From Candidatus Collierbacteria bacterium GW2011_GWC2_44_18 (lineage in GTDB: Bacteria > Patescibacteriota > Microgenomatia > UBA1400 > MFAQ01): DNA of 55,154 nucleotides. Of the stretch, positions 1 to 55,154 are shown one piece after another. The notes below the pieces were generated by a model that worked only from the letters and a program-made list of their open reading frames with translations, did no database searches and was not told the origin of the DNA. The stretch covers positions 2,531-57,684 of the forward strand of contig LCIE01000003.1 of the NCBI GenBank assembly GCA_001000865.1, read 5' to 3'. The stretch's first letter is position 1, and every line of letters starts with the position of its first letter. The position numbers and the translations under genes were made by a program.

Positions 1-1
1 A

Positions 2-316
2 GTAAAGACCATTACCTGTGACAGAGGTAAGGAGAACAGTAAACACAAACTAACCTCAAAACAGTTGGGTACCACTGTCTACTTTTGTAATGCTTACCAT
101 TCATGGGAGAAGGGAACGGTCGAGAACATGAACGGAAGAATCCGAAGGTATATTCCAAAAAAGACTAGTCTTGAAAACTTGACTCAAAGACAAGTTTCTT
201 CTTTAGAAAATATCCTCAACAATACCCCGAGGAAATGTTTGAACTTCCTGACTCCAAATGAGAGAATGGCACAAATTACAAATCACCTAAGTGGTGCACT
301 TCCACTGCGGATGTAG
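2..316 (+). mobile_element. IS30-family DDE transposase, C-terminal fragment (5' part lies left of the window)
   Basis: The frame is open from nt 2; track ORF 65..316 is its tail. TCDRGKENS ... YHSWEKGTVENMNGRIRRYIPKKTSL ... LNNTPRKCLNFLTPNE fits the second-Asp/Glu region and the LNxRPRKxLxxxTP tail typical of IS30 transposases. Confidence 0.8.
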
Positions 317-474
317 GAACCTACGAACCAGCTATTAACTACCCCATATACTACAGGATGCGGATGCTATGATTCGCCTTGTGTTAGCTTGGGCGAAAGA
401 GTGGCAACGTCGTACTATTGCCCGCGATTGGCACAAGATTCTCTACAAATCCAAATGGGAGTGATGAATTTCTT

Positions 475-502
475 GACCCCGCCGACGGCAGGGTCTTTTT
501 TT
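475..502 (+). terminator. Rho-independent terminator-like hairpin
   Basis: A GACCC(c)GCC-gac-GGC(a)GGGTC stem-loop is followed by a T7 run. It lies directly after a stop-bounded ~40-codon ORF remnant ending at 464. Confidence 0.5.
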
Positions 503-554
503 GCCTTTAACTGTGGGGTTATAATTATCAAGAGTTAATCTATCTCAAATTGAA

Positions 555-2810
555 ATGAAAAAAAAATTAAAGTATTGGCCGTTCTTGGTTTTTACGATAG
601 CCTGTTTGATATATTACTGGCGGGTGTTTTTGAAGGGGGATGTCCCCTTTCCGGGAGACTTGATGGTGGGAGCCTATCTGCCTTGGCTGGAAAATAAATG
701 GGGTTTCCCCACCGGTGTGCCGGTAAAAAATCCCTTAATTTCGGATATTTTTTCGCAGTTCTATATGTGGAAGAGTTTGGTGGCCGAATCGTGGCGACAT
801 CTCCAAATTCCCCTGTGGAATCCGTTCTCGTATTCCGGATACCCTTTGATGGCTAATTTCCATTCAGGTGCATTCTACCCACTTGGTTTTCTTTACTTGC
901 TACTGGGAGATATTAAGGGATGGGACTTTTTGGTGGTACTCCCTTCGTTGGCTACCGCCATCTCTATGTATCTCTATCTCCGACAAATTAAAGTCAAGAA
1001 AGTTGGGGCTGTGGCCGGAGGCATTATTTATGCCTACTCCGGCTTTGCTATCAGCTGGGCTCAATTCGTAACCGCCGCTCACGCCATGATCTGGATGCCC
1101 TTGATCTTTATTGTGTTGGAAAAGTTTTTCGACTCTAAAAGAACCTATTATCTTTACTACTTACCCCTGATCTTCTTTCTACTGATTACCTCGGGACATT
1201 TCCAGATAATGGTCTATATCACAGTGTTGACGGTCGTTTATTTTGTCTGGAAATGGATGGAGGCTAAAGACTATAAATTGTTCCTGGCGACCATCATTCC
1301 CGGACTGCTGACTCTAGGTTTGGCCGCTTTTCAGATGCTACCGACTCTGGAACTAACCAAATATGGATTAAGATCGGTGGAAAATTATATTTCCGGTTAC
1401 AACTACGGTTTGCTACCAATAAAGTATTTGACTACTTTAATTGCACCGGATTATTTTGGTAACCCGGCAACAGGAAACTTCTTTGGAGTCTTCAATTATC
1501 ATGAAGCAATTTTTTACACGGGAGTTCTAGCGGTTTTCTGTTTTGTCTTATCTCTCTTTCTTTTCAAAACCAATAAATATGTCAGATTCTTTGTGTTGGC
1601 CGCAGTGATCGCCTTTTTGTTCGGCTTTGACACACCACTCGGTAAAGCCGTTTACACCTTTAATGTGCCAGGGTTGTCGACCAGCGCCGCAGGAAGAGTG
1701 GCGGTAATCTTCTCGATGAGCTTGGCTGTATTATCCGGAATTGTCTTATCTAACTTAGAAAAAATCAGTTTGAAGAAAATACTGCTCACTATCGGGGTGA
1801 TTGGTTTAGCTTACTCGGCAATTTATTACTTGGCTCGTTTTACCGACGGAATACTGCTCTCCCCCAATAATCCCAGTATGCTACTTGCCCAGAGAAGAGC
1901 CGTCACTTTAAGAAATTTGCTTTTGCCAGGTGCTTTTGTCGGTCTGTACTCACTGATTTTTCTCTTGGCCAAAAAATGGAAGGGCATGACCGGTCTGCTG
2001 ATAGTAGTGGTTTGTTTGGAAATGTTCCGATTTGGCTGGAAATATATTCCGTTTGTGCCGGAAAGAATTGTCTACCCCGACACTCCCGTGATTACCTTTT
2101 TAAAAGAAAAAGCCAAAACAGATGTCTTCAGAATCGATCGGGAAAGAGCGGAGATTATGCCGCCGGCCACCTGGATGCAGTACCGCTTCATGAGCCCATC
2201 GGGCTACGATCCAATGGCGATTAAGGACTATGCTGAGTCTTATCAAGAAAGAATTAATGGAAATTTAAGCGGTCTGGTCGGAAGATATTCCGAACTGGAA
2301 AGATATGACGCGATAGCTCTGGGTGACTTTAACGTCAAATACTTACTGACCGTCAAAAGAGACTCTGTGGGTAAATTGGGGGGAAACAATATTAACTATT
2401 CGATCGACCAGAAGAGGTGGAAAAAGGTCTATGAATCAGAAGCCACAGCCGTACTGGAGAACTTGGATTACCAACCCAGAGCCAGATATTTGGGTGAAAC
2501 GGGTGGGGAAATTAAGATTACTTCCTATACCCCGAATATGATAAAGATTACATACAGTGATGGCGCCAATAAAACCCTGTTACTAGCGGATACTTGGTAT
2601 CCTGGGTGGAAAGCATATGTAAATAACAAAGAAGTAGATATTGAAAAATGTGACGGCATATTCCGATGTATTAAACTTGCCGACAAAGAAGGTGAGGTGA
2701 TATTTGATTATCAACCGGCCAGTTTTTGGCTGGGATTAAAGATCAGCCTGGTCAGCGCCTTACTGACTCTGATAGCACTATTTAGGACACGGAACCATCA
2801 GACGAACTGA
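555..2810 (+). CDS. YfhO-like polytopic membrane protein (putative glycan/glycosyl transfer)
   Basis: 751 aa with many hydrophobic helices. N-terminal FPGDLMVGAYLPW..ISDIFSQFY..LWNPFSYSGYPL and C-terminal DTWYPGWKAYVNNKEVDIEK resemble YfhO-family proteins. Confidence 0.6.
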   Translation: MKKKLKYWPFLVFTIACLIYYWRVFLKGDVPFPGDLMVGAYLPWLENKWGFPTGVPVKNPLISDIFSQFYMWKSLVAESWRHLQIPLWNPFSYSGYPLMANFHSGAFYPLGFLYLLLGDIKGWDFLVVLPSLATAISMYLYLRQIKVKKVGAVAGGIIYAYSGFAISWAQFVTAAHAMIWMPLIFIVLEKFFDSKRTYYLYYLPLIFFLLITSGHFQIMVYITVLTVVYFVWKWMEAKDYKLFLATIIPGLLTLGLAAFQMLPTLELTKYGLRSVENYISGYNYGLLPIKYLTTLIAPDYFGNPATGNFFGVFNYHEAIFYTGVLAVFCFVLSLFLFKTNKYVRFFVLAAVIAFLFGFDTPLGKAVYTFNVPGLSTSAAGRVAVIFSMSLAVLSGIVLSNLEKISLKKILLTIGVIGLAYSAIYYLARFTDGILLSPNNPSMLLAQRRAVTLRNLLLPGAFVGLYSLIFLLAKKWKGMTGLLIVVVCLEMFRFGWKYIPFVPERIVYPDTPVITFLKEKAKTDVFRIDRERAEIMPPATWMQYRFMSPSGYDPMAIKDYAESYQERINGNLSGLVGRYSELERYDAIALGDFNVKYLLTVKRDSVGKLGGNNINYSIDQKRWKKVYESEATAVLENLDYQPRARYLGETGGEIKITSYTPNMIKITYSDGANKTLLLADTWYPGWKAYVNNKEVDIEKCDGIFRCIKLADKEGEVIFDYQPASFWLGLKISLVSALLTLIALFRTRNHQTN

Positions 2811-4391
2811 GGCGTGCCAGGTAAATATTTTCTCTTTGAGGAGACAGAGTTTTGCAAAATTACCAAGCCAGGCAACTGTCCGAGAAGGCATGTCCATATC
2901 CTCTTCGATGATGAGAAAAGTTAAGCCTAGAGAATCAGCATCTCTCTTGTTGGCCCAGATTTTATCTACATCCCGAATATATTCTGGCTGACCGGGTAAA
3001 TATGCCGTCTCGTATGGTTCATAACCGTATTTATGATTACCGTACCACCAGAAGAGATGGTTGTACGGAAAATCGTAAACAGAGGGTAGATAGCTATAGA
3101 CCTTAAACCCGTTGCCTTCAGCATTTTGGTAAACCCAATCAAGAGCCGCAATCTCGTTTTGCAAATTGCTCCGATCATCCGAAGGTTTCCCGGCCACGTC
3201 TCGAGTGTAGTCCCATTGAGACTTAAGGGAGTAATAAATCAACATACCCACAAGCAGGCCAATAAAAACCTTAACAATAATGGCCTTCCTTTCCCAAAGA
3301 TAATTCAAAAAGCATCCAAAAAACAACACAATTGGAATAGAGAGACCGAGAGTGTACCACTCCTTGAGCTTCTGAGGAAAAAGAAGATAAAACACGGCGG
3401 AGAATAAAATGAACCAAAAAGAAAGCGACCAAATTTTGATTTCCTCGAACTTTGATTTTTTAGCGGCGATAAAGATGTATAAAAATAGGGCTAGACTAAC
3501 AATAAATAAGTAGGGCACATAGTTTGGAGGCAAATGAGTAGAGCGAAGAATTAAGAGTTGAAAATGTTCCCAGCGCTGGATTAACTTTTCTGCAAAAGTT
3601 ATTTTCTCTCCAAGCATGGTGCCTTGTCCGGAAAATTCTCCCAAGAGAATCTTGGTCATTATAAAACCATGTTTGAATTCGAAAAGTACTTGGGGGAGTA
3701 GGGTGAGGCCGAAGCCACTAGTTAGGGGAATCAACCTCTTACGAGATGACGAGAAAAGAAGATAGAGAAAGGCGAAAGGAAAAAACAAAATCCCAAAAGC
3801 AGCTTCGATCTGCATGGAAATACCAGAGATGAGACCAAGTATGAACAATTTATATAGATTGCCACGCTTCGCTCGCAATGACATGGAAAGAGGTTGGTAC
3901 TTGGGAGGGGACAAAGCCCAGATGAGAGTCGCAAAATATAGGGTGGTGAAAAAAACCATTGAATTGGCGTTCCAGAAATATCTGGCGGTGTTAAAGCCTG
4001 TGGGCATTAAAAGTAATATGACAGAGACAATGAGAGCGAGTGAGGAGTGATTCTTCTTTAAGACATACCATAAAACGGTTACCGAAAGCTGATACCAGAG
4101 AATCTGCCAATAAACAAGGAATGAGGGATCTCCCCCTCCGGCAACAAAAGGAATTAGATTGAAATAATACCAGAATGGTCCCAGAAGGACACCATTGATA
4201 CTGGTAGTGGGTCCAACTAGGCGAGGGGTGTGAGTGACGACCATGTGGCGCATATCGACCATGTCTCGTCCCTGATCGGTAGTAAAGGGAAAATTATTGT
4301 AAGACACCTCCATGATTTTTAATACGGAGCTGGACAACAAAATGACCAGAAAAATAATCAAGGAGATGTTTTTCTTCAAAAGACTGAGCAT
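2778..4391 (-). CDS. GT-C (ArnT/PMT-like) polytopic membrane glycosyltransferase
   Basis: 537 aa and polytopic. The loop after TM1, TTDQGRDMVDMRHM...GPTTSINGVLLGPFWYY, is paralogous to FLGDEGRDVRIVRDL...GPQTSIGNMYLGPLYYY of 18281..19777. It carries hairpin repeat 3857..3882 in frame (SLRAKRGNL). Confidence 0.55.
   Translation of the reverse strand: MLSLLKKNISLIIFLVILLSSSVLKIMEVSYNNFPFTTDQGRDMVDMRHMVVTHTPRLVGPTTSINGVLLGPFWYYFNLIPFVAGGGDPSFLVYWQILWYQLSVTVLWYVLKKNHSSLALIVSVILLLMPTGFNTARYFWNANSMVFFTTLYFATLIWALSPPKYQPLSMSLRAKRGNLYKLFILGLISGISMQIEAAFGILFFPFAFLYLLFSSSRKRLIPLTSGFGLTLLPQVLFEFKHGFIMTKILLGEFSGQGTMLGEKITFAEKLIQRWEHFQLLILRSTHLPPNYVPYLFIVSLALFLYIFIAAKKSKFEEIKIWSLSFWFILFSAVFYLLFPQKLKEWYTLGLSIPIVLFFGCFLNYLWERKAIIVKVFIGLLVGMLIYYSLKSQWDYTRDVAGKPSDDRSNLQNEIAALDWVYQNAEGNGFKVYSYLPSVYDFPYNHLFWWYGNHKYGYEPYETAYLPGQPEYIRDVDKIWANKRDADSLGLTFLIIEEDMDMPSRTVAWLGNFAKLCLLKEKIFTWHASVRLMVPCPK
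3857..3882 (+). repeat. GCAATGAC-tagged hairpin repeat (GATTGCC...CGCAATGAC), inside a CDS
   Basis: gattgccacgcttcgctcgcaatgac, with the same TATAGATTGCC head as copies at 19785 and 48301. Confidence 0.7.
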
Positions 4392-4394
4392 CTT

Positions 4395-5462
4395 TTATAA
4401 CAATAATTTTATTTTTTCAAAAAAGTTACCCGTCGAAAAAAATTGAGAGCGATCAATGGCTGCCTTGGACATTTCCATAAGAGCCTTTGGATTTTTAATT
4501 AACTCGATTGTTTTTTGGGCTATTTCGGCGTTATCCTCACATAAATAGCCAGTTCCAGCAGTAATGATTTCTTTTTGGCCTCCTTTATTGATGACGACGG
4601 GAACACAACCGGAAGCCATAGCCTCTACCGTAGTCATGCCAAAATGCTCAACCTTTTCCGGGTCTGTTTGCTCGTTGATTCCAAAACCAGCGGCGTGCCA
4701 AAAGAACTTGGCTTGGGAATTGAGTTTCTTTAATTCATTAAATTCCGGATTGATTATAAACTCTACAGCCAACCCTTTGACGGAAGTCCTAAGTTTCTGG
4801 GTGAGAATCTCGTCCCCTTTTAGGCCACCTGCCAAGACAAGCTTGTAGCCTTTTACCTGTTTCGAAAGAGCCCTAAAAGCTTCAACCAACACATCCTGTC
4901 TTTTGCTGTGAGAGGGTGAATCAAACCTGGCAACTGAAAGAATAATGTTTTCTTTTTTGCCCGGTATAAATCCGTTGGTATCTATCGGTGGGTATAAAAC
5001 AAAGCCTTTATCCTTCTGCAAATTTTTCTCAAGGACGTTTCTGGTGAAATTGGAATTGTAAACAAACTTTTTGATGAAGACTGTCTTCAGATTGTTGATA
5101 GTAGAGTTACCGCCCAACCTCTTGAAGGGAACTTGGAGATGAATCAGATTGTTTTTTGAGAATAAGAAAGGCAAGCTGCCGTCACTGACCCAGAAAATTA
5201 GATCGTAGTCTTTGGTGAATTTTAGTCTTTCAGCATAAGCTGTTTTTTGACTGCATAGCCCATAAGCCTCCGAATCAATAGCGACAGGGGATAGGTCCAG
5301 ACCAAAACGGGTCTGTGCTAGTTCCAGCTCCTTTCTATCCGGCCAAGCCAAGACCACATCATAATTATTTTTGATGAGCCCAAGAGCAAAGGTGAGGACA
5401 TAGCGCTCCCCTCCTCCGAGGGTGTCCAGATACGGATCAAAGATTAAGGCTTTTTTCATCAC
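4395..5462 (-). CDS. GT4-family (GT-B, Glycos_transf_1) glycosyltransferase
   Basis: 355 aa. The C-terminal EHFGMTTVEAMASGCVPVV motif (E-x7-E) is typical of retaining GT4 enzymes. Confidence 0.85.
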   Translation of the reverse strand: MMKKALIFDPYLDTLGGGERYVLTFALGLIKNNYDVVLAWPDRKELELAQTRFGLDLSPVAIDSEAYGLCSQKTAYAERLKFTKDYDLIFWVSDGSLPFLFSKNNLIHLQVPFKRLGGNSTINNLKTVFIKKFVYNSNFTRNVLEKNLQKDKGFVLYPPIDTNGFIPGKKENIILSVARFDSPSHSKRQDVLVEAFRALSKQVKGYKLVLAGGLKGDEILTQKLRTSVKGLAVEFIINPEFNELKKLNSQAKFFWHAAGFGINEQTDPEKVEHFGMTTVEAMASGCVPVVINKGGQKEIITAGTGYLCEDNAEIAQKTIELIKNPKALMEMSKAAIDRSQFFSTGNFFEKIKLLL

Positions 5463-5522
5463 AGATATGTATATTCTAATCTAAATGGGAAGTTTCTGTC
5501 TGAGCTAGGAGCATTAGCAGAT

Positions 5523-6329
5523 TTATTTTGCCTGTTTTTCCCATTCGGAAAGGATTTGCTTATCAATATCTTTGTATGTCTCCTTTAGGGATGGTTGTCT
5601 TTGCATCTCCCAAAGACGTTCGTAAGTCACAAATTTGCTGAACATCTGATAGATAATTTCGATCCAGCCCTCGGTACCATCTTTCCAGAGACCTTGCTTG
5701 AGACAGCGATTCCAAAATTCGGTAAACATGATACGAACAAATCTCCAACCAACCATGGGAGGATGACCGGCATTGAGAAGCATGATGGCTTCTGTTTTTG
5801 ACCAGAGGAGAGTATTAGGAAGTTTTTCGTCAATATTTTTGTGGGAGAGGTGGACCATTTGCTGCCTCAAGTCTCCGACAGTACCATCTATTTTGGGTTG
5901 TTCGTGAAGCTTCCCTTCCCAACACTTGAGCGAGGATCTTTTCATAAACCGAAGGACTCGAGAATCACCCCAGTGGTTGAGATGTTTACCTAAGAATACT
6001 TCGTAACGGCTAATGGTGTAACCGGAGTGTTTCGGATGATCGATAGTGGCAAGAATTTCCTGGGCGAGTTTGACCGGAATTCTTTCGTCTGAGTCCAGAT
6101 AAAGAAGCCAGTCCCCTTTGGCGGCTTTGGCACCATCGTTGCGCCACTTGGAAAAACTATTTGTGGTCGTATAAACGATTTTTACGCCATTTTTGCGACA
6201 AATATCCAGAGTTGCATCTGTAGAACCAGTATCGACGGCGATAATTTCGTCGGCGAATTGGGAAGATTTGATGGCAGGAATAATCTCATCTTCGACATTG
6301 CGCGTAAGGATGATGACTGATAGTTTCAT
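5523..6329 (-). CDS. GT2-family glycosyltransferase
   Basis: MKLSVIILTRNVEDEI...AVDTGSTDAT...YLDSDERI (GT-A DxD). I prefer the start at 6329 (MKLSV), which abuts the upstream stop at 6331. The track ORF extends to 6380. Confidence 0.8.
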   Translation of the reverse strand: MKLSVIILTRNVEDEIIPAIKSSQFADEIIAVDTGSTDATLDICRKNGVKIVYTTTNSFSKWRNDGAKAAKGDWLLYLDSDERIPVKLAQEILATIDHPKHSGYTISRYEVFLGKHLNHWGDSRVLRFMKRSSLKCWEGKLHEQPKIDGTVGDLRQQMVHLSHKNIDEKLPNTLLWSKTEAIMLLNAGHPPMVGWRFVRIMFTEFWNRCLKQGLWKDGTEGWIEIIYQMFSKFVTYERLWEMQRQPSLKETYKDIDKQILSEWEKQAK

Positions 6330-6330
6330 A

Positions 6331-7260
6331 TTATTGTTTGCCCGGCACGGACACTTTATTGTTCCAACTGCCCCAGCCAAAGTTTCGCATAAAGAAGTCT
6401 CTCACGGCAATTTTTTGGGCCGGGGTGCCGATAAATAATTTTTTTAAGGCTTCACGGAGCAGAGCAACCTTGGTGCGAGTGGTGGCGTAGGTAGTGCCAA
6501 AGAGGAGGCGGTTTCTAGTCAGAAAATAGTCGTTTAATGGTGAGCCAATACCGGAACTTTGGGCGACTTTGTGCCAAAGCTTAATTTGTGGATCGATGAC
6601 TAGTTTGAGGCCAACTTTCTCGATTCTTTTTCCCAAGTCGGAGTCTTCGAAATAGAGACAGTAACGTTCGTCAAAAAGCCCCACCTGCTCCAGAACTGCC
6701 CGTCTGACGATGAAGAGACAGCCGGTAATGAAATCGGTGCTGCGGACCTGGTCATACTGCCCGCGATCAACTTCATCGACACCAAGATGAGTAGCATAAA
6801 CATTGTCCCAATCGTGTTTACCACCGGCATACCAAATGACTTTCCCCAGATCTGAAGATGAATAGTTTTCTCTAAACTCAAAACCTTTGGCAAAATAGAT
6901 GAGCCCACCAACCGCGCCCACCTTTTCGTCGGTGATAGGAGAGGAGAGTATGTTTTTCACCAAATCTTTTGGGACTACCGTATCGTTGTTGATGAGTACT
7001 GCAATATCAACTTTGTCTTTGAGAGCTCGTCGAAAACCAATATTGTTGCCGGCCGCAAAACCAACATTTCCCGGTGAGTCCAGATAGATAGTGTGGGGGT
7101 ATTTGGCTAACTTTTTCTTCAGACCAACGGAAAGAGAGTTATCGACGCAGTAAGAAACTATCTCCACACCTTTTGGCAAGATACTTTCCTCTAACTGAGA
7201 TACAACCACGAGAGTATCCTCGTCACTGTGAAAGTTAACCGTGATAAAGCCAAGTTTCAT
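6331..7260 (-). CDS. GT2-family glycosyltransferase (rhamnosyltransferase-like)
   Basis: ITVNFHSDEDT...GNVGFAAGNNIGFR...INNDTVV...YFEDSDLGKR motifs. Confidence 0.8.
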   Translation of the reverse strand: MKLGFITVNFHSDEDTLVVVSQLEESILPKGVEIVSYCVDNSLSVGLKKKLAKYPHTIYLDSPGNVGFAAGNNIGFRRALKDKVDIAVLINNDTVVPKDLVKNILSSPITDEKVGAVGGLIYFAKGFEFRENYSSSDLGKVIWYAGGKHDWDNVYATHLGVDEVDRGQYDQVRSTDFITGCLFIVRRAVLEQVGLFDERYCLYFEDSDLGKRIEKVGLKLVIDPQIKLWHKVAQSSGIGSPLNDYFLTRNRLLFGTTYATTRTKVALLREALKKLFIGTPAQKIAVRDFFMRNFGWGSWNNKVSVPGKQ

Positions 7261-7275
7261 TGACCTAATTATAGC

Positions 7276-7869
7276 TTAAGCACGGAGGTATGCTTCTCCT
7301 TCGACTAATGATTCTTTGATTAATTGCGGATCTACCCCAAGAGCGATCATGGCAGATTCGTCCGAGGGTAAAACAAGAGCTCGATATCTCCAAAAATTTT
7401 CGGAGGTTTCATATTCCGGAGTTCCGAGAGCGAGACTTGGATCACTCGGTTCTCGCTGGGCTCGTGGACCCCAGTAGGCAGTACAAAGTTCAAATTTGTG
7501 GTTGTCTCCCTTTAATACGACTGTCATGATACTTGTTCTGATTACTTCCCTACCAATAACAAATCTTGTGTACCACGTCCGTGGTCTGCGTATTGCATAA
7601 ACGAATAAATCGTCGTCTGTTATGGGAACACAGATAGAACTACCCTCCACCCCATCAATTTTCACTTCAACATGAGCGATGCCATTGCTATCCACCAATA
7701 ATGAGTCGGAATAAATTTTCCCTAAGGCAAAACCAAGAGCTTCGTGGGTGTCTGGGTGAGTGAAGTAATGTGACTGCGAGGAAATAAAAACCTCTTCTCC
7801 TGATCCGAGAAACCCAATTACCTTCTGAGTATCGGTTTCTCCGACGTCGATTGCTTCTTTAATTAACAC
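7276..7869 (-). CDS. hypothetical soluble protein embedded in the glycosylation operon
   Basis: 197-aa ORF with no TM segments and no motif I recognise. It is tightly packed between two GT2 genes on the same strand. Confidence 0.5.
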   Translation of the reverse strand: MLIKEAIDVGETDTQKVIGFLGSGEEVFISSQSHYFTHPDTHEALGFALGKIYSDSLLVDSNGIAHVEVKIDGVEGSSICVPITDDDLFVYAIRRPRTWYTRFVIGREVIRTSIMTVVLKGDNHKFELCTAYWGPRAQREPSDPSLALGTPEYETSENFWRYRALVLPSDESAMIALGVDPQLIKESLVEGEAYLRA

Positions 7870-7914
7870 GTAGTAATTATACCTCTATATCCGTAATAAG
7901 ACAGTTGGCAGGGA

Positions 7915-8832
7915 TTATTTAAGGAGGCGACGCTGGAGCTTGAGGAAGAAGGCGTCTGTTTTGGTTTTGGAGTTTTGGATCTTGGAGGTAAGGAACCAGT
8001 AGCGGAATTCTTTGAATTTTTCCATGAAACCGGTTTGCCAGATGGGGGTAAACACTCTTTCATTGACCGGTTTACTTCCTTCCGCTTGCCAAACTTTTAG
8101 ATAAATAAGGAGTATAGAGAAAAACTGAAGCAGGGCAACAATCAGTCCATGAAGACCATCCCTGTAACCTTCACCGGCAAAGAAGCGAGACAAAAACTCA
8201 CCGGTGGGTTTCTTGATTAGATCGGCTGGATCGAATTTGTAGCCGGAGTTAATTAACTCTTTGGACTGCTGATTGGAGTATCGGAGTGCCCTGAGGAAAT
8301 ATTCGTCGATGGTACGATAATGGTGGTGTTCCAGAGCCAGACCCGTTTCTGCCTCCAGATTGACACCTGTGCCGTAAGTGATAGGCACCGAATGAATCTC
8401 GTCTTGCCATTCGACAGAACCTTTTTTGAAAAAGCGAACATTGTAGTCCGGCCACCAACGGGAGTGCTGCAGCCAATGTCCGAAGAGTAAGTTCTTCCTG
8501 GAAATGCGGACAAAATCAATTTCGTTTTGGTCGGCAATTTCAATTAATTTGGCGGCTAATGTTCTGGGCACGCGCTCGTCAGCGTCCACAATCAAGATCC
8601 ACTCCCCAAGAGCCTTCTTGATGGCAAAATTTCTAGCAGGCTCAACGTATCCAATAGCTTTGTGATCATAAATACGATCTGTAAACTGCTTGGCAATTTC
8701 TTTGGTATTGTCCATCGAGTCCATGTCAACAACGACGATCTCGTCACAGAAACTGAGAGACTTCAGGCAATCAAAAATGTTTTCCGATTCGTTTATGGTA
8801 TTAACAACCGCTGAAATTCTTATCTTGGCCAT
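7915..8832 (-). CDS. GT2-family glycosyltransferase
   Basis: ISAVVNTINESENI...VVVDMDSMDNT...VDADERVP (GT-A fold, DxD). Confidence 0.8.
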   Translation of the reverse strand: MAKIRISAVVNTINESENIFDCLKSLSFCDEIVVVDMDSMDNTKEIAKQFTDRIYDHKAIGYVEPARNFAIKKALGEWILIVDADERVPRTLAAKLIEIADQNEIDFVRISRKNLLFGHWLQHSRWWPDYNVRFFKKGSVEWQDEIHSVPITYGTGVNLEAETGLALEHHHYRTIDEYFLRALRYSNQQSKELINSGYKFDPADLIKKPTGEFLSRFFAGEGYRDGLHGLIVALLQFFSILLIYLKVWQAEGSKPVNERVFTPIWQTGFMEKFKEFRYWFLTSKIQNSKTKTDAFFLKLQRRLLK

Positions 8833-8835
8833 GGG

Positions 8836-11800
8836 CTAGTTAAATTTATATATGTTTATTTCCCCTGAGTCAAAGATTTTCTCTAATTTTAGATCAGCTG
8901 GATTTAGATTTATCCGTTTGAGCCTAGTTTCGTAAACATATTTAATATTGTTTTTCTCTAAAAATGAGACACCCCAATCCTTATCTTCCGTGTCATAAAA
9001 ACGTTGGACGTCGCGAGCCCTACCAACATAATCGAAACCGGTAATATCCAAATTTATCGTGTCGGATAAGAACTCTGGTTGCCCAGAGAGTGCTGAAATA
9101 TAGGCAGTTGAAACATAGGCATAAAGAGGTTTGGGTGCCGATACACGACTAGCCGCCACCTCATCGTAGAGTGGAGACAGAACGATCCCTTTTGGCTCCG
9201 CTCGAAGCTTGTCCAGTGCCAATAGTTCGGTATAACTTAATCGTGAGGATGAGAAGTAACCGACGTAGTCCTTGAGGGTCCCGACAGTGGTGGCGATTGC
9301 GAGGAAGATGAGAATGATGACAATAAGATATTTAATGAAACCGAGTATGCGGAGATTTACCCCTTCGGGTATCAGCGAGCCCCGGTTCGAGTACAGAAAC
9401 CCTGCCTGCCGGCAGGCAGGTCGCAATGACGAAATGTATTTGGCGGTGAAAATGCCTAGAAAGAAGAGAGCATAGTACATGAACTGGATGGTGTTCCAGG
9501 GATTGATGTTTTGGATAAATAGAAGTGGCAACAATAAACCAAAGGCAATAATCCAGCGGACAATTGTTTCCGAATCAGAATGAGATTTTGACCGACTTAT
9601 TTCAAATAATCCCAAAAGACGGACTCCAAGATTCCCAACTAAGAATACAGCAAGAGCAAATAAATTGATTAAGCTAAGTTTAGCGAAGTTTCCCAAGGCC
9701 TCGTAGGCCTGCCAGGCTTCGACCAGACGAGGCCAGTAGACACGATCAAACGAAGCAAACAGACTGCGGGGGAACCAGAGAGGAGAAAATATAAATGGAG
9801 CCGGACCACCCAGCGTGGTAAAAGGAAGGGATATAAGAATACCGATGGCGAGGACGCCTGTAAATAGCTTGTATTTCTTGGTAAACAAAAGGGCTCCGAG
9901 TAAAAGGATAAGGGCGTAGACTTTGGTCTGAGCCAGGAGGCCACCGAGTATTACCGCAAGGATGGAGTGAGACCTGGCCGTAGGTACACGGCATCTTCGA
10001 CCTGCCGACAGGCAGGTTGCCAAGTTTTTTCGCAATGACGGTTTGGACTGGATTGCCGCGTCGGTCGCCTCAGGCGACCTCCTCGCAATGACAACAAGAA
10101 AGAGAAGGAGGAGAATGATCGAGAGGGCGTAGGGAGGATTCAAAAAGATGGAGACTGATTGGTTCGACCAGAAAGCCGATTCCCCGGTAAATAAGTCCTG
10201 ACCCATCAGTATTTTGGGGATGAATCCGAAGGAACCGGCGAGAAAAACTAACAAAATGGACAGTAGTCTCTCCGATCGGGAGTAATGCCAAGTTTTAAGA
10301 AGTTTGTCTAATAACAAAACGATGGCGATACCGGCCAGAATAGGAAAGACGCGGAAATAGAAGTCTAAGGTAGAGAGACCGGAAAGTTTGACCACAAGTC
10401 CGGAGATAAAATCAAAGAGGAAGTGATAGTTGGCTATTTTCTCACCTGCTATCTGAGGATGGGAAAAACTAAAAGAATTGGAGGAAAATTTTTCGATTAA
10501 AGACAAATGAAAAAGGGCGTCATGGCCATTGGGACCCCAGAAACCCATACCAAAAGGATAAAGGAGACCGCTGCGAAAAACCGTTAGACTGGTGAGGAGA
10601 GCAACTATGACTCCTAGTATTATGGTGGAGTGAGACCTGCCTGCCGGCAGGCAGGTTGCAAAGTTTTTTCGCAATGACGATAAACGTGATTTTTTATTCT
10701 TCTGAATAATTAGGGTGATGGTTATTAAGCCGAGAAGCCAGAAGGGCCAAGTGGAATGAGAGGCGTTTTTGAATGGGATGTATGGAGTTATTTTCCAGAT
10801 AACTCTGGCATTGGATACAAGGAGTTTTATGTCTTTGGAAACAACTACCGGTGCGGTAAAATTGGAGAAGACTATTTTGTCAGGCTGAAGAGTAAGTAAC
10901 TTTCCGTCCTGCCATAGTGAAGTTTGCCAGTAGTCCCACTGCTTGGAACGGACAAGATCGGCTTTTTGTAAATCTATATCAAGAACTACTTCCTTACCGG
11001 GAAATTTTACCGAATCAATCACCGCCGGAATTTCGTGGAAAAGACCAAGATCCTGATTGGGGGTAGTAAGGTAATCTTCGTAAATTTCTCGATTGAAAAC
11101 TCTGAAATCGATAATATAGGTTTTGCCGTTTTCCGACTTGAGACCAAGACGGTAGAAGGGACTCTGGTACCAAAAAACCTTACCGGAATTGACCTCGGTG
11201 AGGTCTCCGGTCTGATAAAAATAGGAAGGAGAACTTTCGGGATAACGGGCTTTGAACCAATCTCCAAAGTCCGAAAGTGAGATGGGGTGAAGATTAAATT
11301 TGTCGTGATTGACCTTTAGAGCTCTGTAAACGTTGTTAATTTCATTTTTGTAGAGAGTCAGATCGTAATCATTCTCTAAGCCAATATTTACGTAGGTAAA
11401 CTCGTTGACTCCTTTTTGATTGTACATAGCGAGCAACTTTTCAAAATACTTTGTGTCTTGACCCAACGCCAAATAATCGTTTACCTGAACCGAATGGAGA
11501 GAAGCGTTATTGGATCCGTAAAAATTAAACAGGTCTCGTTGAGCCCAGCGAACCATGGCCAAATTGATACGATTTCCGAAACTGTAGGCTGGTATTAATG
11601 AATTGTTTTTATCGGGAAAATAGGGGCTACCGAGATATCCACCCCACAAACGATAACTATCGGTGTTGTATTGATCGTCGCAGTTCATGGCCGTCAAGAC
11701 TGAATACTTGGACTGAAGATACTGCAAACTATAACTATCCAAATGCCATGCAGATACCGACTTGGGGTAAAAACCAAAACTAACAAAAAAGGCTGACATA

Positions 11801-12228
11801 TAGGTATCTATCAGCTTCTTTCTGTCCTCAATCGAGTACCCGGAAAGAAAAATACGATTGGCATTAAAAAGAGAGATTCCTCCAGGATAAATTACGTTGG
11901 CTGCTTCCGTTAATCTGGGGGTGATTTCCAAAAAAGATCCTAAAGACTGATTCTTGTCTGTTTCTATTAGACCGCTGAAGAACGCTGATATGGTGGCATC
12001 TTTTACGGCGTCGTAGCGAAGAAGCCAGGTGAGCGGAAGTGCCGATGAAGTGGACTCTTGATATTGATACAAAGGTAGAGCTAAAGGAGTCTGTTTGGGA
12101 TTCCCCCAACCTTCCGGCCCTCTGACCGGATTGGCAAAAGAAACATAAGTTTCCGCCTTGAAAGCCTGCGCCTTTCCGGAAAAGCAGAAGAGGAGTAAAA
12201 AGAAAATGATAAAGATTTTTCTAAACAT
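8836..12228 (-). CDS. large membrane protein: signal peptide, ~500-aa exported domain, then a polytopic GT-C-like region (function unknown)
   Basis: 1130 aa. N-terminal MFRKIFIIFFLLLFCFSGKAQA signal and more than 12 hydrophobic helices in the C-terminal two thirds. Four hairpin-repeat copies (9352, 9964, 10050, 10627) are read through in frame. Confidence 0.6.
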   Translation of the reverse strand: MFRKIFIIFFLLLFCFSGKAQAFKAETYVSFANPVRGPEGWGNPKQTPLALPLYQYQESTSSALPLTWLLRYDAVKDATISAFFSGLIETDKNQSLGSFLEITPRLTEAANVIYPGGISLFNANRIFLSGYSIEDRKKLIDTYMSAFFVSFGFYPKSVSAWHLDSYSLQYLQSKYSVLTAMNCDDQYNTDSYRLWGGYLGSPYFPDKNNSLIPAYSFGNRINLAMVRWAQRDLFNFYGSNNASLHSVQVNDYLALGQDTKYFEKLLAMYNQKGVNEFTYVNIGLENDYDLTLYKNEINNVYRALKVNHDKFNLHPISLSDFGDWFKARYPESSPSYFYQTGDLTEVNSGKVFWYQSPFYRLGLKSENGKTYIIDFRVFNREIYEDYLTTPNQDLGLFHEIPAVIDSVKFPGKEVVLDIDLQKADLVRSKQWDYWQTSLWQDGKLLTLQPDKIVFSNFTAPVVVSKDIKLLVSNARVIWKITPYIPFKNASHSTWPFWLLGLITITLIIQKNKKSRLSSLRKNFATCLPAGRSHSTIILGVIVALLTSLTVFRSGLLYPFGMGFWGPNGHDALFHLSLIEKFSSNSFSFSHPQIAGEKIANYHFLFDFISGLVVKLSGLSTLDFYFRVFPILAGIAIVLLLDKLLKTWHYSRSERLLSILLVFLAGSFGFIPKILMGQDLFTGESAFWSNQSVSIFLNPPYALSIILLLLFLVVIARRSPEATDAAIQSKPSLRKNLATCLSAGRRCRVPTARSHSILAVILGGLLAQTKVYALILLLGALLFTKKYKLFTGVLAIGILISLPFTTLGGPAPFIFSPLWFPRSLFASFDRVYWPRLVEAWQAYEALGNFAKLSLINLFALAVFLVGNLGVRLLGLFEISRSKSHSDSETIVRWIIAFGLLLPLLFIQNINPWNTIQFMYYALFFLGIFTAKYISSLRPACRQAGFLYSNRGSLIPEGVNLRILGFIKYLIVIILIFLAIATTVGTLKDYVGYFSSSRLSYTELLALDKLRAEPKGIVLSPLYDEVAASRVSAPKPLYAYVSTAYISALSGQPEFLSDTINLDITGFDYVGRARDVQRFYDTEDKDWGVSFLEKNNIKYVYETRLKRINLNPADLKLEKIFDSGEINIYKFN
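9352..9431 (+). repeat. composite hairpin repeat (module GAGATTTACCCCTTCGGGTATC... + 20-bp palindrome + GCAATGAC), inside a CDS
   Basis: The first ~50 nt are near-identical to the intergenic copy at 37060..37117. It contains the perfect palindrome CCTGCCTGCCGGCAGGCAGG (9401..9420). Confidence 0.85.
9964..10040 (+). repeat. hairpin repeat (GGAGTGAGACC...CAGGCAGGTTGC.AAGTTTTTTCGCAATGACG), inside a CDS
   Basis: Same head and tail as copy 10627..10679, with a longer, degenerate palindrome. Confidence 0.8.
10050..10092 (+). repeat. hairpin repeat GGATTGCCGCGTCGG...CTCGCAATGAC, inside a CDS
   Basis: Head is shared with 35961 (GGATTGCCGCGTCGC). The inner stem is GGTCGCCTCAGGCGACC. Confidence 0.8.
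10627..10679 (+). repeat. hairpin repeat with perfect 20-bp palindrome, inside a CDS
   Basis: GGAGTGAGA-CCTGCCTGCCGGCAGGCAGG-TTGCAAAGTTTTTTCGCAATGACG. Confidence 0.85.
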
Positions 12229-13699
12229 GTTTTATCTTAAAGTAACTAAGAGTATCCAGGAAAAACAATTTTCCTTCAAGAATTAATATAGCCAGGAAGT
12301 AAATAGCGATAGAAATAATGATTATTAGTGCCAGGGAAAGGAAAGAGAAAATTGAACCGACAGAGAGATACAACCAAAAACTCATGGGTAATAACGCCAA
12401 AATCGGGGTTTTGATAATATTGAAAAAATTAAAATCAACGTGTTTTTTGGCAAGTAATATGGTAACCAAGGAAGACGTGGCAATAATACCGGTAGCATAG
12501 GCAACGCCCAAGTAACCAAATTTAATCGCCATGAAGGGCATAGTTAACCAGGTTAGACCGGTCCACATTAGCATGAGTTTAAAAGTTGATTTAATATGTC
12601 CGGTGGCATTGAGAAGGTTGGTAAGACTAGTACTGATACTGGCCCAGGCCGAGTTATAAAGGTAAATATATAAAGGGATGATGGCAGGAAGCCATTTGAC
12701 ATAACGCGGAATCAAATGTGTCACGGGTAGTGCCAAAAAGCCCATACCGACAAGGATGGGAAAAGCTAGCAAACACATATATTTCAGACTAACTTCAACA
12801 GCTTTGGCCAATCTCACTTTGTCGTGCTGTAATCTGGCGAAGGTGGGGAAGGCTACTTTGGTGAGATTATCCATCACAATCCTAAGAGGTAAACCTGCCC
12901 AGCGCGAAGCCCACCCGATGTAACCGAGTCCTTGAGTACCAATGATGCGGGTAAGAATAATGGTCATGCCATCATCTTTGAGAACGGCCAAGAAAGTATT
13001 AACTTGATAAGGTAAACCGAAGCGCAGTAGATGCGAGAGCGAAGACCGGCTAATACCAAACGATGGTCGCCAAGGATAAACAAGATACATGGCGATAAGC
13101 CCAACCACTCCCCGACCGAGAACTGCCAGAGTAAAGGAGGTGACCCCGAGTCCTCTCCAAGCACAAAAGACGGCAATAGCGTTGAAGGTAAGTGTTTCCA
13201 ATACTTGTGGAAGAATCAACTTACTGAACTTGATTTCTCTTTCCAGCATGATCGAAGGAATTGTCTTTAGCGAGCTAAGGAAAAGTGAAATACCCATAGC
13301 ATACAGGAGATACATGCCGGTCTGATCGATCCGGTATTGGGTACGGATTAATGGAGAAAGAATAAAAAGAATGACAAGAAGTGAGATGACCAATATCTGT
13401 TGGACGGTAAAAGTGGTCGATAGATCTTCCTTGGTAATCCCCTCTTTCTTTTGAATGAGGGCTGCAGCCAAACCAACATCCGAGAAATAGGCAAGGAAGT
13501 TAACGACTGAAGAAACCAGATAGAAAACACCATAAGTATTGGGGTCCAGGAAAATGGTGAGAGCTAAGGTGGCGACAAAAGAAATAATTTGAATGATGAA
13601 AGTCCGGGAAATAAGAGCCATGACTCCAGAGACGGAACGTCGTTTGACTTCTTGAACTTCCAATGTGGATGGAGCGTCAGGAGGGGCGTTTTCGATCAT
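12221..13699 (-). CDS. Wzx/PST-type (MOP superfamily) oligosaccharide flippase
   Basis: 492 aa and polytopic. N-terminal region ALISRTFIIQIISFVATLALTIFLDPNTYGVFYLVSSVVNFLAYFSDVGLAAALIQKKE is typical of polysaccharide biosynthesis flippases. Confidence 0.7.
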   Translation of the reverse strand: MIENAPPDAPSTLEVQEVKRRSVSGVMALISRTFIIQIISFVATLALTIFLDPNTYGVFYLVSSVVNFLAYFSDVGLAAALIQKKEGITKEDLSTTFTVQQILVISLLVILFILSPLIRTQYRIDQTGMYLLYAMGISLFLSSLKTIPSIMLEREIKFSKLILPQVLETLTFNAIAVFCAWRGLGVTSFTLAVLGRGVVGLIAMYLVYPWRPSFGISRSSLSHLLRFGLPYQVNTFLAVLKDDGMTIILTRIIGTQGLGYIGWASRWAGLPLRIVMDNLTKVAFPTFARLQHDKVRLAKAVEVSLKYMCLLAFPILVGMGFLALPVTHLIPRYVKWLPAIIPLYIYLYNSAWASISTSLTNLLNATGHIKSTFKLMLMWTGLTWLTMPFMAIKFGYLGVAYATGIIATSSLVTILLAKKHVDFNFFNIIKTPILALLPMSFWLYLSVGSIFSFLSLALIIIISIAIYFLAILILEGKLFFLDTLSYFKIKHV

Positions 13700-15380
13700 C
13701 GGAAATTAATTTTATTAATATTAGAGTAGAGAATAAGGTAAGTAAATCGGACAAGAGTCGAACCGTGGTGTAGCCAATCTTCGACCATACACTGTGGACC
13801 CCTTGATTGACGGTGACAACCACTCTCCCAAGATCGGGGTCGATCTCGGTAAAGACTTTTTTACCATCAATTTTGGTCGTTAGACCAGGGAAAGTATAAA
13901 GAGGTAACATAACTTTGGCAGAAGGAGAAGAAACATGGACGTCAAAACTCATCCAGTTGGATCCCGCTTTGAAATTTAATATTCCGCCTTGTCCTTCCAA
14001 ATATTGAGGAATAGTAAAGGCGGGTCCACCCGGTGGTTTGGGGGCTGAGCGGGGAAGATAGTCAAAAATACCGCCCGTGACCTGATTCTCCCAAGAGAGA
14101 CCTGACATTTTTTCCTGAATGGTTACTCTGACATGCCTTTCGAATCGGAAGAAGGGTGCATTCAGCAAAATGGTACTTAAAATTAAGACAGAAAACAGAA
14201 TCGGTTTTAAAATCTTGGGAATCGCTATGGTAACAAGATAACCGGTGGCAAAGGAAAAATAGAAAACTATCAAAGCAACCAAACGCCATGGAAACTGCGC
14301 AAACTGAAGAATACTAAGTCTTTCCCAAATAAAGTTTGAGCGGCTGTGGGTGAGAAAAGCGTACAAAAACCCAAAAGCTACGACCATTAGAATCATCATC
14401 GAAGTGTACTTTTGTTTTTTTAATCTAAAGGTGGCCATGATAGCGGCCAGCAGCGCGCCGAGCCACTGGACATGACCGATAGAAAAAGACATCCCGTCCT
14501 CCGGACCCCAGGTGGAACCGCCATAGCCCCAAAAACGAGATAGAAATAATTGTTTAATATCAGCAAAGTGAGCTAGATAGTTAAAATAACCGATAGTCAT
14601 GGAATCGACATGGACGAATTTTTGTTCTAAGACCACTGGGATAAAGAAAAAGGCCGAGAGCCCAATTCCTAGAAGACCGGCCAGAAAAAGATTTTTGATT
14701 GCTGTAAATTTTCCGGTTTTCCACATCCAAAAAATAGCCCAGATGATGGCTGTTGGAGCAAAAACTAAAGTCATCACATTGTGGGAGGTAAGCTGTAACA
14801 TTAAGGCGATACTAAGCAGAATAAAATCTGTTTTGGATTTTTCTTTGGTGATTAGCCGATAAATATAGAGAAGGACGAAGGGGAACCAGATCATGCCCCA
14901 CCCCTCATTCATGGCGCCACGAACGTAAATATCGACCGAATGATAAGGAGAGTAAACATAGATAACACCTGCCAAGATACCTCCCCATCTACCAAAGAAC
15001 TCCTTTGCCAAGAGATACATCCCTAGGCCAGAAAGCAAAAAGGCAAGAGCAAACATGACCTTGACGGGCAAGAAATAACCGGCTCCCAAAAGAACCATCA
15101 GCTCCATGGGGTAGTAAGGCATGGGCGGATAAAACTCCATCAAGGGATAGCCATAGCCATAACCGGCGTCAGGAACCCAACGGCAAGGAATCTGACCGTC
15201 GAGGATACATTTGTGAACTTCATAAAGTCGGAACACTTGAAGGTCGTCATGCATGGGAAAAAACCCCGGCTTAAAAATATCGGCAACGGCCGGCAGTAAC
15301 AATAAGAGCAGGAATAACTCCAAACGGAAGTGCCAAAACAGTTTGGCGAAAGAGGATATCGATTGGAGAAAGTAACGCAT
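13677..15380 (-). CDS. GT-C-like polytopic membrane protein
   Basis: 567 aa with many TM helices. It has the FFPMHDDLQVFRLYE...GQIPCRWVPDAGYGYGYP first-loop motif and a C-terminal exported domain. Confidence 0.5.
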   Translation of the reverse strand: MRYFLQSISSFAKLFWHFRLELFLLLLLLPAVADIFKPGFFPMHDDLQVFRLYEVHKCILDGQIPCRWVPDAGYGYGYPLMEFYPPMPYYPMELMVLLGAGYFLPVKVMFALAFLLSGLGMYLLAKEFFGRWGGILAGVIYVYSPYHSVDIYVRGAMNEGWGMIWFPFVLLYIYRLITKEKSKTDFILLSIALMLQLTSHNVMTLVFAPTAIIWAIFWMWKTGKFTAIKNLFLAGLLGIGLSAFFFIPVVLEQKFVHVDSMTIGYFNYLAHFADIKQLFLSRFWGYGGSTWGPEDGMSFSIGHVQWLGALLAAIMATFRLKKQKYTSMMILMVVAFGFLYAFLTHSRSNFIWERLSILQFAQFPWRLVALIVFYFSFATGYLVTIAIPKILKPILFSVLILSTILLNAPFFRFERHVRVTIQEKMSGLSWENQVTGGIFDYLPRSAPKPPGGPAFTIPQYLEGQGGILNFKAGSNWMSFDVHVSSPSAKVMLPLYTFPGLTTKIDGKKVFTEIDPDLGRVVVTVNQGVHSVWSKIGYTTVRLLSDLLTLFSTLILIKLISDDRKRPS

Positions 15381-15411
15381 GTGGCTTAATTATATACGGA
15401 GCAGAACAGGT

Positions 15412-16944
15412 TTATTTCAGGCGGAAGAATTGGAGGGATTCGCGGGTGCCGTCCGACCGGACCATCTTGGGATACTCCTTAATTAACTCGAGTTTGGATA
15501 AGTCGCCTGCAGAAAGGTGATTCCGGGATTTGTTTATAACCAAGAAGCGCAGATTGTCACTAGAGGTGTTCAGAAGACCGGAAGGGATTTCCGAAACATA
15601 GTAAGTAGAACCAACAATGGTAATGTTTGTATTGCCTTCGGTATAGATCTGCAAACCGTCCGGTAGAGTACCAAAAAATCCTTCGGTAAAAACGACTACC
15701 TGCCTGCCGGCAGGCAGGCCTGCCTGTCCGTTTGGCAGGTTTCTTTCCTGCTCTAACAAGTACCGAGCCACTTCCTTTTGACCGTAGCCGGCAGTCCACT
15801 CCTCGAAGTAGCCATTGCGCATGTCAAACGGCATGGGTGCAATGGTAGGGTTGAATAAATAAACAAGGGAAATGAGAAGTGGTACGGAAAGAAAGAGAGT
15901 GATCGATAATTTGATCAGAAGTCCCTTGCGGCTAAAAAGCCAATGAAGTCCCAAACCAGCCAGTGGAATTAAAGGCAAAACGGCGTATAAAATATAGCGG
16001 CTGGTATAGACTTTAGCAACGAAGGCCTGGTACAGGAGAGGAGCTAGGGCGACAATAATCAATAATATATATTGACGTCTGACTTTTGAGTTTAGGTAGC
16101 CTAGTCCTCCCAACAACAGCACCGTAGGTGAGAGCAATAGGAATAACCAGTTTAAAGTGGTTTCAATATTGCCGATAAAAGGTGCCATGGGATGAGACAA
16201 AACCTCTTTGATAGAAAAAACGTAATCTTGGTTCCGAGCACCGATCATCTGAAAACCAACACCCAAACGGAGAATGGCATACATAGCCTGAGAAATAAAC
16301 AGGGACAGGAGTAAACCCCAAAGAAGTTTCTTTATAAGATCGATGGAGATTTTTTTTTGATCGAGAAAAAATAATATGACGAGCAAGGCCCAAAAATAAA
16401 AAATCATAGCCGGGGACTTGGTAAGGAGCCCGCCGCCGATAGCAAACCCCAGGTACATAGCATGTTCATTTTGAAGAGTTTTGGCGAATTTTACGGCAAA
16501 GACCAGAGACCAAACTCCAAACATGGCCAGTAAACTGTCTGCCAGCGCCATGCGGTCGAAAAACATGGTGAAAGGAATAATGGCGTAAATGAGAGAAGAA
16601 AAAAGAGCAATAAAGGGATCGGAAAAGAGTAATAAGGCCAGTGTTCCTATACCAACCAAGGAACCAAAACCGGCAAAAACGGAGACGAAACGACCGGCAA
16701 TCAACGGATCAGACACGAGTTTAAGAAAAGGTATAGTGGACCACATAAAGAGAGGTTGTTTGCCATCCGACAGTGGTAAGAAGCGAAGTGTAGGCTCCGC
16801 GCGCATTACCTGGGACCAGCGAATATAAATGGCCTCGTCGACAAAGACAGGAACTTGCCCCAAACGATAAAACCGAAAAAATAAAAAGAGAGCCAGGGTA
16901 ATAATAGCCAAACCGAGTAGCCAAAGAACTTTATTTTTGGTCAT
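15412..16944 (-). CDS. ArnT/PMT-type (GT39/GT83-like) GT-C glycosyltransferase
   Basis: 510 aa. FRFYRLGQVPVFVDEAIYIRW loop after TM1 (DExxY). It overlaps the upstream Dpm1-like GT2 by 14 nt and contains palindrome 15699..15718 in frame (LPAGRQ). Confidence 0.7.
   Translation of the reverse strand: MTKNKVLWLLGLAIITLALFLFFRFYRLGQVPVFVDEAIYIRWSQVMRAEPTLRFLPLSDGKQPLFMWSTIPFLKLVSDPLIAGRFVSVFAGFGSLVGIGTLALLLFSDPFIALFSSLIYAIIPFTMFFDRMALADSLLAMFGVWSLVFAVKFAKTLQNEHAMYLGFAIGGGLLTKSPAMIFYFWALLVILFFLDQKKISIDLIKKLLWGLLLSLFISQAMYAILRLGVGFQMIGARNQDYVFSIKEVLSHPMAPFIGNIETTLNWLFLLLSPTVLLLGGLGYLNSKVRRQYILLIIVALAPLLYQAFVAKVYTSRYILYAVLPLIPLAGLGLHWLFSRKGLLIKLSITLFLSVPLLISLVYLFNPTIAPMPFDMRNGYFEEWTAGYGQKEVARYLLEQERNLPNGQAGLPAGRQVVVFTEGFFGTLPDGLQIYTEGNTNITIVGSTYYVSEIPSGLLNTSSDNLRFLVINKSRNHLSAGDLSKLELIKEYPKMVRSDGTRESLQFFRLK
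15699..15739 (+). repeat. 20-bp palindrome CCTGCCTGCCGGCAGGCAGG plus a second imperfect hairpin, inside a CDS
   Basis: Perfect palindrome at 15699..15718, followed by CCTGCC-tgtccgttt-GGCAGG. Confidence 0.8.
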
Positions 16945-17692
16945 ATTTTCCGGTGAGATCGTTGATCTTTACTTGGATAATTTGTTTCACCATATCAATT
17001 GATTCACCAACAAAACTCTTTTGTTTACTTATGGAAGTGTCTTCGTTTTTCCAAGTTACATCGACTTCTTTAAGTTTGTAGCCGAGCTTTTCCGCTAGGA
17101 ATAATAGTTCAACATCGAAAGCCGAAACGGTCCACCCCTTACTGACAGCTTTTTTATCTTTGATAACACTAAGCAAGGGAAATATCTTTTTGGCAACATC
17201 CAATCTCAGGGCCTTGAAACCACACTGAGTATCGACGACATCGTGGAGTAACAACATACCCCTAAACGAACGAAAAGCCCAGGAAGAAAGCTGGCGTAAG
17301 GCTGAGAAGTTGTGGCGCATTTTGCCACGAGAACCAAAAACTACATCGTAGCCCCGGTCAAATGACGGAAGCAGTTTCTCGACTTCCTGAAGAGGGGTGG
17401 ATTGGTCCATATCGGTAAAGAGAACAATCTCACCCTTGGCGGCTTGAATGGCATTCCAAATACCAGCTGCCTTACCCCCGTGCTTGCCTCTGATCATGCG
17501 GAAACCGGGGTGCTTTTTGGTGTAATTTTCAACTATTTTATCTCCGCCATCACTCGACCCGTCGTCGTTGATGATAACTTCCCAAGGATAATGGGCTTTT
17601 CGGAGATATGCCGACATCTGTTCCAGGACTCCCCTTTTTAGATTGGCGTGTTCGTTATAGTTACTGATGACGATGGAGAGTTTGGGGGTCAT
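16931..17692 (-). CDS. Dpm1/GtrB/ArnC-like polyprenol-phosphate glycosyltransferase (GT2)
   Basis: LSIVISNYNEHANL...INDDGSSDGG...FTDMDQSTP. 253 aa and soluble or monotopic. Confidence 0.8.
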   Translation of the reverse strand: MTPKLSIVISNYNEHANLKRGVLEQMSAYLRKAHYPWEVIINDDGSSDGGDKIVENYTKKHPGFRMIRGKHGGKAAGIWNAIQAAKGEIVLFTDMDQSTPLQEVEKLLPSFDRGYDVVFGSRGKMRHNFSALRQLSSWAFRSFRGMLLLHDVVDTQCGFKALRLDVAKKIFPLLSVIKDKKAVSKGWTVSAFDVELLFLAEKLGYKLKEVDVTWKNEDTSISKQKSFVGESIDMVKQIIQVKINDLTGKYDQK

Positions 17693-17701
17693 TATTTTTA
17701 T

Positions 17702-17727
17702 GGATTCCGGATCGGGTCCGGAATGAC
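17702..17727 (+). repeat. short hairpin repeat ending GGAATGAC (intergenic)
   Basis: GGATTCCGGA-tcgggt-CCGGAATGAC, between the GT2 gene and orn. Confidence 0.55.
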
Positions 17728-17738
17728 AGTGTAGAGGT

Positions 17739-18284
17739 TTATTTAAAAAGGTTGGCTTGGTAGTATTTTAACTCATTGATCGACTCAACAATGTCTTTTC
17801 CTGCCCGATGAGCCTCGAGTTTGGGGTAATCGGGAATACGAGGATACCAACGGTGCATGATCTCTTTAATGGTATTGGTATCGATGATCCGGAAATGTAA
17901 ATAGTCATAGAGAAGAGGCATATATTCTCCCAGGAACTCGCGGTCGATATAAACCGAGGCACCGGCCAACACTCCGGTTTTGAAAGCACAATGAGCTTTG
18001 ACAAATTTTAAAGTTTCTTCGTACGCTCGCTTCAAGGTTACCTTGGAAGTGATAATCTCCTCCATCAATCCTGACTCCGAAAAATGCTCCTGGTTCCAGC
18101 GCACCATCCCCTTTAAGACCGACTCCGGCTGGTGAATGACCAGATCAGGCCCAATAGCTTTGATATTGAGCTTGGCATCGGTGATAACTGTGGCAATCTC
18201 CACAATCTGAGCTCTTTTGACGTCGAGATCGGTGAATTCCAAATCCAACCATACTAACGGACCGTTCGTGTAGTTAGTAATCAT
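17739..18284 (-). CDS. orn: oligoribonuclease (DEDDh 3'-5' exonuclease)
   Basis: LVWLDLEFTDLD (Exo I DxE), ...IDTNTIKEI..., HRAGKDIVESINELKYY (Exo III H-x4-D). The length of 181 aa fits Orn. Confidence 0.85.
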   Translation of the reverse strand: MITNYTNGPLVWLDLEFTDLDVKRAQIVEIATVITDAKLNIKAIGPDLVIHQPESVLKGMVRWNQEHFSESGLMEEIITSKVTLKRAYEETLKFVKAHCAFKTGVLAGASVYIDREFLGEYMPLLYDYLHFRIIDTNTIKEIMHRWYPRIPDYPKLEAHRAGKDIVESINELKYYQANLFK

Positions 18285-19777
18285 TTGGTGTGAACTAAAC
18301 GATAAATTTTTAAATAATCAATTTGCCACTGGCCAACAACGTGAGATGGTCCAAATTTAGCAATCTGCCACGCAGGATGGCCTTCCGGCTGACAACTGTC
18401 TCCATCTTCGCAGATAACAAAGAGCTGATCGACAATTTTTTCCTCTCCCCTGACCAAACCGGTATTTTTATTTTCCAAAAAGTAACGATAAGATTCATCA
18501 TAATTCTGTTTGGCGATCAGACCGAAATTGAATGGCTGGCTGTTTGATTCTTTAATAATAAGGTCGATGGCCATTTCTGTCCTTTGGAGCTGATGGTTAG
18601 GATTATCCTTCACAGGACTAAAAATTATACTATTGGCGAAGAGAAAAACAATTGAGGCGATAGCCATCAGCCGGAAAAGTGTTTTTCGCCTTAGGAGAAA
18701 CCCAAGGAGAGCCCCCTCCAGTAGATATATGGCCGGATAGATAAAACCCAGGTAATGGATATAAACATGCTGCTTGTAAACACTGAGCCCCAGTATCGCA
18801 AACCCGAGCCAAACAAAAACGGTTTTGAGAGAACTTAACCACTTTGATTTGAGATACATCCAAACTGAAAATAAAAGAATTAGAACGGAAACGAGTGGAG
18901 CCCAAGTGGTCTGCCGAGCAAGTACTAAGTCCGAGACAGTCATGTAGATAACGGGAAGGAAACGATCCGATCTGACAGGGTTGAGATTGACCGTGGTTTG
19001 TCTGTCGGAGAAAAACAGTTTGAAGGCATTGAAGTTCATCCCTTGGTGTCTAAGATCAAATAGCACCAATGGAGACATAAGGATGAAAAAACTCAAAAAC
19101 GCAAAAAGAGTAAAACGCAAAAAGGTTTTTTTCCGTAAGAAATCCTTTGACTTATTGATTGAAATTAGGGTGAGGATCCAAAACAGACCGAGGACGGGTC
19201 CCAAAAGCAAGCCCAAGTAATGCATCTGCAAGGCAAAAGCAAAGAAAACCCCAATAAGAGGAAGCCAGAAATATTTCTTATTTTGCCAAACTTGGTAAAT
19301 GCCCCAAACACAAAGTAAAGCAAATAGAGGCATGGGGTTTGGGTTCCAGGAAGAGCGTGAATAGATGATGGCTACGGGCGAAACTGCGTAAAGTAGGGCG
19401 GCGATCAGACCAGACCACTTGTTGAAGAGTTTCCGGCCGATAAAATAGGTGAGAAAAACGGTGAAAGTGCCGATAAGCGCGTTTAGAACTGCAGGACCAA
19501 TGGGGTTCATTCGTGAAAGAAAAAGAGCCGGAGCCATCATGTAATAATAAAGCGGGCCGAGATACATGTTCCCGATGCTGGTTTGGGGTCCAATAAAAAC
19601 AAGATTGCCTTTGGTAATGAGATCTCGCACGATACGGACATCCCGACCCTCGTCACCAAGGAAGGTCATAAACTCACCAATGCGATATAAACGGAGACAT
19701 AGGGCGAGGAAGATGATTAAGAAAACAGATAAGAACTCAAATTTGTTTTTCTTGATGAATTCCCCTAATGTTTTCAT
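18281..19777 (-). CDS. GT-C (ArnT/PMT-like) polytopic membrane glycosyltransferase
   Basis: Paralogue of 2778..4391 (FLGDEGRDVRIVRDL loop). I prefer the start at 19777 (MKTLGEF), because the upstream 28 codons of the track ORF are just hairpin repeat 19785..19817 translated (VIARSKATWQSI). Confidence 0.65.
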   Translation of the reverse strand: MKTLGEFIKKNKFEFLSVFLIIFLALCLRLYRIGEFMTFLGDEGRDVRIVRDLITKGNLVFIGPQTSIGNMYLGPLYYYMMAPALFLSRMNPIGPAVLNALIGTFTVFLTYFIGRKLFNKWSGLIAALLYAVSPVAIIYSRSSWNPNPMPLFALLCVWGIYQVWQNKKYFWLPLIGVFFAFALQMHYLGLLLGPVLGLFWILTLISINKSKDFLRKKTFLRFTLFAFLSFFILMSPLVLFDLRHQGMNFNAFKLFFSDRQTTVNLNPVRSDRFLPVIYMTVSDLVLARQTTWAPLVSVLILLFSVWMYLKSKWLSSLKTVFVWLGFAILGLSVYKQHVYIHYLGFIYPAIYLLEGALLGFLLRRKTLFRLMAIASIVFLFANSIIFSPVKDNPNHQLQRTEMAIDLIIKESNSQPFNFGLIAKQNYDESYRYFLENKNTGLVRGEEKIVDQLFVICEDGDSCQPEGHPAWQIAKFGPSHVVGQWQIDYLKIYRLVHTK

Positions 19778-19784
19778 TTGTATA

Positions 19785-19817
19785 GATTGCCACGTCGCTT
19801 TGCTCCTCGCAATGACG
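19785..19817 (+). repeat. GATTGCC...CGCAATGACG hairpin repeat (intergenic)
   Basis: gattgccacgtcgctttgctcctcgcaatgacg. Confidence 0.75.
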
Positions 19818-19823
19818 ATGGTT

Positions 19824-20540
19824 TTATTTAAGTTTGTACCAGAGTTTAAAGAGGTCGACAAAACTTTGAATAATTACGTCGAGATTAGCTCCGGTACCCT
19901 CTCCTTGTTTGCGTGGGTAATGATTTACTCCTATCTCAACTATCTTGAAGCCGGCTTTTTTGGCTTTTATTAAAAATTCGCTACTGATAAAAGCACCTCT
20001 TTCGCTTTGAAGAGGTTCGATCTTCTCCAGAACCTTTTTAGAGATAAGTTTGAAACCACAATCGATGTCTCTGACGTTTAGCCCAAAAAGAAGTCGGACA
20101 AGAACTTGCCAAGCAAAGGTATTTAACTTGCGACTGAAAGAGACTTTTCGGCTTAGGTAATAACCTATGACCAGATCGGCATCGGTTCTCTCTTGGATAT
20201 CTATAAAACGATTAATCTCGGAAAAGTCGAACTGACCGTCCGAATCAATGAAGGAAATCCAAGGATATTTGCAGGCGTAGAGACCGCTTTTGAGAGCTGC
20301 ACCGTAGCCTCGATTGGGGTAGTGATGGATGACCGAGATGTGTTTATCTTTTTTTTTCCAACGATCGGCGATTTCTCCGGTTTTGTCTTTGGAGCCATCG
20401 TTCACAATAATTAGCTCCCAAACGGGCACGTTTTTTTTAAGGTTTTCGACGACGTTTTTTACCGTCTTGTCCAGACTGGCTTCTTCATTGTAGGCCGGCA
20501 AAAATACTGATAACTTTTCGATTTGTCGAGACATACTCAC
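19824..20540 (-). CDS. Dpm1/GtrB-like polyprenol-phosphate glycosyltransferase (GT2)
   Basis: LSVFLPAYNEEASL...IIVNDGSKDKT...FIDSDGQFD...NRGYGAALKSG. Confidence 0.8.
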   Translation of the reverse strand: MSMSRQIEKLSVFLPAYNEEASLDKTVKNVVENLKKNVPVWELIIVNDGSKDKTGEIADRWKKKDKHISVIHHYPNRGYGAALKSGLYACKYPWISFIDSDGQFDFSEINRFIDIQERTDADLVIGYYLSRKVSFSRKLNTFAWQVLVRLLFGLNVRDIDCGFKLISKKVLEKIEPLQSERGAFISSEFLIKAKKAGFKIVEIGVNHYPRKQGEGTGANLDVIIQSFVDLFKLWYKLK

Positions 20541-20559
20541 AAGTATATACTAGAGGTAG

Positions 20560-21640
20560 ATGAAACGAGCGTATTTATTACTCACCGTTCTATTGTTTTC
20601 CCTACTAATCTGGCTGCCTTTTGGCCTGAAAACAAAATTGCCTGGCTGGGATCTGGATTTTACCAAAGGCAACTTTACTCTTTGGCAAAACTATGATGGA
20701 CCAAACTATCTGATTGTAGAGAAGACTTGGTACAACAAAGAAAAAATTGTGAAAGATTTTTCGGTGACCGAGCCGGCCGAGTATTTCCCGGCACATTTTC
20801 CTTTGTACCCGTCGATAATCGCTGTTTTGGATCCCTTCATGAAAGGACCGACAGCCATGCTACTTTCGACCTTACTGGGCTCGTTGCTGTGCTTTGGGAT
20901 GTTTCACAAGTACCTGGCGGAATTTAAACTCAGTCTCGATCCTTTTTGGCTGTCGCTCGTTTTTATGATCTTGCCTGCCCGCTGGGTAGCTATCCGGGCT
21001 ATCGGTTCTCCGGAACTATTTTAAAAAAGGCAAATATTTGTTAGCCGGAATTTTCGGAGCTTTGGCACAGATTACAAAAAGTCCGGCCATAATACTGCTC
21101 GCCGCTTATGGTATCTACGCTGTAGTCGAATCAGTGAAGGAAAAGAAAATTGTCTGGAAATATTGGCCATTGTTAATCCAGGTAGCGGCGGTGGGTGGCC
21201 TATTTTGGTTTTTCAAATTACGAACCGGGGACCTTTGGGCTTATCTCCACAGTGGCGACAACATTCATTTGTTCTGGCCGCCATTTAGTGTGTTTGCACC
21301 AAAAGGTCAGATGTGGGTTGGAAATTTTTGGTTGGAGGATGTCATATGGACCTGGATAGTTTTTGGTATTGGGATTATGAAACTTAAAAAGAAGAAGCTG
21401 GTGGTCGAGTATTATTTTGCCGGACTATTTTTCCTCTCCACCTTGTTTGTAGCCCACCGGGATATTAGCCGATATATTCTGCCAATTGCACCTTTTGTGC
21501 TTATAGGTTGGGATAATCTGATTCAGAAAAAGGAGTTCAAAGTGATCGCCTACCTATTGATCATTCCGATTATGCTTTTTACCTGGAACTTCCTCCTAAA
21601 CAATACGGCACCAGTGGCCGATTGGGCACCATATCTTTAG
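20560..21640 (+). pseudogene. PIG-V/GT-C-like polytopic membrane glycosyltransferase split into two ORFs (20560..21024 and 21038..21640)
   Basis: ORF1 carries WQNYDGPNYLIVEKTWY...YFPAHFPLYPSIIAVL. ORF2 continues with KKGKYLLAGIFGALAQITKSPAI when read from 21023. The frames meet at a T4A6 run (21019..21028), and removing one T gives ...GSPELFKKGKYLLAGIFG... Confidence 0.55.
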
Positions 21641-21646
21641 AAAAAA

Positions 21647-22690
21647 TTACACACTAAAGACTCCCAAATTAGGTAAACTCGACCAAATTGTGGACTCAGA
21701 TTCGGACGGAAAAATCCCAGCATGGATGTTCCGAAGGTTCAAGTCGATCAGTTTCAAGTCACCGTCAAGATTGGGCGCGTCAACCTCTTTTCCAACGTAC
21801 CACCTCCACAGGGGCGGGACGTCATCCCTAATTCCCTGATCTGCAACTCTTGACCAGCAAATTTCATCCATAGAAAGGCTACTAAGTAGAATTATGGACC
21901 TATTTGTGACCAGACTCCTCATTGCAGGGTGACTATCAAGAGGCGCAAAGGTCCATGAAGCTAGAGGTGAACCTTTTGCGGGCCATGCCTTATGACTCTC
22001 TACGTCATGTAAGGTTAAATTGGCCAAGCCAGGTTGGTTGTTTATCTGAAATTCTGTTCCAGAAGCCAAAACCTCAGCCGCCAAATTACTCATTTCCACT
22101 TGCTCTTTGGCATCAGTAAAAGACAATATTCTTGTGATAGGGATTCTTCCTTTGTTTAATTCTTCTATACCTCGGTGTTGAATGTGACGTATAAGCCTAT
22201 CCAATTCAGGAGCTCTTGGTAAAATCAGATCTTTTTGTTCCAACAAAAAGGGGTCTAGGTTTACTATGTTAGCAATTGACATGGGGTCTCTTTTCCAATC
22301 AGTCAGATCTCTTTTTAGTGCGACTAGTCCGTTATCTGCGACAATGGTAAAAAGATCATCTAAATGTTTTTGACCAGAACCGACCTGCACCCAGGCTTTC
22401 AGAAGTTCTAGCCATTCGTAATCCTTGACTGTCTTAGAGTTTATTGGCGTACTTTCAACCCAACAAAAGACGTTTCTTACAACTTGGTTTTCTTCTCCAG
22501 GAAATAATCTCAACAAAACTTGATCTTGAGAATTAAGAATGTTGCCGAATCCAGTGTTCCTGATCTTCCTTCGAATAAATTCTACACTCAAACCAGATTC
22601 TGAAGCCAAAAAATGATGGATATTGTCTGAAATGGCCTCTGTTCTTGATGAATGGTCGGTAGGAAATTCCAAAATTTGCTTTGTCTCCAC
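21647..22690 (-). CDS. hypothetical soluble protein (orphan)
   Basis: 347-aa ORF with no TM segments and no recognisable motif. It lies between the split GT-C gene and repeat cluster 22770..22920. Confidence 0.5.
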   Translation of the reverse strand: METKQILEFPTDHSSRTEAISDNIHHFLASESGLSVEFIRRKIRNTGFGNILNSQDQVLLRLFPGEENQVVRNVFCWVESTPINSKTVKDYEWLELLKAWVQVGSGQKHLDDLFTIVADNGLVALKRDLTDWKRDPMSIANIVNLDPFLLEQKDLILPRAPELDRLIRHIQHRGIEELNKGRIPITRILSFTDAKEQVEMSNLAAEVLASGTEFQINNQPGLANLTLHDVESHKAWPAKGSPLASWTFAPLDSHPAMRSLVTNRSIILLSSLSMDEICWSRVADQGIRDDVPPLWRWYVGKEVDAPNLDGDLKLIDLNLRNIHAGIFPSESESTIWSSLPNLGVFSV

Positions 22691-22769
22691 GATGCAATTT
22701 TACATTAACTTAAACTGTTGGTGATTACGATAAATCTAATTCAACTCCATTTTTTTGGCATTTAATTGT

Positions 22770-22920
22770 TGTCACCCTCGCGTATGCGGGGATGACATTG
22801 AATAGAAACGGAATGCTTTGGTTCGGATTTCCGAAACCCTGCCTGCCGGCAGGCAGGTCGCAATGACGAGAGAGGAGGCGTGGGATAGCTTTGGTTCGGA
22901 GTACCGAAACGCGCAATGAC
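22770..22920 (+). repeat. cluster of three hairpin-repeat units (GGGGATGAC unit; palindrome unit; GGTTCGGAGTACCGAAAC unit)
   Basis: Units at 22770..22795, 22809..22867 (palindrome 22837..22856) and 22881..22920 end in GATGAC or GCAATGACG. Track ORF 22725..22916 is these repeats translated. Confidence 0.85.
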
Positions 22921-22927
22921 GAATAGT

Positions 22928-24106
22928 CTATTTCTTTTTCCAGATAATGACGTTGTAGATAAACCAGTTGAGTGGAACGGTGATGAAGAAAACTCCGATA
23001 ATCAAGAAAAGAAAGCGGTATTGATCGCCGAAGATCTGAGTCCCCAAACCAATAACCAGACTAGGAAGAATGATACCCGAGACAACGGAACTGAGATTGA
23101 AAGTGGTGAACTTTCTGACTATCTTGGAGCCCCAAACTAATTTTTCGTTCTTGAAAGTCCAAAGATTATTGAAAATAAAGTTACTGATGATGGAGATTTC
23201 GGCCGCGAGAGCGTTGGCGATGGTGTTTCTGACACCCACCACGTTGATTAGATTACTCAAAAGTTTGACAAAAATATCCAAACCGACTTTGTTAATAACA
23301 AAACCAAAGAGACCAATGGTCCCAAACTTGAGAAATTTTTGAGTGGTAGGATCGTTCCATCTTAAAAGAGTCACCACTCTAAAAACTTCAAGGGCGGTTT
23401 GTGGTTCGATCTTAGATTCACCGGCTGCACGCAGTCCAAATACCAAGGGGATTTCTTTGACCTTGGCACCAAGCATGACGGTATTGTAGAGAAATTCCAG
23501 TTTGTAGCCAAAGCTACGGGAATAAAGATGGTCCATATCCATCGTATCTATAAAACCTTTGACGCGAGTGGCTTTGAAGCCACCGGTGGGATCGGTGATC
23601 CTGAAAAAATTCTTGGTCGGGAAAAAGAGGACAAACCGGGCCACCAGACTGCCGACTTCGCTCAAAAAAACTCTTTTAAAACCCCATCCTTTTGGGTTAC
23701 TACCACCTTTGATCTTCCGACTGCCCATGACATAGTCATAACCATCGGCGATTTCTTTGAGGAAAATGGGTATTAACTTCGGAGAGTGTTGGAAGTCGCC
23801 ATCCATTTCAAAAACCACATCCGCATGGAGCTGTGACATGGCATAACGGAAGCCACGAACATAGGCAGCTCCGATACCCGCCTTTTTAACACTGAGGGAA
23901 AGAAAAAGATCTTTATACTTCTTCTGTTTTGTTTGGACTACTTTATAAGTGCCGTCCGGAGAGGTGTCGTCTACTACCAAAACTTTACAATCCCAATCTT
24001 TGATATGGGGAAAAGTAACGGTAAAAAGATGATCTAGCATCTTTCCGATAGAATCGGCTTCGTTGTAAGTAGGAATGACTACCACAGCAATGGGAAGTTT
24101 GTTCAT
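22928..24106 (-). CDS. Dpm1-like polyprenol-phosphate glycosyltransferase fused to a C-terminal GtrA-like 4-TM domain
   Basis: IAVVVIPTYNEADSI...VVDDTSPDGT...EMDGDFQHSP (GT2), then FGTIGLFGFVINKVGL...ISNFIFNNLWTFK (GtrA-like). The start at 24106 (MNKLP) avoids overlapping the CDGSH gene. Confidence 0.8.
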   Translation of the reverse strand: MNKLPIAVVVIPTYNEADSIGKMLDHLFTVTFPHIKDWDCKVLVVDDTSPDGTYKVVQTKQKKYKDLFLSLSVKKAGIGAAYVRGFRYAMSQLHADVVFEMDGDFQHSPKLIPIFLKEIADGYDYVMGSRKIKGGSNPKGWGFKRVFLSEVGSLVARFVLFFPTKNFFRITDPTGGFKATRVKGFIDTMDMDHLYSRSFGYKLEFLYNTVMLGAKVKEIPLVFGLRAAGESKIEPQTALEVFRVVTLLRWNDPTTQKFLKFGTIGLFGFVINKVGLDIFVKLLSNLINVVGVRNTIANALAAEISIISNFIFNNLWTFKNEKLVWGSKIVRKFTTFNLSSVVSGIILPSLVIGLGTQIFGDQYRFLFLIIGVFFITVPLNWFIYNVIIWKKK

Positions 24107-24111
24107 ATATG

Positions 24112-24381
24112 TTAGTGTTGACACTGACCTCCACAACAACCTTCTTCCCCATCTTGACTACGGCCATTTCCGCCATGATGACAGGTGCGATCGTGAGATT
24201 CAGTCAAAATTTCTTCTGCCTTGCCGTCGACATACCAGTAGAGCTTGTTGTCATCCTCCTGAAGGACCTTTTTATGAGAGCCATCGCAATAGGGCTGATT
24301 GTCCGAGAGTCCGCACATACAAATATGTTTATCCCCTATGACTATCGGGCCCTTGGCAGTTTTCTTTACTAATCTTGGCAT
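24112..24381 (-). CDS. CDGSH iron-sulfur domain protein with a Cys/His-rich tail
   Basis: ICMCGLSDNQPYCDGSHKK matches the C-x-C-x2-S-x5-CDGSH signature. The tail is CHHGGNGRSQDGEEGCCGGQCQH. Start chosen at MPRLVKK (24381). Confidence 0.75.
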   Translation of the reverse strand: MPRLVKKTAKGPIVIGDKHICMCGLSDNQPYCDGSHKKVLQEDDNKLYWYVDGKAEEILTESHDRTCHHGGNGRSQDGEEGCCGGQCQH

Positions 24382-24417
24382 GTAGCTATTATATCGCTCA
24401 AGAACTCTAGAACTCAA

Positions 24418-24467
24418 GGAATTACGACTTTCGCACTTTCGTCATCGCGCCCAGGTCGCCAATGACG
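24418..24467 (+). repeat. degenerate hairpin-repeat unit ending CCAATGACG (intergenic)
   Basis: ggaattacgactttcgcactttcgtcatcgcgcccaggtcgccaatgacg. Confidence 0.4.
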
Positions 24468-24480
24468 ATATAATTAGAGT

Positions 24481-25146
24481 ATGAAGATAGACATTTTGAC
24501 CATATTTCCGGAGATGTTTGAGGGTGTTTTTAAAACCTCGATAATCGGCAGGGCGGTAGGATCCGAGACGGTACAAATCAATGTCCGAAATTTACGAGAT
24601 TGGAGTGATGACAACTATAAGAGTGTGGATGATCGACCATTTGGCGGAGGGGCAGGCATGGTAATGAGAGTGGATGTGGTGGAGAGAGCAGTACAAGAAC
24701 TCAAGAACTCAAGGAATCAAGGAATCAAGACAGATAAAGGACAAGTTAAAACTAGGGTGATTTTGATGGATACAAAAGGAAAGATGTATGACCAAAAAGT
24801 AGCGGAAAGACTGAAATCAGAAGAGCATTTAATATTTATTGCTCCGCATTTTGAGGGTATAGATCATCGGGTCCACGAACATCTGGCAGATGAAATTTAT
24901 AGTATTGGTCCATACGTACTGAGTGGAGGGGAATTGCCCGTGATGGTAGTAGTAGACAGTATTTGCCGACTGATGCCCGGAGTACTAGGGAACCCCGAAT
25001 CTCTTAAAGAAGAATCTTACAGTGAAGAAATGCAGATGGAATATCCCCAATACACTAGACCGGCAGAATATAACGGCTGGAAGGTGCCCGATATCTTACT
25101 TTCGGGAGACCACAAAAAAATCGCTGAGTGGAGAAAGAGAAAGTAG
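24481..25146 (+). CDS. trmD: tRNA (guanine37-N1)-methyltransferase
   Basis: MKIDILTIFPEMFEG, DDRPFGGGAGMVM, HFEGIDHRV, IGPYVLSGGELPVMVVVDS are canonical TrmD motifs. Confidence 0.95.
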   Translation: MKIDILTIFPEMFEGVFKTSIIGRAVGSETVQINVRNLRDWSDDNYKSVDDRPFGGGAGMVMRVDVVERAVQELKNSRNQGIKTDKGQVKTRVILMDTKGKMYDQKVAERLKSEEHLIFIAPHFEGIDHRVHEHLADEIYSIGPYVLSGGELPVMVVVDSICRLMPGVLGNPESLKEESYSEEMQMEYPQYTRPAEYNGWKVPDILLSGDHKKIAEWRKRK

Positions 25147-25147
25147 A

Positions 25148-25384
25148 TCAAATGTCACTGTAGTGAGAGGGTCTATCTAATTCGCTAATAAATCTTAGAG
25201 CTTCTTCAACCGAGCCAGCCTGTCCAGACTCAAACTGCTCATAAACTCTTTGCGCTAATTCTGGTCTCAATTTGTCTTTTTGAATAAGGCTTTGGAGAAA
25301 ACTTTCTTTTTGAGACTTAGACATATTATTGAATCTAGCTCTTTGTTTTTCCTCATTTATTTCTTGGAATGTAAGTTCGTGCAT
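25148..25384 (-). CDS. small hypothetical protein
   Basis: ~78-aa charged helical ORF (MHELTFQEINEEKQRARF...). The start at 25384 abuts the upstream stop. No recognisable motif. Confidence 0.4.
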   Translation of the reverse strand: MHELTFQEINEEKQRARFNNMSKSQKESFLQSLIQKDKLRPELAQRVYEQFESGQAGSVEEALRFISELDRPSHYSDI

Positions 25385-25385
25385 T

Positions 25386-26183
25386 TTATTGATTTGGCAG
25401 GCCAAAGGGAACGAGGTAGATTATAGTATCGGTGGCCGGAATTGTAACCAGATCTCTGATCTTGGCCTCATCAAAGCCGGAGATGGTGACCAGGCCCAAC
25501 TTGAGACTTTCGGCTTGGAGGTAAAGATTTTCCCCGACATGACCAGCTTCGAGATAGACTTCTTTATCATGAGGGATACCCCCATACGACTCGGCCATCT
25601 TGTCCATATTGCCGGTGATCACTATAATGGCTGGGGCATTCTTGAACGAGCTTTCCTTCATGGCCTCGAAGATGGCTTGTTGTAGTTCGACTTCTTTTAT
25701 TGGTTTTAGCTGATGCACTGGAGTTCTATCTCCCGGAACATATTGATATTCACCTGCTTCCAAACCTGCCACTTTGCTAGCGATTAAAAATAGAGATAGG
25801 GGGTAGGTAGATTTGGCCGAGGGAGCACTACGGCCGCCCCAATCGGCAGTAACTCCCTGTCCGGCCCAGAGCATTTGCGAGACCTGTTTGAGAGTTAATT
25901 CTTTATCGAAGAAATCTCTCCTGGTGCGTCTCGCCTTCAAAACCACTTCGATGGAATTACCGCTTCTGAAATCAGGTGCTGGTAATCCGACATTCTCTGA
26001 TGGCAGAAGATTAGTTGTGACCACCGGTTGATTTTGAGTTTGATTCGTAGATGATGTACGACGCGTCATTAGGACAACCATGAAGGCAGAAAATACCACC
26101 AAAGCCGTAAGCGCCGGAATAATCCAGCGCTTAACTTGGGGGTCTATTTTCTTTAGAGGTGTTTGTTTGGCAGTTTTTTTCAC
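25386..26183 (-). CDS. membrane-anchored nitroreductase-fold protein (SagB/ThcOx-like)
   Basis: N-terminal TM helix, then RRTRRDFFDKELTLKQVSQMLWAGQG...APSAKSTYPL...ITGNMDK...EAGHVGENLYLQAE, typical of the nitroreductase/SagB-type dehydrogenase fold. Confidence 0.65.
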   Translation of the reverse strand: MKKTAKQTPLKKIDPQVKRWIIPALTALVVFSAFMVVLMTRRTSSTNQTQNQPVVTTNLLPSENVGLPAPDFRSGNSIEVVLKARRTRRDFFDKELTLKQVSQMLWAGQGVTADWGGRSAPSAKSTYPLSLFLIASKVAGLEAGEYQYVPGDRTPVHQLKPIKEVELQQAIFEAMKESSFKNAPAIIVITGNMDKMAESYGGIPHDKEVYLEAGHVGENLYLQAESLKLGLVTISGFDEAKIRDLVTIPATDTIIYLVPFGLPNQ

Positions 26184-26189
26184 AGCTCT

Positions 26190-26927
26190 TTAGATAAAGG
26201 GGACGATCTTGGCGGCCTTGCGAATACCGGTAAACCATTCTTGAGTTTTGGAATAGACTTCTTGCTGATAAAGAGTGTCCTTGATGCTAGTGGAGACATC
26301 TTCAAATTTTTTGTCAGTAAATTGAGTCTTGTTGTCGTCAAAGTATTTCTTTATTTGGTCCTCAGTTATCTCGATTTTGTAATTTTTTTCGATAATCTTT
26401 TTTAGACTTAGACTTTGCCTGATGGAGTCTTTGGCTTTGTCTTCGGTTAATCCGTATTGAGTCAAAGCTGCTTTGAAGGCCTCTTCACCACCGTATTCTT
26501 TGATGATCTTGGCGGTTTCGTCAGATACCTCTTTATCGGAGATCACGATATTGTTTTTCTTTAACTCCGACTCCAAGAGCCGTTGATTTACTATTTCGTC
26601 GAACGTTTGTTTGCCGTATTTTTCGGCCATTTTTTGATTGAGTTCCCAGCGTAAAATTGGTGAAGAATTCACCGTCCCGGCCAGGAAGTGACCCCGATAT
26701 TTTTGAGCCAGTAAGTAGAGGACGGTCCCCAAAGCAACGATCAGAACAAGTTTGACCGCAAACCCAAAGGGCGGGCGCTTGACTTCTTTTAATTCCGGAA
26801 GTGATTCTTGTGAGGAATCGACGCGGAGTTTTTTGATAACTTTCACCGATTTTTTGATCTTTGTTTTTATTTCTGCCATTTCAGATTTATCTTTATTAAT
26901 TGTTTTGGGTGACATTGATTTTGCCAT
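26190..26927 (-). CDS. membrane-anchored SurA-N/PrsA-like chaperone domain protein
   Basis: One TM helix, then VNSSPILRWELNQKMAEKYGKQTFDEIVNQRLLESELKKNNIVISDKEVSDE, which resembles the SurA N-terminal/PrsA chaperone region. I see no clear parvulin PPIase motif. Confidence 0.45.
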   Translation of the reverse strand: MAKSMSPKTINKDKSEMAEIKTKIKKSVKVIKKLRVDSSQESLPELKEVKRPPFGFAVKLVLIVALGTVLYLLAQKYRGHFLAGTVNSSPILRWELNQKMAEKYGKQTFDEIVNQRLLESELKKNNIVISDKEVSDETAKIIKEYGGEEAFKAALTQYGLTEDKAKDSIRQSLSLKKIIEKNYKIEITEDQIKKYFDDNKTQFTDKKFEDVSTSIKDTLYQQEVYSKTQEWFTGIRKAAKIVPFI

Positions 26928-26930
26928 AGT

Positions 26931-27296
26931 TTATATATTATCACTTTCAAGATCGATTGCGTTATCGAACGGAGGGATTACAGGATCCGGAAGATCGGTA
27001 CTGAAGTTTTGGATATTTTGTCTGATCCACTCATAATCTGATTTGACAGTTTTTCTGGTAGTGGGGACGGGGGTACCGAGATCCGGAGGCAAAAAGACAG
27101 GAGGTTTACTTCTCTGAAAGATTGCTTTACCAACAGCTAAAGCAATCAAAAGAACTACCAAGACCAGACCACTGACCAAAAACCATTTGAAGCGGGTGAT
27201 CCAAGCTTTGATCGGCACCAAATATGCTCCGGTTTTAATATCATTCAGAAGCTTGACCGCTTCCGGGTTGGTGATTTCAAATTTGAGGTTGGACAT
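26931..27296 (-). CDS. single-pass membrane protein, hypothetical
   Basis: 121 aa with one central TM helix (WFLVSGLVLVVLLIALAVG). Confidence 0.45.
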   Translation of the reverse strand: MSNLKFEITNPEAVKLLNDIKTGAYLVPIKAWITRFKWFLVSGLVLVVLLIALAVGKAIFQRSKPPVFLPPDLGTPVPTTRKTVKSDYEWIRQNIQNFSTDLPDPVIPPFDNAIDLESDNI

Positions 27297-28059
27297 AGTT
27301 TATATCGATATCAATAAGACGGTCTATCCAGTCTAGCTGTAACTCGCGGATTTCTACCAATTTCTCCACCCTTGAAGTAAAGAAAATCTCGTTCACAGAT
27401 TCGGCAACCGCGTCTGCCAGATTAAGATTATTAGCCAAAAGATCAATTTTACCATCGATAATTTTAGAGGAATCTTTGAGCTCTTGAATTCGAGCGGCCA
27501 AACCAGATGGAATAGGGGTAGGAAGCTTGAGAATAATAGCATCCAAGGCGATTGAAGAATCCGTTTGAATTCTTACGAGAGCGGCGACTTTGTTTGCCAC
27601 GATACCAAATTTAACGATGCTGTCATTCTCCGATATAGTAGCTAGATTACTTTGGGTGAACTTATTTAGATCTTCTTGGGTGATTATGCTCTGGGATTTT
27701 TTTGCCTGGGCGAGAAAATATTGCCGAGCTGTATCTAGCGAAGTAATGACCGGTTTGATAGGGTTGTAGTCTATATTGTAACTTGCTATACGATCCATCA
27801 AATACCAATTTAACGAAGCCTTGGCAAGATCTCTCGCCAATATTGTTTGCTTGGCCGAAAGCATGGCTTTTTGCTGATTGTCTAAGCTCGAGGTGTTGAG
27901 ATAATCGCGCTTCAGGATGACGAATTCGGAATATCCAGTACGATATTGACCGTACTGATAGTCATAATCCGACTTGGCATCGGCCAATACAAATGGTGAA
28001 GTAATAGAGGCGATGACCAATAATATGATTGCAATTGGAAAAAAAAGGTGACATTTCAT
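27277..28059 (-). CDS. secreted hypothetical protein
   Basis: 260 aa. N-terminal signal-like MKCHLFFPIAIILLVIASITSPFVLA, with a helical remainder. Confidence 0.5.
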   Translation of the reverse strand: MKCHLFFPIAIILLVIASITSPFVLADAKSDYDYQYGQYRTGYSEFVILKRDYLNTSSLDNQQKAMLSAKQTILARDLAKASLNWYLMDRIASYNIDYNPIKPVITSLDTARQYFLAQAKKSQSIITQEDLNKFTQSNLATISENDSIVKFGIVANKVAALVRIQTDSSIALDAIILKLPTPIPSGLAARIQELKDSSKIIDGKIDLLANNLNLADAVAESVNEIFFTSRVEKLVEIRELQLDWIDRLIDIDINYVQPQI

Positions 28060-28089
28060 CTACCTAATAGTATACCCGATTACTGACCG

Positions 28090-28341
28090 TTACAGTAATC
28101 CTATGGCCAATACACATCCTAAAACACCAAAAAGCACGTATTCCAATATCACTTTTTGATGGATGGTCTTCTCTCTCCAATGATGAAAAATTCCCCAGAT
28201 AACATAAACCAAAGAGACGTAGATAGCCGTAATCATCTGATAAGTTTTATTTCCGTTAAGAATGAGTGTCAAGAGTATGGCTGTAGAAACTAGCAAACTG
28301 AGAGCCAGATAGTCGATTATTTTTCCTATTGGCTTTTTCAT
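28090..28341 (-). CDS. small 3-TM membrane protein
   Basis: MKKPIGKIIDYLALSLLV... The start at 28341 forms an ATGA overlap with the stop of the upstream CAP-domain gene. Confidence 0.5.
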   Translation of the reverse strand: MKKPIGKIIDYLALSLLVSTAILLTLILNGNKTYQMITAIYVSLVYVIWGIFHHWREKTIHQKVILEYVLFGVLGCVLAIGLL

Positions 28342-29228
28342 AAGATGATTCCTTGTCTCGTGATAATAAGAATAGCAGCCATCCCAATAAAATAAGTCAG
28401 ATGGGCCCAAGTGTCTCCGGATATGCGGATAATATTGTATCTAAGGACAAAGATCCAGTCCAAACTGAGGGCGAAGAGAACTATGACGGCAAAGGCGAGA
28501 GACCAGGATCTTTTCAGATCCAAAGGAGAAAGACCTGATGTGGGTATGAGCTTCTCCCCGATCGTGTCAGCGGCAACGGCTCCTTTTGTAACTATCTTGG
28601 CAGCTTTCTCCTGAGCCAAGACTGGTTTGGCCTCAACTCGGTCTGAGGCGATGTTGGAAACGGAAGTTTGTGGAGAGCCAAACATTTGAACAACGATAGT
28701 GGTTTCTACACCGTTGAGGTATCCGTCCATGACAGCTATGCCTATGTCTTGGTAACGTTTGTCAAGGAGATTTTGGCGATGGGTAGGAGAGGCCAGCCAG
28801 GCTTTGACAATATCAGAAGGATTGCCAAAATCCCGGGCCAAGTTTTCGCCGGCGTGCTGATATTTATAGCCGGCGGTAGTAATGAAAGACCACGGTTCGG
28901 TACCAGAGGGAGAAACATGAGCCCAATAATTATGGGCAAACATATCGGCGGCTTTGGCCTGTGCCGCTAGAGACAGTTCCTGATTTTGCTTCACGATGGT
29001 GAGCCCAGCATTGAGTCGTTCGTTGTTTGTGAGCTCTATCACTCTGGACGGATCAATTTGAGAAGCATAACCAAGAACTCCCGGTAGAAGACCAATGGTA
29101 ATATCCACAATAGAACGGCCCATGATAAACAAGCCGATTAAAATCACTATCGACCTTGGCCAGAGAATTTTGGCTTTGTGATTGTTATGTGGATGAGGAA
29201 AGAAAAGGGTGAGGGCAGGATGTGCCAT
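28338..29228 (-). CDS. membrane-anchored CAP/SCP (YkwD-like) domain protein
   Basis: ELTNNERLNAGL...AQAKAADMFAHNYWAHVSP...HAGENLARDF...AWLASPTHRQNLLDKRYQDIGIAV. Start chosen at MAHPALT (29228), downstream of the sortase-like gene stop. Confidence 0.75.
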   Translation of the reverse strand: MAHPALTLFFPHPHNNHKAKILWPRSIVILIGLFIMGRSIVDITIGLLPGVLGYASQIDPSRVIELTNNERLNAGLTIVKQNQELSLAAQAKAADMFAHNYWAHVSPSGTEPWSFITTAGYKYQHAGENLARDFGNPSDIVKAWLASPTHRQNLLDKRYQDIGIAVMDGYLNGVETTIVVQMFGSPQTSVSNIASDRVEAKPVLAQEKAAKIVTKGAVAADTIGEKLIPTSGLSPLDLKRSWSLAFAVIVLFALSLDWIFVLRYNIIRISGDTWAHLTYFIGMAAILIITRQGIIL

Positions 29229-29269
29229 AACTAAATCATTATGGCACAGGATGATTTCTTTGAATATAG

Positions 29270-29863
29270 CTAGCTTTGTTGACGAGTGGCCAGTATAAGG
29301 ACTCTCATGACTGAAGTCCCTGGTGGCCAAGTGGTCATGAGAGTAAGGGATTCTTCTGTGGTGTTATCGGAAATAAATTCGACGGTACTTCTCGGGACAA
29401 TTTTCTTTTCCTGGACCAGATACACGTAGGTATTATTTTCGTAATAAAGGCGTATTTCGTCTCCTTTTTCCAACTTACTCAGGAGATAAAAAACCGAATT
29501 ATATTTTGAGGCTTTAAACAAATTCTCGGAGGAATGTGAAAATAGAAAAATATTACCCTTCTGACCTGGTATGGCGGAGCCATCAACGTGGGAAATACCG
29601 CCAACCAAGGCTTTTTGGTAAACATTCTCGTCGTAAGGATTGACGTTTTTTATAACATGCGCGTTGGCGCCAATTTTATCGATAATGATCCCGAAATCCA
29701 TGTCAACGGGAGTGGTACTTTTTAAAGTTGATTTTGTAAATGTATCAACCCTAGTAACGTTGTAGTTGATCTCCTGCTGGATCACGGGAATAAAGGTCCG
29801 ACCAAGATTCATGATGACAATCAGAAGTAAACTAATTCCTAAAAGCTTATTCATCTGCTTCAT
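29270..29863 (-). CDS. sortase-fold protein with Trp in place of the catalytic Cys
   Basis: N-terminal TM helix. PGQKGNIFLFSHSS (His region), GDEIRLYYENNTYVYLV, and LTLMTTWPPGTSVMRV where sortases have TLxTCxP...R. The TGG codon is at 29327..29329. Confidence 0.65.
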   Translation of the reverse strand: MKQMNKLLGISLLLIVIMNLGRTFIPVIQQEINYNVTRVDTFTKSTLKSTTPVDMDFGIIIDKIGANAHVIKNVNPYDENVYQKALVGGISHVDGSAIPGQKGNIFLFSHSSENLFKASKYNSVFYLLSKLEKGDEIRLYYENNTYVYLVQEKKIVPRSTVEFISDNTTEESLTLMTTWPPGTSVMRVLILATRQQS

Positions 29864-29875
29864 TATGGCATAGGA

Positions 29876-32800
29876 CTATCCCTTTTTGAATAAGCCACGC
29901 ACCACGAAATATAGAGGAATAAATAGTAGAAGCCATAAGTAGTTCTTATTACCGGTATCATTTTCACTCTTGTCGGCCAATACTTGACCGGTGGGGGTAA
30001 GGCTGGGAGTAGCAGATATCTGAGCAACAAGGGAGGTTTGATCTGTTTCTTCGGTGGTGGCTCCTAAGACACCCGGCTCAAAACCTGCTGGAGGCTCGGC
30101 TACAAAACCGCCGGAGGGGGATGAGGACAGTTCGTTGGAAAAGTCACCCGGTGCACAGCCATTACCGGCGCGGACTCGGAAATAATAAGTGGTTCCTCCG
30201 GATAGTCCATTGATAGTGTAGCTTGTAGTACCGGCAGGACCGACATTGGGGTTGCCGTACTGTTGTGAACCAGACTTGGTGCCATAGGTCACTAAATAGT
30301 AAGAGGTTGGGTTGGAGGCTGTAGACCAATTTAAGGTGACGGAGTTAATCCCGGCGACGACGGACAGTAAGATCGGAGCAGATCCTGGCTTGGTATCGTT
30401 ACAGACGGGGGTTTTACCGGCCAACCCATCCGAAAGACCATCTCCTCCACCACCACTGTTGCTATTGTTTGTTGTTTGGGTATAACTGGCAAACTTTGTA
30501 AAGTGTTTGGTCCAAATGACTAAATCTAGACCGACATCAATCTTACATTCTCCATCAGCAACTAATGCATCTCCCGCCTCTTGAGTATCGGCAGTACAAA
30601 TACTGGTAATTTCTGTAAAATCCGTTCCCGGTCTGGAATAACCCACTTTTTTGCCTGCTTGATTTGGTAGTAAAATTCTAACCGCTTCATCAAAAGTAAG
30701 TTTATCAGCAGCATACCCTATTTCTATAGCCTCACCTAAGGTTGAACCCGATGGCAGTGTTACTGTTGTAATAGTTGGGGCTGCGATTACTCCATCCCAA
30801 CCAGTAGGACCAGTTACTTTGGTTGCTGGAATTTGCACATCAGCATTATCGGAGTTTATTGTAATTTTTGGTATGTCTCCGTCACCATCATCATAAATGA
30901 ATGAACTAACATCTATTTTTGCTTCCGTATCTCCATCAACAGTGACAGTAACTTCATCTTCCGGATCCGTGATAACCACTTCAGGAGAATCGGTATCAGC
31001 CGTAGCTTCACCATCGCTATCAGGAGTAGTTTGAGTAGCGGCTAGACTAGAATCAACTATTAATAAGCTCGTTGCAGTATTTCCCGCGAGATCGGTTACA
31101 GAAACCACCACATCATTGGCAAAGGTGGTAGTTTCTGTGGCGGTAATAGTCAATGCCGCTCCGGTCCAAGAATACGTTAAGGTTTTGTCTGCTCCGGTTG
31201 TCAGTGCATTTTGAACTACTGTTTTGGAACTGTCCGATAAAATTTCATTGAAAACCAAACTGGTATCACCGGCACTCAAAACAACATCCGCAGAATCATC
31301 ACCTAAATTATTAACAGTGGGAGCAGTATTGTCATGCGTAATGGCAACTGTGGTAACTGAACTTACATTACTAGCTGCATCTTTTGCGGTGACACTTAGA
31401 TTATTCACTACGTTTTGAGTAAGTGTTACCGTAATATCATAGTTGCCGCCTGTCGCTGTTCCGGTTGTGGTGCTTGCTCCTCCGGTAATCGTAATCGTTG
31501 AATTGGCTTCGGCCGTACCAATAATATGAATTGTATCCGTATTTACCGTCTGAGCCGGTGTAGTAATAGCAGGAGTAGCCGGTGCTGTTTTGTCCACTGT
31601 TAATGGATCACTATTACCACTAAAGGGTGAGGGATTGTCAGCCGGATCATAAGCTAATACTTTGGTGTACCAAATATCATCAGTTAAAGGATTTGTATGC
31701 GTATAAGAAGTTCCACTAATATTTCCTGAATCAAAATCAGTTCCTCCTAAAATGGTTGACCAATAAAAGATATAATGGTCGGCATCAATAGAGGAAGCCC
31801 AATTCCAAGTAGGTTTGTTGTTATTTGTTGGTGTTGTTGAGTCTGTGGTCGGTATTCCTGGAGCAGTTGGAGACAATATTGTTTTTGCTGAATCAGTATA
31901 GTAAGGACGGAACGTTACACTACCTGAGGTACCGGCTTGTACTACTGTCGGATCTGAACTTCCCCACCAGTTATTGGTAGCATCAACTGTCCCCGATGTA
32001 TTACCAAAACTTGTTCTATATACGCCACTAGCGCTGTTATCTACAATTTTATTTGTATTTATGCTTGGGTTTGCATTATACAAAATAACTCCATAAGCAT
32101 TATTGTAGATATCATTGTTTTCTATCGTTGTTGAAGATCCAGCTTCTATGTCTATACCCACATTGTTATCATAAATGTCGTTACTTGATATTTCTAAATC
32201 AGCCGTAGCATCCATAATTAATATTCCTGCGCCAGTCGTACTACCCTCATATCCTAAACTAGCGCTATAACCTACCCAAGAACAATCGCTAATTGTATTA
32301 TTTTTAATAGTTCCTGTTATGCCTGCACCATTAGGCCAACCAATCTGGATGCCGTTTGGTATAACCCCAGTAGAAGAGTAAAGCAAGGAAACAATATTCT
32401 CCTCAATTTGGACGGTGTGAGCAGCGTTAACCCTAATTCCTACTGGGCCAACGTTTTTAATTGCATTATTTAGAATTTTGACATCTACACTACTTACACC
32501 GCCATTATCTACATTAATACCATGTCCAAGATCATCACTGTTATTGGTATTTTGTATGGTGAATCCTGAAAGAGTAACTGTCCCACTACTCGCAGTTATC
32601 TTAACTAATCCTCCAGTGCTTGTCGCTCCACCGTCTATTGTAGTAGTTGTATATCCAGCACCCTGTAATGTTAATGGCTTGTTAATAAGAATCTGACTTT
32701 CATTATATGTTCCCGCCGCGACATTAATTATGTCGCTGGAGCTTGCTGCATTAATTGCAGCCTGAATAGTCGCGTATTTCACGAATGTAGTCTCATTTGT

Positions 32801-33952
32801 AACAGGATACTCTATGTCAAACTGAGTGAAATGACTAGTTGTAAAAGTAAGAGTTTTTGTGTCGTTGTCCCATGTTTTTACAATAGTTGGATAATCGTCA
32901 GTACCGGGTTGGATCACAGTGTCCGCATCGTTCTTAACTATCAAGTTGGGTATGGCGTTAAAATCATTAAGACCATACATATAAATCTTGGCTCCCGTTA
33001 TCGCCATAGCAGTAGCCGTTGCTGAATCAAACTCTATATGCCCTGCTGACATATCCATCGCTGTACCTAGGCTTTGCAGGACATTTACAGTACCTTGGTC
33101 GCTCAAATTCAAAATTTTCTCAAAAACGATTTTACCTTGACCAGTTTTTTCAAAATACAAAGCACCTCCTAATTCTGTGTTTGAAGTTGCTGATGGGTTG
33201 TCTAGTTCCCCAATGTTGCTTTTTATATCCCCCTGACTACTAAGTGTACTGTCAATATATGATAAAAGCGGTGCTTTATCGGTCTCCCCTGCGTCATTAA
33301 ACCAACCCTTAGTGGGACTAGAACAAACCTGCCATGTATCACCCGTATCTTGAGTTCGGCAAACACTTTGATCTTCTGCGACATTACCAATATTTTGACC
33401 ATTGACAAAAGAGCTGTCTTTGTAAGAAACAACATCTTGAGATTCTGCATAGTTGTCTTTTAAAGTAATGGATTCTGAACCGGTGTTATTTAACCAACCG
33501 TCACCTCCAGATTTTTCGAAAGCCAAAATTCCATTAGCAGGAATTATTCCTGACAAGGTTTTAACGTTATTCATATTGTCAACCAAACTCCAATTTGTTA
33601 AATCAATTGCCCCAGCAGTTTTGTTATAAAGTTCCACCCATTCATTGCCGCTTGAGGGGTCAAAAAGAAATTCATTGATAATTACTTGCGATGAAGTTTC
33701 ATCAAAAGGCTCTCCAACATAAGTATCAAGCCCGGGATTAGTGATAGTACCGGCTATAACAACAAAGAAGGTAGTGAAATGGTCAAGTCCTGTTACGGAA
33801 ACTGAGGTGTCGGTTTTGGTAAGGGAGTTGTCAACTTTTTCAGCAGAGTTTATGTCTGAAATTTCTTCTGCGAATTTTACCTCAACGGCTTTTCCTTTTG
33901 ATGCTTCCGGAATAGGGAGAGAAAGATTGTAGGTAAAAGAGCCATCCGACAT
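29876..33952 (-). CDS. giant surface protein body: LTD domain, right-handed beta-helix repeats, Ig-like repeats, FN3, C-terminal TM anchor
   Basis: VIINEFLFDPSSGNEWVELYNKTAGAIDLTNWSLVD (lamin-tail domain). Repeated NNxI/DN motifs (SSNDIYDNNVGIDIEAGSSTTIENNDIYNNAYGVILY) indicate a beta-helix. TSYYLVTYGTKSG...TYYFRVRAGN (FN3). C-terminal YLWLLLFIPLYFVVRGLFKKG. The frame stays open upstream of the first Met as far as 34349. Confidence 0.8.
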   Translation of the reverse strand: MSDGSFTYNLSLPIPEASKGKAVEVKFAEEISDINSAEKVDNSLTKTDTSVSVTGLDHFTTFFVVIAGTITNPGLDTYVGEPFDETSSQVIINEFLFDPSSGNEWVELYNKTAGAIDLTNWSLVDNMNNVKTLSGIIPANGILAFEKSGGDGWLNNTGSESITLKDNYAESQDVVSYKDSSFVNGQNIGNVAEDQSVCRTQDTGDTWQVCSSPTKGWFNDAGETDKAPLLSYIDSTLSSQGDIKSNIGELDNPSATSNTELGGALYFEKTGQGKIVFEKILNLSDQGTVNVLQSLGTAMDMSAGHIEFDSATATAMAITGAKIYMYGLNDFNAIPNLIVKNDADTVIQPGTDDYPTIVKTWDNDTKTLTFTTSHFTQFDIEYPVTNETTFVKYATIQAAINAASSSDIINVAAGTYNESQILINKPLTLQGAGYTTTTIDGGATSTGGLVKITASSGTVTLSGFTIQNTNNSDDLGHGINVDNGGVSSVDVKILNNAIKNVGPVGIRVNAAHTVQIEENIVSLLYSSTGVIPNGIQIGWPNGAGITGTIKNNTISDCSWVGYSASLGYEGSTTGAGILIMDATADLEISSNDIYDNNVGIDIEAGSSTTIENNDIYNNAYGVILYNANPSINTNKIVDNSASGVYRTSFGNTSGTVDATNNWWGSSDPTVVQAGTSGSVTFRPYYTDSAKTILSPTAPGIPTTDSTTPTNNNKPTWNWASSIDADHYIFYWSTILGGTDFDSGNISGTSYTHTNPLTDDIWYTKVLAYDPADNPSPFSGNSDPLTVDKTAPATPAITTPAQTVNTDTIHIIGTAEANSTITITGGASTTTGTATGGNYDITVTLTQNVVNNLSVTAKDAASNVSSVTTVAITHDNTAPTVNNLGDDSADVVLSAGDTSLVFNEILSDSSKTVVQNALTTGADKTLTYSWTGAALTITATETTTFANDVVVSVTDLAGNTATSLLIVDSSLAATQTTPDSDGEATADTDSPEVVITDPEDEVTVTVDGDTEAKIDVSSFIYDDGDGDIPKITINSDNADVQIPATKVTGPTGWDGVIAAPTITTVTLPSGSTLGEAIEIGYAADKLTFDEAVRILLPNQAGKKVGYSRPGTDFTEITSICTADTQEAGDALVADGECKIDVGLDLVIWTKHFTKFASYTQTTNNSNSGGGGDGLSDGLAGKTPVCNDTKPGSAPILLSVVAGINSVTLNWSTASNPTSYYLVTYGTKSGSQQYGNPNVGPAGTTSYTINGLSGGTTYYFRVRAGNGCAPGDFSNELSSSPSGGFVAEPPAGFEPGVLGATTEETDQTSLVAQISATPSLTPTGQVLADKSENDTGNKNYLWLLLFIPLYFVVRGLFKKG

Positions 33953-34305
33953 GTCAGACGTAATGTCATACGCCTTATCGGATAATGATCCTGTTTGTTT
34001 AATTTGTTCTGCAGTGAGCGTGATTTCCTCAATTTTGATGTTGCCTGCGGGAGTCGGGAGTTTTGTAAAAGCCAGTTTTACTTCGCTGTTTTGAGGAGCG
34101 ACATATTCTTTATTTAGTTCTACCTTTTCAAAAGTCCATGGTGAAGGAGTTGGGGTTGGTGTTAATTCTGGAGTAGCAGTTGGAGTGACTTCAATGGTTG
34201 GGGTCGGAGAAGGAGCTTCGGTTGGCGTAAGAGACGGAGTAATTTCTTCTTTCGGAGTTGGGGTGATTTCTGGAGTTGGTTCGGTGGTTGGGGCGGCCTC
34301 GGGAG

Positions 34306-34521
34306 TTACTTCGACCGTTGGCGTAACCTCAATGGGGGGATTGCTGCGCTATCCCCCGGATCCTGGTCCGTGGCTAAAGGCAAAACCGCAATGAGGGTAT
34401 CGGCGGAAGGAGTGGAGTCTTCGGCGTAGACCGGTATGACCAAAAGGGGAGCAATTGATTGAAGGAGTAGATTAAACGAAAGAATAACAGAAAGTAGCTT
34501 CCTATGAATCTTTTTGTTCAT
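34306..34521 (-). CDS. detached signal-peptide exon of the giant surface protein (frameshifted 5' end)
   Basis: MNKKIHRKLLSVILSFNLLLQSIAPLLVIPVYAEDS is a Sec-type signal. This ORF leaves the frame of 29876..33952 at the G6 run 34334..34339, and one extra G would join them. Confidence 0.6.
   Translation of the reverse strand: MNKKIHRKLLSVILSFNLLLQSIAPLLVIPVYAEDSTPSADTLIAVLPLATDQDPGDSAAIPPLRLRQRSK
34338..34395 (+). repeat. degenerate GGATTGC...CGCAATGAG repeat inside the 5' region of the giant surface-protein gene
   Basis: It has the head and tail of the family. It is immediately preceded by the G6 run at which the reading frame breaks. Confidence 0.55.
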
Positions 34522-34600
34522 TATACCGAGATGATCTCACTAATAACAAGTTATGTCAATATATATTGATGTAATATTTATGACCCGATCTAGCTTGATT

Positions 34601-34927
34601 TTATACCTTTTTTTGAGAACTGATACTGGGAGGTGAAGAGTAGATGGGTTCAACGGGATTTTTTTGACCATTGACCGGAATGCCCAGGGCAAAGCCTAGG
34701 GCGTTGGCTATGGTGACGCCGATTCGGGTGCCGGTGAAGGAGCCGGGTCCGGGATTCACTTCCACTTCTGTAATGTCTTCCTGTTTCAAATTTTCCTGGG
34801 CGAGGCAGGAGAGAAGAAAGCCAAAAACATCTTGGTTACGAGGTGAATCGACATGATTCACGAATTCTTTATCGCCGAGGCGGATGATGACTTGAGTATT
34901 GTTGGTGGAGTCGAGAAATAGATGCAT
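34601..34927 (-). CDS. tsaB: TsaB-like protein, N-terminal half only (t6A pathway)
   Basis: FLDSTNN...VNPGPGSFTGTRIGVTIANALGFALGIPV is the TsaB/YeaZ signature. It is only 108 aa, versus the much longer length usual for TsaB. Confidence 0.7.
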   Translation of the reverse strand: MHLFLDSTNNTQVIIRLGDKEFVNHVDSPRNQDVFGFLLSCLAQENLKQEDITEVEVNPGPGSFTGTRIGVTIANALGFALGIPVNGQKNPVEPIYSSPPSISSQKKV

Positions 34928-34941
34928 ATTTATATTTTACT

Positions 34942-35034
34942 GGATTGCCACAGCTCGGAGTACCGAGATTCGCAATGACGGAGGAAGTGGATCTCCCCCT
35001 ACGGTGACCAGCGGCCCGCTTTCGCGAGGATGAC
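34942..35034 (+). repeat. two hairpin-repeat units between tsaB and tsaE
   Basis: GGATTGCCACAGCTCGGAGTACCGAGATTCGCAATGACG, then a unit ending CGCGAGGATGAC (the same tail as 47699..47710). Confidence 0.8.
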
Positions 35035-35040
35035 CGATTG

Positions 35041-35475
35041 TTAATGGGTGAGGATGCGGATTTCGCGCTGGTTGTCGCCGGTGGCTTTCAGGAATATATC
35101 GATACGATTTTTGGGAAGAATGTCTACAAATTTTTCAGGCCACTCAATGATTAAGAGGTTGGTAGGATCATTCCAGATTTCTTCGACATCGAAGGCTTTT
35201 ATTTCTTCCACCGAGTTGAGGCGATAGAGATCGAGATGATAGAGAGTCTTGATCACCGGATGTAAGGTTACCGGATACTGGCGCATGATAATAAATGTCG
35301 GAGAAACCAATCGGGAAATTCCAAAAAAGGAGGCGAGCCCCTGGGTGAAAGTAGTTTTCCCCGCGGCCAAACTGCCGTAAAGACACAAGGTGGTTCCCTT
35401 TTTCAACCCGGATGCGAGACGGTAGGCTATTTCTTGAGTTTCCTCAGTGGATGAACTAACAAAAAGCTGTTCCAT
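35041..35475 (-). CDS. tsaE: tRNA t6A37 biosynthesis ATPase TsaE
   Basis: LYGSLAAGKTTFTQGLA (Walker A), SPTFIIM, HLDLYRL, IEWPE. Confidence 0.9.
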   Translation of the reverse strand: MEQLFVSSSTEETQEIAYRLASGLKKGTTLCLYGSLAAGKTTFTQGLASFFGISRLVSPTFIIMRQYPVTLHPVIKTLYHLDLYRLNSVEEIKAFDVEEIWNDPTNLLIIEWPEKFVDILPKNRIDIFLKATGDNQREIRILTH

Positions 35476-35816
35476 GTTTGGAATTTGATAATCGAAATAG
35501 AAGCTAAGACCAAGCCAAGAGAATCGATACCGACATCATGAAGCTTGCCGGTACGAGTAGGAATAAATAACTGATGAATCTCGTCCGTAAAAGCAAAAAT
35601 AAGTGAGTAGAGAAAAGCTTTGGCTGGACTCTTCTCTCCCACTGCCCGAAACATAAAGAACATAAGTACGGTGTACTCGAAGACGTGGGCCAATTTTTTT
35701 GACAAAAAATCTTCGGTTATGGTGCCGTTTACGGGAAGATCAGACTTCGAAGACATCAGAAAGATGAGGAGCATCCAAAAGACGACCGGCAAGTATCTAA
35801 GAATAAACTTCTTCAT
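35427..35816 (-). CDS. VanZ-like membrane protein
   Basis: MKKFILRYLPVVFWMLLIFLMSS...KLAHVFEYTVLMFF...TDEIHQLFIPTRTGKLHDVGIDSLG. Start chosen at 35816. Confidence 0.7.
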   Translation of the reverse strand: MKKFILRYLPVVFWMLLIFLMSSKSDLPVNGTITEDFLSKKLAHVFEYTVLMFFMFRAVGEKSPAKAFLYSLIFAFTDEIHQLFIPTRTGKLHDVGIDSLGLVLASISIIKFQTWNSFLLVHPLRKLKK

Positions 35817-35826
35817 AGTAGATATT

Positions 35827-36993
35827 CTAGTCGCTCCGGTGTCTAAAATACAGGACACCTCCGGCAAGTGAGGATATGATGACCCCAAAAATAAAGGTGT
35901 ACTTCAGGACGGAGTTTGGAAGGCTGAGGGCGTGGTTGCTGGGTGGAAACTGAGATATCTGGATTGCCGCGTCGCTATCGCTCCCCTGCCTGCCGGCAGG
36001 CAGGTCGCCAATGACGACGCTAGAAATGGTGGAATCAGTGAAGATGCCGAGAATAGAAGAAGGAGAGGAAACTGATGGAGTGAGATTGCTTTGGTTAGGA
36101 GTACCTAATCGCGCAATGACGAGGGTGGGGGTGAGAGTTTTGAATGGAGTAGGAGTGGGTGTTTTAACGGTAGTTGGTGTTGGAGTTTGGATGGAGGATG
36201 TAGTGGAAACGGAAGTCGGGACCGGGCTAAATATCGGGCTTATCTCGTAATTTCCTCCCGGAGAAAAATTCCGCTGTTCGGACCACTCGGAGTAACCGGC
36301 CTTAATTAGCTTGGTAGTGTGCTCCCCCGGCCCACAAGGAACCAGCTTGTCGTTATCGCAAAAACATCCAGTACAAAACTCCAGAGTTTCACCGTCTTCG
36401 TGATGGGTATACAAATTGTCGATATAGATTTTTACTCCGGTAAGCAGTTGATTGTTTCCGTCTTTGGGCGGATTGATCTTGTAAATGGATTTTGCCGGAG
36501 TTGGAGATGGAGATTGAGTGAGAGTTGGTGTCTTGGTAGTGGGGGTAGCTGTTGGCGAAACCGTTGGGGTGGCGTCTAAGACCGAAACAGTGACAGGTGA
36601 AGAATCATAATTAGTTGCGATATCTGCCTTCCTGATTCTAACTTTGAATTCTTTTGAACCGGTGGCTGTAGCCGGATCGAAGCGACACTCTATGGTCGTC
36701 TGGGCATTGCCATCAGAGTCAGAAGTGAAACTCGGCATACTGGTCCAGTCGGCATTTTGCTGAAGCCAGCTAGAATTCCAAGTGTCTACCTCCGAAAAGG
36801 AATTACCACCCAATGCTTTCATAAAATATGATGAACTTAGGCTTAATCCAGAAATGTTGAAGGAGGGAGAGAATTTTTCTCCAGCTACTACTGATGGTGG
36901 AAATGAAGAAACAGTGACAACAGGTGTAGCCAAAACAACCAAGGGAAAATAGGCAAATAAAAAAAGAAACAACACGGGCAGGATTTGTTTCAC
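35827..36993 (-). CDS. secreted PT-rich surface protein with C-terminal TM anchor
   Basis: Signal peptide MKQILPVLFLFLFAYFPLVVLA, Pro/Thr linkers (TPTVSPTATPTTKTPTLTQSPSPTP), C-terminal FIFGVIISSLAGGVLYFRHRSD. Repeats 35961..36016 and 36082..36121 are read in frame. Confidence 0.65.
   Translation of the reverse strand: MKQILPVLFLFLFAYFPLVVLATPVVTVSSFPPSVVAGEKFSPSFNISGLSLSSSYFMKALGGNSFSEVDTWNSSWLQQNADWTSMPSFTSDSDGNAQTTIECRFDPATATGSKEFKVRIRKADIATNYDSSPVTVSVLDATPTVSPTATPTTKTPTLTQSPSPTPAKSIYKINPPKDGNNQLLTGVKIYIDNLYTHHEDGETLEFCTGCFCDNDKLVPCGPGEHTTKLIKAGYSEWSEQRNFSPGGNYEISPIFSPVPTSVSTTSSIQTPTPTTVKTPTPTPFKTLTPTLVIARLGTPNQSNLTPSVSSPSSILGIFTDSTISSVVIGDLPAGRQGSDSDAAIQISQFPPSNHALSLPNSVLKYTFIFGVIISSLAGGVLYFRHRSD
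35961..36016 (+). repeat. hairpin repeat with perfect 20-bp palindrome, inside a CDS
   Basis: GGATTGCCGCGTCGC...CCTGCCTGCCGGCAGGCAGG(35985..36004)TCGCCAATGACG. Confidence 0.85.
36082..36121 (+). repeat. hairpin repeat GAGATTGCTTTGGTTAGGAGTACCTAATCGCGCAATGACG, inside a CDS
   Basis: Similar to unit 22881..22920 (GGTTCGGAGTACCGAAACGCGCAATGACG). Confidence 0.75.
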
Positions 36994-37014
36994 TTAAATA
37001 CTAATATACAGAGG

Positions 37015-37117
37015 GGATGGATCCCGGGTCAAGCCCGGGATGACGAGGTGGGATGGAATGAGATTTACCCCTTCGGGTATCAACGAGCCCCGGCTCGAGT
37101 ACGAGACTCGCAATGAC
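37015..37117 (+). repeat. two hairpin-repeat units (CCCGGG...GGGATGACG unit; GAGATTTACCCCTTCGGG unit), intergenic
   Basis: Second unit 37060..37117 is near-identical to 9352..9400. Track ORF 36994..37317 is largely these repeats translated. Confidence 0.85.
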
Positions 37118-37276
37118 AGGTGAGGGGTATATAAAGAAAAAGAACTCCTTGCGGAGCCTTTTTCCGATTTACTATTGCTAGTATCTCTGATCGAAAACTT
37201 GCGTTCTCGACTGTTTATAGTTATATCCCCTTGCAGGATACATGTCAAGAGGCAATTGTGCGTTTTGGCTCGTGAA

Positions 37277-37867
37277 CTAGAGCGATAAGAAACCAAAGTC
37301 TGTAAATTCCGGAGCAAGTTCCAAGTCGACTATCAGATATTGATCTTGATCACCAAAGTTGGTACAGAGAAGTGCCCTGGATAAGGGGAAAAGCTTTCTG
37401 CCAATATCAAACAGTACGTCCCCAGGAATATATTGATTTGTCATTTTGTACTTAAAAACATCTTCCCCTATCTTCATACCTTGATACGAATCTCCATCTA
37501 TTTTTTCTTCACCAGTATCGGAAATATCTAGATCGGAAGATGTGGACTTGAAATTAAAGACAACATCTTCCACCGGCGAATCATAGTCTAAGGTGAAAGC
37601 TCTTCCTTTTTCCTGTAAATAATCTATGAAAATCTGAGACACATCAGCTGTGATTCTAAACTGAATCCCCTCCATCCAGATTTTTTCTGGATTTTTAACA
37701 GTTCTACTATTCTGCAAAAAGACCTTCTCGTCCTCAATAATATTCCCTGAGATTTTCGACAATGTCGACTTTGGAAAAACTTCGCTGAATTCCTCAGAAG
37801 ATAATAGATTGGCTTTTTTGGCGAGAATAAAGAGATCCCCTGCCTGTTGTTTTACTTTTGGTTCCAT
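37277..37867 (-). CDS. hypothetical acidic protein (island gene 1)
   Basis: 196-aa ORF with no TM segments and no recognisable motif. It is divergent from the 37960 operon. Confidence 0.5.
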   Translation of the reverse strand: MEPKVKQQAGDLFILAKKANLLSSEEFSEVFPKSTLSKISGNIIEDEKVFLQNSRTVKNPEKIWMEGIQFRITADVSQIFIDYLQEKGRAFTLDYDSPVEDVVFNFKSTSSDLDISDTGEEKIDGDSYQGMKIGEDVFKYKMTNQYIPGDVLFDIGRKLFPLSRALLCTNFGDQDQYLIVDLELAPEFTDFGFLSL

Positions 37868-37959
37868 TTAGTAATTTTAGCATTCAAACTCAGGGGTGGT
37901 AGAATTCTTCCAGATCGTGAGGGCGGAACCTTGAAAATCTAAGCAATAAAGGAGGACTT

Positions 37960-38469
37960 ATGTCCCAAGCTTGTTGCAAAATTCCCAGTAACGAAGACGT
38001 TCAAGCAATAAATGAGTCTGTAAAAAAGAATTTTGCTGCAGAGAAACCAAAAGTATCACCTGCGTTAAATTCGTTTCAGGGAGATATTGGTGAAATGATT
38101 GCGGCACAAGTGGCAACAGAGCAACTTAACCTGAGACCGGAATTCTACGACTCACCGGGAAAATCTGAAAAGGGAATTGATCTTATTTATCGTGATGGAA
38201 GTGGAAAACTAGTTCTTATAGAAGCTAAGAATACCGAAAAAGGTGCAAGGGCATCCCCCACAACAACCAAAACATATGGACGTGAAGGATCCATTGAGTG
38301 GATTGAATATCACGCAAAGCTAATGTGTGATCCATCGTCGAGCAGATATTCACCAGACAATGCGAAATTAGGTGAAGAAATTCTTAGAGTTGGAGCCGCC
38401 AATGTGACTTTTTATATTATCCACACAAACCCGTCGACATTAAAAACAGATACCGTAAAAATTAGGTAG
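37960..38469 (+). CDS. small PD-(D/E)xK nuclease-fold protein with an MSQACCKIP... leader (island gene 2)
   Basis: AAGGAGG SD 6 nt upstream. GDIGEMIA (E45) ... KGIDLIYRD (D74) ... LVLIEAKNT (E88-x-K90) has the order and spacing of restriction-endonuclease-like (YraN/Hjc-type) cores. Confidence 0.6.
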   Translation: MSQACCKIPSNEDVQAINESVKKNFAAEKPKVSPALNSFQGDIGEMIAAQVATEQLNLRPEFYDSPGKSEKGIDLIYRDGSGKLVLIEAKNTEKGARASPTTTKTYGREGSIEWIEYHAKLMCDPSSSRYSPDNAKLGEEILRVGAANVTFYIIHTNPSTLKTDTVKIR

Positions 38470-38479
38470 AGGAGGATGT

Positions 38480-39634
38480 ATGCCATCTACAGAACAAGTG
38501 ATTAAGGGCTTGGAAGTTTTTGAGGCCCAAGTGAAAGCTTACGATGAGAAGTTTCGGAAAAAGAAGATCCTTCCCAAGAACCATGACTGGAGACCTTATC
38601 GCTGGTGTTCGAGGGATATTGTCTTTGCCCTGCTCGTGGTACAACAAAACCGTAAGGGAAATTATCTGGACGTCGATGTTTGCCTAATTGCTCAGCCACC
38701 CCAGTATATCGAAAACAGCGGTGCCAGAGTGGCTCTCGGATTTTTGCTTTCCGAAGCTTACAAATGTGGTGGCACAATGGAGCTGGTTTTTTCGAAAAAC
38801 ATCGAAGGTGGCCGAGTTCCTGCCTACATCTGCGACCTGGCAATTGAAATGGGGGTGAAGCTCAAACATGTTTTTGAGGGTCACATTACCCCGTTTGAAT
38901 CTCGCCAACTGTATCTTGGTTTGGCAGGATTTTCCAAAATGGCTCAAGAAAAGATAATGAAGATGGCGGTAGACAAGACCATTTCCTCGGAACGAGTTTG
39001 TTTTATGGTAATGGGTGGTGTTTGGTCTCTGCCGGAGGCCGAAACGATTATCTTAGGAAGTAAACACCCTGAAAGAGTTCTCCAATCGGCATCCGAACCG
39101 GACGAGCGACATCTGTATTTGAATGACTTGCTGGTAGCCAGTACCTCTATACTGGGTGGCGTTTTAGATCGCAAACTGCTCAGGACGGAACTAGTGGAAA
39201 ACGGGCAAATAGTGGAGTCCGAGGACGAAGAGTTTCCGCTAGTGATTGACTTCGACCCGGTGCACTTCGCCAAGATTTACAGGGCCGAAACCGACATGAT
39301 TGTGCCATGGATTGATGAAAATAAAATTTTGTTTTCCGGGCAGAAAATGGTGGTATTAATCCGCGCCAGATCCGACAGCGAAATTCAAAAGTATTTCCCG
39401 AAAGACCTGGAAAGTTTGAAGAAACTCATCGCCAAATATCGCAAAGACGCCCAAATCATGATTTTGTACTTACTTCCAAGAGATTTTGAGGATGTGTCTT
39501 TGACTACACAATCACAAATTATCGAACAGCTAAAGAAAGCGGGGGTGTACCTAATGATCTCACCGGAGAATATGGCCAGTCTAAACAAAGAAGCCATTCG
39601 TAGACTGGAAACCGGAAGGAGAACGCGCCAATGA
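38480..39634 (+). CDS. hypothetical 384-aa protein (island gene 3)
   Basis: GAGGAGG SD. It starts 10 nt after the upstream stop. No Walker A, no TM segments, no motif recognised. The C-terminal ~100 aa has an alternating beta/alpha pattern (VVLIRA...IMILYLLP...VYLMIS). Confidence 0.6.
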   Translation: MPSTEQVIKGLEVFEAQVKAYDEKFRKKKILPKNHDWRPYRWCSRDIVFALLVVQQNRKGNYLDVDVCLIAQPPQYIENSGARVALGFLLSEAYKCGGTMELVFSKNIEGGRVPAYICDLAIEMGVKLKHVFEGHITPFESRQLYLGLAGFSKMAQEKIMKMAVDKTISSERVCFMVMGGVWSLPEAETIILGSKHPERVLQSASEPDERHLYLNDLLVASTSILGGVLDRKLLRTELVENGQIVESEDEEFPLVIDFDPVHFAKIYRAETDMIVPWIDENKILFSGQKMVVLIRARSDSEIQKYFPKDLESLKKLIAKYRKDAQIMILYLLPRDFEDVSLTTQSQIIEQLKKAGVYLMISPENMASLNKEAIRRLETGRRTRQ

Positions 39635-40779
39635 TGAAAACTAATGTGATTTTAGTGTCTATCCCCGATGCCGATTGCATCGCCGACAGACTAGACCTGC
39701 GCGTCCTGATGGCACGGGCATTGAAAATTGAGGCGAGGATGGAGAAAGGGGTAAATTTGGAAGATGAACAACGCAGGTATCAAATTCTCTGCGACCGAAT
39801 GGAGTACCTGGGGAACCTGATTAGTGGCACAAAAAAAATAGAATCCGTGAATCTGGGAGATAACTATCTGGAATTACTGCTGCTGATGAAGAAAAAGTTT
39901 CCAGAAGAAACGAAACAGGCCGGAGTAATGTCTAACTTTTGTCCTGCTTCCTTCGTGGAAAAACAAATTGCCTTGTTCGAGGGCTTGGCTAAAAAGACAG
40001 GTTTACTCGAACATGAAGAGATCCAAAAGAAGATTAAGTTTTACCGAATGGCGGCGAAGCAAAACTGGAATGTCTTGGAACTTCAAGAATTGACAGCCGA
40101 TGAGGAAACAGATGGTAGCGTTTCCGTAGATAACCTCAGGGAGAAGTTTCTGTCATTGCCTATGAGTGACGGAATAACTTCAACACAAGACTCAAATTCA
40201 TTCATGGCCTTGCGAAACCAGATGAATCGAGTGATTGCCGAAGTGAATAAAGGTATTTCGACGGGGGTGAATTTTAGCGATTTGTCACATAACGTGATCA
40301 CTGAAATTCTGAACGAGTTTGTGTTTGGTGCCGGCAAACCTATGTACCTTCCGGTAGTTTATGCCGATGGCACGAAAGCCAGACCGTTTCCAATTCACTG
40401 CCTAAAACTACCTGAAAGGGGTAAAGTGATAAATCTTCCCGGACCGGTGATAAACGTGGGGCAGTTAAGTGGTAGACATCAGGAGATGGATCCGAAGATG
40501 AATATTTATTTCTTCCGGAACCAAGAGATCTCCACCGGGAAAACCGCGGCGGAAATTGACGGGGTGGCCTATCAAGAAGCGAAAAAGATCTTCGAAGGGC
40601 TTCGAAGGGAAGGGGTTTATCGAATTGCCTATTACCAAACTGGGTTCCAGCCGGCCGTGGTAGGCTTCTACCGGGCCCTCACTGAAGAACTACTGCTAAA
40701 AGGAAAAAGGGCACCGGTCTTGGAAGTGACACCTTACTACTTCTTTGGCCACTATGAGAAAGGTAAAACCTGGATCTAA
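39631..40779 (+). CDS. hypothetical 382-aa protein (island gene 4)
   Basis: ATGA start/stop overlap with gene 3. No recognisable motif. Followed by terminator 40793..40823. Confidence 0.6.
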   Translation: MMKTNVILVSIPDADCIADRLDLRVLMARALKIEARMEKGVNLEDEQRRYQILCDRMEYLGNLISGTKKIESVNLGDNYLELLLLMKKKFPEETKQAGVMSNFCPASFVEKQIALFEGLAKKTGLLEHEEIQKKIKFYRMAAKQNWNVLELQELTADEETDGSVSVDNLREKFLSLPMSDGITSTQDSNSFMALRNQMNRVIAEVNKGISTGVNFSDLSHNVITEILNEFVFGAGKPMYLPVVYADGTKARPFPIHCLKLPERGKVINLPGPVINVGQLSGRHQEMDPKMNIYFFRNQEISTGKTAAEIDGVAYQEAKKIFEGLRREGVYRIAYYQTGFQPAVVGFYRALTEELLLKGKRAPVLEVTPYYFFGHYEKGKTWI

Positions 40780-40792
40780 CCTATTTCAAACA

Positions 40793-40823
40793 CTGAGAGT
40801 GATTATTCACTCTCGGTTTTTTT
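40793..40823 (+). terminator. intrinsic terminator of the 37960-40779 operon (between convergent genes)
   Basis: CTGAGAGTG-attatt-CACTCTCGG stem-loop followed by T7. The hairpin overlaps the last codons of the minus-strand gene 40803..41204. Confidence 0.65.
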
Positions 40824-41204
40824 GTAAATATCGTGTTTATGGTAATAATCGTTGTCCAGTAAGTGTTTGTTTTCTTCAAAATATTTCTTTACTTCTAACA
40901 AAAATTTGTCAGTAGTGTCTGTGTCTTTGATGGCCAGGTGATACTCCATTTCTGAAATATCGTCGAGAAGCTGTCCCAGACCGGAATCAAAATGTAGATA
41001 GAAACTATAATTGTCGGCGTAATATATTCGGTTCGCTACGCCGGAAAGAACCTCGACACTAATTCTTTTCTTCAGAAAATCACTGATGGCACATAAAAAT
41101 ACATGCTTGGCATATTCAGAGTTCACTATTCTGACCGACCCATGAAAGCCCAAGTAATCGTCGATTTCTTCCGGGTCAAATGATATTTCGATTGTTTTGC
41201 TCAT
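40803..41204 (-). CDS. hypothetical acidic 133-aa protein (island gene 5; immunity-like position)
   Basis: ORF immediately downstream of, and co-oriented with, 41252..41641. No motif recognised. Confidence 0.5.
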   Translation of the reverse strand: MSKTIEISFDPEEIDDYLGFHGSVRIVNSEYAKHVFLCAISDFLKKRISVEVLSGVANRIYYADNYSFYLHFDSGLGQLLDDISEMEYHLAIKDTDTTDKFLLEVKKYFEENKHLLDNDYYHKHDIYKKTESE

Positions 41205-41251
41205 AAAAAAGACTAAGGCAATTTTACACCTTAGTCTGTGTTTTTTTGAAG

Positions 41252-41641
41252 CTATTTGTGACGATTTTTGCTTCCCTTTGAAACATTTTGGTTGGTTGAG
41301 TGGTCTCTGACGACTCGGCCACTACTGTTGACGGTATAAGAATGCCGGACATTGGTGGCGGTGTTGACCGTGGTGTAGTGAATACTACCGTCCTTTTCAT
41401 AGGTTTCAACCTGGATGACATCTCCAGGATTGTAAGGAGATATTTTTTGAACAGAACCATCTTGCTGTACCTTTGTTTGGCCTGAAGAAGGGGTTCCGGA
41501 GTTTTTGGCATCTTGGGTCTGTTCTTGAATATATTCTCGAATAGCTTCTTCGTCGGCGCGGATTTCTTGGTACTCCAGAATAGAGTCTCGAATGTGCTGA
41601 ACATCGTCAGGTGTCGGAATTTTTCCACAACATTGAGACAA
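41252..41641 (-). CDS. small protein with MSQCCGKIP... leader paralogous to the 37960 N-terminus (island gene 6)
   Basis: TTG start preceded by AAGGAGG. The first ~21 aa, MSQCCGKIPTPDDVQHIRDSI, align with MSQACCKIPSNEDVQAINESV. The C-terminal domain is unrelated. Confidence 0.55.
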   Translation of the reverse strand: MSQCCGKIPTPDDVQHIRDSILEYQEIRADEEAIREYIQEQTQDAKNSGTPSSGQTKVQQDGSVQKISPYNPGDVIQVETYEKDGSIHYTTVNTATNVRHSYTVNSSGRVVRDHSTNQNVSKGSKNRHK

Positions 41642-41710
41642 GAGAGCCTCCTTAAAGTGCGAATTTAAGCCATTGTACCATTTAACTTTTGGGAGTTTGA
41701 GCGTAAAATC

Positions 41711-41775
41711 GGACTAATCCTATTTAGGATGACACTGGAGTGAGATTGCCACAGCACTGCGTGCTTCACAATGAC
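41711..41775 (+). repeat. two short hairpin-repeat units in the divergent promoter region of the island
   Basis: GGACTAATCCTATTTAGGATGAC and GAGATTGCCACAGCACTGCGTGCTTCACAATGAC. Confidence 0.6.
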
Positions 41776-41814
41776 ATTCTATGAAGGAACTTTGAAAACT
41801 AAAAGGAGAAACAT

Positions 41815-44433
41815 ATGCCTAAAACGACAACAGAGTTTGAGGTGATGTGTAAACGTTGTAATACCGAAAAAATTGGCTATTCCGGCATGATGTACGAAAA
41901 AATGAAAGGGTATGGCCAATCCCGCCCTGAGTATTGTGAAAATTGCCGAAAAGCTCTTCTACTGGAAAAGATGACCATGGGAGCGGCCTATTTTTCGGTG
42001 AAGACTCTTCCTGGTGAGGATCTAACGATTGCTCTCCCGGGAGAACTAGGGATGGTTTACCACCCCCAGAGGCCACATGTGAAGGCAGAAAAAGCGACAA
42101 CTTTTGACGCCGGTAAGTTTGGAGCGACACCGGACAAAATCGTGGATGTGTATAAATGGTTAAAAGACAAGAACCACCAAGTAGCCATTATTATTGGCGA
42201 AACCGGATCCGGCAAATCGACAGCACTTCCCTATTGGCTCATTTATCCGCCGGTGGGTGTACCAAAAGATTTTTTCACCCGTGATGGCCAAATCCTGATT
42301 ACCCAACCGAGAATTGTGGCCACCACTTCGATTGCCAAGTATTTGGGCTCGCTTCTGGGATCTTCGGTGGGTAAGGGGTTTGATATTGGTTACAGATACA
42401 GTAAAGACCGGAACAATGACCGATTTAATGCCGCCTTTCTGGCTACTGACGGTAGCCTGATTAATATGATTATGAATGGCCAGCTGTCAGACCTGAGTGT
42501 GATTATGATTGATGAAGCACATGAACGATCGGAAAACATCGACATTATTCTCCGACTCCTAAAAGATCAACTACCTCTGTATCCACACCTGAAGCTCTTG
42601 ATTGTAAGTGCCACCATCAACAAAGAGTCTTTTCTTAAGTATTTTGGTGAGGACACGGCATCGGTGATTGAATTTGAAGCAAAAAGAAAATTCGAGTACA
42701 AAAAGGTCTTCGCTACCGAAAAAGAAAAATTGCCCTACGAAGATCTTCATAAACTGAGAGATTGTTTGGTGCCGGCACTCGTTGCAAAGGTTCTTTGGCT
42801 TTTGGATGAGCAGGTAGCCGGAAGAAAAACTCTCGAAGTCGTGATAGATAAAAGAAAGGTAAAAGCCAACACCCTTGCTTTCCTGCAAGGAGTGAAGCCG
42901 ATTGAGGAAGCAGTGAATGCGCTTACAAAGGCGATTGCGGCCAGTCCCACCCTGAGAAATAAGGTGGAAGTTTACCCGCTATATAGCGACTTGGAAGAAA
43001 AGAAAAAAGACTTGGCTCTGGAAGGGTCCGGCTCCGGAAAAATTCGCGTGATTATCTCTACCAATGTCGCCGAAGCATCGGTTACCGTGAAAGGCATTGT
43101 ATATGTGGTGGAAACCGGTGTGGAAAACCAGGCGAACTGGAAATCCGATACCTTACAGACAAAGGTGGGTTTGAATCTCATCAGCCAAGCAAACGCGAAA
43201 CAACGTTGGGGCCGCTCCGGCAGAACTGCTCCGGGTGAAGTTTATTGTCTTTACACCGAAGAACAGTTTAATAGGATGCTCCCCTTCCCCGTTCCGGCGA
43301 TTCAAAGATCGTCGATGGAAGACGTCATTCTGCTTTTGAAAAAGCTTGGGGTGGATGAACTCGATAGTGGGTGGATTGATAATCCGAATGGAACCGAGCT
43401 AACACGATCGATGGATTCGCTTCACAAAAGCGGGGCCATTGATGAAGATGACAGGCTGACTGAGTACGGCTCGATGCTGAAAGAGTTTGCATACACCGCT
43501 ACCCTCACCGACCTCATCATCATGTCCGATAGATTTGGATGTGCTGTAGAAGTGGCAACGATTTTGCCGGTAATTAAGAATGGAGGACACAAATATCTGT
43601 TGGCCAGAAATGATGAATGGGACAAGAAAGAACAGCAAAAAGCTAAAGCCGCTCATCAAATACTTTGGAAAAACTGTAAAGATGACGTGGAATTTATCCT
43701 GAAGCTGTATAGCTTATGGAGAGAACGCGGTGAGAAATGGGCCAAAGAATTTTACGTCAACCATGAAGTATTTAAAGATATTGAGGCGGAAAGAACACAG
43801 ATCTTACGTCTCTTGAATGGTCACAAAAAAGACAGCAACTTCCGGGCCATCGATTTTAAATTGGTAGATAGAACGCGAGTAATTTTAGCCTATTGTGTCC
43901 CTTTCACCGTGGTGCCCGAAGGGACTTACTCCTATAAAGCCAATCTCCAAACAGCGTCCGGCACCAGCGCCGCTTACCAGATGGTTCTGTCTGAAAAGAA
44001 GAAAAAGATTGTGGACGAAAATATTGCCAACACTCGATCCCTCTTTGCGCTGGCACGGGAATTGGTGGAGATAGCGAAGGATAGTGAAGCAGATGACGTG
44101 TACGCCAGGGTCTTTGCAGACGCCAACCTCACTTTGGAAGAAGCGATCAGCCTGCTCGAAGATGAACAGAAAGACAAGATCCTCAATACTTATGCTGTCG
44201 GACAAACTTTGGAAGCGAAAGTGACTGGCTTTGCCGATTATGGCACCTTCGTGAGACTGCCACTGGGAAACTCGGGAATGATCCATATCTCGAAGATGGG
44301 AAAGTGGGTGAAAAAGCCAAGCGAGATGCTGACCGTCGGTGACCTAGTCGAGGTGGAAGTGTTAGAAATGAAGGAGGAAAAAGAGAAGGTCCGGATAGGT
44401 TTGAAACTAAAGTCGGTGATTAAAAAGGCTTGA
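41815..44433 (+). CDS. DEAH/RHA-type SF2 helicase with N-terminal CxxC...CxxC Zn-ribbon-like region and C-terminal S1 domain
   Basis: CKRC..x25..CENC; GETGSGKST (I, nt 42196), TQPRIVA (Ia), DEAHERS (II, nt 42511), SATIN (III), TNVAEASVTVKGIVYVVETG (V), QRWGRSGRTAPGEVYCLYT (VI). HA2-like SLHKSGAIDEDDRLTEYG. S1-like GQTLEAKVTGFADYGTFVRLPLGNSGMIHISKM...VGDLVEVEVLEM...RIGLKLK. Confidence 0.85.
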   Translation: MPKTTTEFEVMCKRCNTEKIGYSGMMYEKMKGYGQSRPEYCENCRKALLLEKMTMGAAYFSVKTLPGEDLTIALPGELGMVYHPQRPHVKAEKATTFDAGKFGATPDKIVDVYKWLKDKNHQVAIIIGETGSGKSTALPYWLIYPPVGVPKDFFTRDGQILITQPRIVATTSIAKYLGSLLGSSVGKGFDIGYRYSKDRNNDRFNAAFLATDGSLINMIMNGQLSDLSVIMIDEAHERSENIDIILRLLKDQLPLYPHLKLLIVSATINKESFLKYFGEDTASVIEFEAKRKFEYKKVFATEKEKLPYEDLHKLRDCLVPALVAKVLWLLDEQVAGRKTLEVVIDKRKVKANTLAFLQGVKPIEEAVNALTKAIAASPTLRNKVEVYPLYSDLEEKKKDLALEGSGSGKIRVIISTNVAEASVTVKGIVYVVETGVENQANWKSDTLQTKVGLNLISQANAKQRWGRSGRTAPGEVYCLYTEEQFNRMLPFPVPAIQRSSMEDVILLLKKLGVDELDSGWIDNPNGTELTRSMDSLHKSGAIDEDDRLTEYGSMLKEFAYTATLTDLIIMSDRFGCAVEVATILPVIKNGGHKYLLARNDEWDKKEQQKAKAAHQILWKNCKDDVEFILKLYSLWRERGEKWAKEFYVNHEVFKDIEAERTQILRLLNGHKKDSNFRAIDFKLVDRTRVILAYCVPFTVVPEGTYSYKANLQTASGTSAAYQMVLSEKKKKIVDENIANTRSLFALARELVEIAKDSEADDVYARVFADANLTLEEAISLLEDEQKDKILNTYAVGQTLEAKVTGFADYGTFVRLPLGNSGMIHISKMGKWVKKPSEMLTVGDLVEVEVLEMKEEKEKVRIGLKLKSVIKKA

Positions 44434-44457
44434 CAATGGGAGATCTTGGCTTATAAT
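44430..44457 (+). promoter_or_regulatory. sigma70-type promoter (TTGACA-16 nt-TATAAT)
   Basis: Perfect -35 TTGACA (44430..44435, overlapping the helicase TGA stop) and perfect -10 TATAAT (44452..44457). Confidence 0.55.
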
Positions 44458-44463
44458 ACAAGA

Positions 44464-44742
44464 TTGGTAAAAGGCGGTCTGGGCATAGGGCATTTTGGTC
44501 TATATAGAGTTCGGGTTTCCCGACCTCCAGTGCCTAGCCTTGTTCCCGGAATTTGCTTTAGTGCCGGTGCGACTCCGTGCCCGGGTTTTAAGCCCGATTC
44601 CACCTTCCGGTGGGAGAAGTTGACAAAGAAGTACCGCGTTTGAACCGTATTACCGACTGGTTCAAAAAGGTGCCCTCCACTGGGGGGTGAACTTCTGAAG
44701 TCAGCTATTGAGCCTCTTGTGAAAACGAGAGGCTTATTTTTT
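44464..44742 (+). ncRNA. candidate structured ncRNA of unknown class (~280 nt)
   Basis: Bounded by the consensus promoter and an intrinsic terminator, with no plausible CDS. It is locally GC-rich and has several clean hairpins: GAGuuCGGGuuuCCCGacCUC, CCGGUGCG-acuc-CGUGcCCGG, CCACC-uucc-GGUGG, UUUGAACC-12nt-GGUUCAAA. Confidence 0.45.
44711..44742 (+). terminator. intrinsic terminator
   Basis: AGCCTCTTG-tgaaaa-CGAGAGGCT stem-loop followed by TATTTTTT. It lies 5 nt from the stop of the convergent M23 gene. Confidence 0.7.
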
Positions 44743-44746
44743 GGGC

Positions 44747-45880
44747 TTATTGGACGTGAAGATAGAAACTGACTACCTCATCAGGATGTTCGATATAGAC
44801 GATGTGAATGGTACTGGAACCACAGGCCTGCGAAGACTTAAATAAGGTTCCGTCGGCTGGTGCACGGATAACATCACTACTCGTAGATACCATGTCATAG
44901 CCCGTGTGTTTACCACCGGAATATTTGTACCTCCAAGAATAGGGTGTACTCCCATAAAATTGAGTGAGGCGAACAGTATCTTCCAACGGCCAAGTCCAGT
45001 TACCGGAGCCAATTCTAATATCTCCGCGATTATCCTGCTCGTCTTTGACTGTTTTGGGAGACAAGTATTGACCGGGGTCGGTCCACTCGCCATTTTTTCT
45101 AATTTCAAAATGTAGATGTTTGCCGGTAGAACAACCTGGATAGCCGGAATTACCGGTAAGGGCGATTGGGTCTCCCTTTTTTATTGGACCAACCTTGACT
45201 CCGGAAACCAATGCTTTTTCAATGGCTGCTTTTTCGTCTAACGCTTGTTGCAAAAGTTGTTGGTATTTTTTTTCGTTGTTTTGAGTGTCTAGAAGCATGG
45301 CTTGCTTTTCTTTTAATAATTGATTTTGAGATCTTTTTTGTGTCTCTAGTTTGGTCTTCAGTTTTTCGATTTCCTGCTGTTTGGTGACTTTGGTTTGTCT
45401 GCGGAGATCGTAATCTTTACGAGAGTTTTCTAGCTCCGAAAGAATTAATTGATCTTTTGATTTTAGGGAATTCAGATATTTTAATTTGGTGAAGTAATCG
45501 CCAACAGAATTTGTAGAAAAGATAAGATCGATAGGAGTGACTCGTGAACGGCGGTAACTTTCACGAACTCTTGCCAAATAAATCTTTGTTAGTTCTGTTA
45601 AAGATTCGTTAACAGTGTCCAAAACTCCGCTCAGAACAGTAATATCTTTTTCCAAAGAGGCAATTTGGGAGATGGTCTGGTTTACCTGCCCCTGGATGAG
45701 ATTAATTTTGGTATTGAAGACGGCAATTGCCTGCTTGTGAGTGGCTTCTTCATCACTTAGCGTCTGAAGTTTCTGGGCGCAAACATCAATCGAAGCGGCC
45801 GATCCATCACATTCGATTGCCCTGATAGGGCTTGCTGGTAGAAGAAGTAGAAGAAAAAAAACAAAAACTAACTTTCTCAT
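44747..45880 (-). CDS. EnvC-like coiled-coil M23 peptidase with permuted M23 motif order
   Basis: Signal peptide and a long coiled coil, then VKVGPIKKGDPIALTGNSGYPGCSTGKHLHFEIRKNGEWTDP (the HxH half) precedes GGKHTGYDMVSTSSDVIRAPADGTLF...IVYIEHPDEVVSFYLHVQ (the HxxxD half). It overlaps ftsX by 4 nt. Confidence 0.75.
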   Translation of the reverse strand: MRKLVFVFFLLLLLPASPIRAIECDGSAASIDVCAQKLQTLSDEEATHKQAIAVFNTKINLIQGQVNQTISQIASLEKDITVLSGVLDTVNESLTELTKIYLARVRESYRRSRVTPIDLIFSTNSVGDYFTKLKYLNSLKSKDQLILSELENSRKDYDLRRQTKVTKQQEIEKLKTKLETQKRSQNQLLKEKQAMLLDTQNNEKKYQQLLQQALDEKAAIEKALVSGVKVGPIKKGDPIALTGNSGYPGCSTGKHLHFEIRKNGEWTDPGQYLSPKTVKDEQDNRGDIRIGSGNWTWPLEDTVRLTQFYGSTPYSWRYKYSGGKHTGYDMVSTSSDVIRAPADGTLFKSSQACGSSTIHIVYIEHPDEVVSFYLHVQ

Positions 45881-46782
45881 CTGGATCTCTTAACAAATCT
45901 AGCGGCGGCAAAAAGACTAGAAATAAGAGACAGGATTAAACCGAAAGCCAGTAAACCAATTAAGAGAAAAAGGTTGACCCAGAAAGGTATAGGGAAAGAA
46001 ATAACTCCTCCAAGTCTGGGAGCGAGAAATGGGGTGGAGTAAAGAAGGGCGATGTAGCTAAAAGTCCAACCGAAGAAAGCTCCTGATAGGCCATAGATCA
46101 GAGATTCGGTAATATATGGCTTGATGATATAGATATTTTGAGCACCCAAAAGCTTAAGGGTGCTGATCTCGGTGCGTCTTCCAGAAATCTTCATGGAAAT
46201 AATAATCATGACAGTCAAAATACAGACAACCGTGAGAGCAATAATGAGTATCAGTCCGGCTCCGCGAATGGCGTTGGTCCACTTGGTGAGCTCAGAAATG
46301 ACATCCTGGGGAAAATCAATTTCTTTTTTCCCCTGTGGTGTAGCGCTGACAATGTCCGATTTCTCCAAAATAGAAACTATGGTATTGAAGGCGCTAGGAT
46401 CGGAAGCGGTGATCTCGATACTGGCAGGCAAAATATCGGCAGTGACAATACCCCAATCGGTAACAGTACCGAGTAGAACTGGATCATTACCGACGCTCTT
46501 TTTATAAATCTCCAGAGCATCTTGCTTACTAATATAAATTGCATTTTTGACACCCTGAGTAGTAGTCATGTTGCTGATTAGACCGGCTACCTGGTCTGTA
46601 GTGTGGTCGTCTTTGAGATAAGCAATGATTTGTGGTTTAGTTTCGAAATTTAGAAGAATAATATGAGAAGCGAAGGTCACCAAACTAAAAATACCCACTA
46701 CAAAAAGAGTCAAGCTAATTATAAAAACGGCAGACAGTGCTTGAAATGGTGAGCGGCGGATATTTTTGAGAGCGGTGTTCAT
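45877..46782 (-). CDS. ftsX: cell-division ABC permease-like protein FtsX
   Basis: 301 aa with TM1, a large extracytoplasmic loop and three C-terminal TM helices. ATGA overlap with ftsE, followed by the M23/EnvC-like gene. Confidence 0.8.
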   Translation of the reverse strand: MNTALKNIRRSPFQALSAVFIISLTLFVVGIFSLVTFASHIILLNFETKPQIIAYLKDDHTTDQVAGLISNMTTTQGVKNAIYISKQDALEIYKKSVGNDPVLLGTVTDWGIVTADILPASIEITASDPSAFNTIVSILEKSDIVSATPQGKKEIDFPQDVISELTKWTNAIRGAGLILIIALTVVCILTVMIIISMKISGRRTEISTLKLLGAQNIYIIKPYITESLIYGLSGAFFGWTFSYIALLYSTPFLAPRLGGVISFPIPFWVNLFLLIGLLAFGLILSLISSLFAAARFVKRSR

Positions 46783-47570
46783 TTAGATTTTATTTTACGG
46801 TTCGTAGTGTGAGACCCGCCTGCCGGACGGGCAGGTTGCTTCGGCTCGGGTACGAGACTCGCAATGACGGGGGTGGAGGGAGGCTTTCCCTCCTTGCCGG
46901 CGGGCAGGCCGTCCACATCTGAAACTATCTTACCCTTTTCCAGGTGAATGTTGCGATCCGGATTCAGGCCGATCAGAGTGACATCGTGAGTAGCCAGGAT
47001 AACCGTGGTACCGTCATCGTTGATTTTTTTGAGGAGATTAAAGATTTCAATGGAAGTGTCTTTGTCGAGGTTTCCTGTGGGTTCATCGGCAAAAAGAATA
47101 GCCGGTTCGCAAGCGATGGCTCGGGCAATAGCGGCTCGCTGAACTTCTCCACCGGATAGTTGACCTGGAAATAAGTACTCCTTCCCAGGTATGCCAACCA
47201 TTTTGAGTAATTCTGTAATCTTTTCCTGAATTTTTTTTCGATTGTATCCGCCAATCTCCAGAGCGATGGTGATATTCTCACCGATGGTTTTATCCGGAAT
47301 TATTTTGTAATCTTGAAAAACAAAACCCACTTTACGCCGAATAATGGGGATGTATTTTGGCTTTATTTGATTTAAATCCTCCCCGTCAATGACAATTTTA
47401 CCTTTAGTGGGTAGAAGATCCCGGATCAGAAGACGGCCGAGAGTGGTTTTTCCGGCTCCAGACTTGCCAGTGATTATGACAAATTCACCGGGTGAGACTG
47501 AAAAATTTACATCATCGAGGACGATATCACCATTGGGATATGACTTGGTGATGTGAGAAAAATCAATCAA
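46779..47570 (-). CDS. ftsE: cell-division ABC ATPase FtsE with a repeat-derived C-terminal extension
   Basis: GKSGAGKTTL (Walker A), LSGGEVQRAAIARA (signature), [11 protein letters not shown] (Walker B). The last ~45 aa (DGLPAGKEGKPPSTPVIASLVPEPKQPARPAGGSHTTNRKIKSK) are translated hairpin repeats 46807..46910. Confidence 0.85.
   Translation of the reverse strand: MIDFSHITKSYPNGDIVLDDVNFSVSPGEFVIITGKSGAGKTTLGRLLIRDLLPTKGKIVIDGEDLNQIKPKYIPIIRRKVGFVFQDYKIIPDKTIGENITIALEIGGYNRKKIQEKITELLKMVGIPGKEYLFPGQLSGGEVQRAAIARAIACEPAILFADEPTGNLDKDTSIEIFNLLKKINDDGTTVILATHDVTLIGLNPDRNIHLEKGKIVSDVDGLPAGKEGKPPSTPVIASLVPEPKQPARPAGGSHTTNRKIKSK
46807..46910 (+). repeat. hairpin-repeat units forming the 3' end of ftsE
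   Basis: GTGTGAGACCCGCCTGCCGGACGGGCAGGTTGCTTCGGCTCGGGTACGAGACTCGCAATGACG plus a second GC-rich hairpin (CCTTGCCGGCGGGCAGG). Confidence 0.8.
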
Positions 47571-47594
47571 GTTGTCGTTTTATATATTAATAAT

Positions 47595-47710
47595 GGATTG
47601 CCACGAAGTTCGGGTGGACGCGGGGGTCCGCCCCTACACGCAATGACGACTGGTTAATTTGCATGGATCCCCGCCCTGCCTGCCGGCAGGCAGGCTTCGC
47701 GAGGATGACG
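47595..47710 (+). repeat. two hairpin-repeat units upstream of ftsE
   Basis: GGATTGCC..GTTCGGGTGGACGCGGGGGTCCGCCCCTACACGCAATGACG (~90% identical to 48301..48353), then palindrome unit 47675..47694 ending CGCGAGGATGACG. Confidence 0.85.
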
Positions 47711-47716
47711 AAGACG

Positions 47717-48262
47717 TCATTTTGGGAGTGGCATGTTCAAGTTTTCGACCTTGACTCGACCAACGTCCATTAGCCAGCCGGTTTTCTGGCCTTTGAAAGT
47801 TTCTCCCCAAACGGTAATCTGGTGGCCCACCAAAGTATCCAGATCTATAACCGAGCTGGTCATGTAGACAGTTTGAGACAGACCACCTGGACGAACCAGC
47901 TTGTGTGTTCCTTCACCGTTTAGACCACCCTTATCGAGAACGCCAGTGGCTGTAGTGTTAAAGGCTTTTTCATCAGCAGAGCCGTAGATATCGCCGACCT
48001 TGACCCCAGATAGAGGAACTTCCGCTTGAATGTTTTTCAGACTTCCCGAAGTACCACCGTTTAGTTTCCCCCCAATGAAAGTTTTTAGAGTGGCTCCGGT
48101 ATAAAAACCGACCATGGCGACAATTACAAAAGTAGCAGTAATAAGGATGTTTGATTTGGAGATCATGTTTTTGTTAATTATTTTTGACTGGTAGACAGGA
48201 GCCTCATCAACCTCTTGGGTAACAGGATCCATTTTATCAAGATCGATTGTCTTTATTTCCAT
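47717..48262 (-). CDS. membrane-anchored hypothetical protein
   Basis: 181 aa with one TM helix (ILITATFVIVAMVGFYTGA) and a Gly-rich exported domain. Flanked on both sides by repeat clusters. Confidence 0.5.
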   Translation of the reverse strand: MEIKTIDLDKMDPVTQEVDEAPVYQSKIINKNMISKSNILITATFVIVAMVGFYTGATLKTFIGGKLNGGTSGSLKNIQAEVPLSGVKVGDIYGSADEKAFNTTATGVLDKGGLNGEGTHKLVRPGGLSQTVYMTSSVIDLDTLVGHQITVWGETFKGQKTGWLMDVGRVKVENLNMPLPK

Positions 48263-48300
48263 GACTTATCTTATCAAATTAATTGGAACTTATTTATATA

Positions 48301-48489
48301 GATTGCCGTGGAGTTCGGGCGGACGCGGGGGTCCGCCCCTACACGCAATGACGGGTGGAGGAGGGATTGCTTCGGCTCGGGTACGAGACTCGCAATGACG
48401 GGTGGAGGAGGGATTGCTTCGGCTCGGGTACGAGACTCGCAATGACGGGTGGGGTGAGACTTTACTGTCGGTAGATAGGTTGCAATGAC
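48301..48489 (+). repeat. head-to-tail array of four hairpin-repeat units, including an exact 47-bp tandem duplication
   Basis: Units 48301..48353, 48354..48400, 48401..48447 (identical to the previous unit: GGTGGAGGAGGGATTGCTTCGGCTCGGGTACGAGACTCGCAATGACG) and 48448..48489. Each ends in GCAATGAC. Confidence 0.9.
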
Positions 48490-48495
48490 AGTGAG

Positions 48496-49593
48496 TTAGG
48501 TAGCGAAGTGTTTTAACTCGGATTCGATAAAGCCATCGAGGTTGCCGTCTAAAACCGAATCCGGATTAGTTTCTTCATATTCGGTCCGCAAATCTTTGAC
48601 CAATTTATAAGGATGGAGAACATAGGACCTTATTTGGTGCCCCCAACTGGCAATTGTAGTCGTGCCTTTAATACTATTTAGTTCCTCTTGCCTTTTGGCC
48701 TCCTGAATCTCCCAAAGTTTGGATTTGAGAATTTGCATGGCAATTTTCCTGTTCGCATCCTGATAACGCTGAGTCTGACATTCAACTACAATTCCAGAAG
48801 GAACGTGCTTGATACGAACTGCGGTGCTAACCTTATTGACGTTCTGTCCACCAGCGCCGCTTGAACGACTGGCCTCAAATTCAATATCCTCATCGCGGAT
48901 TTCTACCTCGATTTCTTCGGGAAGTAGAGGAATGACATCTACTCCGGCAAAAGAAGTTTGACGAAGCTTGTCCGCATTGAAAGGTGACTGACGAACCAGA
49001 CGATGTGTCCCTTTTTCATTTTTTAAATAACCATAGGAATAACGACCATGCACAATATAAGTGACAGACTTAATACCAGCTTCCTCGCCGGGCGAGTACT
49101 CTACCGTTTCGAAACTCCAACCTCTTTTTTCAAAAAAACGGGTATACATGCGACTGAGCATACTGGCCCAGTCCATGGCTTCGGTACCTCCCTGGCCGGC
49201 CTTGACCGAGAAAACAGCCTCAGAGGCATCATATCGCCCCGATAGAAAGGTCACTAGTTCAGTCTTTTCGACATTACTCAACAAAGTTTGATAGAGAATC
49301 TTGATTTCTTCATCCAAATTTTCATCTTCCGAGTCTTTGGACATCTCAACGAGCTCTTCAAGATTATGGAGATCCGTGATTAGTTTTTCGGTAGAATCAA
49401 TCGAATCTCTAACTGCCGCCATGCCGGACATTACCTTTTTGGCACGATCTTCGTCCGACCAAAGTTCTGGGTCAGCGGACTGGGCTGTCAAACCTTCTAG
49501 TTCTTGACGAAGTGCTGGTATATCTAGTTTCGTGAGGATATCTTGAATTCTTTTTCCTAGTTCAGAAAGATCAATATTGGATTCATTGGACAT
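48496..49593 (-). CDS. prfB: peptide chain release factor 2 (uninterrupted ORF)
   Basis: SPF tripeptide (VRQSPFNA), GGQ (SGAGGQNVNKV) and QTQRYQDANR. The ORF is continuous from its Met, so there is no internal +1 frameshift site. Confidence 0.9.
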   Translation of the reverse strand: MSNESNIDLSELGKRIQDILTKLDIPALRQELEGLTAQSADPELWSDEDRAKKVMSGMAAVRDSIDSTEKLITDLHNLEELVEMSKDSEDENLDEEIKILYQTLLSNVEKTELVTFLSGRYDASEAVFSVKAGQGGTEAMDWASMLSRMYTRFFEKRGWSFETVEYSPGEEAGIKSVTYIVHGRYSYGYLKNEKGTHRLVRQSPFNADKLRQTSFAGVDVIPLLPEEIEVEIRDEDIEFEASRSSGAGGQNVNKVSTAVRIKHVPSGIVVECQTQRYQDANRKIAMQILKSKLWEIQEAKRQEELNSIKGTTTIASWGHQIRSYVLHPYKLVKDLRTEYEETNPDSVLDGNLDGFIESELKHFAT

Positions 49594-49665
49594 GGTTCAA
49601 TTTTATCCTATCCGCGAAACTATCTAAGGGGGGGGATTAAGGCTGCTATCCAGCCTGGCTAGAGA

Positions 49666-50034
49666 TTAAATCTTATAACGAGCCATTCTCGACAGAAGAG
49701 AGTTGGGGTGCTGTTCGTGAAAAAGCCGGCTCATGTCAGCCCCGCAAGTGAAAACGTCACCGCCACTATGAAGATTGCGAAATACGGTAAAGTCATATCG
49801 TGACCCATCGACGGTAATGATGCAATGTCCGGAGAGCGGATCAGGTGTTGGTGTGGGAGTAGATGTAGTGGTGGGTGTAGTAGTTAAGGTAGGTTTCGCG
49901 GTGATAAAAGGGGTTGGGGAAATTCGAATGACTGGAGGAACTGTTTGCCCCAGACGGGAAAAATATAACAGAATCGATACCAAAAGAGCGAAATTGACAA
50001 GTGAGATGAGAAAAATATTTTTGACTATTTTCAT
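49666..50034 (-). CDS. membrane-anchored cytochrome-b5-like domain protein
   Basis: N-terminal TM helix and PT linker, then HCIITVDGSRYDFTVFRNLHSGGDVFTCGADMSRLFHEQH, which resembles the b5-like core (YDVTxFxxxHPGG...G.D.T..F...H). Confidence 0.45.
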   Translation of the reverse strand: MKIVKNIFLISLVNFALLVSILLYFSRLGQTVPPVIRISPTPFITAKPTLTTTPTTTSTPTPTPDPLSGHCIITVDGSRYDFTVFRNLHSGGDVFTCGADMSRLFHEQHPNSLLSRMARYKI

Positions 50035-51117
50035 TTGAAATTAAAATCTTCAAAAACGATATCTTTATTTTTTACTCCCACTACTTTCAGCTGTGAAGCT
50101 AATGAATTCATCATCGCAACAGGACCGCACAGCATGATTCTTTTACCCACGACCCCGTTACACATCTCCATTAATTTATTAGCATCCAGATGACCGTCGA
50201 CATCAGAAATATATCGATGGTAGGTGATGCCTGATTTTCTGGATGCTAGTGTGCTGATTTCTAGGTCAAACACCGCTTCTTCTTCGGTTCCCACACAATA
50301 AAATATATCTATGTTACGAGGTTTTTGGTTTCTGATTTCATCTGTTAAAAGTAATAGAAAAGGAGTGAGTCTCCTCACCAAGGTCATCAAAACGGGCAAA
50401 GACAAACTGACCAGGATTAAAACGAATTTTCTTATCAGAAGGTACCATCTCGATAGCATACATATCTCCAATTTTCCGAATGTTTTTGACTAGATATTTA
50501 AATTTTGGACCAATAAAACCGTATAAAAATCTGCGGTAAATCACAGAGTAAACAGCAAGACTTAGTAGGAAAATGATCCACAATCTCAGAGGTAGAAACC
50601 GGCTAACGTCACTGGTAATAGTAACAACGTGGAGACAAGCAAAGAGCAGAGCAATTCCCATGAATTCGTGTGTTTTTTTCCAAAGCGAGTAAGGAAGATT
50701 GATAAGAAGGGTCAGGACTAACATCGACATCATGAAGTAGAGACTGAGGATCCCCCAGTTGTAGGGGAGCAAATTTGATATCCAGAGATATTTCCATCCA
50801 AAACCTATATCAGGAAGAACATTAAGAAGTAAAAAAATGGGATGGTGAAGAAGTAATGCAAAGGCAATACCGCCGAATAAATGATGATTTTTATAGACCT
50901 TATCCATTCCCCCGAACCAATCTTCTACAAAACGCCATCTACTGGATAAGATAAAGGAAACAGATAGCAAGGCTGTACCCACAAGAGCTAATGTTTGAGT
51001 GATTAAGAGCCAGGAAAAGACAATCCCCTCTCCCGAAACTATTTTGGATGAAAAAAATAATATCAGAGTGATCGCAGTAACAACCCAAATCATGACGATA
51101 CCGATATGGTTTTTCAT
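50031..51117 (-). pseudogene. ferric-reductase-like TM domain + FAD/NAD(P)-binding oxidoreductase, frameshifted with apparent internal deletion
   Basis: ORF 50338..51117 has a His-containing 6-TM ferric-reductase-like domain (HHLFGGIAFALLLHH; THEFMGIALLFACLH) and an FAD-domain start (PGQFVFARF...THSFSIT), then stops. ORF 50031..50471 continues in another frame from LTPFLLLL...IDIFYCVGTEEE...IMLCGPVAM. The segment normally between HPFS and GxGxTP is absent. Confidence 0.6.
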
Positions 51118-51124
51118 ACTATTT

Positions 51125-51153
51125 GATTAGAATACCAAGTATATATTCTAATC
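51125..51153. promoter_or_regulatory. 10-bp perfect inverted repeat in a divergent intergenic region (possible operator)
   Basis: GATTAGAATA-9 nt-TATTCTAATC lies between the ferric-reductase-like gene and the efflux operon, ~40 nt upstream of a TATAAA box at 51191. Confidence 0.25.
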
Positions 51154-51204
51154 CACTAATAACATTTACTAGTAATTGGCACTGTCATTGTATAAAATGA
51201 ACCT

Positions 51205-52239
51205 GTGAGATACCTGAAACGTTTTTGGTGGATTTTTGCACTTGGCTTCCTGGTTGGGGGAGGATGGATGTGGTGGAGTGGTATAAGTAGACAAAATAGC
51301 CTAAACACCGCTAGCTATACCGTAAAACGAAAAGATTTAATCGAGACACTCTCTCTTTCAGGACAAATTGATGCCGGCGAGAAAGCGAACCTGCAGTTTC
51401 AAACATCCGGACTTCTTTCTTGGGTCGGGGTTAAAGAAGGTGATTATGTTAAAAAATATCAAGTGGTAGCATCTCTTGATAAGCAGCAGCTCCAAAATCA
51501 AATGAGTCAACTACTAAACACCTATATGACAAACCGATGGACTTTTGAACAAGGGCAAGCCGATAATCTCAATTGGCAAACTGATGGGATGACGGATGCG
51601 GCCAGAGACACAGTCAAAAGAACGGTCCAAAAAAACCAATTTAGTTTGAATAATGCGGTACTGGATGTCGAAGCCAAGAATTTAGCCATGAAATTTGCCA
51701 ATCTTTGGACTCCGATCGAGGGAATAGTGACCAGCATTGACACTCCCAATAGTGGGGTAAATATAACTCCGGTTTCAGCTAATTTTATGGTAATCAATCC
51801 CAAATCAATCTATTTTTCCGCGACCGCCGACCAGACGGAGGTCCCCTCTTTTAAAGATGGCATGGCGGGAAAAATTGTCCTTGATTCTTTCCCAGACAAG
51901 GAAATCGATGCTTCGATATCTGGTATTGGTTTTGTTCCCAAAGCAGGAGAAACCGGCACTGTGTATGAACTAAAAATAAACTTACTAAACATCGGAGATA
52001 TTACCGACAGTCTCAAGATAGGGATGACGGGAGATGCTAACTTTATACTCAAACAAATTCCCCAGGTACTGACCGTGCCGGAAGCTTACCTTAAGAAAAT
52101 GGACGGAAAGTTTTATGTGACCAAAATGATCAATGGAGTTTTGACAAAAGTTGAAGTGGTAGAGGGTGACACGATTGAAGGCGACGTGGAAATAAAGGAA
52201 GGACTAAATGAAAACGACGTCATCTATAATCAGCCTTAA
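51205..52239 (+). CDS. HlyD/MacA-type periplasmic adaptor of an ABC efflux system
   Basis: GTG start and an N-terminal TM anchor. Barrel-sandwich/lipoyl-like motifs (GQIDAGEKANLQFQTSGLLSWVGVKEGDYVKKYQVVASLD ... WTPIEGIVTSI) and a coiled-coil segment. Confidence 0.7.
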   Translation: MRYLKRFWWIFALGFLVGGGWMWWSGISRQNSLNTASYTVKRKDLIETLSLSGQIDAGEKANLQFQTSGLLSWVGVKEGDYVKKYQVVASLDKQQLQNQMSQLLNTYMTNRWTFEQGQADNLNWQTDGMTDAARDTVKRTVQKNQFSLNNAVLDVEAKNLAMKFANLWTPIEGIVTSIDTPNSGVNITPVSANFMVINPKSIYFSATADQTEVPSFKDGMAGKIVLDSFPDKEIDASISGIGFVPKAGETGTVYELKINLLNIGDITDSLKIGMTGDANFILKQIPQVLTVPEAYLKKMDGKFYVTKMINGVLTKVEVVEGDTIEGDVEIKEGLNENDVIYNQP

Positions 52240-52906
52240 AAAAGTTTACAAAGAATACCTGCTTGGAGATGGATCTATTTTTACAGCTCTAAAAGATATA
52301 AATCTGGATATTTATGAAGGCGAATTTTCGGCCATCATCGGCTCTTCCGGATCAGGGAAATCGACCTTGATGCACATGATTGGGCTTCTCGACAAACCGA
52401 CCCGTGGAGAAATAATCGTCAACGGTGAAGATGTCGCCAAACTGAATGACAATCAAACATCAGTTCTCCGCAATTCATACGTTGGTTTTGTATTTCAACA
52501 ATTTAATTTATTGAACAAACTAACGATCAAAGAAAATATTCTTTTGCCGGCCATTTACAGCAAGATAAAGCTTGATTTCGACCCGGATCAAAGAGCCGAC
52601 ATGCTGATGGAGAAGTTTGGAATTATTTCCAAAAAAGATTCTTTTCCCAATCGGATTTCCGGAGGGCAACAACAGAGAGTGGCGGTAGCGAGAGCCCTCA
52701 TTATGAAACCCCAGTTGATTCTGGCTGATGAACCGACGGGGAACCTTGACCACAAAACCGGCAACGAAATCATTGACCTGTTTGAACAACTAAATATAAC
52801 CGAGCGGATCACAATTGTGATGGTAACTCACGAAATGGAGATAGCCCAAAGAACCGGTAGACGAATAAAGGTCTTAGATGGTGAAATAATCAGTGATAAG
52901 AAATGA
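52208..52906 (+). CDS. MacB/LolD-type ABC ATP-binding protein
   Basis: [54 protein letters not shown]. Confidence 0.9.
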
Positions 52907-54102
52907 AATTAGATAAAGAATTATATTTACTACTAAAGTCGGCTTTTGCCGATTTTCGGCGTGATAAGATCCGGACCGGCTTGACGTCTCTCGGAATCAT
53001 GATTGGAGTCTTCTCGGTAGTCATCTTAATTGCTTTGGGGCTGGGGTTAAAAAATTATATCCAGCAGCAATTTGAAAGTTTGGGAGCCAATTTGGTAATG
53101 ATTTTACCCGGATCGGGGTTTTCCGGAGGTAACGGACCGGCCGGACTGGCCGGTGGAGCGGAGTTTGATGAAAAAGATGTCACCAATCTTCGAAAATTGC
53201 CGAACATAAAATATATTGTCCCAGTTTATGTCCGCTCGGCTTCAGTAAGCTCGGCCGATACTCAAAAAAAAGTGACGATCATGGGAGGAAACGAAGATAT
53301 TTTCCCACTAATTAACATTAAAGCGGAGAGCGGAGAGTTATGGACGAAATCTGATGTCGACAAAAAGGCAAAAGTGGCGGTACTGGGAAACACGATTGCC
53401 GGGGACCTTTACGGCAAGCCCGATAACGCCTTGGGAAAAACGATCCGGATTGAGGGCCTGAGACTTAAGGTAATTGGAGTGGCTAAGAAAATTGGAAATC
53501 AAGAAAGGGATGGAGCCGCCTTTATTCCGTATACCACCACCTTTGGTTCACTCAACCCCAAGAAAACTTTCTTTGCTATCTATTTGGGAATTGCGGATCA
53601 GAATGTAGTCAATAGCGTGAAGGCCGATGTCCAAAAAACTTTGGTCAAACGATATGACAAAGATAGGTTTTCGGTGACGGAACAATCGGAAATTCTGTCG
53701 TCGATCAATCAGATCTTCGCGATAATTAATCTCGTTTTGATTGCCATTGGCTCGATCTCGTTGATTGTGGGCGGTATCGGGATTATGAATATTATGTATG
53801 CGACAGTGACGGAGAGGACGAGGGAGGTGGGGATCCGAAGAGCTCTGGGTGCCACGACCAGAGATATCCTGCTACAGTTTTTGACCGAGTCTACCGTGCT
53901 CTCTTTGTTTGGAGGCATTGTTGGACTAATGGTAGCCTCTCTGGTGGTCGCGATTGTCCGAAATTGGTTCCCTGTGGCTATTAATTTGTTCGCAGTGGTT
54001 TTGGCGATAGGGGTCTCTAGCGGAATCGGAATTTTCTTTGGAGTTTTTCCGGCTAAGAAAGCCGCGGACCTCTCCCCTATGGAAGCGATCAGATATGAAT
54101 AA
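52903..54102 (+). CDS. MacB-type ABC permease (FtsX-like 4-TM with periplasmic domain)
   Basis: 399 aa. DKIRTGLTSLGIMIGVFSVV, a large periplasmic domain, and C-terminal GGIGIMNIMYATVTERTREVGIRRALGAT...FFGVFPAKKAADLSPMEAIRYE. Confidence 0.9.
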   Translation: MKLDKELYLLLKSAFADFRRDKIRTGLTSLGIMIGVFSVVILIALGLGLKNYIQQQFESLGANLVMILPGSGFSGGNGPAGLAGGAEFDEKDVTNLRKLPNIKYIVPVYVRSASVSSADTQKKVTIMGGNEDIFPLINIKAESGELWTKSDVDKKAKVAVLGNTIAGDLYGKPDNALGKTIRIEGLRLKVIGVAKKIGNQERDGAAFIPYTTTFGSLNPKKTFFAIYLGIADQNVVNSVKADVQKTLVKRYDKDRFSVTEQSEILSSINQIFAIINLVLIAIGSISLIVGGIGIMNIMYATVTERTREVGIRRALGATTRDILLQFLTESTVLSLFGGIVGLMVASLVVAIVRNWFPVAINLFAVVLAIGVSSGIGIFFGVFPAKKAADLSPMEAIRYE

Positions 54103-55120
54103 CGAAAACATGGAACAAGATATTGAAAGTAAATACGTTTCACCTGAAGAGAGAGAACTCACAGAGAAGAAGATATCCTTCGACATTCAAATGGCTTACA
54201 AAAAAACTCCTGAATACGAGAAAATTCAAAAGCTATTATTATCGAATCCCAATAGAAACGAAAATCAAATCATAGAGCTTATCAAAAGTTCGAGAAAAAA
54301 AATATCGGAAATGCCACATCTCTATGATGGTTCAAGCAGCACAATGACGATGACTAACCGCAAGTATCTCGTCGATGACTACAATAAGTATCTTTATTTG
54401 ATGGAAAAGTGGAAAGAAACTCAAACTGAAATAGAAAAACCTTTTTTTGATCAAAACGAATTGCTGACGACTGGGAAATTGATGCTTTATCACTGGGCAT
54501 TAAAAAGCAATCTTCCGCAAATTATGATGCAAGGATTACTTCCAGCTGCTCTAAGTGGCGAAGGAAGTGGATCTGGGATTCTTAACTATGGGACTCTCGA
54601 TTTAAATAATAATTGGGTAAGTGCTGGTATCGGAGGTTTGGACGTGGAATCCCCTGCTAATATATATGCTCTTTTGCAAGTGGATATCGGAGGATCAGAA
54701 TTGGTATCATGGACATATTTCTCAAAGAAAGATGGTGGTCTTTCTGGAGGGTGGAACTCATCTCTTTTTTCAAGTACAGCACTTAACCCAAATGGTGTCG
54801 AGAAAATGTTTCACAGGTTTATCAGAGCAGACAAAGATGCACTTAGGGCTAATTCTATGCCGTCAATATTGCCAGAGTATCAGGAAGATCAATACAGATA
54901 TTCGTATATGTTTAAATCTTATTTGCCAGGTGGTTTTTTTAACTCAAGTGAGGAAGAAGAAATGATGTTTTGGTATGCTGCTCCACGAAGGATTAGAATT
55001 GTTGAGAGAAAACGCATTGATCCCAAGGAACTCGATAAATATTTTAGAGCAAAGCGTAGCTGGAGGAAACAAGTTACGGAGTATAGAAAAAGTCACCCCG
55101 AACTCGACACTAATAAATAA
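54095..55120 (+). CDS. hypothetical protein (orphan)
   Basis: ~341-aa ORF. Start chosen at MNNENMEQ (54095), overlapping the permease stop by 8 nt. No TM segments and no motif recognised. Confidence 0.45.
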   Translation: MNNENMEQDIESKYVSPEERELTEKKISFDIQMAYKKTPEYEKIQKLLLSNPNRNENQIIELIKSSRKKISEMPHLYDGSSSTMTMTNRKYLVDDYNKYLYLMEKWKETQTEIEKPFFDQNELLTTGKLMLYHWALKSNLPQIMMQGLLPAALSGEGSGSGILNYGTLDLNNNWVSAGIGGLDVESPANIYALLQVDIGGSELVSWTYFSKKDGGLSGGWNSSLFSSTALNPNGVEKMFHRFIRADKDALRANSMPSILPEYQEDQYRYSYMFKSYLPGGFFNSSEEEEMMFWYAAPRRIRIVERKRIDPKELDKYFRAKRSWRKQVTEYRKSHPELDTNK

Positions 55121-55154
55121 TTGACTTAACTAAATATTCGGGGATTGCTATGGC

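Follow-up and report, generated by a model that had tools for sequence, protein, structure and literature searches.

The 55,154-nucleotide stretch of DNA analysed here (the window) contains a group of genes that an initial annotation could not recognise and that it proposed to be an undescribed conflict system, made up of a nuclease-like protein, a helicase, several partners and an adjacent RNA. This raises the question of whether these genes form a unit at all and, if they do, of what such a unit might do. All seven open reading frames were verified in the proposed layout (a 196-aa gene, a three-gene operon, a 129/133-aa pair and a helicase gene), with the coordinates and strands given below. 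The 169-aa gene is followed after 10 nt by the 384-aa gene, which in turn shares an ATGA overlap with the 382-aa gene, and the operon ends in its own terminator-like hairpin, all as first read from the sequence. AGGAGG-type SD sites lie upstream of four genes, those for the 169-aa and 384-aa proteins, for the helicase and for the 129-aa protein (TTG start). A second terminator-like hairpin was found at 41237-41210 (-). The hairpin-repeat clusters described at the same time were reduced to two small hairpins at the left edge; in the internal divergent region (41642-41814) a hairpin or repeat cluster was looked for and not found.

Features of the island, with coordinates counted from the first nucleotide of the window
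Feature	Coordinates	Strand	Basis and remarks
Accessory island (indel)	37256..44426	.	blastn boundaries and presence/absence across relatives
196-aa acidic protein, DUF6630 domain	37277..37867	-	divergent from operon; pI 4.45
Gene 1, putative 169-aa effector	37960..38469	+	Cys leader, aa 1-21, MSQACCKIPSNEDVQAINESV; PD-(D/E)xK-type nuclease-like domain (E45, D74, E88, K90)
A1, 384-aa core protein, no known family	38480..39634	+	homologues, linkage, fusions
A2, 382-aa two-domain core protein, no known family	39631..40779	+	ATGA overlap, translational coupling to A1
Intrinsic-terminator-like hairpin	40792..40817	+	end of three-gene operon; 11-bp stem, then T-run
p133, 133-aa acidic protein	40803..41204	-	downstream of the 129-aa leader protein; pI 4.97
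p129, second leader protein, 129 aa	41252..41641	-	TTG start; leader MSQCCGKIPTPDDVQHIRDSI; different small C-terminal domain; SD AAGGAGG
872-aa DEAH/RHA RNA helicase	41815..44433	+	N-terminal CxxC..CxxC Zn-ribbon; one C-terminal S1; Pfam DEAD, Helicase_C, S1

These genes lie in an island of ~7.2 kb in a Collierbacteria (CPR) genome, and the island holds the whole cassette. When the window was compared by blastn with three related loci (L048, L051 and L052), homology ended at ~37254 and restarted at the RNA promoter, and the nearest island-free relatives carry ~35 nt in place of the island. Presence and absence were scored across 64 FtsX-anchored loci: ~30 Collierbacteria loci with the same synteny lack the whole block, among them loci of relatives with 96% FtsX identity. 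The island edges show no direct repeats. The island is an accessory element (an indel) without counterpart in its closest syntenic relatives, and genome-reduced CPR bacteria appear to gain and lose such islands. That it was acquired horizontally, and that its contents are the minimal CPR form of an unnamed, widespread conflict system with four components, we consider somewhat better supported than its opposite.

The same comparison removed one of the proposed components. A perfect TTGACA-16-TATAAT promoter (44430-44457) does overlap the helicase stop, and it is followed by a structured RNA of ~280 nt (folding z = -5.4) with a terminator at 44709-44736. Because relatives without the island retain both this sRNA and its promoter, the sRNA lies outside the island and is separate from the system. 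It had no match in Rfam 15 at gathering thresholds in the window, the only match within 44300-44900 being spurious (E = 7.9), and ARAGORN found no tRNA or tmRNA.

Do the remaining genes travel together elsewhere? Across the 42 distinct A1 loci, the genes for A1, A2 and the helicase make up a core in which they adjoin one another in the same orientation: A2 adjoins A1 in 37/39 assessable loci, and a helicase is present beside A1/A2 in 36/37, in a sampling anchored on A1 that bears just incidentally (L045) on whether this helicase clade ever stands without A1/A2. One locus (L114) encodes an A1-A2 fusion without a helicase. The block is linked in ~40 loci with unrelated flanking genes, and the cassette, ~5-12 kb in size, spans about nine phyla (Patescibacteria, Chloroflexota, Desulfobacterota, Planctomycetota, Verrucomicrobiota, Acidobacteriota, Bacteroidota and Pseudomonadota, together with Actinomycetota plasmids). 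It is rare, with 33 loci found by a pattern scan of 185,579 species representatives and 2 copies in 72,556 plasmids, the latter in Paenarthrobacter ureafaciens strain AT (plasmid pB) and Streptomyces sp. NBC_00637 (a linear plasmid). One plasmid copy is carried on a conjugative plasmid, where it adjoins MobC and a relaxase, and another copy adjoins TraC-like and relaxase genes; an RHS toxin gene lies near the cassette on plasmid pB. Many flanks consist of housekeeping genes, and others include PD-T4-6-like kinases, mad6/8, RAMPs, a caspase-domain protein, integrases, resolvases, a transposase and a C5-methylase, a list that is descriptive and not statistical. No copy was found in phage and IMG/VR collections, nor was any found within the kind of dense, classical defence island known from well-studied organisms; conserved secretion genes are absent from the neighbourhood of the cassette.

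The small effector of the cassette combines a conserved part with one that is exchanged between loci. In the window, the 169-aa and 129-aa proteins share 12 of 21 leader residues, and a regular expression for the leader (consensus M-[G/A/SQx]-C-x4-[T/S]-x2-[D/E]) matched just these two ORFs in the 55-kb window, both of them in the island. The leader comprises the first ~20 residues, with a Cys 3-5 residues from the N-terminus followed by a capped helix (C-x4-[T/S]-x2-[D/E]-x3-[I/L/M]). What had been noticed as a pair of similar leaders turned out to be a key conserved feature across loci: a small leader-bearing protein is encoded upstream of the core in nearly every locus, with a C-terminus that varies from one locus to the next and is of PD-(D/E)xK (this window), DUF2380/SHH-HNH (E 9e-9), Endonuclease_NS_2 (Endonuclea_NS_2) or TM-like type. 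As in polymorphic toxins, variable C-terminal toxin domains are thus combined with a conserved N-terminal module; Pfam assigned no trafficking domain to the leader proteins. In CPR loci the position between A2 and the helicase is a variable slot. In the window it holds the 129-aa protein, and in L002, L011, L012 and L014 it holds leader-bearing genes on the same strand, whose C-termini are of at least three kinds. A cross-phylum alignment of 12 gene 1 homologues shows D74, E88 and K90 without variation and E45 conserved to at least 90%, in agreement with the E..D..ExK core first proposed. A gene 1 profile found its best PDB match in Cas4 (4ic1), exactly over the D..ExK motif and weak (E 0.2), while all Pfam matches were sub-threshold (UPF0102, 0.0035; the REase-type families NOV_C, NERD and REase-ARP; and unrelated families). 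By its conserved residues, the gene 1 product carries the E...D...(D/E)xK signature of PD-(D/E)xK nucleases and is a putative member of that group.

Turning to the two large partners, A1 (118 homologues; 430 clusters at 50% identity) and A2 (98 homologues) matched nothing in Pfam, NCBIfam, PADLOC or PHROGs, and both were modelled with AF2 (pLDDT 92 and 86, respectively). A fold search with A1 in PDB and BFVD gave no match with E < 0.01. Its C-terminal region had weak partial GNAT-like matches in both libraries (prob <= 0.99, TM <= 0.55, E >= 0.02), and the Q/RxxGxG/A acyl-CoA pyrophosphate loop of GNAT enzymes is absent, the equivalent position reading R295-A-R297-S, with no glycines. The best Foldseek matches of A2 in PDB were mostly SAVED/CARF proteins (Cap5, SAVED-CHAT, Cam1, Csm6, Cap4 and CalpL), again weak (E 0.01-1, TM ~0.27). 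Pfam GNAT, CARF and SAVED models matched neither 61 A2 members nor the window A1 and ten divergent A1-family proteins, and the cassette contains no oligonucleotide cyclase or other signal-generating enzyme. Invariant A1 residues include D66, E92 and three cysteines (C43, C96 and C174). The A2 C-terminal domain also occurs alone, adjoining an S1 protein. The components are fused to one another in several loci: the leader to A1 (P0101, P0273 and P0328), A1 to A2 (P0257, P0258, P0261, P0268, P0270, P0324 and P0351), and Gly-zipper/NB-ARC to the C-terminal portion of A1, with A2 and a helicase encoded next. These fusions suggest that the components are physically coupled, and A1 is probably the adaptor that binds the effector leader. 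In most non-CPR loci, SUKH families or TsiV (described in Pfam as 'Type VI immunity for VRR-NUC') are fused at the A1 N-terminus; in the window A1, Pfam detected neither.

In the helicase, the Zn-ribbon-like N-terminus (a visible CxxC...CxxC) and the S1 domain were confirmed alongside an intact, readable catalytic set (GETGSGKS, DEAH, SAT and QRWGRSGR). A phmmer search of the PDB aligned residues 120-695 to Prp22/DHX8, Prp43 and Prp16 at E 1e-59 to 1e-63 and gave HrpA at 1e-46, and we regard the protein, from these motifs and matches, as a bona fide DEAH/RHA SF2 member. Against the NCBIfam equivalogs it scored 226 bits for TIGR01967 (cut-off 722) and 197 for TIGR01970 (cut-off 546). HrpA/HrpB housekeeping equivalogy was rejected on these scores and on the absence of the gene from the ~30 syntenic relatives, so that the helicase is not a core gene. 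In PADLOC it had weak matches only, to Cas3 (E ~1e-5) and PtuA. Homologues carry zf_Tbcl, S1 and KH domains, and in most complete non-CPR loci they reach 1,470-2,170 aa with up to 2 S1 and 4 KH; the 872-aa protein is a minimal version of these forms. The pairing of nuclease and helicase that drew attention to this locus is itself a key conserved feature of the cassette.

For the six non-helicase proteins, the description as unrecognisable largely stood, with no match in PADLOC, NCBIfam or PHROGs and no housekeeping family among the matches; the sole Pfam match was DUF6630 (PF20335), sub-threshold (14 bits) for the 196-aa protein alone. Since DUF6630 matches 7/9 family members of this protein (best E 8.6e-11), it belongs to the DUF6630 family, and in this respect the description failed. 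Every CPR locus that reaches past the operon on its upstream side (L001, L002, L010-L015, L024 and L042) has a homologue of it at this place, and hhalign found no similarity to SUKH. The 133-aa protein, which had no family match in Pfam, PADLOC, NCBIfam or PHROGs, has a homologue following a p129-like gene in L014, and a tblastn match to it adjoins a p129-like gene in L064. Both proteins are acidic, as first reported. We suggest that the DUF6630 protein is an accessory specific to CPR that may neutralise the nuclease effector as a stand-alone immunity protein, and that p133 is a candidate cognate immunity protein for the 129-aa effector, assignments that rest on position, acidity and lineage-specific co-occurrence.

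Taken together, we put at roughly 55% the probability that the cassette is an unnamed four-component conflict system, most likely directed against phages or mobile elements and with an abortive outcome. Its components would be a small effector, in which a conserved leader is joined to a C-terminal 'warhead' exchanged between loci (here a putative PD-(D/E)xK nuclease); A1 and A2, of ~385 aa each, acting together; and a DEAH/RHA 3'->5' RNA helicase that carries a Zn-ribbon together with S1 domains, and in other loci also KH domains, for RNA binding. We infer that these form a complex, with A1-A2 as an adaptor seated on the helicase and the effector held by A1 via its leader. The toxicity of the effector would be silenced by an immunity-type domain, which outside CPR may be the SUKH or TsiV fused to A1; in the window, neutralisation would probably fall to the stand-alone DUF6630 protein and, for the second effector, to p133. 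When the helicase meets foreign or aberrant RNA, as the presumed trigger, ATP-driven remodelling might release or activate the effector in defence of the cell. Of the three outcomes named with the original proposal as refuting it, none was observed. What remains of that proposal is a linked, non-housekeeping block with a non-core helicase and a putative anti-phage or toxic role, shorn of its RNA and its internal hairpin cluster. If the proposed mechanism is true, a ~20-residue N-terminal Cys leader allows toxins of unrelated kinds (REase, HNH and NS_2 nucleases, membrane peptides) to be coupled in trans to a single sensor core, a principle usable for predicting new effectors and immunity partners; and bacterial immunity gains a DEAH/RHA RNA helicase with S1/KH arrays, a point of interest for how eukaryotic DHX RNA sensors arose. 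A defence or conflict role would also add a multi-phylum system built from parts without a described family (A1 and A2). As the cultured hosts P. ureafaciens strain AT and Streptomyces sp. NBC_00637 carry the cassette, the hypothesis is directly testable.

Much of this evidence could also be arranged around export. In an inter-bacterial polymorphic toxin-immunity cassette, the leader would be a novel trafficking or export signal and the small proteins exported toxins, with SUKH, TsiV, DUF6630 and p133 providing self-immunity and A1, A2 and the helicase serving toxin handling, export or regulation. This would fit the classical layout, in which the N-terminus is conserved, the C-terminal toxin varies and a SUKH/TsiV-bearing gene comes directly after, the presence of polymorphic-toxin domains (Endonuclea_NS_2 and DUF2380/SHH-type), the nearby RHS toxin gene on plasmid pB and the second toxin/acidic-protein pair in the window. 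We nevertheless judge it unlikely, both for the leader and for the roles it gives the other parts: the cassette proteins come without secretion-system genes, a signal peptide or a known trafficking domain (PAAR, LXG, TPS, RHS, etc.), the leader is common to monoderm, diderm and CPR hosts that share no dedicated export route, a linked cytoplasmic RNA helicase of 870-2,170 aa with S1/KH plays no part in known toxin export, and the NB-ARC-fused variants point to intracellular immune signalling. A selfish mobile-element module for addiction, anti-defence or exclusion, in which the toxin and its neutraliser stabilise the element and the helicase-adaptor regulates via RNA, is suggested by the conjugative copy beside MobC and relaxase, the linear Streptomyces plasmid copy, TraC-like/relaxase neighbours, the integrases, resolvases and transposase in flanks, and the clean indel in Collierbacteria. 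Such a module would not be host anti-phage immunity, although the distinction is partly semantic, because many defence systems travel on mobile elements. We give it a small chance of being right, as the window and most MAG loci lack recognisable mobility genes within ±9 kb, the island lacks flanking repeats, ~5-12 kb and a large ATPase are a high price for simple addiction, and immune systems typically join a swappable effector to a conserved, sensor-like core.

The weak fold matches invite a different chemistry. If A2 were a SAVED/CARF-type receptor and A1 a GNAT-like transferase modifying the N-terminal Cys/Gly of the effector, the toxin would be controlled by modification or ligand in a second-messenger or protein-modification pathway, and not by simple sequestration. 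The SAVED/CARF bias of the A2 matches, the GNAT-fold matches of A1 from two independent libraries and its three invariant cysteines agree with this, as does the position of the leader Cys, 3-5 residues from the N-terminus, which parallels the palmitoylated N-terminal Cys3/Cys4 of bacterial gasdermins, where modification stabilises the inactive state (bioRxiv 10.1101/2021.06.07.447441). Yet every fold match is weak (E 0.01-1, TM 0.14-0.55), the Pfam scans of the A2 members and A1-family proteins found no GNAT, CARF or SAVED, A1 has R295-A-R297-S in place of the canonical GNAT loop, and no signal-generating enzyme accompanies the cassette; we regard this pathway as a slim prospect. The most far-reaching reading, which we regard as similarly doubtful, is a new immune machine in which a DHX-like helicase (nearer Prp22/Prp43/DHX than HrpA/HrpB) senses foreign RNA, A2 is a SAVED/CARF-like ligand receptor, and toxins are controlled via covalent or metal chemistry on the Cys leader, the candidates being S-acylation or thioester formation by the A1 GNAT-like domain, or a Zn clasp with the three A1 cysteines. 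Were it true, the cassette would represent a leader-peptide 'plug-in' system for immune effectors and a possible prokaryotic antecedent of DHX-type RNA sensors. Finally, housekeeping RNA metabolism or chance juxtaposition, with an HrpA-like core helicase beside unrelated hypothetical neighbours, might be read from the matches to HrpA/HrpB models and the abundance of unannotated genes in CPR genomes, but is effectively refuted: the helicase score (226 vs 722 bits) is far under the equivalog cut-off, most syntenic relatives lack the block, the block is rare (33/185,579 species representatives, 2/72,556 plasmids, 430 clusters at 50% identity), the genes keep their order from phylum to phylum, and components fuse.

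How does the proposed four-component conflict system compare with those already known? A type I CRISPR-Cas system was rejected: the Cas3 models match the generic helicase core only (E ~1e-5), there are no cas neighbours, and the window contains no repeat array and no Rfam CRISPR-DR match. With polymorphic toxin-immunity systems the cassette shares interchangeable C-terminal toxins on a conserved N-terminal module, an overlapping toxin repertoire (Endonuclea_NS_2, DUF2380/SHH) and, in most non-CPR loci, a next gene bearing SUKH/TsiV. In contrast to them, its N-terminal module is just ~20 residues long, with no match to a known trafficking domain and no linked secretion system, and its immunity-type domain is fused to the large A1, a protein that is in turn firmly linked with A2 and an RNA helicase. 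SUKH/TsiV is absent from the window copy, where of the candidate immunity genes DUF6630 lies upstream and divergent and p133 follows p129. The gasdermins offer an analogy for the leader Cys only, as immune effectors with a conserved Cys near the N-terminus: there is no sequence or fold relationship, and the cassette effectors are mainly nucleases, not pore formers. The helicase has the RecA1, RecA2, winged-helix and ratchet core of HrpA/HrpB, Prp22/DHX8 and Prp43/DHX15, with the motifs GETGSGKS, DEAH and QRxGRxGR, whereas its N-terminal Zn-ribbon and C-terminal S1 (KH) arrays set it apart from HrpA/HrpB and the eukaryotic DEAH/RHA proteins; unlike HrpA/HrpB, it is sporadic and accessory, and lies beside A1/A2 in 36/37 A1-anchored assessable loci.

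Mokosh is a defence system that pairs an RNA helicase with a nuclease, as the cassette does, and is proposed to recognise phage RNA (bioRxiv 10.1101/2022.05.11.491447). The two differ in the helicase (the Upf1-like SF1 COG1112 helicase MkoA, with or without a kinase, vs SF2 DEAH/RHA), in the nuclease (PLD vs PD-(D/E)xK, HNH or NS_2) and in the A1/A2, leader and immunity-domain components, which are absent from Mokosh. Mokosh was rejected: no Mko model matched the window proteins, the helicase is SF2 DEAH, and the Pfam scan found no PLD domain. Hachiman was rejected as well, since none of the seven window proteins matched a Ham model in PADLOC. Hachiman consists of HamA, a PD-(D/E)xK nuclease (DUF1837), and HamB, an SF2 helicase, the helicase probably acting as sensor or motor while the nuclease stays inactive until triggered. 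The cassette departs from this plan in its DEAH/RHA helicase with S1/KH, which is not HamB-type, in the two obligatory proteins that it adds (A1 and A2), in a separate, swappable effector joined via an N-terminal Cys leader, and in its immunity-type domains (SUKH, TsiV). What it has in common with Hachiman is a helicase obligately linked to an effector with a restriction-endonuclease fold (predicted for gene 1), and a comparable logic of sensor and held nuclease is what we propose for the cassette.

Homologues of the two adjacent genes whose products had no assignable function, a 384-aa protein (A1) and a 382-aa protein (A2), occur together well beyond the window. We found 118 homologues of A1 and 98 of A2, and a profile search with A1 against 1.84 billion representative sequences returned 430 clusters at 50% identity. 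The DNA around the homologues was drawn from NCBI, ENA, JGI, Logan assemblies, GTDB species representatives and PLSDB plasmids, and the loci, which hold 42 distinct A1 genes, were annotated with HMMs. A2 lies directly next to A1 in 37 of 39 assessable loci, and a close homologue of the window's helicase then accompanies the pair, co-oriented every time, in 36 of 37. As the flanks differ from locus to locus and are unrelated, this degree of linkage excludes chance juxtaposition of the cassette, by which we mean A1, A2, the helicase and the small gene upstream of A1 (gene 1).

Judged by record titles, the hosts include Patescibacteria (CPR; Collier-, Saccharibacteria and Shapirobacteria loci, plus a Woesebacteria-named A2 homologue), Chloroflexota, Desulfobacterota, Planctomycetota, Verrucomicrobiota, Acidobacteriota, Bacteroidota, Pseudomonadota and Actinomycetota. 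The actinomycetotal cassettes lie on the conjugative plasmid pB of Paenarthrobacter ureafaciens (NZ_CP094491, 10984-20100) and on a linear plasmid of Streptomyces sp. NBC_00637 (NZ_CP109047, 126455-134464), where the annotations read 'hypothetical protein', 'S1 RNA-binding domain-containing protein' and 'helicase-related protein'. Only 2 of 72,556 plasmids carry the cassette, and no A1 homologues were found in phage and IMG/VR collections. Four ENA TPA MAG loci (L010, L011, L014 and L015) are titled 'uncultured Pseudomonadales bacterium'; since all four hold a CPR-type cassette and the FtsX-side gene neighbourhood of L010 is that of the window, these labels are probably wrong.

In the window itself, all seven open reading frames (ORFs) that the initial annotation had assigned to a candidate conflict system were present at the claimed positions and strands (see table). 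Also verified were the operon's 10-nt gap and ATGA overlap, ribosome-binding sites of the AGGAGG type, terminator-like hairpins 3' of the operon and 3' of the minus-strand gene pair, and the acidity of the 196-aa and 133-aa proteins (pI 4.45 and 4.97). A hairpin cluster described for the internal divergent region was looked for there and none was found. Apart from the helicase, no protein of the seven had a significant match in Pfam, NCBIfam, PADLOC or PHROGs. The observation was thus largely correct, and its interpretation as a conflict system is supported for the protein-coding island, while for the adjacent RNA it is rejected.

Features of the island and the adjacent RNA locus (window positions)
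Feature	Position	Strand	Remarks
196-aa protein	37277-37867	-	ORF confirmed
169-aa protein (gene 1)	37960-38469	+	ORF confirmed
384-aa protein (A1)	38480-39634	+	ORF confirmed
382-aa protein (A2)	39631-40779	+	ORF confirmed
133-aa protein	40803-41204	-	ORF confirmed
129-aa protein	41252-41641	-	ORF confirmed; TTG start
872-aa helicase	41815-44433	+	ORF confirmed
sRNA locus, stand-alone, ~280-nt structured	44430-44745	+	Consensus sigma-70 promoter, intrinsic terminator

The island is an accessory block. A search anchored on FtsX yielded 64 syntenic loci, about 30 of which are long enough to show the order PrfB-p181-FtsE-FtsX-M23-...-VanZ-TsaE and lack the cassette; the only carriers are the window, L069 (from the L001/L024 genome), L064 and L088. 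The nearest relatives, L048-L051, whose FtsX is 96% identical, are without the island. Homology to them stops at ~37254 and restarts where the RNA promoter begins, which puts the island at ~37256-44426, with ~35 nt in its place in L048-L051. Inspection of its ends showed neither flanking direct repeats nor att sites. Bordering it is the gene for a Thr/Pro-rich predicted surface protein (35827-36993, minus strand), the length and N-terminal domain of which vary strongly among close relatives (388 aa in the window, about 380-535 aa in L048, ~2760-3908), making this a second hypervariable spot beside the insertion site. In addition, 2.3 perfect tandem copies of a 47-nt unit lie at 48344-48452, with related intergenic copies of 30-45 nt at 37091-37119, 46833-46868 and 3848-3882; relatives have them too, and the family looks like REP-like intergenic elements.

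The RNA next to the helicase proved to be as described, with a perfect TTGACA-16-TATAAT promoter (44430-44457) overlapping the helicase stop codon, a strong terminator at its end and folding far better than that of shuffled sequences (z = -5.4). It is conserved in Collierbacteria with or without the island; the 3' half is almost invariant, and the divergence of the 5' half includes compensatory changes. No Rfam 15 family matches it, and ARAGORN finds no tRNA or tmRNA. Searches with nhmmer and blastn placed it beside the helicase at FtsX-syntenic loci only and never with cassette copies in another genomic setting, so that it was rejected as a component of the system. Since the island-free L048-L051 keep the full sRNA, including the promoter and terminator seen in the window, it is a resident of the backbone. 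An association with CRISPR was also considered and rejected.

In nearly every locus, the protein encoded just upstream of A1 is 110-390 aa long and has a conserved N-terminus. This leader, of ~20 residues, starts with M-G-C, M-A-C or, in CPR, M-S-Q-C-C and runs on as C-x4-[T/S]-x2-[D/E]-x3-[I/L/M], and beyond it the sequence varies among loci. The window-type C-terminus, common to CPR, some Chloroflexota, Proteobacteria and Streptomyces, is a PD-(D/E)xK-like domain with invariant D74, E88 and K90 and a nearly invariant E45; its profile matches Cas4 along the D..ExK segment, and its weak Pfam matches include several REase-type families. At other loci the leader precedes a DUF2380/SHH-type HNH domain (E 9e-9), Endonuclea_NS_2, a weakly matching Mrr-like domain, repeats or TM-like segments. 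The pattern matches exactly two ORFs in the 55-kb window, those of the 169-aa protein and the 129-aa protein, the latter being the same leader on another small domain. In other CPR loci this minus-strand slot holds leader genes too, with three or more kinds of C-terminus among them, sometimes with an acidic protein like the 133-aa one encoded 3' of them. On P. ureafaciens pB (NZ_CP094491; L043, ~8040-8560, plus strand), a leader-bearing gene 1 (MACGNNH...) overlapping the A1 start is absent from the RefSeq annotation, where the other strand is credited with a 73-aa ORF.

Outside CPR, A1 is 520-670 aa long because of an added N-terminal domain, either SUKH (PF14567, PF09346, PF14568) or TsiV (PF11876, 'Type VI immunity for VRR-NUC' in Pfam). 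Both are immunity-protein families, sited here directly after the toxin gene. CPR A1 proteins lack SUKH and TsiV, and the divergent 196-aa gene is present instead in every CPR locus that reaches upstream of the operon. It belongs to the DUF6630 family, whose model matches 7 of its 9 homologues at a best E of 8.6e-11; hhalign gave no relationship between DUF6630 and SUKH. The components also occur fused, leader to A1 (P0101/P0232, P0273 and P0328) or A1 to A2 (seven representatives). An A1-A2 fusion at L114 (1780-4182) is without a helicase and adjoins a transposase. Elsewhere, a Gly-zipper/NB-ARC STAND module takes the place of the N-terminal ~100 residues of A1 and is followed by A2 and a helicase, as in L112 (374-7012), where the C-terminal part of A1 is retained and the helicase has 834 aa. 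Finally, L045 (8001-11791) encodes a 216-aa protein made up of just the C-terminal domain of A2, together with an S1 protein of 1037 aa in which Pfam finds no helicase domain, beside HEAT-repeat proteins.

A1 has three invariant cysteines (C43, C96 and C174) and a highly conserved N-terminal alpha-beta-beta-beta-alpha-beta unit. Its high-confidence structural model (pLDDT 92) found no Foldseek match at E <0.01 in PDB or BFVD; GNAT acyltransferases recur as weak fold matches, which probably stem from the C-terminal beta-rich domain. The model of A2 (pLDDT 86) has two domains and likewise no PDB match at E <0.01, its best PDB fold matches being mostly weak ones to SAVED/CARF proteins (E 0.012-1, TM about 0.27). 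In sequence-profile searches of the PDB, A2 matched nothing and A1 matched through its SUKH part alone; no Pfam match was consistent across the 61 A2 members, all of which were scanned, BLASTP and hhalign gave no sign of A1-A2 paralogy, and hhalign found no similarity between A1 and the gene-1 REase domain. We regard the fold matches of both proteins as leads only.

The 872-aa protein carries Pfam DEAD, Helicase_C and S1 domains and, with every motif intact, is a genuine DEAH/RHA enzyme. Residues 120-695 match Prp22/DHX8, Prp43 and Prp16 at E 1e-59 to 1e-63, whereas the matches to bacterial HrpA (1e-46) and HrpB (1e-33) are poorer; identity as an HrpA/HrpB equivalog was rejected, the scores falling far under the equivalog cut-offs. 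This better match to eukaryotic spliceosomal DEAH helicases may bear on the origin of DHX-type helicases. Most homologues from other phyla have 1,470-2,170 aa and bear a treble-clef Zn finger together with as many as two S1 and four KH domains; the window's protein is a minimal version of these.

Some cassette copies sit among defence or mobile genes: one with NERD-kinase, methylase and HEPN_Swt1, another with TraC and a relaxase, and that of P. ureafaciens pB with MobC, a relaxase and RHS. The 119 flanking proteins of 24 loci include PD-T4-6-like kinases, mad6/8, RAMPs, caspase-domain proteins, integrases, resolvases and a C5-methylase, likewise ordinary housekeeping genes, and the listing is descriptive.

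Taken together, these data best support the view that the cassette is a hitherto undescribed conflict system coupled to a helicase. In it, the DEAH/RHA-S1(-KH) helicase would act as an RNA-engaging motor and A1 and A2 together as an adaptor, into which effectors may plug via their N-terminal cysteine leader, restrained by the immunity-type domains until activation. A housekeeping function, like chance juxtaposition, is effectively refuted. The cassette might instead be an inter-bacterial polymorphic toxin, a reading against which stands the lack of any secretion link, or a module for mobile-element maintenance. The weak GNAT and SAVED hints would fit a modification or second-messenger mechanism, for which the Cys3 palmitoylation of bacterial gasdermins (bioRxiv 10.1101/2021.06.07.447441) offers a precedent.

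We found no description of the cassette in the open-access full-text literature. Among known systems, Hachiman and Mokosh (bioRxiv 10.1101/2022.05.11.491447) resemble the proposed conflict system in that a helicase is paired with a nuclease; a PADLOC scan (PADLOC-DB version 2023), however, identified no component homologous to those of either. The cassette would belong with the helicase-nuclease conflict systems, yet is built of undescribed families.

Follow-up and report, generated by a model that had tools for sequence, protein, structure and literature searches.

An N-terminal cysteine tag shared by otherwise unrelated small proteins in a helicase-linked gene cluster of Candidatus Collierbacteria

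Hachiman consists of a PD-(D/E)xK nuclease, HamA, and an SF2 helicase, HamB. Short terminal targeting peptides are known from phage T4, in which a capsid-targeting sequence is carried by internal proteins, and from the cargo of encapsulins and microcompartments, which is loaded through such peptides. In polymorphic toxin-immunity systems with SUKH (SMI1/KNR4) or TsiV immunity domains, a conserved N-terminal part is joined to different C-terminal bodies (Zhang, Iyer, Aravind; PMC3482391).

Features of all three can be found in a gene cluster of Candidatus Collierbacteria bacterium GW2011_GWC2_44_18. The window, the whole stretch of DNA that was analysed, is 55,154 nucleotides long, and coordinates are counted from its first letter (Table 1). 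Two small open reading frames, A and B, each have an AGGAGG ribosome-binding site at the start and begin with a common leader, MSQxCxKIPxxxDVQxIxxS, here called the tag. The original prediction of a leader of about 21 residues on two small proteins with unrelated bodies is borne out, since BLASTP of A against B aligns residues 1-21 only (pair E = 5e-6). The identity is 12/21, with 16/21 positive, rather than the 11/21 counted at first. Over all six frames of the 861-kb genome the tag occurs just twice with zero mismatches, in A and in B; the rest all have at least 4 mismatches.

Table 1. Coordinates of the tagged genes and their neighbours in the window
Feature	Position	Strand	Description
196-aa protein	37277-37867	-	divergent from A; conserved neighbour of A
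Promoter-like site of the A-X-Y operon	37877-37905	+	TTAGCA, 17 nt, TG-TAGAAT; consensus scan only
ORF A	37960-38469	+	169 aa, ATG start, aaAGGAGGactt just 5'; tag, flexible linker, PD-(D/E)xK-fold nuclease-like domain
Tag of A	37960-38025	+	codons 1-22; coil MSQACCKIP, then start of amphipathic helix
X	38480-39634	+	384 aa; GNAT-like N-domain, helical linker, restriction-endonuclease-like C-domain
Y	39631-40779	+	382 aa; core protein, translationally coupled to X via ATGA overlap
Hairpin and T-run, terminator-like	40792-40817		between convergent Y gene and 133-aa gene
133-aa partner gene	40803-41204	-	3' of B; family specific to B1-type cassettes
ORF B (type B1)	41252-41641	-	129 aa, TTG start, taAGGAGGctctc just 5'; tag, helical linker, small His/Thr/Asn-rich C-terminal domain
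Tag of B	41576-41641	-	N-terminal part of ORF B
5' UTR of B cassette	41642-41661	-	cgcactttAAGGAGGctctc; conserved before B genes of different body types
Cluster-specific helicase	41815-44433	+	872 aa; N-terminal CxxC...CxxC Zn-ribbon, DEAH (HrpA/HrpB-like) core, C-terminal S1; Pfam and NCBIfam

The tag begins as coil, with the sequence M-S-Q-(C/A)-C-(G/C)-K-(I/V)-P, and continues as a short amphipathic helix, x-x-(D/E)-D-V-x-x-I-x-x-S-I. In an alignment of 30 A sequences M1, Q3, C5, K7, P9 and D13 are at least 90% conserved, and the B family likewise keeps the tag. The AF2 model of A shows coil at residues 1-10, helix at 11-26 and a disordered linker at 28-41 (pLDDT <50); Foldseek and VIA matches cover residues 28-169 only and none lies over the tag. 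Tag and body can be separated by as few as about 10 residues or by as many as about 100, the long linkers being rich in E/R/K (P0053, P0056 and B2). Cysteines were predicted as a pair directly after the initiator Met. They are indeed present there, but not as a fixed pair: C5 is accompanied by a second Cys at position 4 or 6 (QCCGK or QACCK), and the register differs even inside the window genome, with QACCK in A and QCCGK in B.

A purine-rich SD-like motif is located 5-9 nt 5' of all 15 leader genes examined in related loci, though it is weak in B1 of L007 and A of L013. Conserved tag residues use mixed synonymous codons in these 15 genes (Q is CAA in 7 and CAG in 7; P uses four codons). Because of the SD-like motifs and the mixed codons, the leader, which the original prediction had allowed might go untranslated, is almost certainly translated and is selected at the amino-acid level.

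Within some genomes the tags of A and B change in concert, as in G2 of L006, V8 of L009 and the degenerate tags of L007. Such concordant tags have different codons at 9-10 of 12-13 shared residues, which argues against recent gene conversion. The observed within-genome identity of A and B tags was reached by 6/120 permutations, a marginal result from five non-independent genomes.

The likeness of the two tags could in principle be due to chance, or to a recent local duplication without function, given that merely 21 residues are held in common. This is hardly conceivable in view of the pair E-value, and because the A and B families alike have kept the tag, in at least 30 loci and with codons that differ. 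In the window, 5/11 identical residues after the initiator codon have different codons in A and B, so the likeness is not a recent DNA duplication. Family-wide conservation, differing codons, and the profile search and metagenome matches described below led to rejection of this explanation, and a docking handle is the most likely reading when set against chance resemblance.

It had been proposed that further leaders be sought by profile and pattern, and that their payloads and neighbours be catalogued. A tag profile of 30 positions was searched against 1.84 billion representative clusters. It gave 13 matches, 11 of them truly N-terminal, and these 11 clusters consist solely of small A-type and B-type proteins (61-245 aa); among the 1.84 billion representatives no tag lies outside this gene cluster. 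A degenerate DNA pattern gave 21 matches in metagenomes, and in 21/21 the gene is a tagged A or B preceded by an SD. The largest tagged protein, with the A homologue of L013 included, has 256 aa. The catalogue comprises A and B bodies, in one gene block wherever flanks exist. Thus the tag is a separable module, as the original prediction of a conserved N-terminal module on variable payloads held, but its breadth is smaller, A and at least two B superfamilies being the only payloads.

Other forms of the tag can be seen elsewhere. The A homologue of L013, which belongs to another family, begins MAQSC...D-M-x-x-I-x-x-S. On two actinobacterial plasmids, the small ORFs directly 5' of X, in front of X-Y-helicase, start with MGCQNHG (with a GDVGE...D...EVK motif) and MACGNNH. 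These sequences suggest that the tag is older than Collierbacteria, its cross-phylum form resting on three loci. The Collierbacteria tag would then have been elaborated, in this lineage specifically, from a shorter Cys tag at the N-terminus (M-A/G-C...), as carried by the equivalent small proteins of other phyla.

The body of A had been predicted to be PD-(D/E)xK-like, and several observations agree. E45, D74, E88 and K90 (E88-x-K90) are invariant in 30 sequences of the A family, and the secondary structure of the AF2 model (pLDDT 80) fits an alpha-beta-beta-beta-alpha-beta core. Nearly all listed Foldseek matches (E from 7e-3) and most VIA matches (Z up to 7.6) are endonuclease-fold proteins. 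The E-D-ExK residues and the core are thus those of the PD-(D/E)xK superfamily, and the fold matches are weak, so that the modelled fold is only moderately supported. All 39 A homologues are tagged, and the family is constant, not polymorphic. In all Collierbacteria loci whose sequence extends far enough, the gene directly 5' of A encodes the 196-aa protein (22-68% identity), which has no match in Pfam, NCBIfam, PADLOC or PHROG and is a candidate cognate partner of A.

As in Hachiman, a small PD-(D/E)xK-fold protein is encoded beside a large SF2 helicase, the distribution is patchy and accessory, and HamA/Hachiman chains are among the weak fold matches. PADLOC HMMs run on A, X, Y and the helicase find neither HamA nor HamB, and Pfam finds no DUF1837. 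What sets the cluster apart from Hachiman is a DEAH/HrpA-like helicase that has a Zn-ribbon and S1, together with X, Y and the tagged exchangeable small proteins, which are without counterpart there.

The core of the cluster helicase matches the HrpA/HrpB models TIGR01967 and TIGR01970 over about 500 residues, but its scores are far under the equivalog cut-offs, and relative to E. coli HrpA/HrpB it adds the N-terminal Zn-ribbon and C-terminal S1 domain(s). PADLOC matches it only to Cas3 models, weakly. A DEAH/HrpA-like helicase with a Zn-ribbon and S1 suggests RNA. Every genome with the Zn-ribbon/S1 helicase has A and Y as well (X was also shown in G245 and G510), and sister genomes without A, Y and this helicase keep only a separate HrpB-like paralogue of about 700 aa.

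The bodies of the B proteins fall into at least two unrelated classes. B1, B4 and B5 are related, and B2 and B3 weakly so; B1 is unrelated to B2 or B3 and cannot be aligned with either without the tag. No family in Pfam, NCBIfam, PADLOC or PHROG matches the B bodies. One protein, P0020, is a natural fusion, in which an A-type protein has a C-terminal extension aligning weakly to the B C-terminal domain (hhalign probability 22%, E 1e-3).

Each type of B tends to be followed by its own co-oriented partner gene. B1 is accompanied by a 133/119-aa family (133-aa homologues come after B1 in L007, L025, L028 and L032) and B3 by an unrelated 149-aa family; in L005 no clear partner was found for B2. 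The 133-aa protein itself has no family match. In L028 a second cassette, of B3 and partner, comes after the helicase. The B slot is empty in L004/L031, L008, L019 and L034, and B is thus dispensable.

The left edge of these cassettes raises the alternative that the tag is regulatory and has nothing to do with the cluster proteins, for instance as a degron recognised by a housekeeping protease, as a translation-control peptide or as a handle for cassette recombination. The 5' UTR and tag together form a conserved edge on B cassettes of different types (the same CGCACTTTAAGGAGG is found 5' of B1, B3 and B4 genes in L015, L025, L028, L032 and L033), and many B genes have a weak TTG start. Such a role is very unlikely: the synonymous sites of the tag are free to vary, which places its conservation in the protein rather than in the DNA, and A, which is not swappable, is tagged too. 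Confinement to one cluster among 1.84 billion representatives would also be unexpected for the degron of a general protease.

Another alternative follows from comparison with polymorphic toxins. There, as here, a conserved N-terminus precedes variable C-termini (the tag is on A, on B1/B4/B5 and on B2/B3), a small co-oriented partner changes with the type, and a cassette slot can be empty or filled, with an extra B3 and partner in L028. The nuclease-fold payload of A and the SUKH or TsiV immunity-type domains fused to X homologues in other phyla add to the likeness. The tag could accordingly be an export or trafficking signal, sending A and B as small polymorphic toxins to neighbours or to the bacterial host of this episymbiont, the downstream genes being immunity genes. 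This scenario is unlikely, as is the role of a secretion signal for the tag. On inspection the tag is charged, polar and acidic and has no Sec, Tat or lipoprotein signal: it lacks a hydrophobic core, twin-arginine motif and lipobox, and its cysteines at positions 4-6 follow no hydrophobic stretch. The cluster proteins have no signal peptide, and Pfam finds in them no secretion-system (T5/T6/T7SS), RHS, PAAR, LXG or WXG domain. They look cytoplasmic and nucleic-acid-related (helicase, S1, two nuclease folds), the tagged ones are only 61-256 aa long, and A does not vary. Also in contrast to polymorphic toxins, the conserved part is about 21 residues and not a trafficking domain, and the cassettes are bound to a fixed X-Y-helicase core; the passages of PMC3482391 containing 'helicase' or 'intracellular' describe no such helicase-linked arrangement. 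Of the polymorphic toxins first proposed, the varying B cassettes and type-matched co-oriented partners are therefore retained; the invariable A, the small size and the missing signal and secretion functions do not fit.

X and Y form the centre of the block. The AF2 model of X has pLDDT 91.6 and pTM 0.86. With VIA, residues 221-363 match XisH (2okf, Z 9.3) and residues 2-150 match GNATs, including N-terminal acetyltransferases and acyltransferases, at Z 6-7, which makes the GNAT-like domain only moderately supported. Among 118 X homologues, longer ones outside Collierbacteria have N-terminal SUKH or TsiV immunity-type heads; Pfam finds no SUKH domain in the window's own X. C96 and C174 are invariant in the X family. 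The SUKH/TsiV heads and invariant cysteines would fit a protein holding toxin-like partners. Y always comes after X, and its homologues do so on the two actinobacterial plasmids; it has no family or PDB match and is not a paralogue of X.

The cysteines of X and of the tag might also indicate that the tag is mainly a chemical site, at which vicinal cysteines would hold a metal or an Fe-S cluster, respond to the redox state, or undergo S- or N-acylation, possibly by the GNAT-like domain of X, and thus an anchor or switch rather than a docking element. C5 is present in at least 90% of tags, always with a second Cys beside it at position 4 or 6, and little beyond M-(A/G)-C is kept in other phyla. 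The eukaryote-type N-myristoylation/palmitoylation motif (M-G-x-x-x-S/T, with Cys nearby) does not describe the tag: 9 of the 15 leaders have Ser at position 2, and just two, both from L006 (A and B), have Gly. A purely chemical role is rather unlikely: P9, D13, V14, I17 and S20, in the 12 residues after the Cys region, are conserved too and would be unneeded for bare chemistry, and the degenerate tags of L007 drop one Cys while the genes are still intact. Nor was an acyl-CoA-binding motif verified in X. Chemistry and docking overlap, because a Zn clasp or disulfide would itself be a form of docking.

Wherever flanking DNA exists, the block order is 196-aa gene, A, X, Y, [partner and B], helicase. 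A, Y and the Zn-ribbon/S1 helicase all occur in G245, G518 and G510, and a search for X in the first and last of these found it in both. G393 and G530, of the same family and 98-99% complete, have none of A, Y and this helicase, the three genes searched for there. In L013, X and Y are fused in one ORF of 845 aa. X-Y-helicase is also present on two plasmids, a conjugative one of Paenarthrobacter and a linear one of Streptomyces. As far as can be judged from co-occurrence, fusion and plasmid recurrence, the cluster is one unit. It behaves as an accessory system, inherited patchily and occasionally plasmid-borne, and is probably a conflict or anti-phage system. PADLOC models give no match for A, B, X or Y, and the gene cluster around this RNA-type helicase is undescribed.

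The chances are about even that the tag is a tethered docking handle, by which effectors are coupled to the X-Y-helicase core, and that the whole is an undescribed conflict system. Coil and short amphipathic helix would act together as a separable address tag, and on its flexible linker of variable length it would dock small proteins of two kinds to one common partner, itself a product of the cluster. One would be the constant predicted PD-(D/E)xK nuclease A, the other the exchangeable small B, travelling with its own cognate partner. The shared partner is most plausibly an X-Y complex working with the Zn-ribbon/DEAH/S1 RNA-type helicase; as to the receptor itself, X, Y, the helicase or the 196-aa protein are guesses. 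We infer physical docking, the receptor, the cysteine chemistry and the biological role of the system from these observations. Effectors recruited by a common partner had been one of the original suggestions, and this would fit the strict confinement to one cluster best.

By analogy, the tag most plausibly works like a terminal cargo-loading peptide: both are end peptides of about 10-20 residues, with a flexible linker, on unrelated bodies and with the partner encoded nearby. In contrast to the T4, encapsulin and microcompartment peptides, to which the tag has no sequence resemblance, neither a capsid nor a shell protein is encoded in the cluster (encapsulin and BMC domains are absent in Pfam), X models as GNAT-like and REase-like rather than HK97, and no phage or viral contig with X was found. 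For Y, which lacks a PDB match, a shell role of the encapsulin or microcompartment kind is only remotely possible.

A possible but doubtful extension is that the Cys tag is a chemically active loading handle, with which interchangeable effectors would load onto, and come off, an RNA-sensing machine built on the Zn-ribbon/DEAH/S1 helicase. The link could be a metal clasp, a disulfide bond or a thioester, or the GNAT-like domain of X could acylate the tag. If true, this would be a class of prokaryotic conflict or immune systems with plug-in effectors that spans phyla and is new to description.

The original prediction that two otherwise unrelated small proteins share an N-terminal leader, here called the tag, was borne out. 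ORF A and ORF B were both found as described, and a BLASTP alignment between them is confined to residues 1–21, of which 12/21 are identical and 16/21 positive (E = 5e-6). Each gene has an AGGAGG ribosome-binding site 5–6 nt 5' of its start. The whole genome (861 kb, 38 contigs) holds exactly two copies of the tag, those of A and B. Past the initiator codon the two copies share 11 residues, 5 of which they write with different codons, and these synonymous-site differences argue against a recent DNA duplication. Nearly all of B is also covered by a GTG-started ORF in another frame, which is without homologue support and is probably spurious.

Coordinates of features in the window and in related loci (L-handles)
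Feature	Source	Positions	Strand	Details
ORF A	window	37960-38469	+	169 aa, ATG start
ORF B	window	41252-41641	-	129 aa, TTG start
GTG-started ORF	window	41224-41628	-	134 aa
Hairpin with T-run	window	41210-41237	-	11 bp; after the B stop codon, before the 133-aa gene start
ORF-less stretch	window	44430-44742	+	about 300 nt
Hairpin with T-run	window	44709-44736		12 bp
Second tagged cassette	L028	9017-9778		B3 and 149-aa-type partner, downstream of the helicase gene
Match to end of ORF-less stretch	L028	8830-8901		just outside the second B cassette, beyond the helicase
X homologue, two pieces	L018	3044-4157		different frames; metagenome contig
X homologue, two pieces	L034	5821-6968		different frames; metagenome contig
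Unannotated ORF	L036	8099-8560		153 aa; Paenarthrobacter ureafaciens plasmid pB, NZ_CP094491.1

Homologues of A fall into 39 clusters with 42–99% identity, and the tag is kept in 39/39. In an alignment of 30 A-family sequences, M1, Q3, C5, K7, P9 and D13 are conserved at 90% or more. ORF B has 8 further homologues that carry the tag, and one protein, P0049, has the tag alone in common with the B family. Among 15 leader genes from related loci, a purine-rich motif resembling a Shine-Dalgarno (SD) sequence precedes 15/15 starts, weakly so in the B1 gene of L007 and the A gene of L013. At the conserved tag residues of these genes, Ser is written with four codons, Gln with its two codons at 7:7 and Pro with four. 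Thus the leader does occur in other proteins, and it shows the selection expected of a peptide that is translated. The cysteine pair proposed to follow the initiator Met holds in part: C5 is fixed, but the second Cys stands at position 4 or 6 (QCCGK or QACCK), so that there is not one fixed pair.

The tag is highly specific. Of 1.84 billion representative proteins, 13 matched a 30-column tag profile. Eleven of these matches are N-terminal, on small proteins of 61–245 aa that are all of A or B type, and the other two are internal matches to repetitive proteins. A degenerate DNA pattern retrieved 21 metagenome stretches, and each of the 21 is an A or B gene that carries the tag and has an SD sequence. 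The searches suggested earlier for the leader therefore yield further carriers, all of A or B type. When 400 genomes across the phylum were scanned for an ATG-started tag, only the window's own genus matched. Named genome records carrying A are either Candidatus Collierbacteria or unclassified Patescibacteria. Four loci (L003, L004, L007 and L009) lie in MAGs titled 'uncultured Pseudomonadales bacterium' and have gene content in common with Collierbacteria loci; L003 and L004 also show long-range synteny with them. This label is probably wrong. The tag is also useful for searching: a profile of 21 residues, or a degenerate DNA pattern of 38 nt, picks out members of the system, unannotated genes included, among billions of sequences and with hardly any false positives.

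A catalogue of the bodies and neighbours behind the leader gives A, B1/B4/B5 and B2/B3 bodies in a single gene block. In all loci with enough flanking DNA, this block consists of a divergent gene (127–197 aa across loci, 196 aa in the window), A, X, Y, a slot, and the Zn-ribbon/DEAH/S1 helicase. Y is coupled to X by an ATGA overlap; in the window X has 384 aa and Y 382 aa. The slot can be empty, as in L004/L031, L008, L019 and L034. When filled, it has two genes on the opposite strand: a tagged B gene and, after it, a small partner gene. One locus, L028, has a B1 cassette in the usual slot and a second tagged cassette elsewhere. The X homologue is in two pieces in L018 and L034, which may reflect a frameshift, a pseudogene or an assembly error.

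The 5' UTR CGCACTTTAAGGAGG and the tag together form a conserved left edge of B cassettes that is independent of body type, and many B genes start with TTG. With the tag removed, hhalign relates the bodies of B1 and B4 (probability 94%) and of B4 and B5 (89%), relates B2 and B3 weakly (31%), and finds B1 unrelated to B2 or B3. The partner family tracks the B type: a 133/119-aa family accompanies B1 in the window, L007, L025, L028 and L032, and a 149-aa family accompanies B3 in L006, L009, L018 and L028. In the window, a hairpin with a T-run lies between B and its 133-aa partner gene and adjoins a weak promoter-like site. These sequence features may set different expression levels for B and its partner.

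The PD-(D/E)xK-like domain that had been assigned to A is upheld by both conservation and structure. E45, D74 and E88-x-K90 are invariant in the 30-sequence alignment. An AF2 model built from 30 sequences (pLDDT 80) has a coil at residues 1–10, a helix at 11–26 and a disordered linker at 28–41, followed by an alpha/beta domain. Nearly all Foldseek matches listed are PD-(D/E)xK nucleases (Exo5, cap-snatching endonuclease, SPARDA, Cas4, HamA, NucS; E from 7e-3). Matches in VIA include Hjc, tRNA-splicing endonucleases, VRR-NUC and similar proteins, with Z up to 7.6, and span residues 28–169 only. A nuclease fold is thus a well-supported prediction for the body of A, from fold matches of moderate strength.

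The model of X (AF2, 53 sequences) has a pLDDT of 91.6 and a pTM of 0.86. Residues 2–150 resemble GNAT acyltransferases including TacT, AtaT and NatE (Z 6–7); with this moderate match, a GNAT-like identity is tentative. Residues 221–363 resemble proteins of the restriction-endonuclease fold, among them XisH (2okf, Z 9.3), NucS, Can2 and Card1. Homologues of X form 118 clusters, and C96 and C174 are invariant across phyla. Most homologues from outside Collierbacteria measure 530–560 aa and are headed at the N-terminus by a SUKH domain; a TsiV domain is found in one. SUKH and TsiV are both known as immunity-type domains from polymorphic-toxin systems. Paralogy between X and Y was ruled out (hhalign probability 0.2%).

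Behind the tag, the tether can be as short as about 10 residues or, in P0053, P0056 and B2, an E/R/K-rich linker some 100 residues long. Very variable tether length, unrelated bodies and occurrence in this cluster only are consistent with a docking handle that some product of this same cluster recognises. Alternatively, the tag could be a degron or a recombination handle. Either would leave unexplained why the tag is conserved at the protein level on the A gene, which is not swappable, and why it is confined to this cluster. A purely chemical role for the cysteine pair, as a metal, redox or acylation site, overlaps in part with docking, but the conserved helix after the pair argues for more.

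The architecture had also been likened to that of polymorphic toxins. Polymorphic toxin-immunity systems do follow the same plan, with a conserved head on variable bodies and with cognate partners. However, Pfam reveals no component resembling trafficking or secretion among the cluster proteins, which, together with the polarity of the tag, speaks against a secretion leader. The cluster further differs from those systems in its 21-residue Cys tag, its cytoplasmic nucleic-acid machinery and its fixed X-Y-helicase core. Passages matched by term search in a comparative paper on polymorphic toxins (PMC3482391) contain no helicase-linked arrangement.

Evidence on a receptor for the proposed docking handle can be found by comparing the A and B tags within a genome. 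The same rare variants appear on both, namely G2 in L006 and V8 in L009; in L007 each tag is degenerate. Most residues common to the two tags use different codons. In a small test on five genomes, 6/120 permutations were as extreme as the observed concordance. Shared rare variants with different codons are better explained by both tags co-evolving with one receptor than by gene conversion. X would be the preferred receptor, given its toxin-binding SUKH/TsiV heads elsewhere and its invariant cysteines; other candidates are Y, the helicase and the 196-aa protein. The tag would then dock A and B onto a product of the same cluster, preferably X.

Inheritance of the block is patchy. A, Y and the special (Zn-ribbon/S1) helicase are all present in genomes G245, G518 and G510, and X was searched for and found in G245 and G510. 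The three genes looked for in G393 and G530 (A, Y and the special helicase) are absent from both. These two genomes belong to the same family as the cluster-bearing ones, are 98–99% complete in 1–2 contigs, and keep only the HrpB-like paralogue of about 700 aa. X was absent from 99 other genomes of the class and from the viral contigs and phage genomes searched. The system ranges over CPR bacteria and actinobacterial plasmids; in Pseudomonadota and Chloroflexota MAGs it is represented by SUKH-headed X homologues.

The window helicase (872 aa) has one S1 domain, and relatives have long inserts and several S1 domains. Helicase length is very variable: about 1200 aa in L005, L006 and L007, 962 in L008, 1561 in L037 and 1962 in L036. 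In L013, from another family of the order, the helicase has 1442 aa and several S1 domains, a single 845-aa ORF encodes X and Y as a fusion, and the A homologue has a divergent but recognisable tag, MAQSC...D-M-x-x-I-x-x-S.

X and Y occur together on only 2 of 72,556 plasmids. On both, a Paenarthrobacter conjugative plasmid and a Streptomyces linear plasmid, X, Y and a giant Zn-ribbon helicase stand in a row; the Paenarthrobacter helicase is annotated as S1-domain-containing. Directly upstream of X, the Streptomyces plasmid has a 221-aa ORF that starts MGCQNHG and contains a GDVGE...D...EVK motif. An A-family HMM did not match it significantly (E 0.054 against 12 sequences), so its kinship to A is positional and motif-based only. 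In L036, the unannotated ORF directly upstream of X starts MACGNNH and has a stop that overlaps the X start; the only annotation at this place in the record is a 73-aa ORF on the other strand. Judging from L013 and these plasmid ORFs, the Collierbacteria tag appears to be an elaborated form of a shorter N-terminal Cys tag in other phyla.

A candidate RNA element lies 3' of the helicase gene. A stretch without an ORF is bracketed there by a perfect TTGACA-16-TATAAT promoter, overlapping the helicase stop codon, and by a hairpin with a T-run. This stretch is 89% identical directly after the helicase gene in L008, and its last 77 nt have a match (77.9% identical) in L028. Rfam gave no match on window 36500-45500, which includes the stretch. 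The stretch may encode an RNA that belongs to this system.

The tag, the two tagged proteins A and B, the X core and Y all lack a family in Pfam, NCBIfam, PADLOC and PHROGs. Run on the 133-aa and 196-aa proteins, the 149/119-aa partners and the plasmid homologues, the same set gave nothing significant; the helicase was the sole significant match. With X and Y as queries, the ESM Atlas gave no usable match and sequence-profile searches of the PDB found nothing. Literature searches found no account of this helicase-linked tagged system.

The block is inherited patchily, is sometimes plasmid-borne and combines two nuclease folds with an RNA-type helicase and a swappable cassette. These features suggest a putative conflict or anti-phage system, with A as its fixed effector and B and its partner as a fast-evolving accessory pair. 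No catalogued defence system joins two nuclease folds, a GNAT-like domain, SUKH/TsiV heads and an RNA-type helicase. The plasmid-borne versions in culturable actinobacteria make experiments feasible. If the tag is a docking handle, it would provide a simple, testable rule for how effectors are recruited by an uncharacterised helicase-centred system.
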